Positions 1 through 64,000 of a DNA stretch of 64,000 nucleotides are shown here, piece after piece. Source of the DNA: Alphaproteobacteria bacterium (GTDB lineage: Bacteria; Pseudomonadota; Alphaproteobacteria; JAQWUY01); contig OZ246977.1 of NCBI GenBank assembly GCA_965232465.1, positions 144,684 through 208,683 on the forward strand, in the 5' to 3' direction. Every line of letters starts with the position of its first letter. Positions within the stretch are counted from its first letter, which is position 1. The notes below the pieces were generated by a model. That model worked only from the letters and a program-made list of their open reading frames with translations, searched no databases and had not been told where the DNA came from. Made by a program: the position numbers and the translations under genes.

Positions 1-3000
1 GATGTTACTGTTAACTGTTGCAATAGATCGTCGAAGGATACATCTGTACCAGCAGTCGATTGAGGTACTCTCATATCGGCAAAGGCTAAGTTATCCCCTG
101 TGGTTTGTTTGCCAATGGTAAATTCAAAGTCCTGTTTGCCCGTATATTTGGGGTCGCTGGCTTTGGCGGTGATGGTGGTGACCACCGTCCCGCCGGAGGT
201 TGCCCCGCTGATGTCGCCATTATTATCAATTTTTAATGTCCCAGTCGGCAGGTTGCCGGTTTTTCTTGCCACCGTCCAGTCGAATTGTAAACCGGTGGGG
301 GGGCTAGGATATTTTAGGTCAATCTTGGCACTGGAACTGGTTTTCCATTTGCCATCTTCATTTGTATCTGTTGTTACGGTGCTGCTGGTTAAGCGATCGA
401 CCCCTAGCTCTTGTTTACCCACCGTAAAGTTTTGATAAACCACCAATTTGGGGACGGATGAACTTAGGGCGTCACGGGTAATCTTGATTAACAATGTACC
501 CCCTTTGGTGAGTCTGCTTGCTACGATGTTCCCGGTGTTAGGGTTAATCGCCCCATTGCCTTGCACAATACCCGTCGTGGTCGATGTGAAACCGCCAACA
601 CGGGTACCAGAGGGCACAATTTCAAAGGTGTAATTGCCCCTTTGGCTTGTTGTGCCTTTGGTAAAGCCCAAGCTCGTATCCAGATAATAATTGGTGGTAT
701 AGGTCTGCCCGCTTTGGCCCCATTTTCCTGTGCCGGTGGGGATTTGTGTATACATACCGCCTTTTTGGGTAACCACTCGGAACAGGGCTTGTGCATCCAC
801 ATACTTTTTGCTTTCGAATGTAACGGTTACGGTTATGGGGGTGTTGATTTCCCCGGATATGGTCAGGCTCTTGCCGCCGCTATCGACGGCAAGATTTGTT
901 GTCCCCTGTGGTACGGATAGGCTTTTTATTTTCCAATCGTTCTTTTTGGTGGGGGCACCGGTGCGTGTGGACACTTTTGCCCATATATCGTTTTCGCTAA
1001 TGGGTACGGTGCTGACGGAGCCATCAAATATTTCCACAACATTTCCCACAGTCAGCCCAGAAACGATGGTTTGTTTTTTGATAACAAATTGCCCTAAGCC
1101 CAGTTCCCCTTTGTACTTGGCATTGCCCGCTTTCGCCTTCATTTTAAAGGTAACTGTACCGCCGGATACTGCCCCGGCTACGCCCGCCCCGGTAACCGCT
1201 AGCCCGCTGCTGATGGTATCGGGTTCTTTGCCGGATACTGCCGTCACTGTCCAGTCATAATCGGTAAAGGTGGTGCCACCGGGCAGATTGTAACGCAGCG
1301 GGATATTCCCGCCACTGCTACGCCATACCATATCCGCCCCACTTGCAACGGTTACAGTGGGGGCTGTGGTAAGGCTAGCAAGGGTTTGCTTATCGACGGT
1401 AATATTTTGATAATCTGTTAATGCGGGCAATGTGCCTGCTGGTACGGTTTTCGCCTTGCGGACAATTTTTACCAACAGCGTTCCACCCCGCAACAGATTG
1501 GTCCCTATAATCGCCCCAGTTTTGCTGTTTATGGGGCTGGTGGTAAACATATTTGCGGTGGTCGATGTATAGCCGGTAACAGCCGTACCGCTGGGCACAA
1601 CTGAGAAGGTGAAATCGTCATTGGAACCATCGGTTTTAAAGGTGGCGGTTACAGCCCCCACTGTATCCGATGCCTTTAATTTATAATCGGTGGCAGTAAA
1701 CGCCTTGCCCCATGTGCCCGATAATCCTGTGCGGGTCGATGGGTCATCGGTCATGGTACCCGCTGTTGTCGACAGGGTAAAGTCAAAGGTTACATTGTCA
1801 TATGCCGGATGTTCAAATACAGCCGTTACCGTGGCGGTGCTGATTGCCCCGGATACGGTCAGGGTCTTGCCATTAACGGCAAGCTTCGCATGGTCGGTTT
1901 TTTCCGTTAGGGTCTTTAATTTCCATTCGGACGCTTGCGTTTGTGCGTTTTGGGCACTGGAGCTGGATCCTTTCGCCACAGCCAATGCCCCTTCGATGGT
2001 GGTGGTGCTTACGGTTACAGTGCTGCTGCTGCTGGAATAAGGAACCTTTATCTGTGCTATGCTCAGTGTATCCGTTGTGGTTTGTTTGGTAATGGTAAAT
2101 GCCGCTAGGTCAAAACTACCCGTGTATTTTTCATCCGCAGATTTTGCACTCATGGTGATAACCACTGTACCAGCGGAGGTTGCCTTACTGATTTTACCAT
2201 CGGTGTCAATTTCTAACAAACCACTGGCGGTGGTGCTCTTGATACCCCAAGCAAATGCATTGGCATTTAACCCACCGGGCAAGTTGGTATATTTTAGGTC
2301 AAATTTGGTATCCCCCGTTTTCCACTTACTGTTCCCACTGTTTAACGATATAGTCGGTACGGTCGTTACATCTTTGCCCGCCCCTAGCTCCTGCTTCGTT
2401 ACCGTAATATTCAAATATTCTGTAACCGTGGCAGTCCCAGTTTTGGTACGGACGATTTTTACCAACAGCTTACCAGATTTTAACAGGTTCGTCCCGGTAA
2501 TCGCCCCACTTTTACTGTCTATGGGGTCGCTGGTAAATATACCTGCGGTGGTGGCACTAAGACCCGATGGGGCATCAGCGGGCATGGTACCGGCACCGAC
2601 AATCGAAAAGGCGTAATGTTGGGTGGGATCAAATGTGGTCCCCACATCAGAAGTCTGTAAATTATACTTCACATTAAACGCTTTGCCCCATTTGCCGGTG
2701 GTGCCGGTGGGGGTGGTGCTGAATAATTTCGGTGCCACTGTGGTCAATTTAACATCAACCAGCTTGTTTTTATACTTGTCGTTTTCGAATATAACTTTTA
2801 CAGTAGCGGGGGTGTTATCATCATCTGAGGGGATTGCCCCTGTTACACGCAGCACCTTGCCATTGCCAGAAACGGTAAGGTCACCATGCGTTGTGGCTAG
2901 GTTATTGACCTTCCAATCGGTTTTTTGCGTTTGTGCCGCACCACTGGCACCCGTAACGGATAAATTGTTTTCGAAGGCACTGTTGGCAACCGGTATGGAA

Positions 3001-6000
3001 CCGCTCAGATAGGGTATCTTAACTTCTGATACGCTTAGGGTATCCGTACTGGTTTGTTTATTGACGGTTACATCGACATTTTTAACAATTTCTTCAAATT
3101 TGGCATTGGTAGGATAGGTAATCTTCACTTTTACCACCCCCCCTTGTGCGGTTTTTGCAATGCGACCTGTGTTTGATTCCACTGTAATCGCACTAGCCCC
3201 GGAGGTCGGACCAGCGGTCGTACCCGATGGGTTCAATGTGTATCTGGCGGTGCTAATATTCCCGGGGCGGTTACTGATAGCATAGGAAACATTTTGCTCA
3301 TTTGCACTCCAGGTAATGGCACTATTAGCGAGTATTTTAAAGTTGGGGTAATCGTCGCTGTCGTGCTTGGTTACGGTAATATTTTCATAATCGGTTAATG
3401 CAGGCAATCCGCCTTTGGCGGCACGGACAATTTTTACCAACAAGGTGCCTGATTTGGTCAGTGCGGATCCGACAATTGCCCCGGTGTTGGCATTAATCGC
3501 CTGTGTATACGCATCGCTTTGCACAATACCGGCGGTGGTGGCGGTTTTGCCCCCTTTGTTCCCATCGCTGTTGGGTAAAATAGTAAAGGTGTAATCCCCC
3601 GCATTCGTTGTATCGCCTTTTGCAAAGGTATAGCTTGAACTCCCCACCGTATCAGTCAGTTTTAATTGGTAATCCGTCGCTGTGGTAAATCCTTTGCCCC
3701 ATTTGCCCGACAATCCCGAACGGGCGGTGCCTGTGCTCATCGTCCCTGTGTCTGTGGATACCTTAAAGGTTATCCCAGTTTTATCTTTGTATTTGGTGCT
3801 CTCTAGCACAGCGGTAACTGTGGTGGGCGTAGCGATTGCACCACTTATGGTTAAGGCACCATTTGCCGCAGCCAGTTTATCATGCGTTTCCGTTAGGCTC
3901 TTAATCGTCCAATCGTCTTTGGTGCTTATGCCACTTGCCACGGATATTTTATCCTCAATGTCGCTGCTGCTAATCGTTACGGTGCCACCACCATAGGGTT
4001 TGACAATGTCTGCTATGCTTAGGGTTCCGGTTTCCGTTTTCCTATCGACCGCCACATCGACATTTTTAACAATTTCTGCGTATTTATCATTTGCCGCATA
4101 GGTAACTTTTACTTTTACCACCCCACCCCGGCTGGTTTTTGCAATGTGCCCATTATTTTGTGTCACTGTAATCGCATCGTTCCCTGAGGTCGGACCAGCG
4201 GTGGTTCCCAATGCTGTCAAGGTGTATGTGGGGGTGCTAATCCCCGGCGGTGTATTCGCCGTTGCGTAGGTAACCGTTTGGCTGTTGGCGTTCCAGGTGA
4301 TACCAGAGGGGGTTACCGTAAAGCCTGAATGGTCAGCATCGGTTTGTTTATTCACCGTAATATTCACATAACCGGTCAATGCGGGCAATCCGCCCTTTGC
4401 TTTGCGGACAATTTTTACCAACAAGTCCCCTGATTTGATCAATTTGCTACCGGTAATTGCCCCCGTTTTGCCGTCGATGGCACCGCTAAACAGCCCACTC
4501 ACAATCCCCTGCGTGGTGGGTTTTAGGCCACTGGGTGCGGCGGAGGTGTGCGGTTCAATAGTAAAGGCGAAATCGTCCGTAGTTCCATCATCTTTAAATG
4601 TTACGGGACCTACATCGCCCACTGTATCAGATGTTTTTAAATCATAATCCACATTAAACGCTTTGCCCCATTTACCCGCCGTTCTGGTGGGGGTGCCAAG
4701 CAAGGTTCCCGATCCGGTTTTTAGGGTAAAGGTGGCGGTTTTATCCGCATATTTGGGGCTTTCGAAAGTGGCGGTTACCGTAACCGCTGAGGATATTGCC
4801 CCGCTGATTCGTATGGTGTTTTTGCCTTGTGCATCCGTAACAACGCTGGCATTTGCCCCCAACCCGCTTAGGCTCTTAATCGTCCAATCGGATTTTTGCG
4901 TTTGTGGATTCGTCGCAGCCTGAGCCTTCGCCACCGCAAATTTACCCCGAAGAGTAGCGTTGCTTACCACTTGGGCACCGGTTACATAGGGTATCACAAA
5001 ATTCCCCATGCTTAGGGTATCCGTTGCCGTTTGCTTGCCAATGACAAAGTCGGCTAAGTCGAATTGTCCCGTATATTTGGGGTCGCTGGCTTTTGCTTTC
5101 ACCGTAATAACCACCGTACCAGCGGAGGTTGCCCCGCTGATTTGCCCATCGGCTTGGTCAATTTTTACAGTACCACTGGGACCAGCATTTTGTTTATTCG
5201 CAACGGACCAAACGAATGTATTGACCGCTTGTCTGCCGGGCAGATCCGTATATCCAATATTAAACTTGGTGTCAGGATCACTTTTCCACTTTTTATCTTC
5301 TGTACCGCTGTCATCGCTTATTAGGGTGATGGTCGGCACCTTTTTTATATCCGCATTTGTACCGGTGCCAAACACTTGTTTATTTACCGTAATATTTTCA
5401 TATCCTATTAATTGGGGCACTGTGTCGGAGCCTACGGTTTTTGCGGCACGGACAATTTTTACCAACAGGGTACCACTTTTCAATAAGTTTGCACCCGTAA
5501 TCGCCCCAGTTTTGGTGTTTATGGGGCTGGTGGTAAATATATTTGCGGTGGTGGGTCTCAGACCACTGCCATCATTCCCCCCAGCTGCCACAATAGAAAA
5601 GGTGAAATCGCCACTGCTACCTGTGGTAAAGGTGGCGGTTACACCGCCCACTGTATCAGTGGTTTTTAAATCATAATCCACATTAAACGATTTGCCCCAT
5701 GTGCCCACCAATCCCGTGGGCGTGCCGCTAAGGGTGCCACCCGCTGTGGACATGGTAAAATTAACGGTCCTATCCGTATATTTACTGCTTTCAAATACAG
5801 CCGTAAGGGGGGTAGCGGTGGAGATTGCCTTTTTGATGGTCATACTCTTTTTATCCCCACTGATTTCCAATGTATCATCCGCAACAGCCCCCGTCCTTTT
5901 TGCTAGGCTTTTCAGGGTCCAATCAGATTGTGTCCCCAAACCATTTGGTACGCTTAATTTACCTTTTACATCGGTGCCTGTTACATCTTTAGTGCCAGTC

Positions 6001-9000
6001 CCAGAATAAGGTACAACAAGGGTTGCCATTGTTAAATCACCGCTTCCCGCTTGTTTATTCACCTTTACATCCACATTTCGGGTTATGCGTTCGTATTTAT
6101 CATTCGCCGCATAGAGAATTTCCACTTTTACCACCCCACTTTGGACGGTCTTGGCAATGGCACCTGTACTGTTAATTTGAATAGACCCCAGACCCCCCGA
6201 AGTACCAGCGGTTGTCCCCGCCCGTATCAGTGCATAGGAGGGGCTGCTAATACCCGTAGGTTTATTTTGGGATGTATAGGTAACCGTTTGACTTGCCGTT
6301 GCCCATGGTATCGCCGCCGCAGATACAGTAAACCCGGTGTGGTCGTTGCTATCCTGTTTGGTTACGGTGATATTTTCATACTCTATTAACTCCGGCAATC
6401 CGCCTTTGGCTTTACGGACAATTTTTACCAACAGGTCGCCCGATTTGGTCAGTGCCATCCCATTAATCACCCCATTTTTGGCATTAATAGCCGTTTTCGA
6501 TGTGTCAAGGATATTGCTGGTAGTAGCCTTCGCCGATGATGGTGCATCACTAGGCTTATTACCCGTAACAATCGTAAAGGTATAATCACTAGCGGTGCTT
6601 GCCGAACCTGTGGTAAATGTTACATTTTGTACATCCCCCACTGTATCAGACCCTTTTAATTTATAATCGACAGCAAAGGTTTTGCCCCATTTACCACTTA
6701 ATCCGTCACGGGTACCCGTACTCATCACACCCGCCCCGGTCGATAGTTTAAAATCAACGAATCTGGTGGCGTATTTTTCGCTTTCGAAGGTGGCGGTAAC
6801 TCGGGTACTGGTGGTGAAAGCCCCAGTTATGGTTAGGCTCTTATCATCATCAGCAAGGGTAATATTCGTATTCGCATCTTTTTTGCTGAGATCTGTTAAG
6901 GTCCACTCCGATTTTGCCCCTAAACCACCGGCACTGGGGACACCCAATTTCCCGGTGATGGTGGCGGTGCTTACGGGTTTGCTGGTATCCGCTGCCCCAA
7001 AGGGTATCACAAGGTCGCCCATAGTCAATGCCCCTGTGCCCGTTTGCTTATTAACGGGTACACTCACATCTCTGGTAATTTCTGCGTACTTATCGTTGGC
7101 GGGATAGGTAACCTTCACTTTTACCACCCCACTTTTGCTGGTATTGGCAATTTTACCATCCGAAGATACTGTAATAGCACCATTTCCTGAGGTTGTCCCC
7201 GCCGTTGTCCCCGATGCTATCAAGGCGTATGTGGGACTTGTGCTAATCCCCGCAGGTTTGCGGGCATTTTCTATGTAGGTAACTGTTTGGCTATTTGCGT
7301 TCCATCTAATCGTACCAGCGGATATACTAAACCTGGTATGGTCGCTACTATCCTGTTTGCTCACCGTAAAGTTTTGATATTCCGTTACCTTCTTTACACT
7401 ACCTTTTGCTTTGCGGTCAATTTTTACCAACAAGGTTCCTGATTTGGTCAGCTTCGTTCCATCAATCACGCCTGTGCTGGCGGTAATCGGATTGCTGCTA
7501 AATATATTTGGGGTGGTCGATGTGTACCCTGCTACATTTGTACCAGATGCCACAATCGAGAAGGTGAAATCGCTATCAGATATTTTAAATGTTTGCCCCC
7601 CAACAGGAGATTTTATATTATAATTTGTGGTATATGTTTTACCCCACTTACCTGACCCCGTGCGAGGTCCCTTACTTATCTTCGACCGTTCCGTCGACAG
7701 TCCGAAGGTTGCAGTCTTATTTTCATACGCAGGGTGTGACAATGTGGCGGTAACCGTTGTTTTGGTTGTAATCTCATCGGATATGGTTAGGGTTTTGCCA
7801 CTATCCGTTACAGCAAGATCGCCATTGTTATCCGTATCGGCAACGCTTACCAGTGTCCACTCAGATTTTTGTGTTTGTGCCGTACCTGTACTGGATACAG
7901 ACAATTGCCCCAGTATCTCAGCGGTGGTAACCTTTCTATCCCCATCCGCAGACACATAGGATATGACAAGATCCGCCATGCTCAGGGTATCCGTCGTCGT
8001 TTGCTTGGCAATGGTAAATGCCGCTAGGTCAAAACTGCCAACATATTTATCGTTGTTGCTAGCCGATGCGGTCATGGTAATAACCACCGTACCAGCGGAG
8101 GTTGCCCCATTGATTTTACCAACCGCATCAATGGCTAACAGACCACTGGCGGTGGTGCTTTTTATACCCCAGCCAAACGCACTGGCACTTAACCCACCGG
8201 GTAAATTGGTATATTTTAGGTCAAATTTGGTATTGCCGGTTTTCCACTTATTGTCGCCACTGTTTAACCGTATGGTCGGGATGGTCGTTACATCCGTACC
8301 CAGTACTTGCCTGTCCACCGTGATATTTTCATAATCGGTTAGTGCAGGCAATCCGCCTTTGGCTTTACGGACGATTTTTACCAACACTTTACCTGATTTG
8401 TTCAGTTTGCTGCCATCAATCGCCCCGGTGTTAGCGTTAATCGCCCCAGTTAAGGTACCGGTAACAATGCCCGAAGTGGTGGCGTCTTTGCCCCCCTTAC
8501 CCCCATCACTGGTAGGGACAATCGTAAAGGTATAATCGCCCGGCGTCGAGGTTGTGCCTTTTGTAAAGGTTACAGTTGTATCGCCCACTGTATCAGACAG
8601 TTTTAACTTATAATCCGCCGCTGTGGTAAACCCTACACCCCATTTACCCCTTAATCCCGACCGGGTGGCGCTTGTATCAGTCATTTCCCCCGCCCCAGTC
8701 GACAGTTCAAAGGTGGCGGTCTTATCGTCGTATTTATCACTCTCGAAGGTAGCGGTAACCGTGGTACTGGTGGTGATCGCCCCGGATATGGTCAAAGTTT
8801 TGCCACTATCGGTTACAGCAAGATTCGAATGACTATCCGTATCCGCTAGGCTTTTTAAGGTCCACTCCGATTTTGCCCCTAAACCACCGGCAGCCGGTAC
8901 ACCCAATTTCCCGGTGATGGTGGCGGTGGCTACCTTTTCACTACCCGACGCATACGGTATCACAAGGGCGTCCATAGTCAATGCACCCGTTCCCGCTTGC

Positions 9001-12000
9001 TTGGCAATGGCAAAATCCGCTAAGATAAACTGTCCGCTGTATTTGGGGTCGTTGGTTTTTGCCTTCATGGTAATAATCGCCGTACCCGCCGATGTTGCCC
9101 CACTGATTCTCCCATTTGTATCAATGTCTAGTGTCCCACTGGGTACATTCCCTGTTTTCCCCGCAACTATCCAATCAAATGTATTTGCCGCTTGGGTACC
9201 GGGCAGGTTGGCATAGGTCATTCTAAACTTGGTCGCCGTATTGCTTTTCCACTTGTTATTATCCCCCCCTGTTAACGATACCGTGGGGATGGTGGTTACA
9301 TGGGTTCCCAGCACCTGTTTACCAACGGTTAAGTTATAATGCTCTGTAACTGTTGTGGTGCCAGATTTGGCACGCACTATTTTTATCAGCAACACCCCCG
9401 ATCTGGTCAGCTTCGTTGCATCAATCGCCCCGGTGGCAGGGGTAATAGCGTTTTGTCCACTGGCAACAATCCCGTTGGTGGTCGATGTGAGCCCGGATAC
9501 GGTCGTCCCAGATGGCTCAATAGAAAAGGTGAAATCCCCCCCAGTGCCCGTTTTAAATGTCCCCCCCTTATCGTCTAAGTTATAGGTTGGGGTGTAGGTT
9601 TTCCCCCATACTCCCGTTCCTGTGGGGGTGGCGGTGGTAAGGTCTGATGCCCGTGTGGATAGTTCAAAGTCTTTGGATACATCGTTATATTTGCTGCTTT
9701 CAAATACAACGGTAATGGTGGTAGTCGCCGTGGTGATGCCCCCCGATATGGTCAGGCTCTTGCCCCCACTGGCAACGGCAACATTCGCATGGCTATCTGT
9801 ATCCGCTAGGCTTTTTACCGTCCAATCGCTTCTGGAGCTGCCGGTTGCTGTTAATTGACCCAGCACATCCGCCGCACTTACCGTTCTAGTACCCGATGTA
9901 TATGTTACAACAAGGTTGGCTACGCTTAGGGTACTTGCCGCTACCGTTTGTTTGGCAATGGCAAAATCCGCTGTACGAATCGACCCAGAGTACTTTTTAT
10001 TCGCTGCTTTTGCGGTTATGGTGATTTCCGCTGTACCGCTGGAGGCCGCCCCACTAATATGCCCATTGGTTTGGTCAATGACTAAGGTACCACTGGGGGC
10101 ATCCCCTGATTTTTTGCCTACTGCCCAACTATATTGCGATGCGGTTGTACCGCCCGGTAAGGTATAATTTAGGGCAATTTTGGCACTGGTACTCGACTTC
10201 CACTTGCCATCTTCACCGCTAGCTGTTGCCACCGCTGGACGGGTGGTTACATCCGTTCCCAACACTTGCTTAGCAATGGTAAAGTCCGCTGTGCGCATCG
10301 ACCCTGAGTATTTGGGGTTACCGGGGGTTGCGGTCATGGTGATTTCCACTGTACCGCCGGAAGTTGCCCCCCGAATATCCCCATTAACGATATTGAGTGT
10401 ACCACTGGGGGCGTCGCTTGATTTCTTAGCCACCGTCCAAGTATATTGCGTTGCCCTTGTCCCGCCCGGTAAGGTATAGTCTAGGTCAATCTTGGTAACG
10501 GTACTGTCCTTCCACTTGCCGCTTTCACTGGTTGCTTTTGCCACCGCTGGGGGGGTGGTTACATCGGTTCCCAGTACTTGCTTGGTTACATCAAAGTTCA
10601 CATAGTCTGTGGCTTCGGCAACTTTATTTGCCCCTGTGCCTTTTTCGTCACGGACAATCTGTATCAACAGCTTACCCGATTGGGTTAGCTTGCTGGTGTC
10701 AATAACCCCGGTTTCTTCGTTAATAGCCCCGGTTAATGCCCCTGTTACAATGCCCGCAGTGGTGGCATCCTTGCCCCCTTTGCCCCCATCACTAGCGGGG
10801 ACAATCACAAAGGTAAAATCGTTTGCTTTATCAAAATCTTGACCTTGGTCTCTGGTTTTTAACTTATAATCCGGGGTAACACTGCCCTTGCCCCATTTAC
10901 CCGTCAATCCGGTCGGGGTGCCATCAATCACCTGTGCGGGTCGTGTGGACAGTTCAAAGGTTTTGGTTACATCCGTATATTTGGTGCTTTCGAATACAAC
11001 CGTAATGGTTGTGCTTGTAGTGATTGCCCCCGATATGGTCAGGCTCTTGCCCCCACTAGCAGCGGCAACATTTGCATGGCCATCTGTATCCGTTAGGCTT
11101 TTTACCGTCCAATCGCTTCTGTTGCTGCCAGTTGTTGTTAATTGCCCCAAGACATCGGCGGCACTTACCGTCTTATTGCCGGATACATACGATACAACAA
11201 GGTTTGCTACGCTCAGGGTACCCGCCGATAGCGTTTGTTTATTAATCGTTACATCCACATCTCTGGTCATAGATGTATACTTATCATTCGCCGCATAGGT
11301 AATCCGCACTTTTACCACACCGCTTTTGTTGGTTTTGGCAATGGCACCCGTACTGCTTGCAATCGTTATGGCATTGCCCCCTGTGGTGGGACCAGCGGTA
11401 GTACCCGTCGCTGTCAATGTGTATGTGGCGGTACCAATCCCCGTCGGTAGATTCGTCGGTGTATAAGTTATCGCTCTGCTTGCCGTTGCCCATGGAATAG
11501 CCCCAGCCGATACGGTAAACCCGCTGTGGTCGCTACTCTCTTGCTTGTTCACCGTGATATTTTCATATACGGTTAGCTCGGGTAATCCGCCTTTGGCTGC
11601 ACGGACGATTTTTACCAACAGTTTCCCTGATTTATTTAGCTTGCTGCCATCAATCGCCCCGGTTTTGTCGTCAATCGCCCCGCTTAATGCCCCGGTTACA
11701 ATGCCCGCAGTGGTGGCGTCTTTGCCCCCTTGCCCCCCATCACCGCTGGGTACAATGGTAAAGGTGAAATCTGTACCCGTATCAAAGGATACGGTTACAT
11801 CCCCCACCGTGTCAGAAGATTTTAATTTATAATCCACATTGAAGGTTTTGCCCCATTTACCGCTTAACCCGGTGGGTGTATCCCCCAATGTGCCCTCACC
11901 TGTGGATAGCTCGAAGGTTTTGGTTTGGTCCGCATATTCAGAACCCGTATGCTCGAATACAGCGGTTACAGTTGTGCCTGAGGGGATTGCCCCGGATATG

Positions 12001-13799
12001 ACCAATGTTTTGCCATTGACTGTAAGGTTTCCGTGACTATCTGTATCGGCTAGGCTCTTAACTGTCCAGTCGGATTTTTGGGTTTGGCTGCCGGTGACAG
12101 ATAATTTACCTAGTATCTGTGCTGTGCTTACGGTTACATTGCCAGACGCATACGGCACAACAAGATTTGTCATCGTTAACGATCCGGTGAATGCAATGTC
12201 GGTCTTTACATAAACAATGCGGGGGTTAAAGTCCGTGGCACTGTATGTCAATTTGATAACCGCTGCACCCGCACCCGCCTTATCTTCCAGTGTACTGCTA
12301 TAGGTGGCACTGCCAATGGCAACATTTGTACTCCCATTCTTAAACTGGAAGTCCGTACCACTGGTACCAGAAACCCTTTCTGCTTTCACCGTCGGCGTTA
12401 CCCCGGTGGGCAGGGTACCAATAAAGGTACTCAGGTCATATGTTTTGGTATTGGTTAAGGTATACGCATTGGCTTCGCTGCTGCCATCGCCGCCCTTAAT
12501 ATCATTACTGGTTTTGTCCGAATCGGATAACACAGTACCGATTTGGCTAATGGCTATCGCTTTCACGAATACAACCCGATCCTCAAATCCATCGGCACTG
12601 TATGTAAGTTTTAAGGTGGCGGCTTTGCCCCCGGCTATATCTGTGAACTTACTATCTGCGGTAATTTCCGATAAACTTATAACACTCCCATCGCTAGCGT
12701 ACAGTTCATAGTCCGTGCCTTTTTCCCCATCGCCATCGACTTGTTCCACCTTTACCGTAACTTTATTCGCATCAATCACCCCACCGGTGGTTTTAAGCGT
12801 ATCGGGAATGTCGCCAACAAAGTCTGCCACATCGTATTGTTCACTGTTTTGTAAGGCGTATGCGGATTGCTCTGTCGTGCCATCCCCATCACTGATTTTA
12901 TTGGCCGTTTTTTCCGCAGCACTCAGGGTGCTACCAAGGGCGGGGGTGCTATCGACCTCTGCCGTTTTAATATCATAGTGCCTCTCGACCTTGTCATAGC
13001 GTTTTGCCCACGCATCGCCACTGATGTTTAACGGTTTTAATTGTTGTGCTAATGGGGTGTTAAACGACCATTTTAACCCGGTGAAAAGTTCCGTGTTTGC
13101 CTCCCCCGATCTGGGCTTGTCGTATTCCGCCCGCAAGGTTAAAATGCTATTGGGTCTAAATTCGGCAATCAATTTGTTCCCCTGATCCACTGTATCGCCA
13201 ACACCATCAAACCGATAGGTGTTTAAACCGATAGTTAGGGATTCGAGATTGGGAACATTTCCTGAGGCGGTTATATCAAACCCTTTCAGGACTTTTTGAT
13301 CCTGTATAACCGCATTGCCCAATGGGTTATAATAGTTAGCGGAAAAATCAAATACCCCGGTTTTTAATTCCAGCCCCAACGATAGCCGTCTGAATACTTG
13401 TTTGTTGCCAAGCCGCCAAAACTTATTTTCCCCATCCTTGGTATCGATAAACAGGTTTACCCCCACAAGTGCCGGGCTATTGAGAAGTTGTGTCAATCTT
13501 CGGGTACCCACCCCCAAGTTTAACGCATTCACCCCCCCTTTGCGGTGTATACTGGTTTGTAAATACTGCAACCGATTTTTATTTTCACCTAATACAGAAA
13601 AACCGGTTAAACCATATTCTAAGCGATTGCTTGTATGGCTAAACTGTCCTTCGACCCATTGGAAAATACCTTTTTTGTTTACTGTGTCAATCAACAAATT
13701 CCCTGTCGCACTTACAACCTTGTCCGTATCATTGGTAAACGCTGGCGTTATTGCCGACAACACAAGTAAACTGGCACCGGCTAAAAACATTTTTCTCAT
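1..13799 (-). CDS. Giant inverse autotransporter (type Ve, intimin/invasin-like) adhesin, >4,599 aa, 3' end outside the window
   Basis: ATG at 13799 with an AGAAGGAAAG RBS. Hand translation gives MRKMFLAGASLLVLSAITPAFTNDTDKVVSATGNLLID...LNLGVGTR...LVGVNLFID...RRLSLGLELKT...FSANYY...KRYDKVERHYDI, an intimin/invasin-like barrel. The ~30 antisense shadow ORFs from 100 to 13402 share one frame and no fragment is listed in the sense frame, consistent with one unbroken ORF; the frame is open at position 3. Thr/Gly/Ser/Lys-rich repeats follow. Confidence 0.92.
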   Translation of the reverse strand, partial: MRKMFLAGASLLVLSAITPAFTNDTDKVVSATGNLLIDTVNKKGIFQWVEGQFSHTSNRLEYGLTGFSVLGENKNRLQYLQTSIHRKGGVNALNLGVGTRRLTQLLNSPALVGVNLFIDTKDGENKFWRLGNKQVFRRLSLGLELKTGVFDFSANYYNPLGNAVIQDQKVLKGFDITASGNVPNLESLTIGLNTYRFDGVGDTVDQGNKLIAEFRPNSILTLRAEYDKPRSGEANTELFTGLKWSFNTPLAQQLKPLNISGDAWAKRYDKVERHYDIKTAEVDSTPALGSTLSAAEKTANKISDGDGTTEQSAYALQNSEQYDVADFVGDIPDTLKTTGGVIDANKVTVKVEQVDGDGEKGTDYELYASDGSVISLSEITADSKFTDIAGGKAATLKLTYSADGFEDRVVFVKAIAISQIGTVLSDSDKTSNDIKGGDGSSEANAYTLTNTKTYDLSTFIGTLPTGVTPTVKAERVSGTSGTDFQFKNGSTNVAIGSATYSSTLEDKAGAGAAVIKLTYSATDFNPRIVYVKTDIAFTGSLTMTNLVVPYASGNVTVSTAQILGKLSVTGSQTQKSDWTVKSLADTDSHGNLTVNGKTLVISGAIPSGTTVTAVFEHTGSEYADQTKTFELSTGEGTLGDTPTGLSGKWGKTFNVDYKLKSSDTVGDVTVSFDTGTDFTFTIVPSGDGGQGGKDATTAGIVTGALSGAIDDKTGAIDGSKLNKSGKLLVKIVRAAKGGLPELTVYENITVNKQESSDHSGFTVSAGAIPWATASRAITYTPTNLPTGIGTATYTLTATGTTAGPTTGGNAITIASSTGAIAKTNKSGVVKVRITYAANDKYTSMTRDVDVTINKQTLSAGTLSVANLVVSYVSGNKTVSAADVLGQLTTTGSNRSDWTVKSLTDTDGHANVAAASGGKSLTISGAITTSTTITVVFESTKYTDVTKTFELSTRPAQVIDGTPTGLTGKWGKGSVTPDYKLKTRDQGQDFDKANDFTFVIVPASDGGKGGKDATTAGIVTGALTGAINEETGVIDTSKLTQSGKLLIQIVRDEKGTGANKVAEATDYVNFDVTKQVLGTDVTTPPAVAKATSESGKWKDSTVTKIDLDYTLPGGTRATQYTWTVAKKSSDAPSGTLNIVNGDIRGATSGGTVEITMTATPGNPKYSGSMRTADFTIAKQVLGTDVTTRPAVATASGEDGKWKSSTSAKIALNYTLPGGTTASQYSWAVGKKSGDAPSGTLVIDQTNGHISGAASSGTAEITITAKAANKKYSGSIRTADFAIAKQTVAASTLSVANLVVTYTSGTRTVSAADVLGQLTATGSSRSDWTVKSLADTDSHANVAVASGGKSLTISGGITTATTTITVVFESSKYNDVSKDFELSTRASDLTTATPTGTGVWGKTYTPTYNLDDKGGTFKTGTGGDFTFSIEPSGTTVSGLTSTTNGIVASGQNAITPATGAIDATKLTRSGVLLIKIVRAKSGTTTVTEHYNLTVGKQVLGTHVTTIPTVSLTGGDNNKWKSNTATKFRMTYANLPGTQAANTFDWIVAGKTGNVPSGTLDIDTNGRISGATSAGTAIITMKAKTNDPKYSGQFILADFAIAKQAGTGALTMDALVIPYASGSEKVATATITGKLGVPAAGGLGAKSEWTLKSLADTDSHSNLAVTDSGKTLTISGAITTSTTVTATFESDKYDDKTATFELSTGAGEMTDTSATRSGLRGKWGVGFTTAADYKLKLSDTVGDTTVTFTKGTTSTPGDYTFTIVPTSDGGKGGKDATTSGIVTGTLTGAINANTGAIDGSKLNKSGKVLVKIVRKAKGGLPALTDYENITVDRQVLGTDVTTIPTIRLNSGDNKWKTGNTKFDLKYTNLPGGLSASAFGWGIKSTTASGLLAIDAVGKINGATSAGTVVITMTASASNNDKYVGSFDLAAFTIAKQTTTDTLSMADLVISYVSADGDRKVTTAEILGQLSVSSTGTAQTQKSEWTLVSVADTDNNGDLAVTDSGKTLTISDEITTKTTVTATLSHPAYENKTATFGLSTERSKISKGPRTGSGKWGKTYTTNYNIKSPVGGQTFKISDSDFTFSIVASGTNVAGYTSTTPNIFSSNPITASTGVIDGTKLTKSGTLLVKIDRKAKGSVKKVTEYQNFTVSKQDSSDHTRFSISAGTIRWNANSQTVTYIENARKPAGISTSPTYALIASGTTAGTTSGNGAITVSSDGKIANTSKSGVVKVKVTYPANDKYAEITRDVSVPVNKQTGTGALTMGDLVIPFGAADTSKPVSTATITGKLGVPSAGGLGAKSEWTLTDLSKKDANTNITLADDDKSLTITGAFTTSTRVTATFESEKYATRFVDFKLSTGAGVMSTGTRDGLSGKWGKTFAVDYKLKGSDTVGDVQNVTFTTGSASTASDYTFTIVTGNKPSDAPSSAKATTSNILDTSKTAINAKNGVINGMALTKSGDLLVKIVRKAKGGLPELIEYENITVTKQDSNDHTGFTVSAAAIPWATASQTVTYTSQNKPTGISSPSYALIRAGTTAGTSGGLGSIQINSTGAIAKTVQSGVVKVEILYAANDKYERITRNVDVKVNKQAGSGDLTMATLVVPYSGTGTKDVTGTDVKGKLSVPNGLGTQSDWTLKSLAKRTGAVADDTLEISGDKKSMTIKKAISTATPLTAVFESSKYTDRTVNFTMSTAGGTLSGTPTGLVGTWGKSFNVDYDLKTTDTVGGVTATFTTGSSGDFTFSIVAAGGNDGSGLRPTTANIFTTSPINTKTGAITGANLLKSGTLLVKIVRAAKTVGSDTVPQLIGYENITVNKQVFGTGTNADIKKVPTITLISDDSGTEDKKWKSDPDTKFNIGYTDLPGRQAVNTFVWSVANKQNAGPSGTVKIDQADGQISGATSAGTVVITVKAKASDPKYTGQFDLADFVIGKQTATDTLSMGNFVIPYVTGAQVVSNATLRGKFAVAKAQAATNPQTQKSDWTIKSLSGLGANASVVTDAQGKNTIRISGAISSAVTVTATFESPKYADKTATFTLKTGSGTLLGTPTRTAGKWGKAFNVDYDLKTSDTVGDVGPVTFKDDGTTDDFAFTIEPHTSAAPSGLKPTTQGIVSGLFSGAIDGKTGAITGSKLIKSGDLLVKIVRKAKGGLPALTGYVNITVNKQTDADHSGFTVTPSGITWNANSQTVTYATANTPPGISTPTYTLTALGTTAGPTSGNDAITVTQNNGHIAKTSRGGVVKVKVTYAANDKYAEIVKNVDVAVDRKTETGTLSIADIVKPYGGGTVTISSSDIEDKISVASGISTKDDWTIKSLTETHDKLAAANGALTISGAIATPTTVTAVLESTKYKDKTGITFKVSTDTGTMSTGTARSGLSGKWGKGFTTATDYQLKLTDTVGSSSYTFAKGDTTNAGDYTFTILPNSDGNKGGKTATTAGIVQSDAYTQAINANTGAIVGSALTKSGTLLVKIVRAAKGGLPALTDYENITVTKHDSDDYPNFKILANSAITWSANEQNVSYAISNRPGNISTARYTLNPSGTTAGPTSGASAITVESNTGRIAKTAQGGVVKVKITYPTNAKFEEIVKNVDVTVNKQTSTDTLSVSEVKIPYLSGSIPVANSAFENNLSVTGASGAAQTQKTDWKVNNLATTHGDLTVSGNGKVLRVTGAIPSDDDNTPATVKVIFENDKYKNKLVDVKLTTVAPKLFSTTPTGTTGKWGKAFNVKYNLQTSDVGTTFDPTQHYAFSIVGAGTMPADAPSGLSATTAGIFTSDPIDSKSGAITGTNLLKSGKLLVKIVRTKTGTATVTEYLNITVTKQELGAGKDVTTVPTISLNSGNSKWKTGDTKFDLKYTNLPGGLNANAFAWGIKSTTASGLLEIDTDGKISKATSAGTVVITMSAKSADEKYTGSFDLAAFTITKQTTTDTLSIAQIKVPYSSSSSTVTVSTTTIEGALAVAKGSSSSAQNAQTQASEWKLKTLTEKTDHAKLAVNGKTLTVSGAISTATVTAVFEHPAYDNVTFDFTLSTTAGTMTDDPSTRTGLSGTWGKAFTATDYKLKASDTVGAVTATFKTDGSNDDFTFSVVPSGTAVTGYTSTTANMFTTSPINSKTGAIIGTNLLRGGTLLVKIVRKAKTVPAGTLPALTDYQNITVDKQTLASLTTAPTVTVASGADMVWRSSGGNIPLRYNLPGGTTFTDYDWTVTAVSGKEPDTISSGLAVTGAGVAGAVSGGTVTFKMKAKAGNAKYKGELGLGQFVIKKQTIVSGLTVGNVVEIFDGSVSTVPISENDIWAKVSTRTGAPTKKNDWKIKSLSVPQGTTNLAVDSGGKSLTISGEINTPITVTVTFESKKYVDAQALFRVVTQKGGMYTQIPTGTGKWGQSGQTYTTNYYLDTSLGFTKGTTSQRGNYTFEIVPSGTRVGGFTSTTTGIVQGNGAINPNTGNIVASRLTKGGTLLIKITRDALSSSVPKLVVYQNFTVGKQELGVDRLTSSTVTTDTNEDGKWKTSSSAKIDLKYPSPPTGLQFDWTVARKTGNLPTGTLKIDNNGDISGATSGGTVVTTITAKASDPKYTGKQDFEFTIGKQTTGDNLAFADMRVPQSTAGTDVSFDDLLQQLTVT
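105..12190 (-). repeat. About 12 tri-modular super-repeats (~1 kb, ~330 aa each) in the adhesin passenger
   Basis: The G(K/T/V)WG(K/V/Q) motif recurs near 718, 1707, 2686, 3697, 4666, 5695, 6685, 7642, 8638, 9604, 10891 and 11851; modules are separated by (V/I)xKQ. Confidence 0.85.
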
Positions 13800-13892
13800 T
13801 TTTAATCTTTCCTTCTATCAATCTGTTAAAAATATTAATGTAAATCAAAATACTATGTTATAAAAAAACATAAACACATTCCTACATAAACG

Positions 13893-13954
13893 ATAATATA
13901 CAACCTTTACACAAAAATCAATAACAATTATTATTAATTTTTTTTTTTTTTTTT
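13893..13954 (-). promoter_or_regulatory. sigma70-like promoter of the giant adhesin with an upstream A17 tract
   Basis: Minus strand reads TTGATT-17 bp-TATTAT; a T17 run at 13938-13954 on + is A17 just upstream of the -35. Confidence 0.55.
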
Positions 13955-14157
13955 AATTTATGTAACACATTGATTATAAAGGATATTTTTTTTAAATGGT
14001 ACCTGCAAAAACAAAATAATACCATAAGTTGCCCTGTAAAATGGTGCGGATATGTTAAAATATATAAAAAAGATTGCATGTTGTCCATATTTTGTATACT
14101 ATGGCACTGAATGGTTATATAATATTATGTTTAACAGAAAAAATAAGGGGTTTAAAC

Positions 14158-14376
14158 ATGGGCACATTTAGTATTTGGCACTGGGCCATTGTCGCACTCA
14201 TTGTGGTGGTGTTATTTGGCGGTGGGGGTAAATTGTCCCGTATTATGGGCGATTTTGGCAAGGGCTTAAAAGAATTTAAAAAGAATGTCAAAGAAGATAA
14301 TAAAGACAGTGTGGGCAAGGACAGCGTGCAGGAAAAGGACATTAGCAAATCCGACAACACATCCGATGAAAAGTAA
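14158..14376 (+). CDS. tatA: Twin-arginine translocase TatA
   Basis: MGTFSIWHWAIVALIVVVLFGGGGKLSRIMGDFGKGLKEFKK; start moved to the ATG at 14158; directly upstream of tatB/tatC. Confidence 0.95.
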   Translation: MGTFSIWHWAIVALIVVVLFGGGGKLSRIMGDFGKGLKEFKKNVKEDNKDSVGKDSVQEKDISKSDNTSDEK

Positions 14377-14379
14377 ATC

Positions 14380-14763
14380 ATGTTTGATTTGGGGTGGAGC
14401 GAATTTTTAATTGTGGCGGTGGTGACCATCGTCGTTGTGGGACCGCGCGAGCTGCCACGGGTTTTAAAGACCGTGTCATCGGCGGTGCGTACGGCCCGCA
14501 GGTACGCATCCGATTTTCAACGCTCTGTCATGGATGTGGCGGACCTGAACGATTTAAACGATATGCGTAAAACTTTGACCGCTGAACAGGAGGAAATCAA
14601 TAAAAACATGCGGGATGCCGCCATTGATATGGACGCCATGCGTCAAGAATGGGAAATGGATTGGGACGCAGAACTAGGCATCGATAAAACAGACCAAAAA
14701 CCTACGGCAAAAAAAGCGGTTGCGAAAAAAAGTCCAACAAATACCCAACAGAAAGACAGCTAA
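14380..14763 (+). CDS. tatB: Twin-arginine translocase TatB
   Basis: MFDLGWSEFLIVAVVTIVVVGPRELP signature. Confidence 0.95.
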   Translation: MFDLGWSEFLIVAVVTIVVVGPRELPRVLKTVSSAVRTARRYASDFQRSVMDVADLNDLNDMRKTLTAEQEEINKNMRDAAIDMDAMRQEWEMDWDAELGIDKTDQKPTAKKAVAKKSPTNTQQKDS

Positions 14764-14766
14764 GCT

Positions 14767-15555
14767 ATGGAGGAAAACCCCCCAGAACACAGCATACTCG
14801 AACATCTGTATGAATTACGCCGTCGTCTTTTATACAGTTTTGCGGCGTTGTTAATGGGATTTTTTGTCAGCTTTTATTTTGCCAATGATATTTTTAATTT
14901 TCTAACCCATCCGTTGTTAGAAGCATTTGGCGATACAGACAGCAGACGCCTTATATACACCGGCTTAGCAGAAAAGTTTTTTACCAATATTAAGTTGGCA
15001 TTTTTTGCCTCATTTATGGTGATGTTTCCCATATTGTTAATACAGGTATGGATGTTTATTGCCCCTGGATTGTACAAAAATGAACGCCGGGTATTTTTAC
15101 CCTTTTTATGGATGACCCCCCTATTATTTGGGCTTGGGGCGGCGTTTGTATATTACTTTGTGTTGCCCGTTGCGTGGCATTTTTTCCTGGGTTTTGAACA
15201 ATCTGGGACGGCAACTGTACTGGCGGTGGAATTGGAATCGAAAGTCGATGAATATTTATCGTTGGTGATGCAGTTAATTTTTGCGTTTGGGTTGGCGTTT
15301 GAATTGCCTGTGTTGTTGTTGTTATTGGTAAAAACGGGTATTATCGATACAGCATGGCTGCGTACAAAACGCCGATATGCCATATTGCTGGCGTTTGTTT
15401 TGGCGGCTATTTTGACACCCCCGGATCCTTTGTCGCAAATTGGTTTGGCAATTCCCTTGATTATTCTGTATGAGGCGTCTATTATACTATCATTGTTTTT
15501 GCAGAAACATACATCAGCGGACACAACCGATATAACAGTAAAAGATAAGGAATAA
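14767..15555 (+). CDS. tatC: Twin-arginine translocase TatC
   Basis: HLYELRRRL, FIAPGLYKNER, FGLAFELP and LTPPDPLSQ motifs. Confidence 0.97.
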   Translation: MEENPPEHSILEHLYELRRRLLYSFAALLMGFFVSFYFANDIFNFLTHPLLEAFGDTDSRRLIYTGLAEKFFTNIKLAFFASFMVMFPILLIQVWMFIAPGLYKNERRVFLPFLWMTPLLFGLGAAFVYYFVLPVAWHFFLGFEQSGTATVLAVELESKVDEYLSLVMQLIFAFGLAFELPVLLLLLVKTGIIDTAWLRTKRRYAILLAFVLAAILTPPDPLSQIGLAIPLIILYEASIILSLFLQKHTSADTTDITVKDKE

Positions 15556-15560
15556 TATGT

Positions 15561-16838
15561 ATGCACGATTTAAAATTTATCCGTGAAAATCCCGCCCTTT
15601 TTGACAAGGGTATGGTGCGGCGGGGGCTGCACCCCCAATCCGCCCGCATATTGGCACTGGATGAAAAACGGCGGGCGGTACAAACGCAAATGCAGACATT
15701 ACAAGCCCGCCGTAACAGTACATCAAAACAAATCGGTATGTTAAAATCACAGGGCAAACAGGACGACGCCCAATCGATGGTCGATGCCGTGTCGGCAATG
15801 AAACAAGCGTTGTCTGATATGCAAGATACACAACGCCGTATTGCCGATGATTTGCAAACCCTGCTGTCCGAATTGCCCAATCTGTTATACGACGATGTCC
15901 CCGATGGACAAAACGAAGACGACAATGTAGTGATGCACACCATAGGGGATATTCCCAGCTTTGATTTTCCCCCAAAACAGCACTGGGAGTTGGGGGAAAA
16001 TTTGGGGGTCATGGATTTTGCATATTCTGCCAAGATTTCAGGGGCACGGTTTGTGACTTTAAATGGGGCTTTGGCACGGATGGAACGGGCATTGGGCAAT
16101 TTTATGATCGATATGCATACCCAACAACACGGATATACCGAATATCAAATACCTGTGCTGGTCCGATCGAAGGCCATGTATGGTACGGGACAGCTGCCCA
16201 AGTTTGCCGAAGAGGCGTTTAAAACAACCGGCGATCATTATTTAATCTCCACATCGGAAATTCCCCTGACAAATTATGCGTTCGATAAAATTTTGGATGC
16301 GGCCGAATTGCCAAAACGCCTAACCGCTTGGTCGGTGTGTTTTCGATCTGAGGCGGGGGCAGCGGGCAAAGACACCCGGGGGATGTTACGGCAACATCAA
16401 TTTTATAAGGTGGAAATGGTATCGATTACCACGCCGGAACAGTCCGATGCGGAACTGGAACGCATGTTGGGGTGTGCGGAAAATGTATTAAAAGCATTAC
16501 AAATTCCATACCGTGTGGTAAAATTATGCAGCGGCGATATGGGATTTGCCTCCCGCCGTACCTATGATATCGAGGCATGGTTGCCGGGACAAAATACCTA
16601 TCGTGAAATTTCATCTTGTTCCACCTGTGGCGATTTTCAAGCCCGGCGTATGCAAGGCAGGTTGCGTCGCAAGGGACAACAAGGTACCGAATTTGTCCAT
16701 ACTTTAAATGGGTCGGGGCTGGCAACCGGGCGCACATTGATTGCCATTATGGAAAATTATCAAAATGCCGATGGTACCATTACCGTACCAGAAGTATTAA
16801 GACCCTATATGGGGGGATTAAAAACCCTTGATAAATAA
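15561..16838 (+). CDS. serS: Serine--tRNA ligase
   Basis: N-terminal coiled coil, GTGQLPKF, CFRSEAG, RQHQFYKVE, EISSCS, HTLNGSGLA. Confidence 0.98.
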   Translation: MHDLKFIRENPALFDKGMVRRGLHPQSARILALDEKRRAVQTQMQTLQARRNSTSKQIGMLKSQGKQDDAQSMVDAVSAMKQALSDMQDTQRRIADDLQTLLSELPNLLYDDVPDGQNEDDNVVMHTIGDIPSFDFPPKQHWELGENLGVMDFAYSAKISGARFVTLNGALARMERALGNFMIDMHTQQHGYTEYQIPVLVRSKAMYGTGQLPKFAEEAFKTTGDHYLISTSEIPLTNYAFDKILDAAELPKRLTAWSVCFRSEAGAAGKDTRGMLRQHQFYKVEMVSITTPEQSDAELERMLGCAENVLKALQIPYRVVKLCSGDMGFASRRTYDIEAWLPGQNTYREISSCSTCGDFQARRMQGRLRRKGQQGTEFVHTLNGSGLATGRTLIAIMENYQNADGTITVPEVLRPYMGGLKTLDK

Positions 16839-17688
16839 TACGTATATATGGCGATTGTGTATGGGGGCGTTGTGTGCGGTGCTGTTGTCTGCGTGCGGGG
16901 GGGGAGATATGGTACAAAAAGACGATACCATGTGTGTATGGGTATATACAGTAGAAAAAGGCGATACCATATACAACATATCAACAAGGTTCGGTATCAG
17001 TCAAGATGCACTTATGCGTTTGAATACATTAAATAGCCCCTTTATACGTGCGAGACAAGAACTGCGTATACCAAATAGTACCCAGAATGGTACCCAGCTT
17101 TCGAAGCCTGTACCAAAACCGCAAATATATATTGTGAAACAAGGCGATACCATATCTGGTATTGCAAGGAGGTGTGGAACCACTGTACAGGCGATTATAC
17201 AACAAAATAATTTATCTTCGGATACTATTTACCCCAATCAGCGGTTGAGTATTGGGGGAAAAACCGCCACAAAACCATCGACACCTGCCACACCGCCCCG
17301 AAAAATTGTTAGCACAGGAAAATTCACCTTGCCTGTGCAAGGGAAACAAATTGTTGCGTTTGGTAGCTTTAAAAATGGGGTACGGGCTGATGGTATTAAC
17401 ATCGCAGCAAAACGGGGCGATAAGGTAAAATCCGCCGATAGTGGGCGGGTTGTGTACGCCGGCGATGCCATCAGTGGATATGGGAATATGGTGTTAATAT
17501 CCCATGCCAAAGGCTTTGTAACCTTATATGCCCACCTAGACACCATTGCCATCGCCCAAGGCAGAACAGTTCAAAAGGGACAATCGCTTGGTACCGTTGG
17601 CAGTACAGGCAATGTAACCCGCCCACAACTGCATTTTCAGATTCGTAAAAATCAAAAACCTTTAAATCCAAATAAATATTTTCGGTAA
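16828..17688 (+). CDS. nlpD: LysM x2 / M23 peptidase-family lipoprotein (NlpD/DipM-like)
   Basis: Lipobox LLSAC, two LysM repeats (YTVEKGDT, YIVKQGDT) and an M23 domain (DGINIAA, YAHL, PQLHFQIR). The start could be 16828 (TTG) or 16861. Confidence 0.85.
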   Translation: MINNTYIWRLCMGALCAVLLSACGGGDMVQKDDTMCVWVYTVEKGDTIYNISTRFGISQDALMRLNTLNSPFIRARQELRIPNSTQNGTQLSKPVPKPQIYIVKQGDTISGIARRCGTTVQAIIQQNNLSSDTIYPNQRLSIGGKTATKPSTPATPPRKIVSTGKFTLPVQGKQIVAFGSFKNGVRADGINIAAKRGDKVKSADSGRVVYAGDAISGYGNMVLISHAKGFVTLYAHLDTIAIAQGRTVQKGQSLGTVGSTGNVTRPQLHFQIRKNQKPLNPNKYFR

Positions 17689-17691
17689 TGG

Positions 17692-17719
17692 TTGAAAAAA
17701 TATAGTATGGTGGTATAAT
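17692..17719 (+). promoter_or_regulatory. sigma70 promoter for yajC-secDF
   Basis: TTGAAA-16 bp-TATAAT with an extended TGn element. Confidence 0.6.
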
Positions 17720-17760
17720 CCGCCCATTGGTATGTAATTTAGAAATAAGGAATTTACAAC

Positions 17761-18099
17761 ATGTTTAAAAATATACTATTATTCGTAGGGACATTGGGTA
17801 TGGCAACAGGGGCATTTGCCGATACAGGGGGGGCAAGTAGTGCTATGGTACAGTTTTTGCCCTTAATTTTGATTTTTGCCATTTTTTATTTTTTGCTTAT
17901 TCGTCCCCAACAAAAACGCCAAAAAGAACATCAGAACAAGTTAAAAGCCATCGGTAAAGGCAATGTTATTATTACGGGTGGCGGTATCAAGGGCAAAGTG
18001 AAAAAAGCCAATGAAACCGAACTCGATGTGGAAATTGCCGATGGGGTGGTGATTACCGTGTTGCGATCCACTGTTTTGGATGTACCAAATAAATCATAA
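17761..18099 (+). CDS. yajC: Preprotein translocase subunit YajC
   Basis: FYFLLIRPQQKRQKEH, ITGGGIKG; upstream of secD. Confidence 0.96.
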   Translation: MFKNILLFVGTLGMATGAFADTGGASSAMVQFLPLILIFAIFYFLLIRPQQKRQKEHQNKLKAIGKGNVIITGGGIKGKVKKANETELDVEIADGVVITVLRSTVLDVPNKS

Positions 18100-18122
18100 A
18101 ACAAGGAATAAGGGAGTATAAC

Positions 18123-19649
18123 ATGCAATTATACCCATTGTGGAAACGGGTGTTGGTTTTATGTGTGGTGGCACTGGGGGCAGTATTTGCCACCCCGAAT
18201 GTAGCCCCCATAAAACACGATTGGTTACGGCCGTTAAAATTAGGTCTGGACTTACAAGGCGGGGCACATTTGTTGTTGGAAATTGAACGACAAATGGTGC
18301 TCGACATGTTTTACGAAGGGCTATCGGATAGCATCCGTGCCGAATTACGCACCCAAAAAATCAAATATACAGATATTAATGTCAAATCGGATAGCGTACA
18401 GGTGCAGATTCGGGATGCGGGCAATGTGGATTCTGCGTTGGCAAATACCCGGTTTTTGGCAAATGAACTAAATGTAACAAAAACCAGTTCGATACTTGAT
18501 TATCAATTGACGGAAGCCGGTATGCGCGAACGCATGACACAGATTATTGGGCAAACTATTGAAATTATCCGCCGCCGCATTGATGGGGCGGGTACCCAAG
18601 AACCGCTTATTCAACGCCAGGGGGAAAACCGTATCGTATTGCAATTGCCGGGGGTGGAAAACCCTGATGCCATTAAAAGGCTGTTGGGGAAAACCGCAAA
18701 AATGACATTTCACTTGGTGGATACCAGCCGTTCCCCCTCAGCAGATTTACCCTCGAATCGGTTTGTTGCCGAAGATGCGGATGGGGTGCAATATGTGTTG
18801 GAAAAACGGGTATATGTAAGCGGTGAAAATTTGGTCGACGCCCAACCCACATACAACCAAAACCAACCTGTGGTATCGTTCCGCTTTGATACGGTCGGTG
18901 CCAGAAAATTTGGCAGCTTAACCAGCCGGAATGTGGGCAAGCAAATTGCCATTGTGCTGGACGGTGTGTTAATATCCGCCCCCAGTGTGAATGAGCCGAT
19001 TTTGGGGGGCACCGGGGTAATTACCGGCAGCTTTACGGCGGAAACCGCCGGCGATTTGGCGGTGTTGTTACGATCGGGGGCATTGCCTGTACCCTTAGTT
19101 ATTGCCGAAGAGCGCACAGTCGGTCCCGGACTGGGTGCCGATAGCATCGCCTCGGGCAAAATGGCGTCTGTGTTGGGGTTGGTATTTGTCGTATTATTTA
19201 TGAACTTTATGTACCGCCGTTTTGGGGCGTATGCCACGCTGGCACTGGGGATAAATATGGTGTTGATTGTGGCGGTGCTGGATGGAGTACAGGCGACCCT
19301 GACCTTGCCCGGCATTGCCGGTATTGTCCTTACCATGGGGATGGCGGTCGATGCCAATGTGTTAATATTCGAACGCATTCGGGAAGAGGTCAATAAGGGC
19401 GGTAAAATTGCCCAGTCTGTGGAACGGGGATTTAAAACCGCATTTTTAACCATTGTCGATGCAAACATTACCGGCTTGATTGCAGGGTTTATTTTATTTA
19501 CCTTTGGCACGGGACCGATTCAAGGATTTGCGGTTACCTTGTCGATTGGTATTTTAACCAGTATGTTTTCGGCGATTATTATTACCCGTTGGTTGTTATT
19601 GCGGTGGGTGGTGTTTAAAAATCCATCGGCTTTACCAAAAGGATTCTAA
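18123..19649 (+). CDS. secD: Protein translocase subunit SecD
   Basis: LGLDLQGG, LLRSGALP, GPGLG, GMAVDANVLIFERIREE. Confidence 0.98.
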   Translation: MQLYPLWKRVLVLCVVALGAVFATPNVAPIKHDWLRPLKLGLDLQGGAHLLLEIERQMVLDMFYEGLSDSIRAELRTQKIKYTDINVKSDSVQVQIRDAGNVDSALANTRFLANELNVTKTSSILDYQLTEAGMRERMTQIIGQTIEIIRRRIDGAGTQEPLIQRQGENRIVLQLPGVENPDAIKRLLGKTAKMTFHLVDTSRSPSADLPSNRFVAEDADGVQYVLEKRVYVSGENLVDAQPTYNQNQPVVSFRFDTVGARKFGSLTSRNVGKQIAIVLDGVLISAPSVNEPILGGTGVITGSFTAETAGDLAVLLRSGALPVPLVIAEERTVGPGLGADSIASGKMASVLGLVFVVLFMNFMYRRFGAYATLALGINMVLIVAVLDGVQATLTLPGIAGIVLTMGMAVDANVLIFERIREEVNKGGKIAQSVERGFKTAFLTIVDANITGLIAGFILFTFGTGPIQGFAVTLSIGILTSMFSAIIITRWLLLRWVVFKNPSALPKGF

Positions 19650-19651
19650 GT

Positions 19652-20626
19652 ATGCAAGTATTACAAAATACAAAATTTGATTTTATGTCGAGGGTAAAAT
19701 TGTTCTTGGCATTTTCCCTGTTATTGGGGGGTATTACGGTGGCGACCATTGGACTGCGTGGGGTGAATTACGGTATTGATTTTAGTGGCGGTGTGTTGCT
19801 GGAGGTAAAATTAAACCAAAACATAGGCATTGCTGATGTGCGAAAAGCGGTATCGTCCGTGCCCAATGTGGATGCCTCATTACAAGAATTTGGGGCAAAA
19901 GATATTATATTGTTGCGGGCAAATATCGACAATGTGGACAATACGGCGGGGGTAAATTTGATTAAACAAGCCATTGCCGACCTTGTATCAGAATTTCGCC
20001 GTACGGAATTTGTCGGTCCTGTGGTTGGCGAAGAACTAAAAAAGGATGCAGCACTTGCCGTCTTGTATTCGCTGTTGGCGATTATGCTGTATATTTGGGT
20101 GCGATTCGAATGGCAATACGGGGTTGCCGCCTTAATTGCCCTGATACACGATGTGGTGATTACCATTGGATTTATTGTTGTTATGGGGATCGAATTTGGC
20201 TTGCCCACCGTGGCGGCCATTTTGACCATTGCCGGATATTCGATCAACGATACGGTGGTGGTGTTTGACCGTGTACGGGAAAATTTTGGGGTGCATCAGA
20301 AAAAATCCTACGCAGAAGTGTTTAATATATCCATAAACCAATCCCTAAGCCGTACGGTAATAACCTCCGTTACCACCCTGATTGCCCTTATATCGTTGGT
20401 GGTATTTGGCGGTGAAGTTATCCGTGGCTTTGCCATGGCAATGGTGTTTGGGGTGGTCATAGGCACATATTCATCGAACTGTGTGGCGGTGCCATTGTTA
20501 TTGTGGCAAAAACCCAATCGGGGCCAACAAGACGACGATGACGACCCCATCAAAAAACGCTTTTCTGAACAGGACGAAGAAGAAAACCCGGTGCAAAAAC
20601 GCTTTGCCAATAAATCAGATTCATAA
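19652..20626 (+). CDS. secF: Protein translocase subunit SecF
   Basis: GIDFSGG, GYSINDTVVVFDRVRE, GTYSS. Confidence 0.97.
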   Translation: MQVLQNTKFDFMSRVKLFLAFSLLLGGITVATIGLRGVNYGIDFSGGVLLEVKLNQNIGIADVRKAVSSVPNVDASLQEFGAKDIILLRANIDNVDNTAGVNLIKQAIADLVSEFRRTEFVGPVVGEELKKDAALAVLYSLLAIMLYIWVRFEWQYGVAALIALIHDVVITIGFIVVMGIEFGLPTVAAILTIAGYSINDTVVVFDRVRENFGVHQKKSYAEVFNISINQSLSRTVITSVTTLIALISLVVFGGEVIRGFAMAMVFGVVIGTYSSNCVAVPLLLWQKPNRGQQDDDDDPIKKRFSEQDEEENPVQKRFANKSDS

Positions 20627-20644
20627 ATCCCACATGGTGGTAAA

Positions 20645-21247
20645 ATGCAATTTATCGACCCCACAATTTTTACCGAATTGATGGTCTTTGCATTTGCCAC
20701 CACCATAACGCCGGGTTTAAATAATATATTGATGTTTTTATTTGTGTTACACTTTGGCGTGTGGCAGGCGGTTAAGTTCCGCATGGGGGTATTGGTGGGA
20801 TTTCCGGCTCTGTCCGCTTTTGTGGTGGTGGCACTTGCCCCCGTTATGCAAACATACCCTTACAGTATGCAAATATTGGAAATTTTGGGGGTGGGATTGT
20901 TATTATACTTGGGATATAAAATATGCACCAGCAAGCCGACTTTATCACAAGACACAAAAAGATTTGGGTTTTTTCACGGTGTATTGTTGCAACTGATAAA
21001 TGGCAAAGCATGGTCGATGGCATTTGTGGCAACCACCTTATATACCAACCCAGAAACCCCAATTATAACCCAAGCCTCCACTATTGCCATAGCATTTTTT
21101 GTAACCAATATCCTATGTTCCATCCCCTGGATACTAGCCCCATATTATTTAAAAAACATCCTATACAACGACCGCAACATGCGGATAATAAACTACATAT
21201 TCGGCACAATAATCATATACTTGGCATTGGCACCGTATATATTTTAG
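20645..21247 (+). CDS. LysE/RhtB-family amino acid exporter
   Basis: ITPGLNN and LQLINGKAW motifs (TPGPN/NPKAW-like); about 6 hydrophobic segments. Confidence 0.85.
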   Translation: MQFIDPTIFTELMVFAFATTITPGLNNILMFLFVLHFGVWQAVKFRMGVLVGFPALSAFVVVALAPVMQTYPYSMQILEILGVGLLLYLGYKICTSKPTLSQDTKRFGFFHGVLLQLINGKAWSMAFVATTLYTNPETPIITQASTIAIAFFVTNILCSIPWILAPYYLKNILYNDRNMRIINYIFGTIIIYLALAPYIF

Positions 21248-21328
21248 CTTTATCTATGCCCACCCCTTTATTTTTTAAAGAAATATCCTTGAAACTTAAA
21301 TATTCGGATTATATGCACAGAAAAGTAT

Positions 21329-21491
21329 TTGACTAATGTATTCATATAGTGTAGAATGGACTATGTACAGGATAGGTGAAACTAGTACAGTGGCTGGGAA
21401 CAGTGATTATCGTTCGTTAATCTGCAAACATTATATTGGCTTAATAGTCAAGTCCTACTTGAAAAGGCATCCCATTGGGATGCCTTTTATT
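21329..21491 (+). ncRNA. Candidate small structured RNA with its own promoter and terminator
   Basis: TTGACT-17 bp-TAGAAT (21329-21357), ~130 nt with several hairpins, ending in an intrinsic terminator; lies between two convergent genes. Confidence 0.45.
21462..21491. terminator. Bidirectional intrinsic terminator
   Basis: AAAAGGCATCCC-ATT-GGGATGCCTTTT hairpin downstream of trmFO (-) and of the candidate sRNA (+). Confidence 0.8.
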
Positions 21492-21548
21492 GTCGAATAT
21501 TTTTCAGCAATGCCAAAACCTATTTGCAAAAGATAAATTTTTTTAATT

Positions 21549-22895
21549 TTAACCAAGCCATTCCCTTAAAGCATGCAATGCCCGCTTCGCTTGGTATATT
21601 TTTCTTTCTTTGCCCCGTAGTTTGCGTTTTTTGCCGTTTGGGGATAGGTGCATTGGGACTTCGGGCATAAGTCCGAAGTTTATGTTCATCGGTTGGAAGG
21701 TATCCGCCACCGCATCGCCTGTTATGTATGCCAGTAATGCCCCGATTGCTGTTTCCTTGGGGGGTATGTTGGGGGGTGCATTGTTAAGGTGTTCGGCAAT
21801 AAATCGTCCAGCCAATAGCCCCATCGCCGCAGATTCCACATATCCTTCGACCCCTGTTAATTGTCCGGCACAATATATGTGCGGGGCGGATTTTAATGCC
21901 ATGGTGCCGGTGAGCAGTTGGGGGCTGTTGATAAAAGTGTTGCGGTGTATCCCGCCTAATCGGGCAAATTCGGCATTTTCCAGTCCGCTTATGGTACGCA
22001 ATATGCGCTGTTGTTCCCTGTATTTCATTTTGGTTTGAAAACCCACAATATTCCACAATGTTCCCGATGCGTTATCCCGGCGCAGTTGTACCACCGCATG
22101 GGCGGGTTTTCCTGTATGGGGCGAAGTCAAACCGACCGGTTTCATGGGACCGTATCGCAAGGTGTCGACCCCCCGGGATGCCATCACTTCGATGGGTAAA
22201 CAGCCTTCAAAATACGGGGTATCCCGTTCCCAGTCTTTAAAGGGGTTATATTCGGCGGTGGTAAGGGCATCGACAAAGGCTTCATATTGGGGTTTATCCA
22301 GGGGACAATTAATATAATCGTCCCCATTGCCTTTGTCATATCGGGATTGAAACCATGCCTTGCTAAGGTCGATACTGTCAAAATGGACAATCGGGGCAAT
22401 GGCATCAAAAAAATGCAGGCTGTCTGAATCGGTCATGTGTAATAAACTGTCGCTTAACGCATCGGAGGTTAGCGGTCCCGTTGCCACTAACACAGGTATA
22501 TGTGATGTGGGGGGCAGGATGGTAATTTCCCGCCGCTCAAGGGTAATATTGGGGTGTGTCTCGATTTTTTCTGTAACCATTTGGGCAAAGGGTTCCCGGT
22601 CGACGGCTAATGCCCCACCGGCGGGCAATTTGTGGGTGTCGGCACAGTGTAGTATTAAACTCCCTAGCTCCCGCATTTCTTGGTGTAATACCCCAATTGC
22701 ACTGGTCATATGGTCATCGCTACGCAAGGAATTCGAACACACCAATTCCGCCAAATCATCCGTTTGATGGGCAAAAGTTTCCTTAGTCCCGCGCATTTCT
22801 GATAACAGCACTGTAAACCCCCGGTTGGCCAATTGCCAAGACGCTTCCGCCCCCGCTAATCCCCCACCGATAACATGCACGGCATATGTCCCCAT
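21549..22895 (-). CDS. trmFO: Methylenetetrahydrofolate--tRNA-(uracil-5-)-methyltransferase TrmFO
   Basis: [53 protein letters not shown]. Confidence 0.97.
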
Positions 22896-22899
22896 ACCC

Positions 22900-25731
22900 C
22901 TATGCCCCTACATGTTTTTTTAAATAGTGCCCAGTGATGCTGTTGGCGGTTTTACAAATATTTTCCGGGGTGCCCGTCGCCACAATATGACCGCCCTTAT
23001 CCCCGCCATCAGGGCCCAAATCAATCACCCAATCGGCGGTTTTTATCACATCCAGATTGTGTTCGATAACCAACACCGAATTGCCATTTTCCACCAATTT
23101 ATGTAATACCCCCAACAGGTTTTTTACATCTTCGAAGTGTAATCCGGTGGTGGGTTCGTCCAATATATACAAAGTCCGCCCGGTTGCCCGACGGGACAAT
23201 TCTTTGGATAATTTAACCCGTTGTGCCTCCCCCCCCGACAGGGTGGTGGCTTTTTGCCCCACCTGAATATAGCCCAGCCCCACTTGTTGTAAGGTTATCA
23301 TTTTATCGTGGATACTAGGGACGGATTTAAAGAAATCCACCGCTTCATCAACGGTCATGTTTAAAACATCGGAAATATTTTTACCTTTGTTTAAAATTTC
23401 CAAAGTTTCCCGATTATACCGGTGTCCTTTACATTGGTCACATTCCACATACACATCGGGTAAAAAGTGCATTTCAATTTTTAATACCCCATCCCCTTGG
23501 CAGGATTCACACCGTCCGCCCTTGGTATTGAACGAAAACCGCCCCGCTAAATATCCCCGGGCTTTTGATTCGGGGATATGGGCAAACCATTCCCGAATCG
23601 GTGTAAATGCCCCCGTGTAGGTGGCGGGATTCGAACGGGGTGTCCGCCCAATCGGCGATTGGTTAATGTCGATCACTTTATCCAAATACTGCATGCCCTT
23701 AATGTGGGTGTATGGGGCGGGGGATGCGTGCGATCCCATCAGGTCACGACTTAAAATACTACGCAGGGTTTCCAAGATCAAAGTCGATTTTCCCGACCCA
23801 GAAACACCCGTAACACAGGTTAAAGTCCCCAGTGGAATTTTGACATTTACATCACACAAATTGTTACCGCTTGCCCCGATTAATTCGATATGACGGTTGT
23901 GTCCTTTACGGCGTTTTTTGGGAACAGGGATATACTTTTCCCCCCTTAAATATTGGGCGGTGATGCTTTTTTTACATTTCATAACTTTTGCTACGGGACC
24001 TTCGACCATTACGAGTCCGCCATGGATACCCGCCCCGGGTCCCATATCAATAAGGTAATCCGCATTGCGAATGGCATCTTCGTCATGTTCGACCACCACC
24101 ACAGTATTCCCTTGGTCCCGTAATTTTTTTAATGTGTTTAACAGGCGGCTATTATCCCGTTGATGCAGCCCAATGCTGGGTTCGTCCAACACATATAATA
24201 CACCGGTTAAACCGGATCCAATTTGGCTGGCAAGGCGGATGCGTTGGCTTTCCCCCCCGGACAAAGTCCCCGACTTACGGCTGAGCGACAGGTAATTTAA
24301 CCCCACATTTTTCAGGAAAGTTAAACGGTCGACAATTTCTTTGAGTACTTTTTCGGCGATTTTTTGTTGCTGTTTGTTTAAGTGATCGGAAACGGTTTTA
24401 AACCACTTTAACGAATCGCTAATCGACATGCTGGCCGCTTCCCCAATATTTTTATCATGGATTTTAACACACAATGATTCTTGTTTTAGGCGATACCCCT
24501 TACAATGGTCACAAATGCCCAACGATTGGTATTGTTCCAACACTTGTTTTTGGGCGGTGTTACTGGCTTCTCGATATTTTCGTACCATATTGGGAATAAC
24601 CCCTTCAAAAGGCTTCGAAGCCTGAAACCTACGCATACCATCGTCGTATGAAAATACGATGGTATCCTTGGTGCCATGTAAAATAGCGGTGCGTATTTTT
24701 TGTGGTATGTCTTGCCATTTTGTGGTCGGCGATATGTTGTAATGATGGGCGATCGATTCCAGCGTTTGTTGGTACAAAATATTTTTATTGGCGTTCCAAG
24801 GGGCAATCGATTTTAACAACGGTTTATGGGCACCTGCAACAATAAGGCTTTCGTCAAATGACAACGCCGTCCCAATACCATCACAATGGGGACATGCCCC
24901 AAATGGGCTATTGAATGAAAAAATGCGGGGTTCGATTTCCTCCATATAAAATCCGCTTTCTGGACAGGCAAACTTCGATGAATATAAATGACGATTCGAA
25001 GGATTCTTATATTCCTCGACCACTAAAATACCCTCCGATAATTTCAAGGCGGTTTCCACCGACGATGCCAATCGTTGCTGTATATGGGGTTTGACACGAA
25101 TACGGTCAACCACCACTTCCAAAGTGTGTTTGATGTTTTTATCAAGCGGCGGTATATGGGCAATTTCGTATAGGGTACCATCCACTTTCAGACGGGCAAA
25201 GCCTTTTTGTTGTAAGGTGGCGATTTCTTTTTTGTATTCCCCCTTGCGTCCCCGTACAATCGGGGCAAGCAACAATATACGGGTGCCTTTTGGTAAGGCA
25301 AGGATACTGTCCACCATATTGGCAACAGACATGGATTGTATGGGTTTCCCTGTGCTGGGGCTGTATGGAATGCCCGCCCGTGCGTATAACAGACGCATAT
25401 AATCGTAAATTTCCGTAACTGTGCCCACAGTCGAACGGGGGTTTTTACTGGTGGTTTTTTGTTCGATCGATATGGCGGGGCTTAGCCCGGTGATGCTTTC
25501 CACATTGGGTTTGTGCATTACATCCAAAAATTGTCGGGCGTATGCGGATAAGCTTTCCACATATCGCCGTTGTCCATCCGCATATATGGTGTCAAACGCC
25601 AATGAAGACTTTCCCGATCCACTTAAACCGGTAATCACGGTTAAACTGCCCCGGGGAATTGATACGGCAACATTTTGCAGGTTGTGTTCACATGCCCCCC
25701 TTACAATAATATGCGTATTTTTGTCCAGCAT
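22900..25731 (-). CDS. uvrA: Excinuclease ABC subunit A
   Basis: Two Walker A motifs ([16 protein letters not shown]), zinc fingers, LSGGE signatures; probable start at the ATG at 25731. Confidence 0.98.
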
Positions 25732-25900
25732 TGTTGTATACCCGTTTGTTACCAAAAATGTGGGCACATCATACACGATGGGGGGGTGTGTATATAAGTC
25801 GATAAATTATCGAAATTTATAAAAAAGATGCTATACATTGCCCCCAAAACTGTGATATGTTATATACATTTTTTGCAACAATTTTAACAAGGAAGATAAA

Positions 25901-26398
25901 ATGGCAGGTAGCGTAAACAAAGTCATATTAGTCGGTAACTTAGGGACGGAACCAGAAGTTCGCAACACACAAAGCGGTGCCAAGGTCGCAACCCTTAGCC
26001 TTGCCACCAGCGAAACATGGAAAGATCAATCGGGACAACGCCAAGAACGCACTGAATGGCATCGGGTGGTTGTGTTTGGTGATGGATTGGTAAATGTGAT
26101 TGAACAATATGTCAAAAAAGGCATGAAAGTATATATCGAAGGGCAACTGCGTACCCGCAAATGGCAAGACCAACAGGGACAGGATAGATACACAACAGAG
26201 GTGGTTATTTCTGGTTTTGGCGGCACATTAACCATGTTGTCATCAAAAAATGAAGGCGGTGGCGGATACGCCAACGAAGGCGGGGGATATAATCAAAATC
26301 GAGAGGGACAACATCAAGGCGGGGGACAAACCGGCGGTATCCCCCAAGATGGGGGCGTAGGCGGTATATCCGACCTAGACGACGACATTCCATTTTAA
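25901..26398 (+). CDS. ssb: Single-stranded DNA-binding protein
   Basis: MAGSVNKVILVGNLG...TEWHRVV...C-terminal DDDIPF; divergent from uvrA. Confidence 0.98.
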   Translation: MAGSVNKVILVGNLGTEPEVRNTQSGAKVATLSLATSETWKDQSGQRQERTEWHRVVVFGDGLVNVIEQYVKKGMKVYIEGQLRTRKWQDQQGQDRYTTEVVISGFGGTLTMLSSKNEGGGGYANEGGGYNQNREGQHQGGGQTGGIPQDGGVGGISDLDDDIPF

Positions 26399-26432
26399 TG
26401 TATTCTTAGTACGGTATATAACGCACCTGCAC

Positions 26433-26541
26433 AAAAAAGGGGGATGCATGCCCCCTTTTTAGGTTTGCTTGTTTTATTTAATACTGTATAATATTTATCC
26501 CCTCTGGGGATGCATACCCCCTTTTTAGGTTTGCTTGTTTT
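26433..26541. terminator. Bidirectional terminator present as a 36-bp direct duplication
   Basis: GGGGATGCAT(G/A)CCCCCTTTTTAGGTTTGCTTGTTTT at 26440-26475 and 26506-26541, between convergent ssb and adhesin 2. Confidence 0.75.
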
Positions 26542-26551
26542 TGATGGGGTT

Positions 26552-29500
26552 TTAAGGGGTTACAAGGTATATAATATCTTCAAAGGCGTTGTATTTTTTA
26601 CCGCTATCTGCCCCTATTTGAATCTTTAACTTTATCACTTTTTTGTTGCCTTGACTTTGTACAAAGGTTATTTCACGACCATCTTGTAGGTCATTTTTTA
26701 GCTTTGTTTCCAATTCACTTTCAGTTCCTTTTAAGAACCTTGCACCATTAGAGATTTTTACATCTTCGGCGGTGCTTGTGCTTTCTGTGTTTAAAAAGGC
26801 TCTGGTTGCTGTTGAATCTATGGCGGTAACATCGCTTATATCAGTTTCAAAATTAACAGTTATGAGCCCCTGATTTTTTACAAGGGTCATTTGTGCTGAT
26901 GTTAAAGATGTAACCACCCCAAAATTATTAGTAGCGTCTAGGTCAATCCTTGCGGTTCCTGCATTATTTAAATGTTTTCCATTTAATGCCGCCGCAGGGG
27001 TAAGATATGAAGTGCGGAACGCCAACGGATAGTCTTGTTTACCGATGGCAAAGTCCGCCAGATTGACTTGTCCCGTATATTTTTTGTCGCTGGCTTTTGC
27101 TTTCATGGTAATGACAACAGTCCCACTTGATTCTGCCCCTTTTAGTTTCTTATCTGTAGTGTCCAGACTAAGGGTACCTGAGGGGGCATCGCCCGTTTTG
27201 CCCACCACAGACCAATCAAACGCCGCCACACTGCCCCCTGGCACATTGTTGTATGCCATACCGCTTAATTTTGCCCCACTGGCTTTCCATACACGGTCCG
27301 CTTGTGATGCGGTTATGCTGGGTTTGGTGGTAAGATCCGCAAGGTTTTGCTTGGCAATGGTAAAGTCCGCCAGATTCACTTGTCCCGTATATTTTTTATC
27401 GCTGGCTTTTGCTTTCATGGTAATGATAACAGTCCCACCTGATTCTGCCCCTTTTAGTTTCTTATCTGTAGTGTCCAGACTAAGGGTGCCTGAGGGGGTA
27501 TCGCCCGTTTTGCCCACCACAGACCAATCAAACGCCGCCACACTGCCCCCTGGCACATTGTTATATGCCATACCACTTAATTTTGCCCCACTGGCTTTCC
27601 ATACACGGTCCGCTTGTGATGCGGTTACGCTGGGTTTGGTGGTAAGATCCGCAAGGTTTTGCTTAGCAATGGTAAAGTCCGCTGTTTGTATGGACCCTGA
27701 GTATTTGGGGTTACTGGGGGTTGCGGTCATGGTGATTTCCACTGTACCGCCGGATTTTGCCCCCCGAATATCCCCATTAACGATATTTAATGTCCCATCG
27801 GGGGCGTCGCTTGATTTCTTAGCCACCGCCCAAGTATATTGGGTTGCCTTTGTGCCGCCCGGTAGGGTATAATTTAAGTCAATCTTGGTAACAGTACTGT
27901 CCTTCCATGCCCCATTTTCGCCCGTTGCTTTTGCCACCGCTGGGCGGGTGGTTACATCCGTTCCCAGTACTTGCTTGGCAACAGTAAAGTTGTAATATTC
28001 TGTGAGTTTTGGTGCTGTGTTTTTTGCTCTACGGATAATTTTTACCAATAGGGTACCGCCTCTGGTCAATTTATTGGCATTAATAACCCCTGTTGTGCTG
28101 TTAATAGCGTTTGCCCCTGTAATAATCCCTGTGGTGGTTGGTGTTAAGCCACTGCCATCGTCCCCACCTGTAATGATAGAGAATGTATAATCGCCCATCG
28201 CTGTTGAAAATGTTTGATTTAAATCAGACCCCTTTAAGTTATAATTGATGGCAAAGTTCTTACCCCACTTTCCTGACCCTGTGGGGGTGGTGGAAGTTAT
28301 TTGTCCCTGAGTTGTGGACAGTTCAAAGGTTTTGGTTACATCTGCGTATTTGGTGCTTTCGAATACAACGGTAATGGTGGTCGTCCCTGAGGTGATGCCC
28401 GCCCCCGATATGGTCAAGCTCTTGCCACTATCCGTTACAGCAACATTTGTATGATTATCTGTATCCGCTAGGCTCTGAACGCTCCAATCGCTTCTTGCAC
28501 TGCCAGTTGCTGTTAATTGCCCCAGTACATCGGTGGCGGTTACCTTTTTCGTACCCGATACAAAGGTTACCACAAGAGGGGCTACGCTTAGGGTATTTGC
28601 CGCTACCGTTTGTTTATTGACGGTTACATCCACATTTCGGGTAATCGTTTCATATTTATCATTCGCCGCATAGGTAATATTCACTTTTACCACCCCACCT
28701 CGGCTGGTTTTGGCAATCTTACCATCGCTCGACGCCACTGTGATAGCATTGCCCCCTGAGGTCGGACCAGCGGTCGTACCCGTCGTGGTCAAGGCGTATG
28801 TGGCATTGCCAATACCCGCAGGTTTGTTTGCTTCTGTATAGGATACCGTTTGGCTATTTGCGTTCCATGTAATAGCCCCCGCAGATACCGCAAACCCGGT
28901 GTGGTCGCTAGCCTGTTGTTTGCTCACTGTAAAGTTCTGGTATTCAGTTACCGCATCTACTCTCGATGCTCCTGTCCCTTTTGCCGCACGGACAATTTTT
29001 ATCAATAACGACCCCGATTTGGTCAGTTTGCTGGCAGTAATCGCCCCTGTTCTGATGTTAATTGCCCCTGTATAATCATTACCATCGATAATACCTGCGG
29101 TGGTGGGTGTCTTACCACTGCCATCATTGCCCCCAGATGCCACAATCGAGAAGGTATAATCTGAGGCTACAAAGTTTACGCTACCCACCGAAGTTCTTAA
29201 CTTATAATCTGTGGTGTATGTTTTACCCCATTTTCCTGAACCCGTACGCCCCCCTGTACTTATCTTCGACGGTTCTGTCGACAATTCAAATGTCACAGTC
29301 TTATTCGCATACGCAGGATGGGAAAATACGGCGGTTACAGTCGTCTTGGTGGTGATCTCATCGGATATGATCAGGGTTTTGCCCCCACTACCAACAGCAA
29401 GGTCGTCATTATTATCCGTATTGGCAACGCTTACCAATGTCCATTGGGATTTTTGCGTTTGTCCCCCTGATACAGATAATTGCCCCAATATCTCACTGGT

Positions 29501-31186
29501 GGTAACCGTTCTATCACTATCCCCAGACCCATAAGGCACAACAAGATCTGCCATTGTTAGCGTACCAGTGAAAGCACTATCAGTTTTTACATATACAATG
29601 CGGTCGTTAAAGTCTGTTGCACTGTATGTCAATTTTAGGGTAGCTGCACCCGCACCCGCTTTGTCTTCCAGTGTACTGGTATATGTAGCAGCATTGGCAT
29701 TGATAGGTGTCGACCCATTCTTAAATTGGAAATCTGTGCCAGTTGTACCACTACCCACAATTTCTGCGTTGACAGTGGGCGTTACCCCTGAGGGTACAGT
29801 ACCAACAAATGTACTTAAGTTATATGTCGTTGCATTTGTTAAGGTATACGCAGTGGCTTGGCTGGTACCATTCCCGCCCTTAATATCGTTACTCGCTTTA
29901 TCCGAATCCGACAGTATGCTACCAATTGTTGGGTTGGCTTGTGTTTTGATAAACACTTCATAAGGGTTAAAGCCATCTGCTGTATAGGTCAGTTTTAGGG
30001 TAACTTCCCCCGCACCTGCTTTATCTTCCAGTGTACTGGTATATGTTACATTGGTAACATCGATATTTGTCGATCCATTCTTAAATTGAAAATCTGTGCC
30101 ACTGGTACCACTACCCACAATTTCTGCGTTGACAGTGGGCGTTACCCCACTTGGTACATTGCCAATAAAGGCATCGATAGCATATGTTTTGCCACTGGTT
30201 AAAGCATATGCAGAGTTTTGCGTCGTACCATCGCCACTGCGGACTGTTTTATCGCCCGTGCTGTCTTGTATATCAGCGGACTGTACAGTATCACCCACAG
30301 GTTTCGGCGTATCGACCTCAGCCGTTTTAATATCATATTGCCGTTCGACCTTGTCATAGCGTTTGTGCCATACAGCACCTGCACTGGGTACAGGGGCAGA
30401 TTGTAACTGATCTTGTATGCTTTTACCGAATGCCAGTTTAAAATCGACGGATATATCGGTCTGTGCCGATTCGCCATTGGGTTTGTCATATGTGCCCCGC
30501 ACTGTTATCATAGCATTGGGGGTAAATTCGGCAATCAATTTATTGCCCCTAACAACTGTATCCTCAACCCCGTCGAATCTATAGGTCCCCACCCCCACAG
30601 ACACCTGTTCATAATTGGGAATATTGCCCTTAGCGGTTATATCCCAGCCTTGTAATACCTTTTTATCATCGATAATGGTGTTGCCAATACGACGATATAG
30701 GTTTGCCGCCATGTCAAACCGGGCGGTTTTCAGTTCCGCCCCCACACTAAACCGTTGGAAGGTGTCCGATGCTTTAAAAGCAAGTATATTCTTTGTCCCG
30801 TCCTTGCTATCAAAAAACGCATTGACCCCAACAATTAATGGGGTAGCTGTTGTATCAATACGCTTCCGATAGCCCAACCCCAAGTTTAATCGATTCACTG
30901 ATTTTTGACGATTATAAGAAGTTTGCACATATGTAACCGTGTCTTTTGTTTCCCGCAGGTTGCTAAAAGCGGTAATATCCCAATTTAGGGTTTTATCCGT
31001 ATAGCCGACCCCGCCACTTATCCATTCGAAGATACCTGTTCTGTTCATGGTATCCATAAACATATTACCGGTGGCATTGACCACTTTGTCTGTATCATTT
31101 GTAAAGGCTGGTGTTGTATATGCCAGTACAATAACACTAGCTGTTGCCCATAAAGATTTTTTTAGTTTCATGTGTTTCATCCTCAA
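26552..31186 (-). CDS. Inverse autotransporter (type Ve) adhesin 2, about 1,540 aa
   Basis: Signal peptide and an intimin/invasin-like barrel (LNLGLGYR, IVGVNAFFD, QRFSVGAE, RYDKVERQYDI) clearly paralogous to the giant ORF; same repeat modules; distinct C-terminal domain. The start may be 31180 or 31171. Confidence 0.92.
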   Translation of the reverse strand: MRMKHMKLKKSLWATASVIVLAYTTPAFTNDTDKVVNATGNMFMDTMNRTGIFEWISGGVGYTDKTLNWDITAFSNLRETKDTVTYVQTSYNRQKSVNRLNLGLGYRKRIDTTATPLIVGVNAFFDSKDGTKNILAFKASDTFQRFSVGAELKTARFDMAANLYRRIGNTIIDDKKVLQGWDITAKGNIPNYEQVSVGVGTYRFDGVEDTVVRGNKLIAEFTPNAMITVRGTYDKPNGESAQTDISVDFKLAFGKSIQDQLQSAPVPSAGAVWHKRYDKVERQYDIKTAEVDTPKPVGDTVQSADIQDSTGDKTVRSGDGTTQNSAYALTSGKTYAIDAFIGNVPSGVTPTVNAEIVGSGTSGTDFQFKNGSTNIDVTNVTYTSTLEDKAGAGEVTLKLTYTADGFNPYEVFIKTQANPTIGSILSDSDKASNDIKGGNGTSQATAYTLTNATTYNLSTFVGTVPSGVTPTVNAEIVGSGTTGTDFQFKNGSTPINANAATYTSTLEDKAGAGAATLKLTYSATDFNDRIVYVKTDSAFTGTLTMADLVVPYGSGDSDRTVTTSEILGQLSVSGGQTQKSQWTLVSVANTDNNDDLAVGSGGKTLIISDEITTKTTVTAVFSHPAYANKTVTFELSTEPSKISTGGRTGSGKWGKTYTTDYKLRTSVGSVNFVASDYTFSIVASGGNDGSGKTPTTAGIIDGNDYTGAINIRTGAITASKLTKSGSLLIKIVRAAKGTGASRVDAVTEYQNFTVSKQQASDHTGFAVSAGAITWNANSQTVSYTEANKPAGIGNATYALTTTGTTAGPTSGGNAITVASSDGKIAKTSRGGVVKVNITYAANDKYETITRNVDVTVNKQTVAANTLSVAPLVVTFVSGTKKVTATDVLGQLTATGSARSDWSVQSLADTDNHTNVAVTDSGKSLTISGAGITSGTTTITVVFESTKYADVTKTFELSTTQGQITSTTPTGSGKWGKNFAINYNLKGSDLNQTFSTAMGDYTFSIITGGDDGSGLTPTTTGIITGANAINSTTGVINANKLTRGGTLLVKIIRRAKNTAPKLTEYYNFTVAKQVLGTDVTTRPAVAKATGENGAWKDSTVTKIDLNYTLPGGTKATQYTWAVAKKSSDAPDGTLNIVNGDIRGAKSGGTVEITMTATPSNPKYSGSIQTADFTIAKQNLADLTTKPSVTASQADRVWKASGAKLSGMAYNNVPGGSVAAFDWSVVGKTGDTPSGTLSLDTTDKKLKGAESGGTVIITMKAKASDKKYTGQVNLADFTIAKQNLADLTTKPSITASQADRVWKASGAKLSGMAYNNVPGGSVAAFDWSVVGKTGDAPSGTLSLDTTDKKLKGAESSGTVVITMKAKASDKKYTGQVNLADFAIGKQDYPLAFRTSYLTPAAALNGKHLNNAGTARIDLDATNNFGVVTSLTSAQMTLVKNQGLITVNFETDISDVTAIDSTATRAFLNTESTSTAEDVKISNGARFLKGTESELETKLKNDLQDGREITFVQSQGNKKVIKLKIQIGADSGKKYNAFEDIIYLVTP
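27045..27680 (-). repeat. Near-identical 312-bp (104-aa) tandem duplication in adhesin 2
   Basis: KQNLADLTTKPS...KKYTGQVNLADF occurs twice; DNA unit starts at 27045, 27357 and (partial) 27669. Confidence 0.95.
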
Positions 31187-31240
31187 TTTCTTAGAATTAC
31201 AGTTTCATTCGGCACCCGCCCAAATGGGCACCACAGTACA

Positions 31241-31270
31241 ATTATACAGAGATTTTTTTTTTTTTTTCAA
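31241..31270 (-). promoter_or_regulatory. Adhesin 2 promoter with an A15 homopolymer in the -35/spacer
   Basis: Minus strand reads TTG-A15-TCTCTG-TATAAT, i.e. TTGAAA-18 bp-TATAAT. Confidence 0.75.
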
Positions 31271-31333
31271 GTATTAAAAACTATAATTAAATAATACTAT
31301 AAGTTGTACTATATGGGGTAGGGGATCTGTGGA

Positions 31334-32404
31334 TTATTTAAAATAATTAAAATCATCACCATATTCTAATGCTTGTAAGGTGCCTATGAATAAGTCTATG
31401 CAGGCTTGTATATCGCTGGTTTGGATAGTTTCCACCGTCGTATGCATGTATTTTAGGGGTAAAGACATTAAAGCCGATGGGACACCCTTATTGGAATATG
31501 CAAATGAATCAATATCCGTGCCACTGTGACGAGAGGAAGCAGAGCGTTGATAAGGGATTTCCTTTTCTTTTGCAATCGCCAATATCTTATCACGTAATTT
31601 TAGGTGTACAGCGGGGCTTGAGTCGATAATGGGTCCTTTGCCCACGGCAAAATCACCGTGTTTTTTCTTGTCGTACATGGGCGATTGGGTGTCGTGTCCC
31701 ACATCGATAATGATGGCACAATCGGGTCGTATGTTATGTGCCATCATTTGTGCCCCCCGCAACCCAATTTCTTCTTGTACAGAGTTGACAATGTATAAAC
31801 CAAAAGGCAATTCGATATTTTTTTCTTGTAAGGTGCGTGCAACTTCGGCAATCACAAAGCCCCCCACTCGATTATCCAGTGCCCGTGATACAATAAACTT
31901 ATTATTGTTCAAAGTCATAAACCCATCTTGATATACGATAATGGTGCCAATGTCGATACCCATATCAAGAACCTCTTGTTTGTTTTCAGCACCCACATCA
32001 ATATGTATGTTTTCCAGTGTGGGGTGTTTGTCCTTGCCCATGCGTATATGAATGGCGGGCCAGCCGAAAATTCCTTGGACAATGCCTTTTTCACCATGGA
32101 TATTAACCCGCATAGAGGGGGCGATTTGGTGATCTGATCCGCCATTGCGTACTACGAAAATATATCCTTTGTCATCGATGTAATTCACATACCATGAAAT
32201 TTCATCGGCGTGGGCTTCGATAACCACTTTGTAATCGCTGTCTGGGTTAATAACCGCCGCCGCACTGCCATATGCATCCGTAAAAACTTGATCCACAAAA
32301 GGAGAAATATAATCAATCCATACCTTTTGTCCCGCAATTTCCTTTGAAACAGGGGCAGGGGTATTTAGGTATGTTTTTAAAAACTGTAAACTTTCTGAAC
32401 GCAT
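31334..32404 (-). CDS. M42-family metallopeptidase (TET-type aminopeptidase)
   Basis: AHADEI, ALDNR, QEEIGLRGA, IIIDV, GTDID and YMHT metal-binding motifs. Confidence 0.92.
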   Translation of the reverse strand: MRSESLQFLKTYLNTPAPVSKEIAGQKVWIDYISPFVDQVFTDAYGSAAAVINPDSDYKVVIEAHADEISWYVNYIDDKGYIFVVRNGGSDHQIAPSMRVNIHGEKGIVQGIFGWPAIHIRMGKDKHPTLENIHIDVGAENKQEVLDMGIDIGTIIVYQDGFMTLNNNKFIVSRALDNRVGGFVIAEVARTLQEKNIELPFGLYIVNSVQEEIGLRGAQMMAHNIRPDCAIIIDVGHDTQSPMYDKKKHGDFAVGKGPIIDSSPAVHLKLRDKILAIAKEKEIPYQRSASSRHSGTDIDSFAYSNKGVPSALMSLPLKYMHTTVETIQTSDIQACIDLFIGTLQALEYGDDFNYFK

Positions 32405-32476
32405 AATGTGTCTCCTTTAATTATATTATCGTCGCATATAGTATATATTTTGAAACATAAAGTCAAAAAAATTATG

Positions 32477-33328
32477 TTACATATTTTGTTTATCTTTTCG
32501 TTCAATTAATAATGTTAAGCCATAACACATGATAAAGTATATAATACCGACTGCGATCCACACTTCAAAAATACGTTGGGTGGCAACGACAATTTCCGCC
32601 GCTGAAAACATTAAATCTTGTATGGATATTATCGATACAATCGAAGTATTTTTTAAAACTATAATCGTCTGTCCCGTTAATGCAGGGTAGCATTTTTTGA
32701 ATGCCTGTGGCAAAATAATCAATTGCATGGTTTTTATCTTGGACAATCTTAATGCCCTTGCCCCTTCTGATTGTCCCGCTGGAATGGATTGAATTGCCCC
32801 CCGGATAATTTCCGCAAAGAATACCGATTCAAACAATCCTAAACACACAAACCCCGCTACTACATTTGCCGCAACAACCGGTTCGCCAAATAAAATGTAT
32901 GGAATACCCGTGTCGGTGAATATATTGCGTGTAATACCTATTAAGGGAAATATTTGTTCTGAAACAAAAAAATAAAACACAAATAAAAATACCAATACGG
33001 GGACATTACGGACAAAGTTTATATACAACATTGCCAATGTGGACAAAACACGATTCTTCGACAAACGGGCAAAAGCAAGGGCTAACGACAGTGGCAATGC
33101 CAAAATTGCCGTATACACAAACAACCGTAAAGTATTTAATATTCCTTTCGCCAATATATTCATATGCCAATTGCCATTTTCATCCTGAAATATAAAATAA
33201 TCCGGTAAAATATGCCATTTCCAATTGTATGGAATATCCGCAGCCTGTCCCACATATACAGCACCGACGATAAAGGCACATATGGATAAAGCAATATAAT
33301 CTGATACTTTGAATTTATACTTTAACAT
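32477..33328 (-). CDS. Polar amino acid ABC transporter permease
   Basis: FVRNVPVLV, AEIIRGAIQSIPAGQSEGARAL, IILPQAF, LKNTSI. Confidence 0.93.
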   Translation of the reverse strand: MLKYKFKVSDYIALSICAFIVGAVYVGQAADIPYNWKWHILPDYFIFQDENGNWHMNILAKGILNTLRLFVYTAILALPLSLALAFARLSKNRVLSTLAMLYINFVRNVPVLVFLFVFYFFVSEQIFPLIGITRNIFTDTGIPYILFGEPVVAANVVAGFVCLGLFESVFFAEIIRGAIQSIPAGQSEGARALRLSKIKTMQLIILPQAFKKCYPALTGQTIIVLKNTSIVSIISIQDLMFSAAEIVVATQRIFEVWIAVGIIYFIMCYGLTLLIERKDKQNM

Positions 33329-33333
33329 CTGTA

Positions 33334-34149
33334 TTATACCTCAGTCCATTTAATGGATTTTTCAATATATCTGGATATGGTGGCAAAAATCGCCGCTAAC
33401 ATCCAATATAAACAGGCTATTAAAATCCAAATTTCTAATGTTACATATGTATCAGATATGGCATCACGGGCGGTGGTTGTTAATTCGTATATGGCAATTA
33501 CGGACACAATCGACGAATGTTTTAACAGGTTAATGGCAACATTGGTCAGTGGGGCAATCATCAACCGCAGGGCTTGTGGAAAAATAATGTACACCACAAT
33601 ATGCCCCGCAGATAAATTTAATGCCCGTCCAGCCTCCCATTGTCGACGGGGGACAGATCGAATTGCACCCCGTATAATTTCCCCAACAAAAGATGCCTCA
33701 TATAGGCTGAGAGCTAATATACCCGTTACCAAACGATTTAAGTCAAATATGGGGGCAATCAAAAAATAAAAGATATATATTTGTGCCAAAATTGGGGTAT
33801 TGCGAAATACAATTGTATATGCTTTGGAAATACTGTTGGCAATTTTCCCTTGTGCCATACGACCCGCCGCCAACACAATACCAAACAGCAACGATAATAA
33901 CATAGCAATCGCCACAATATATATGGTATCAATCAATCCATATATAAAATCGCCCATATATACACGGCCATCCTCAATGATAATAATATATTTCCATACC
34001 CGATACCATTGCCATCGATAGCCGGCTTGTTCAACGCCAAAATATAACAGATATATCGCACCGACCCCGATACACAAAGTTATCAGTTTCTGTTTTATCT
34101 GATGCAAGCGGGATTTTCGATTTATGGATATGTGTGTGTTTTCCAACAT
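33334..34149 (-). CDS. Polar amino acid ABC transporter permease
   Basis: FRNTPILAQ, EIIRGAIRSVPRRQWEAGRAL, IFPQAL, LKHSSI. Confidence 0.93.
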   Translation of the reverse strand: MLENTHISINRKSRLHQIKQKLITLCIGVGAIYLLYFGVEQAGYRWQWYRVWKYIIIIEDGRVYMGDFIYGLIDTIYIVAIAMLLSLLFGIVLAAGRMAQGKIANSISKAYTIVFRNTPILAQIYIFYFLIAPIFDLNRLVTGILALSLYEASFVGEIIRGAIRSVPRRQWEAGRALNLSAGHIVVYIIFPQALRLMIAPLTNVAINLLKHSSIVSVIAIYELTTTARDAISDTYVTLEIWILIACLYWMLAAIFATISRYIEKSIKWTEV

Positions 34150-34278
34150 GAAATCAGTAGGCTCTTGAGTATTTTGACTTATTTATTTTTCCATAAACTA
34201 TATAATACCATATATAAATCGTTTTGTCTATTATGAAACCGCCCCCCATATTCTTGCAAGTGAAAAATGAATGTATCA

Positions 34279-35049
34279 TCAGTCTGGGGTTATGATTTTT
34301 ATATGGGTTTGTTGCAGGATGTCCGTCCATTCGTTAGGGGGGGGGTGGTCTAATACTATGGTATCAATGGTATTTAAGGATGCTATTTTTACCATTGCAC
34401 GCCGTCCGAATTTTGATATGTCTGTTGCCAGTATGGTATGTGTGGCGGTTTTTATCACTTGGCGGGCGATGGCGATTTCTTGGGCGTCATAATCGAGAAA
34501 ATAGCCGTCTGCATCGATACCACTGGTGCCAATCACCGCATAATCCAACACAAATTGATTCAGATACTCTTGTACCGTATATCCCAAAATAGCCGAATCT
34601 TCCCGTACTTCACCAGGGGTAATAAACACACTTGCGTCCTTATACTGACAACACATATGGGCAATATTGATATTGTTGGTAATAATTTTAATGCCTTGGT
34701 GATTGTGTAAGTTCCTGCCCACTGCTTCGGTAGTGGTACCTATGTTCAAAAACACAGATGCATAGTTGGGAATGATTTTGGCAACCAATGCCCCTATTGT
34801 CTGTTTGCCTTGTTTGTTATAAATGCTGCGATGGGCGTACGAAGCGTTTGTGGTATTACCGAGCAAAGTAACCCCCCCATGCAAGCGTTTCACCATGCCT
34901 TGTGCGTGGAGCTGTTTTATATCCGTGCGGATGGTTTGCGGCGTTACCTGTAACATATCCGCCAATTCACTGATCTTAGAAAAATTTTCATTTTCCAAAA
35001 TCTGTAATATTGTGCGTTGTCGCATATCTAAGCCGTTATTTTTACCCAT
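34279..35049 (-). CDS. glpR: DeoR/GlpR-family repressor
   Basis: VTPQTIRTDI HTH, RLHGG, FLNIGTTTE, ITNN; divergent from the glycerol operon; start uncertain. Confidence 0.88.
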   Translation of the reverse strand: MGKNNGLDMRQRTILQILENENFSKISELADMLQVTPQTIRTDIKQLHAQGMVKRLHGGVTLLGNTTNASYAHRSIYNKQGKQTIGALVAKIIPNYASVFLNIGTTTEAVGRNLHNHQGIKIITNNINIAHMCCQYKDASVFITPGEVREDSAILGYTVQEYLNQFVLDYAVIGTSGIDADGYFLDYDAQEIAIARQVIKTATHTILATDISKFGRRAMVKIASLNTIDTIVLDHPPPNEWTDILQQTHIKIITPD

Positions 35050-35293
35050 TTTTAGCTCCCATTTTATCAATATTTCATAATGTTACCCCATTATGTATCA
35101 GGTGCCATCGTACCCTATACATAATACAAAAGTAAAGTATACAATTTTCATTTACAATAAAAAATTTTAAAAAAACAAAAAAATAGGTTGACATTTATAA
35201 TTTTTTTTGTATTGTTAGACTCAGAGTATATAAGATTATGGAGTATGTAAGATACATGAAAAAAATGGTAAAGGAAAAATAGAAAGTGACACC

Positions 35294-36424
35294 ATGTCTG
35301 TGCGTTTAGAGAGTGTTGGTTTAACTGTTAATGGGGTTGATTATATTTATGACGCCAACATTATATTTCGTCAAGGGTCGATGAACACTTTGTTGGGGGC
35401 AACCTTGTCGGGCAAAACATCGCTGATGCGGTTGATGGCGGGATTGGATAAACCCACCAAAGGTCGCATATATGAATGGGATGTGGATGTGACCAACATA
35501 CCGGTACAACAGCGCAATGTTGCCATGGTGTATCAGTCGTTTATTAATTATCCGGCGATGACGGTGTATGAAAATATTGCTTCGCCATTGCGGTTGTTAA
35601 ATCTGGATTCTTCCACTATGGACAGCCGTATTAAACAGATTGCCGATTTGGTACACTTAACCCCATATTTACAGCGTATGCCATTGGAATTATCCGGTGG
35701 GCAACAACAACGCTGTGCTTTGGCACGGGCATTGGTCAAACAATCGGGGTTGGTATTACTCGATGAGCCTTTGGCAAACCTAGACTATAAATTGCGCGAA
35801 GAATTACGCAGTGAAATGCACAATATTTTTGCAAATTCAAAGGCGATTTTCATTTATGCCACCACCGAACCCGAAGAAGCGTTATTATTGGGCGGCAATA
35901 CCGCAACTTTATATCAAGGCAATATAACCCAATTTGACACCACTCGTAATGTATACCATTACCCCCAGTGCAAAATTACCGCCAGTGTGTTTTCCAATCC
36001 GCCAATGAATATGGCACAGCTGCATAAACAAGGGGACACTATTACCATATCGGGTGTTGCCTTATCGCCGATAAATGCCAGAAAATTTCAGTATCTGGAC
36101 GACGGTACATATGAATTGGGATTTCGGGGCAATCATTTGTATAACAACCGTCAGCATGTGGACAATGTGGCATTTGAGACCACATTAAGTGTGTGTGAAA
36201 TCACCGGATCGGCAACCTTTTTACATGTGTCGCACCAGCATATCCATCACAATACCGACCATAACACCGACCATAACACTTCTTGGGTGGTGTTACTAGA
36301 CGGTATTCACCACCTGCCCCTTGGGGCAAAGGTGTGGGTGTATTTGGACTTAAAATACGCATATGTGTTTGCCCAAAATGGCAATTTGGTACAATCTGCG
36401 GACTATATGCAAAAACAAGCGTAA
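35294..36424 (+). CDS. glpS: Glycerol ABC transporter ATP-binding protein
   Basis: GATLSGKT, LSGGQQQR, LLDEPLANLDYKLRE, YATTEP; first gene of a glpSTPQUV-type operon. Confidence 0.85.
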   Translation: MSVRLESVGLTVNGVDYIYDANIIFRQGSMNTLLGATLSGKTSLMRLMAGLDKPTKGRIYEWDVDVTNIPVQQRNVAMVYQSFINYPAMTVYENIASPLRLLNLDSSTMDSRIKQIADLVHLTPYLQRMPLELSGGQQQRCALARALVKQSGLVLLDEPLANLDYKLREELRSEMHNIFANSKAIFIYATTEPEEALLLGGNTATLYQGNITQFDTTRNVYHYPQCKITASVFSNPPMNMAQLHKQGDTITISGVALSPINARKFQYLDDGTYELGFRGNHLYNNRQHVDNVAFETTLSVCEITGSATFLHVSHQHIHHNTDHNTDHNTSWVVLLDGIHHLPLGAKVWVYLDLKYAYVFAQNGNLVQSADYMQKQA

Positions 36425-36494
36425 TCGATAAGGATAAAAACAAGAGTAGGAAATATGTGTACAGATATAAAAATATATAACAGAAAGAAGCAAT

Positions 36495-37583
36495 ATGGCG
36501 GAAATTCATTTGGATAATTTAGCCCATTGTTATCATGACAATCCCCAAGATACGGACGATTTTGCCTTAAAACCAATTGACCACATATGGGAAAACGGCA
36601 AGGCATACGCCCTGTTGGGACCATCAGGGTGCGGAAAAACCACTTTACTGAATATTATTTCTGGTCTGTTACAACCCTCCCATGGCAATATTTTATTTGA
36701 CGGGGTTAATGTTACCCACACCTCAACCAAAGACCGTAACATTGCCCAAGTTTTTCAATTTCCCGTGGTTTATGATACCATGTCGATTTATGACAACTTG
36801 GCATTTCCCATTCGTAATCGGGGCTTGGATAAAACCTATATCGATAAGCGGGTACAAGACATTGCCCAAATGATTGGTGTTGCCGATAAGTTACATATGA
36901 AAGCGAAAAGATTAGGGGCGGATTTTAAACAAAAAATTAGTCTGGGCAGGGGTATGGTACGCGAAGATGTTAATGCCATATTGTTTGACGAACCATTAAC
37001 TGTCATTGACCCACATATGAAATGGACATTGCGCACCCAGCTAAAAAAACTGCACAGTCAATTTCAACATACAATGATTTATGTAACCCATGACCAAACC
37101 GAAGCGTTGACCTTTGCCGATAAGGTGGTGGTGATGGATGCGGGGGAAGTGTTACAAATTGGCACTCCAGAAGACCTGTTTGAACGCCCCGCCCATACTT
37201 TTGTCGGCTATTTTATCGGATCACCGGGCATGAATTTTTTTACCGCATCGGTCGACACCAACACTGCAACTTTGCGGGGACATAAAATGTTGTTAAATAC
37301 CCGCTATAAAACTATGGATATGGTTAAGATTGGGGTACGGCCTGAACATATCACCTTGTCCACCGATACAGATGGCAATACAGATGGATTACCCATCAGT
37401 ATTACCCGCATAGAAGATTTGGGGCATTATCAGCTGGTGCGGGCGATGTATGGCAATACCCCAGTAAGTATCACAGTACCATACCATATACCTATGCAAG
37501 ACAGACAATATTATATGCACTTTGACCCACAGTATACGCACATATATAACAATGACCGTTTGGTAAAGGAGAATACAACATGA
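36495..37583 (+). CDS. glpT: Glycerol ABC transporter ATP-binding protein
   Basis: GPSGCGKT, VFQFPVVY, FDEPLTVIDPH, YVTHDQTEA. The name follows the rhizobial ABC GlpT, not the E. coli MFS GlpT. Confidence 0.82.
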   Translation: MAEIHLDNLAHCYHDNPQDTDDFALKPIDHIWENGKAYALLGPSGCGKTTLLNIISGLLQPSHGNILFDGVNVTHTSTKDRNIAQVFQFPVVYDTMSIYDNLAFPIRNRGLDKTYIDKRVQDIAQMIGVADKLHMKAKRLGADFKQKISLGRGMVREDVNAILFDEPLTVIDPHMKWTLRTQLKKLHSQFQHTMIYVTHDQTEALTFADKVVVMDAGEVLQIGTPEDLFERPAHTFVGYFIGSPGMNFFTASVDTNTATLRGHKMLLNTRYKTMDMVKIGVRPEHITLSTDTDGNTDGLPISITRIEDLGHYQLVRAMYGNTPVSITVPYHIPMQDRQYYMHFDPQYTHIYNNDRLVKENTT

Positions 37584-38437
37584 AAACAGTACATCAAAAA
37601 GCGTGGTTTTTGGTGCTGCCTGTATTAGTATTGGTGGCGTTTTCCGCCGTTATTCCCTTAATGACGGTGGTAAATTATTCTGTACAAGATACCTTTGGCA
37701 ACAATCAATTCTTTTGGATTGGGTTGGATTGGTTCCGTGAAGTGCTGGAATCCGAACGCTTACAAACGGCATTAGGACGACAGCTGTTGTTTACCAGTAT
37801 TATTTTATTGATTGAAATTCCATTAGGTGTTTTTATTGCCCTGCATATTCCCAAACGGGGCAAATGGATGTCGTTTTCGTTGGTGTTAATGGCGTTACCA
37901 TTACTGATTCCCTTTAATGTGGTTGGTACCATATGGCAAATTTTTGGCAGAGTCGACATTGGTTTATTGGGGCATGGGTTGTTATTATTGGGAATTGAAT
38001 TTAACTATACCAATAACCCTTTGCACGCATGGATTACGGTTATTTTGGTCGATGTGTGGCATTGGACCAGTCTGGTTGTGTTGTTGTGTTATGCCGGGCT
38101 GCAATCCATTCCATCGGCATATTATCAGGCGGCGGAAATTGACCAAGCGTCCCGTTACAGTGTATTTCGCTATATCGAATTGCCAAAAATGACAGGGGTG
38201 TTATCGATTGCTATTTTACTGCGTTTTATGGACAGTTTTATGATTTATACGGAACCGTTTGTGGTTACTGGTGGCGGACCGGGCAATTCCACCACATTCC
38301 TGTCCATTGATTTGGTAAAAATGGCAATCGGACAATTTGATTTGGGACCTGCGGCGGCATTTTCCATCATTTATTTTTTGGTGATTTTGTCCGTGTGTTG
38401 GGTGTTCCATACGGTTATCACCCACATGGATACATAG
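37580..38437 (+). CDS. glpP: Glycerol ABC transporter permease
   Basis: CUT1 permease with DVWHWT, YYQAAEID and LRFMDSF. Confidence 0.82.
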   Translation: MKTVHQKAWFLVLPVLVLVAFSAVIPLMTVVNYSVQDTFGNNQFFWIGLDWFREVLESERLQTALGRQLLFTSIILLIEIPLGVFIALHIPKRGKWMSFSLVLMALPLLIPFNVVGTIWQIFGRVDIGLLGHGLLLLGIEFNYTNNPLHAWITVILVDVWHWTSLVVLLCYAGLQSIPSAYYQAAEIDQASRYSVFRYIELPKMTGVLSIAILLRFMDSFMIYTEPFVVTGGGPGNSTTFLSIDLVKMAIGQFDLGPAAAFSIIYFLVILSVCWVFHTVITHMDT

Positions 38438-38446
38438 GGGGACATT

Positions 38447-39256
38447 ATGAAAAAAAGCCAAACAAGACTAGGGTGGATAGCAGGTATTTATATTTTACTG
38501 TTGATGTTGCCAATTTATTGGTTGATAAACATGAGTTTGAAATCAAACGATGAAATATTGAATGTATTTTCATTGTGGCCACAAAATCTTACCTTTGATA
38601 ATTACAAGGTGATATTTACCGATTCCAGCTGGTATATGGGATATGTAAATTCCATTATTTATGTGGTTATGAATACCGTATTGTCCTTGGTTGTGTCATT
38701 GCCGGCGGCGTATGCGTTCAGCCGTTATTACTTTATTGGTGATAAACATTTGTTCTTTTGGCTGTTGACCAACCGCATGGCACCGCCCGCTGTGTTCGTA
38801 TTGCCATTTTTTCAGCTGTATTCCAGTGTGGGATTGTTTGATACACATATCGCCATTGCCCTTGCCCATACCTTGTTTAATGTGCCATTGGCGGTGTGGA
38901 TACTGGAAGGCTTTATGCGTGGGGTACCACGGGAAATAGACGAAACCGCCTATATTGATGGATACGGTTTCTTTACATTTTTCCGTAAAATTTTTATGCC
39001 GATGATTGCCCCCGGTATTGGTGTAGCGGCGTTTTTCTGCTTTATGTTTTCATGGGTGGAATTGTTGCTCAGCCGAACATTGGCAACAGTACATGCAAAA
39101 TCTATTGCCGCTACCATGACCCGTACCGTGTCCGCATCCGGCTTAGATTGGGGGGTATTGGCGGCGGCTGGGGTGTTGACCATTGTGCCGGGGGCATTGG
39201 TAATTTATTTTGTCAGAAATTATATTGCCAAAGGTTTTGCCTTAGGCAGGGTATAA
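38447..39256 (+). CDS. glpQ: Glycerol ABC transporter permease
   Basis: CUT1 permease with EIDETAYIDG and C-terminal YIAKGFALGRV. Confidence 0.82.
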   Translation: MKKSQTRLGWIAGIYILLLMLPIYWLINMSLKSNDEILNVFSLWPQNLTFDNYKVIFTDSSWYMGYVNSIIYVVMNTVLSLVVSLPAAYAFSRYYFIGDKHLFFWLLTNRMAPPAVFVLPFFQLYSSVGLFDTHIAIALAHTLFNVPLAVWILEGFMRGVPREIDETAYIDGYGFFTFFRKIFMPMIAPGIGVAAFFCFMFSWVELLLSRTLATVHAKSIAATMTRTVSASGLDWGVLAAAGVLTIVPGALVIYFVRNYIAKGFALGRV

Positions 39257-60249: not shown

Positions 60250-60702
60250 ATGCAAGATATCACTAATCCATATAACAATGTACTATCAAAAATTACAAAC
60301 CTAGTGCCGGCACAATTAATGACATGTACATTTGTTGATTTTGATACACAGGAATCTTTTCGTACATTTACAACTATGTCCGATTTTTTCCCCATTCACG
60401 GGCGTAAAAAAATGTATCCTAATTCCCATTGGGATAAGATTATTTTTAAGAAAAAACAATGTTTTTCAATCAATAGGGTGAGGGATTATCCCGAACATTT
60501 CTTCGATTGGAAACTTATTGAAAAAGCGGGTTTATGCAGTGCTTTATGCGTACCTATTATGTCAAAAAACAAGGTTATTGGTACCGTAAACTTACTAGAT
60601 ACAGAAGGGGCATATAAAAATGCTCCTGAGCAAATTTTGATTGATATTGTCAGTCAATTGTCTTCACTTTATGAGGGGGCATTACAGTGTTCTAAGGGCT
60701 AA
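60250..60702 (+). CDS. Stand-alone GAF-domain protein
   Basis: GRKKM...W...HFFDWKLIEKAGLCSALCVPI...VIGTVNLLD; start probably the ATG at 60250. Confidence 0.8.
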   Translation: MQDITNPYNNVLSKITNLVPAQLMTCTFVDFDTQESFRTFTTMSDFFPIHGRKKMYPNSHWDKIIFKKKQCFSINRVRDYPEHFFDWKLIEKAGLCSALCVPIMSKNKVIGTVNLLDTEGAYKNAPEQILIDIVSQLSSLYEGALQCSKG

Positions 60703-60766
60703 GTATAAATACAATATTGCTATGGCTTTTAAGAATTTTTTATAATTTTATCAAGGAGAATTAAGT

Positions 60767-62305
60767 ATGAAAAAAAGTTTAATTTCGTTAGTATTAGCAA
60801 TAAGTGCCTCAGTGGCAACCGCCGCAGGGACTTTACGGTTGGATGCGGTACCTGTGGGGGAAATTGATCCTGCCAAAGCTAAAGATTATGCAGACAGTGT
60901 TTCTGTATTTAATGTATACGATGCGTTGTTGGCGGACAAACCCGGTGGTGGATTCGGACCTTCACTTGCAACTGATTGGAAAATTGATGGTACCATATAT
61001 ACCTTTACTTTGCGGGATGATGTTACATTCAGCAGTGGTAATAAAATGACCGCCGATGATGTGGTGTTTTCTATGAATCGTATGTTGGAATTAGGGCAAG
61101 GGTATAGTTACCTGTTTTCCAAGATTGATTCCATAACATCTATTGATGCAAATACTGTGCAATTTAAGTTAAAAGAACCTTTTGCACCATTTTTAATGGC
61201 ATTAAAACGGGCTTGGGTCGTGGATAGCAAAACTGTACAAGTCAATGGTAAAGGGTGGTTGAGTCAAAATTCTGCGGGATCCGGGGCATATGTTATTACA
61301 TCCCATAATCCACAAAATTTAACTATACTGAAAAAACGTAATGGATACTGGGGTAAAAAAAATGCCAAAGCCCCCGATACTGTGCGGTTTAGTTATGGTC
61401 TAGAAGCAGCAACTGTACGGGCATCGATTCAAAAAGGTACCCATGATTTAAGTAGCCAATGGTTACCACCAGAGGTTCTAAAAGCTTTGGATAAAAGCGG
61501 TAAGGTAAAAATGGCAAAAGAATATTCTGGGGGACAATTGTACATTAAAATGAATGCACAACGGGCACCATTTGATGATATACACTGTCGCCGTGCTATG
61601 GTAACTGTATTTGATTATGCCACCGCCATTAAAATGATTGCCATCAATGATGCCATATCCATGGGGGGGAAGGCAAATGGTACACTTCCTGCGGGCTTAA
61701 TGGGATATGACTCAAATATGTCTGCATTTTCTCAGAATATTGAAAGTGCCAAAGCACACTTAGCAAAGTGTAAATATAAGGCAAGCGACCTTGATATTGA
61801 ATTGTCCTGGATGGCAGAAGTGCCACTAGAAGAACGGTTTGCCCTATTGTTACAAAGCAACCTAAAATCTATTGGTGTGAAGTCGCATGTGAAAAAAGTG
61901 CCATGGACACTATTTCAAGATTTAAGCACTAAGCCTGAAACAACACCACATGTAACACAAATCTTTGTGGTATCCAATACTGGTGATCCTGATGCGTTGT
62001 TATATCAACAATATCATTCTAGTGCCAAAGGCGGTTGGGCTGGTACAGGTTGGTTGTACTCAGACGACATGGATGCTATGTTGGATGCAGCACGAAGCGA
62101 AGGCAATGTGGCAAAACGCACCCAATTATATAAAGACATCAACAAAAAAGTTGTCGATACAGCACCAGCAATCTTTGCCTATGATATGGTTGCTTTGATG
62201 GCATTAAGTAATCGTGTAACTTGGCCTGCCCTGGAAGACCGTAGCAAAGCTTATACCACAGGGGCATACAATATTCGTTTTATTGATGCAGAAATAAACG
62301 AATAA
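60767..62305 (+). CDS. ABC transporter substrate-binding protein, family 5 (Dpp/Opp)
   Basis: Signal peptide; LATDW...YTFTLRDDVTFSSGNKMTADDVVFS; GSGAY; PFDD..CRRA. Confidence 0.93.
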   Translation: MKKSLISLVLAISASVATAAGTLRLDAVPVGEIDPAKAKDYADSVSVFNVYDALLADKPGGGFGPSLATDWKIDGTIYTFTLRDDVTFSSGNKMTADDVVFSMNRMLELGQGYSYLFSKIDSITSIDANTVQFKLKEPFAPFLMALKRAWVVDSKTVQVNGKGWLSQNSAGSGAYVITSHNPQNLTILKKRNGYWGKKNAKAPDTVRFSYGLEAATVRASIQKGTHDLSSQWLPPEVLKALDKSGKVKMAKEYSGGQLYIKMNAQRAPFDDIHCRRAMVTVFDYATAIKMIAINDAISMGGKANGTLPAGLMGYDSNMSAFSQNIESAKAHLAKCKYKASDLDIELSWMAEVPLEERFALLLQSNLKSIGVKSHVKKVPWTLFQDLSTKPETTPHVTQIFVVSNTGDPDALLYQQYHSSAKGGWAGTGWLYSDDMDAMLDAARSEGNVAKRTQLYKDINKKVVDTAPAIFAYDMVALMALSNRVTWPALEDRSKAYTTGAYNIRFIDAEINE

Positions 62306-62314
62306 ACAACAATA

Positions 62315-62343
62315 CTATGTGGGGGATTTTATCCCCCACATAG
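62315..62343 (+). terminator. Hairpin after the substrate-binding protein gene
   Basis: CTATGTGGGGGAT-TTT-ATCCCCCACATAG. Confidence 0.65.
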
Positions 62344-62385
62344 CCTAAAATATTTTAATTTTATATATTATTTAGGATATAGCAC

Positions 62386-63402
62386 ATGTTACATCGTATA
62401 GCCAAAAGGTTGGCTCTGTCTTTATTTGTATTGATTGGTGTGTCAGTTCTTATCTTTTCATTGGCACGAGTTATCCCAGGCGACCCCGCCCGATTAGCGT
62501 TAGGGGCAGAAGCATCACAACAACAAGTGGATGCTTTACGGGAATCCATGCACTTAAATGACCCATTGTGGACACAATATGCATATTTTGTCAAAGGTGT
62601 CAGCCATATGGATTTGGGTCAATCTTTATACACCAACATGCCTGTTATTGATGATTTGGCGAGATATTTACCAGCTACCCTGGAATTGGTATTGGTTGCA
62701 GCCATTATTATTTTGCTTGTTGGTGTGCCTTTGGGGGTTATCAGCGTACGATATCAAAATGGTATCATAGATTATATTATCCGCTTCTTTTCCATCGCCA
62801 GTGTGGCGGCACCATCTTTTTTATGGGCGGCTATATTTATGTTGGTGTTTGCCTATCAACTGGATTTATTTCCTTTGGCTGGACGAATTTCAGAAGCAAA
62901 TGAAACTGTAACCAATGACAAATCGTTTATATTATTAAACGCTTTATTTACAGGTAAGTGGGGAATTTTTTGGGATTCGTTGCAACATATTATATTACCT
63001 GCATTTACCCTCGCATTGTCAGGTATGGGACAAGCCATTCGTTTGACCATTGCCAATATGAAATTGGTAATGACACAACCTTATATGGAAACTGTACAGG
63101 CTTATCATTTACCCAAATGGCGCATATTTGGACAGTACGCTTTACGCCCTGCTCTTATTCCTATGTTGACCATATTAGGACTAGATATTGCATCTATGTT
63201 AGGTAACGCATTCTTAGTAGAAGCCATTTTTGCATGGCCAGGAATTGCCAAATATGGTATTCATGTAGTCCTACACAAAGATTTAAATGCCATCGTAGGT
63301 GTTGTGTTGGTAATGGCAACATTCTTTATGCTTATCAATATTATTATTGATATATTGGTCGGTTACATTAACCCAAGAATTCGTTTTGGCGAAAAGGCAT
63401 AA
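62386..63402 (+). CDS. Dpp/Opp-type ABC permease (DppB-like)
   Basis: IPGDPA, DLGQS, PATLEL, LPAFTL, VEAIFAWPG, INPRIR. Confidence 0.93.
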   Translation: MLHRIAKRLALSLFVLIGVSVLIFSLARVIPGDPARLALGAEASQQQVDALRESMHLNDPLWTQYAYFVKGVSHMDLGQSLYTNMPVIDDLARYLPATLELVLVAAIIILLVGVPLGVISVRYQNGIIDYIIRFFSIASVAAPSFLWAAIFMLVFAYQLDLFPLAGRISEANETVTNDKSFILLNALFTGKWGIFWDSLQHIILPAFTLALSGMGQAIRLTIANMKLVMTQPYMETVQAYHLPKWRIFGQYALRPALIPMLTILGLDIASMLGNAFLVEAIFAWPGIAKYGIHVVLHKDLNAIVGVVLVMATFFMLINIIIDILVGYINPRIRFGEKA

Positions 63403-63416
63403 GAGAAAACAAATAC

Positions 63417-64000
63417 ATGAGATTATCTTTTTTACAATCAGATACCATAAAAAAATTCTTAAATAACACACCTGCTATGATAGGTTTTTTTATCGTTGCC
63501 AGTGTTATTATTATGGCGATCTTTGCCCCATGGCTGACCCCGTATCCCGATCATTCCAAAGAAATGGTTGATTTTCTGAACGCATCTCGTCCACCAAGTA
63601 GTGAATATTGGTTTGGCACTGATGTGGTCGGACGAGATGTTTTTAGTCGTATTATTTTTGGATACCGTATTTCATTAGTTATGGGTGTTATCGTTCTTGC
63701 CATTGTAACACCTATTGGCGTTATATTAGGACTTACCGCAGGATATATGGGCGGATGGATTGAATCAATTATTATGCGTATTACGGATATATTTTTATCC
63801 ATTCCCCCTTTAGTATTGGCTCTGGCTATTATGGGTTTTTTGGATCCTACATTTACCAATGCGATGATTGCTGTATCCGCCATGTGGTGGCCGTGGTATA
63901 CCCGTTTGGTGTACAGTATGACGCGGTCTGTAAAGCAAGAAGGGTTTGTGATTGCATCGGAAATTATAGGTGCCCCCTTACGACATATTTTATTAAAAGA
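63417..64000 (+). CDS. Dpp/Opp-type ABC permease (DppC-like), runs off the window
   Basis: Not in the ORF track. Hand translation: MRLSFLQSDTIKKFLNN...FAPWLTPY...WFGTDVVGRDVFSRIIFGYRISL. Confidence 0.92.
   Translation, partial: MRLSFLQSDTIKKFLNNTPAMIGFFIVASVIIMAIFAPWLTPYPDHSKEMVDFLNASRPPSSEYWFGTDVVGRDVFSRIIFGYRISLVMGVIVLAIVTPIGVILGLTAGYMGGWIESIIMRITDIFLSIPPLVLALAIMGFLDPTFTNAMIAVSAMWWPWYTRLVYSMTRSVKQEGFVIASEIIGAPLRHILLK

Follow-up and report, generated by a model that had tools for sequence, protein, structure and literature searches.

The left-hand edge of the window (the whole 64,000-nucleotide stretch of DNA that was analysed) raises the question of what is encoded by a very long minus-strand frame that starts at position 13799 and leaves the stretch still open. 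In the open-ended ORF listing, this frame begins with an ATG, spans 3..13799 (-) and comprises 4,599 codons, with no stop at its 3′ end. Followed in the whole genome, it reaches a stop 1,650 nt beyond the window edge, and the complete gene (G000:C1:143033-158482, minus strand) encodes 5,149 residues; the ORF listing, the translation and the whole-genome frame place residues 1-4599 of the coding sequence in the window (1..13799, -), and the last 550 codons and the stop to its left (G000:C1:143033-144683, -). A sequence-only reading had proposed that the frame runs uninterrupted to the edge and is missing from the ORF track. Both points hold, as the 4,599 codons translate stop-free, with no internal stop in all 5,149, and the frame appears only among the open-ended frames; its absence from the ordinary track probably arises because it is shown only when open-ended frames are included. 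That reading further called the product an inverse autotransporter of the intimin/invasin type in an alphaproteobacterial setting, and this setting was supported by a genome search, in which the kin of the genome were all placed in one class. Proteins of this class (type Ve) have mostly been described from enterobacteria, as single adhesins that contribute to virulence.

The gene is flanked on one side by tatC, serS, a LysM-M23 peptidase gene and secD, and on the other by a toxin-antitoxin pair and an IS element, with an IS3-type transposase downstream of the gene. Its GC content is 48.3%, compared to 41.6% for the genome; a foreign origin was considered and rejected, since the excess is explained by a Thr/Gly/Ala-rich composition (GC2 0.51). 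A ribosome-binding site, GAAGGAAAG, was read from the sequence about 8-10 nt before the ATG (13807..13815, -). A contig form that lacks 24 nt at 13817-13840 was present in all four sequencing runs; as its shorter side comprises just 41 letters and a paralogue may be its source, it was set aside.

At the start of the protein, residues 1-22 (13734..13799, -) form a probable Sec signal peptide, in which MRK is followed, by eye, by a hydrophobic core and PAFT; the AF2 model has a helix at residues 2-20, and the signal-like segment is conserved among 23 aligned paralogues. It is joined to the barrel by a short conserved segment, NDTDKVV..ATGN... (residues 23-47, 13659..13733, -, pLDDT below 50), which is the sole candidate for a periplasmic part. 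The IAT beta-barrel and a linker, and then the conserved motif W.KRYDKVER.Y, occupy 12975..13658 (-) according to Pfam, AF2, Foldseek and an alignment with invasin. Pfam IAT_beta (PF11924) matched residues 67-275 over positions 68-279 of its 279 (88.4 bits against a cut-off of 22.3, E 8.2e-25; 157658-158284 in the whole-genome scan), and the AF2 model has 12 strands within residues 48-245, at moderate confidence (pLDDT about 50-72). The first three PDB entries in a Foldseek search with the barrel model were 4e1t (invasin), 4e1s and 5g26 (both intimin), with E values of 9e-11 to 2e-9 and TM scores on the target of 0.60-0.63 (9.2e-11 and 0.63 for 4e1t), and a pairwise alignment to invasin covers its entire barrel. 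In the linker region, the IAT_beta profile was matched through its last position and W.KRYDKVER.Y was invariant in 23 sequences, while the model shows, at low confidence, a helix (250-253) and a strand (264-274). The earlier claim of an intimin/invasin-type barrel is thus borne out by both sequence and predicted fold, as is the claim that the barrel follows the signal peptide almost directly, with only about 25 residues before the first predicted strand and no LysM found by Pfam. Neither LysM nor any other Pfam family besides IAT_beta was detected at E ≤ 1 in the 4,599 residues, and LysM and Intimin_C, as in intimin proper (EaeA), had no Pfam match in the giant protein or its modules. The domain order is inverted: the barrel comes first, to about residue 275, and the modules take up the following 4,870 or so residues. 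The IAT_beta match, the modelled 12-strand fold and this order together indicate that the protein belongs to the inverse autotransporter, or type Ve, class.

The passenger is built to a regular grammar of about 44 modules, N-N followed by 13 A-B-C triplets with one extra C2, and then Cx and CT. Nearest the membrane are two N modules, at residues 286-418 and 419-534 (12198..12944, -), which were placed by HMM tiling and are beta-rich in the AF2 model (pLDDT about 90). Twelve A-B-C super-repeats, one of them with the additional C2, extend over residues 535-4565 (105..12197, -; HMMs and AF2), and only the beginning of the 13th lies in the window (3..104, -; genome frame and HMMs), its remainder, Cx and CT being outside. 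The A, B and C modules have about 95-125 residues each, all types are mutually homologous, and iterated HMMs for the A, B, C1, C2, N, Cx and CT modules cover 97% of the protein. The passenger is rich in Thr (15.8%), Gly and Ser and has no Cys. An AF2 model of residues 4562-5149 is all-beta (pLDDT 81.1), and in Foldseek it comes closest to arrays of cadherin and protocadherin ectodomains (E about 1e-12). The VIA matches comprise cadherin EC pairs, Rib and the cadherin-like modules of SraP, at middling Z scores of 6-7.5 with none at 8 or above, and the S-layer proteins SbsB, SbsC and Sap are also among the fold matches. Hence, as modelled and at the level of fold only, the modules are Ig/cadherin-like beta-sandwiches.

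The repeats had been described as unlike standard Big domains, and this description is correct, since no Pfam family matched them above threshold, though their predicted folds are Ig/cadherin-like sandwiches. Big_1 and Big_2 (PF02369 and PF02368) were absent at E ≤ 1 from the 4,599 residues and at E ≤ 10 from seven single modules; among 21 super-repeat sequences, Big_1 appeared in a single one, at a sub-threshold E of 0.011. Nine differing sub-threshold families, each in one of the 21 sequences, gave no consistent assignment and were discarded. An NCBIfam scan of the protein returned only noise, in which Stx B-subunit models (E 0.2-0.3, against cut-offs of 175-201 bits) were likewise rejected. 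Against PDB sequences, the C-module profile had no match and the B-module profile only matches at E ≥ 0.22. Searched against longer proteins, the C-module alignment profile gave 12 matches, eight from a contig of the same genome and four on contigs of 11-34 kb, with no named domain family among them. The CT module has look-alikes in the ESM Atlas (best score 0.86) that belong to no family, and neither this search nor the VIA comparison recognised a fold or relatives for it. A lectin-type tip was likewise not recognisable in the passenger by Pfam scans or in the ESM Atlas.

The giant gene is one of about 30 paralogues in the genome that share the grammar BAR-N-N-(A-B-C)n, range from 157 to 7,103 residues and vary in length and module order. 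Barrel copies number 30 by tblastn and 31 by Pfam, and the family ORFs sum to 238,848 nt, that is, 9.1% of the 2.63 Mb genome; one member, IAT09, is broken by a stop. A second member in the window, IAT03 (about 1,540 residues; 26552..31186, -), was found by tblastn and Pfam, and HMM grammar reads it as BAR-N-N-A-B-C1-A-B-C2-C2-C2. Recent gene conversion between paralogues was rejected, as even the best DNA matches between them do not exceed 87% identity. Only 24 relatives turned up among 1.84 billion representative proteins, and among 401 sampled Alphaproteobacteria no genome outside the genus has more than five inverse autotransporter candidates, compared to 32 in this genome. The family of about 30 paralogues is lineage-specific. 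Giant inverse autotransporters as such are not unique to this lineage within the Alphaproteobacteria: in another sampled genome of the class (G268), IAT_beta heads open frames of 9,595, 10,334 and 12,720 residues.

Upstream of the giant gene, a promoter-like TTGATT-17-TATTAT (13893..13921, -) was recognised by consensus match only, and its core is conserved upstream of IAT22, the closest paralogue compared. A run of 17 A (T17 on the plus strand; 13938..13954, -) lies 138 nt upstream of the ATG, just upstream of the best-conserved -35-like hexamer and outside the -35/-10 spacer. The equivalent position holds T15 in IAT22 and A15 in IAT07; an invertible promoter, suggested by A17 against T15, was rejected because the flanks align in the same orientation. 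Such runs are a feature of the family, as 16 of the 27 A/T runs of at least 12 nt in the genome are sense poly-A at most 300 nt upstream of a family member. Half of the paralogues (15/30) carry a class-I promoter, TTGAAA-[A9-15]-..TG-TATA(A/C)T, in which the run is the -35/-10 spacer and spacers measure 12-19 nt. The IAT03 promoter, identified by motif comparison, is one of these (31241..31270, -), with TTGAAA, an A15 spacer run (31253-31267) and TG-TATAAT. In a sister genome, all seven loci carry a TTGACA-NNG-A13/14-TATACT-like promoter, again with the run as the spacer. At five loci in four other genomes (G002, G003, G008 and G013), no homopolymer was found upstream of the IAT genes, the choice of ORF at one of them (L035) being doubtful. 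Six loci with the class-I motif in metagenome contigs had no barrel relative by tblastn and were set aside as chance matches in unrelated organisms.

Do these promoters switch? The chances are about even that the runs lengthen or shorten by strand slippage and so switch or tune each family gene, and for the giant gene itself we hold this to be possible, at rather less than even. A long homopolymer (A17) adjoins its core promoter, as in a contingency locus. Contigs spanning this promoter had no gaps in sequencing runs X1 and X2 and a one-letter gap in X3 and X4, with the tracts masked and the placement of the gap uncertain. The strongest competing explanation is that the A runs are fixed promoter architecture and not mutational switches, the family being conventionally regulated; the runs could then act as a rigid A-tract spacer, as an UP-like element or as an AT-rich target for a nucleoid-associated silencer. 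Run lengths are tightly clustered (A14 in 9/15 class-I promoters, A13 in 6/7 sister loci), a uniformity that could reflect constraint rather than instability, and 11 of the 15 class-I spacers are 17-18 nt long, near the sigma-70 optimum. The run of the giant gene lies upstream of its -35-like hexamer, and no insertion or deletion was reported in contigs aligned from the reads, in which the tracts were masked. However, paralogues with near-identical flanks carry A9, A10, A13, A14 or A15, with spacers of 12-19 nt as a result, and run length has therefore changed repeatedly. Moreover, 12-17 identical bases in a row are intrinsically prone to slippage, and the genome contains 76 G/C runs of at least 9 nt against about four expected by a rough estimate, as in genomes rich in contingency loci. 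Homopolymer lengths in assemblies are error-prone. Taking both sides together, fixed architecture is a serious contender, to which we give somewhat less than an even chance.

The explanation that we propose for the locus, and consider highly probable, is a type Ve surface fibre, one of about 30 in a family peculiar to the lineage, with A runs in or next to most of the family's promoters. A Sec signal peptide would carry the protein into the periplasm, where the N-terminal 12-stranded barrel of intimin/invasin type would insert into the outer membrane; the C-terminal passenger would be threaded outward through or beside the barrel and remain attached to it. The passenger would thus be displayed on the surface as a rod in which about 44 beta-sandwich modules follow one another; at about 4 nm per module, its length would be roughly 150-200 nm. 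The tip of the rod, away from the cell and towards the ligand, should be the C-terminal end (Cx-CT), like in intimin and invasin. Should the runs slip, this would provide a variable set of fibres, comparable to that of the vlp genes of Mycoplasma hyorhinis. By analogy with the rest of its class, the protein may adhere to a host or another surface. The earlier description of a very large fibrillar adhesin therefore stands for the size and for the predicted fibrillar build, given the giant frame, the barrel and the beta-sandwich passenger, while the adhesin role is suggested by family membership.

A different function for the same fibres is conceivable, in which the family would not consist chiefly of ligand-specific adhesins but would make up a fibrillar coat, both variable and protective, as a spacer or an S-layer-like brush. 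Such a coat would keep phages, predators or host defences away from the cell, and its variation would serve evasion rather than attachment. The share of the genome given to the family (about 9%), the spread of lengths from 157 to 7,103 residues with shuffled module order, the Thr/Gly/Ser-rich and Cys-free composition, the presence of SbsB, SbsC and Sap among the fold matches and the lack of a recognisable lectin-type tip would all suit a coat. Nevertheless, the S-layer matches do not surpass those to cadherins, and the roles given for all characterised type Ve proteins in the published accounts consulted are adhesion, invasion or biofilm formation (PMC7697752; PMC6714894); we regard a primarily protective role as unlikely.

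The frame is a real, intact gene for a predicted outer-membrane-anchored fibre protein of intimin/invasin type with 5,149 residues. The stop in IAT09 and the IS3-type transposase downstream bring to mind a relic, either decaying or not expressed, or an artefact in which the assembly has collapsed or expanded the repeats. Such an origin is extremely improbable: chance cannot give 15.4 kb free of stops; the repeats share just 30-60% protein identity, and none exceeds 87% DNA identity with any other copy, which makes collapse unlikely; the contigs of four sequencing runs agree with the 5′ end and the upstream region without a difference; and a ribosome-binding site and promoter-like sites exist.

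Compared to known systems, the giant protein resembles invasin (Yersinia pseudotuberculosis) and intimin (EHEC/EPEC) in its probable signal peptide, its predicted 12-stranded IAT_beta barrel and its C-terminal passenger of tandem Ig-like modules, and it resembles invasin, which is not known to carry a LysM, in having none. It differs from both in carrying about 44 passenger modules instead of 4-5, in the lack of a Big_1, Big_2 or Intimin_C match at threshold and in that no C-type-lectin-like tip was recognised. The frames in G268 are alike in having the barrel at the head of 9,595-12,720 residues, a likeness of barrel and length alone that leaves the passenger modules aside, and differ in that genome's at most five candidates against 32 here. 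The E. coli inverse autotransporters (YeeJ, FdeC and IatA-D) are described as defined by PF11924, with repeat passengers of variable length and several paralogues per genome; they fall into seven groups, and strain SMS-3-5 has six genes encoding 465-2,934 residues (PMC6714894). These three features recur here, but with about 30 genes, up to 7,103 residues, a genome half the size and a different module family. In Brucella, also of the Alphaproteobacteria, the surface adhesins BigA and BigB are reported to carry Ig-like domains of the invasin/intimin family; they are few, their domains are recognisable as BIg-like, and they are encoded in one island with a dedicated periplasmic factor (PMC7697752), whereas the genes around the giant gene (tatC to secD, the toxin-antitoxin pair and the IS) form no such island. 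For the promoters, the closest parallels are the Vlp proteins of M. hyorhinis, whose size-variable, repetitive surface-protein genes each have their own promoter with a homopolymeric A tract, in which insertions and deletions turn transcription ON or OFF (PMC10502178, on Citti and Wise 1995), and the Helicobacter pylori adhesin gene sabA, with a T-tract 'rheostat' close to its promoter (PMC4081817). The family shares with Vlp its multigene nature, its repetitive, size-variable surface proteins and the A tract in its promoters, but Vlp are small lipoproteins of a wall-less bacterium, whereas giant type Ve fibres of a diderm are concerned here and switching is only proposed. Similarly, the A17/T15 run just upstream of the -35-like hexamer in the clade of the giant gene recalls sabA, which is a single gene for a different protein class.

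In summary, what is new here is a type Ve export device that bears a passenger made of a module family invisible to current domain libraries, of which annotation pipelines would label almost 4,900 residues 'hypothetical', and the expansion of this family to about 9% of a 2.6 Mb genome, coupled to homopolymer-containing promoters that are conserved in two species. New Pfam families could be built on the A-B-C triplet and on the CT module, both of which also merit structure determination. If the promoters switch, they would be a new example of a contingency-locus repertoire in the Alphaproteobacteria and a tractable model for the use of fibre length and tip diversity at the host or surface interface. 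More tentatively, and with a prospect that we place below even, this uncultured genus may practise combinatorial surface variation, with about 30 giant inverse autotransporters built from private modules behind poly-A-spaced promoters that slip between ON, OFF and intermediate states. In that case, each cell would show a different mix of fibres, differing in length and tip, which would make the system the equivalent, in a diderm, of Vlp in mycoplasmas. It would let a symbiont with a small genome vary its attachment or evade recognition by host, phage or predator.

We examined the minus-strand frame that the sequence-only reading had traced, unbroken, from position 13799 off the window edge, and found that it is real and intact. 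When open-ended frames are allowed, it appears as a stop-free frame (3-13799, minus strand) that begins at an ATG and extends for 4,599 codons; it translates without interruption and had been called hidden only because it runs past the window edge. Followed beyond the window in its source genome (G000, one contig, C1, of 2,630,883 bp and 41.6% GC, on which the window occupies C1:144684-208683), it reaches a stop at C1:143033, giving a protein of 5,149 aa. A ribosome-binding site, AAGGA, is read about 10 nt before the ATG on the same strand. Upstream, and divergent from the gene, lie tatC, serS, a LysM-M23 peptidase gene and secD; the tatC gene (Pfam E 4e-72), a small ORF resembling tatA by eye and a 127-aa ORF with a weak, unrelated Pfam match fall within 14158-15555 on the plus strand. 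Just downstream (positions 1347-4797 of the cut-out locus L008, about C1:139346-142796) are a DUF6088/AbiEii toxin-antitoxin pair, an IS3-type transposase (HTH_Tnp_1 and rve) and a SocA/Panacea antitoxin-like gene. The target gene is flanked by neither a dedicated chaperone gene nor a receptor gene.

The protein has an inverse-autotransporter barrel, as had been claimed from its likeness to intimin and invasin. Residues 67-275 match the Pfam family IAT_beta (PF11924; E 8.2e-25, with 88.4 bits where the cut-off is 22.3), and in a pairwise search of PDB sequences the invasin barrel 4e1t aligned full-length to residues 74-277, weakly (E 0.06). The AlphaFold2 model of residues 1-540 (mean pLDDT 70.3), for which the input alignment was 23 paralogues, has a helix at 2-20, is of low confidence from there up to residue 46, and forms twelve strands within 48-245; beyond them come a short helix and a strand, and then two beta-rich N modules at a confidence of about 90. 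Foldseek ranked 4e1t (E 9.2e-11, target TM 0.63) and two barrels of intimin, 4e1s and 5g26, as its three best PDB matches. The refuting outcome named in the sequence-only reading, a lack of any barrel match or fold, thus did not occur. The view that the probable signal peptide stands almost directly before the barrel was correct, and the absence of LysM also held: the 4,599 aa in the window matched neither LysM nor any further Pfam family at E <= 1, and an NCBIfam scan of the protein added no family. The 25 residues between this peptide and the barrel (13659-13733, minus strand, NDTDKVV..ATGN..) are near-invariant in 23 paralogues of two species and better conserved than parts of the barrel; they may serve in the periplasm as a motif for recognition or targeting.

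Seeded, iterated HMMs resolved the passenger into a continuous series of modules, each some 95-125 aa long and of type A, B, C1 or C2. These models detect each other on iteration, and the module types are therefore variants of one domain family. With type-specific HMMs the architecture reads BAR-N-N-(A-B-C)x13, one extra C2 and then Cx-CT, BAR being the barrel, which covers 97% of the protein; copies of the same type are 30-80% identical. The protein has no cysteine and 15.8% threonine, and its amino-acid composition accounts for the 48.3% GC of the gene. In single modules Pfam gave no more than sub-threshold hints (C2 to PKD_6, E 0.012; Cx to He_PIG, E 0.0046), and among 21 super-repeat sequences it named nine families, beta-sandwich or unrelated, all sub-threshold and each in one of the 21. 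The AlphaFold2 model of residues 4562-5149 (A-B-C1-Cx-CT, from a 21-row alignment) is all-beta, with a mean pLDDT of 81.1. Foldseek matched it best to ectodomain arrays of cadherins and protocadherins (E about 1e-12) at a low TM, as expected since such arrays are flexible; a second, Foldseek-independent structure search returned cadherin EC pairs, Rib domains and SraP cadherin-like modules at Z 6-7.5, none reaching 8. From these models we conclude that the passenger modules are Ig/cadherin-like sandwiches, assignable to no named family. CT, the last 139 aa, lies outside the structural matches of both searches and has no look-alikes in the ESM Atlas; it recurs internally five times in a 7,103-aa family member and is hence no terminal tip in the strict sense. 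In the figure 7 legend of PMC4943183, Heinz et al. already noted inverse autotransporters for which no Big domains are predicted, which makes the Pfam-blind passenger a variant rather than a new kind.

The gene belongs to a family of roughly 30 members in its genome: tblastn found 30 barrel copies and Pfam 31 IAT_beta matches, with frames from 157 aa to 7,103 aa and a grammar of modules, seen with the type-specific HMMs, common to all. Together the frames take up 238,848 nt, or 9.1% of the genome, a figure slightly too high because some starts are set too far upstream. One copy is clearly broken (IAT09, C1:937419-938357, minus strand), a TAA inside its barrel leaving a 157-aa frame, or 2,453 aa if read through. 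The closest paralogue, IAT22 (5,148 aa), is 92% identical over the first 250 residues and 57% overall, and the DNA match between the target gene and any other copy is at most 87%; the paralogues are old. For scale, section 6 of PMC6714894 gives seven IAT groups in E. coli, with six genes of 465-2,934 aa in strain SMS-3-5. Among 31 related genomes, the same-genus sister genome has 14 IAT_beta matches (frames 259-1,067 aa), there are 2 and 1 in two small genomes of the same family, and 2 of the 27 others in the class have a match. An even sample of the Alphaproteobacteria gave a match in 34 of 401 genomes; on a first look, G000 has 32 candidates and the sister genome 14, and no other genome exceeds 5. 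Size alone is not unique in the class, since in G268, a 1.9-Mb genome of a different family, IAT_beta heads open frames of 12,720, 9,595 and 10,334 aa (matches at its C1:873927-874676, 834424-834981 and 602046-602342).

Only 24 proteins matched one A-B-C2 unit at E <= 0.001 when HMMER was run in full against 1.84 billion representative proteins; of six examined with Pfam, five carry IAT_beta and the remaining one, which matched least well of all 24, has nine fn3 repeats. A word-indexed search with the barrel, covering proteins of 2,529-8,049 aa, returned 10 (8 from G000's own contig, 2 from other contigs of 105-123 kb). A search with the C-module profile returned 12, of which 8 are on that contig and the other 4 come from short contigs (11-34 kb). 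In the genome contig collection, barrel relatives came to only 7 loci at 55-57% identity, all in one Alphaproteobacteria MAG record. P0035, an 844-aa protein of G000, matches the C-module profile (E 3e-30) and has no IAT_beta domain among its precomputed annotations; it may be a relative whose barrel is missing or divergent.

We then looked at the promoters. An A17 run (13938-13954, minus strand) precedes the target-gene ATG. Of the 27 A/T runs of at least 12 nt in the genome, 16 read as poly-A on the sense strand and lie no more than 300 nt upstream of a family gene; a further two, both T15, precede IAT10 and IAT22. The promoter of 15 of the 30 paralogues reads TTGAAA-[A run]-..CTG-TATA(A/C)T, a run of 9-15 A forming most of the -35/-10 spacer (class I; 18 nt in 7 paralogues, 17 nt in 4, and 12, 14, 15 and 19 nt in one each), and its flanks are near-identical among paralogues. 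The second member in the window, IAT03 (about 1,540 aa, 26552-31186, minus strand), has the textbook form at 31241-31270, minus strand: TTGAAA, an A15 spacer and TG-TATAAT. The target-gene promoter is less clean. A consensus scan gave TTGATT-17-TATTAT (13921-13893) and TTAAAA-18-AATAAT, the latter spanning the run, among 7 promoter-like sites versus 3.4 +/- 2.2 in shuffles. The TTGATT core is kept in the closest paralogue compared in print, and the homopolymer just upstream of it is A17 in the target gene, T15 in IAT22 and A15 in IAT07. All seven sister-genome loci carry TTGACA-NNG-A13/14-(0-5 nt)-TATACT-like promoters 70-82 nt before the ATG, and at five IAT loci, taken from four genomes of other genera, no such run lies upstream. 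Homopolymer-bearing promoters are conserved in two species. In one small same-family genome (G002:C32, locus L033), three tandem copies of a ~33-nt repeat lie about 100 nt upstream of the IAT start.

Slipped-strand contingency promoters are arranged in this way. The closest parallel described is found in the vlp family of M. hyorhinis, in which, according to PMC10502178 (citing Citti and Wise 1995), every vlp promoter has a homopolymeric A tract and this tract switches transcription. By analogy, we propose that run-length slippage would lead to variable expression of the family genes. When the locus was compared in four runs of one study, as contigs only and with both A tracts masked, the contig spanning 13776 onward was gapless in two runs and carried a single gap in the other two, of which one came from the same sample; the one-gap contigs are compatible with a one-base length difference, the position of the gap not being placeable. 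One contig in all four runs joins 13816 to 13841, dropping 24 nt of the 5′ leader (13817-13840); its shorter side has only 41 letters, and it may belong to a paralogue. The genome also holds 76 G/C runs of at least 9 nt, against about 4 that we estimate from its base composition. They reach G25 (e.g., C1 855258 and 931034), none lies inside family ORFs, and one reads TTGACA-N6-G10-TATAAT, another candidate slippage promoter; contingency loci may be numerous throughout G000.

In summary, the target gene encodes an inverse-autotransporter barrel followed by a passenger of repeated, predicted Ig/cadherin-like sandwiches. By analogy with type Ve proteins, as described in PMC4943183 and PMC7697752, it would be exported by Sec, insert its barrel and secrete the passenger with the C-terminus distal, and it may have an adhesive or biofilm role. 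The interest of the family lies in the size of its expansion, its private module family and its promoter architecture.
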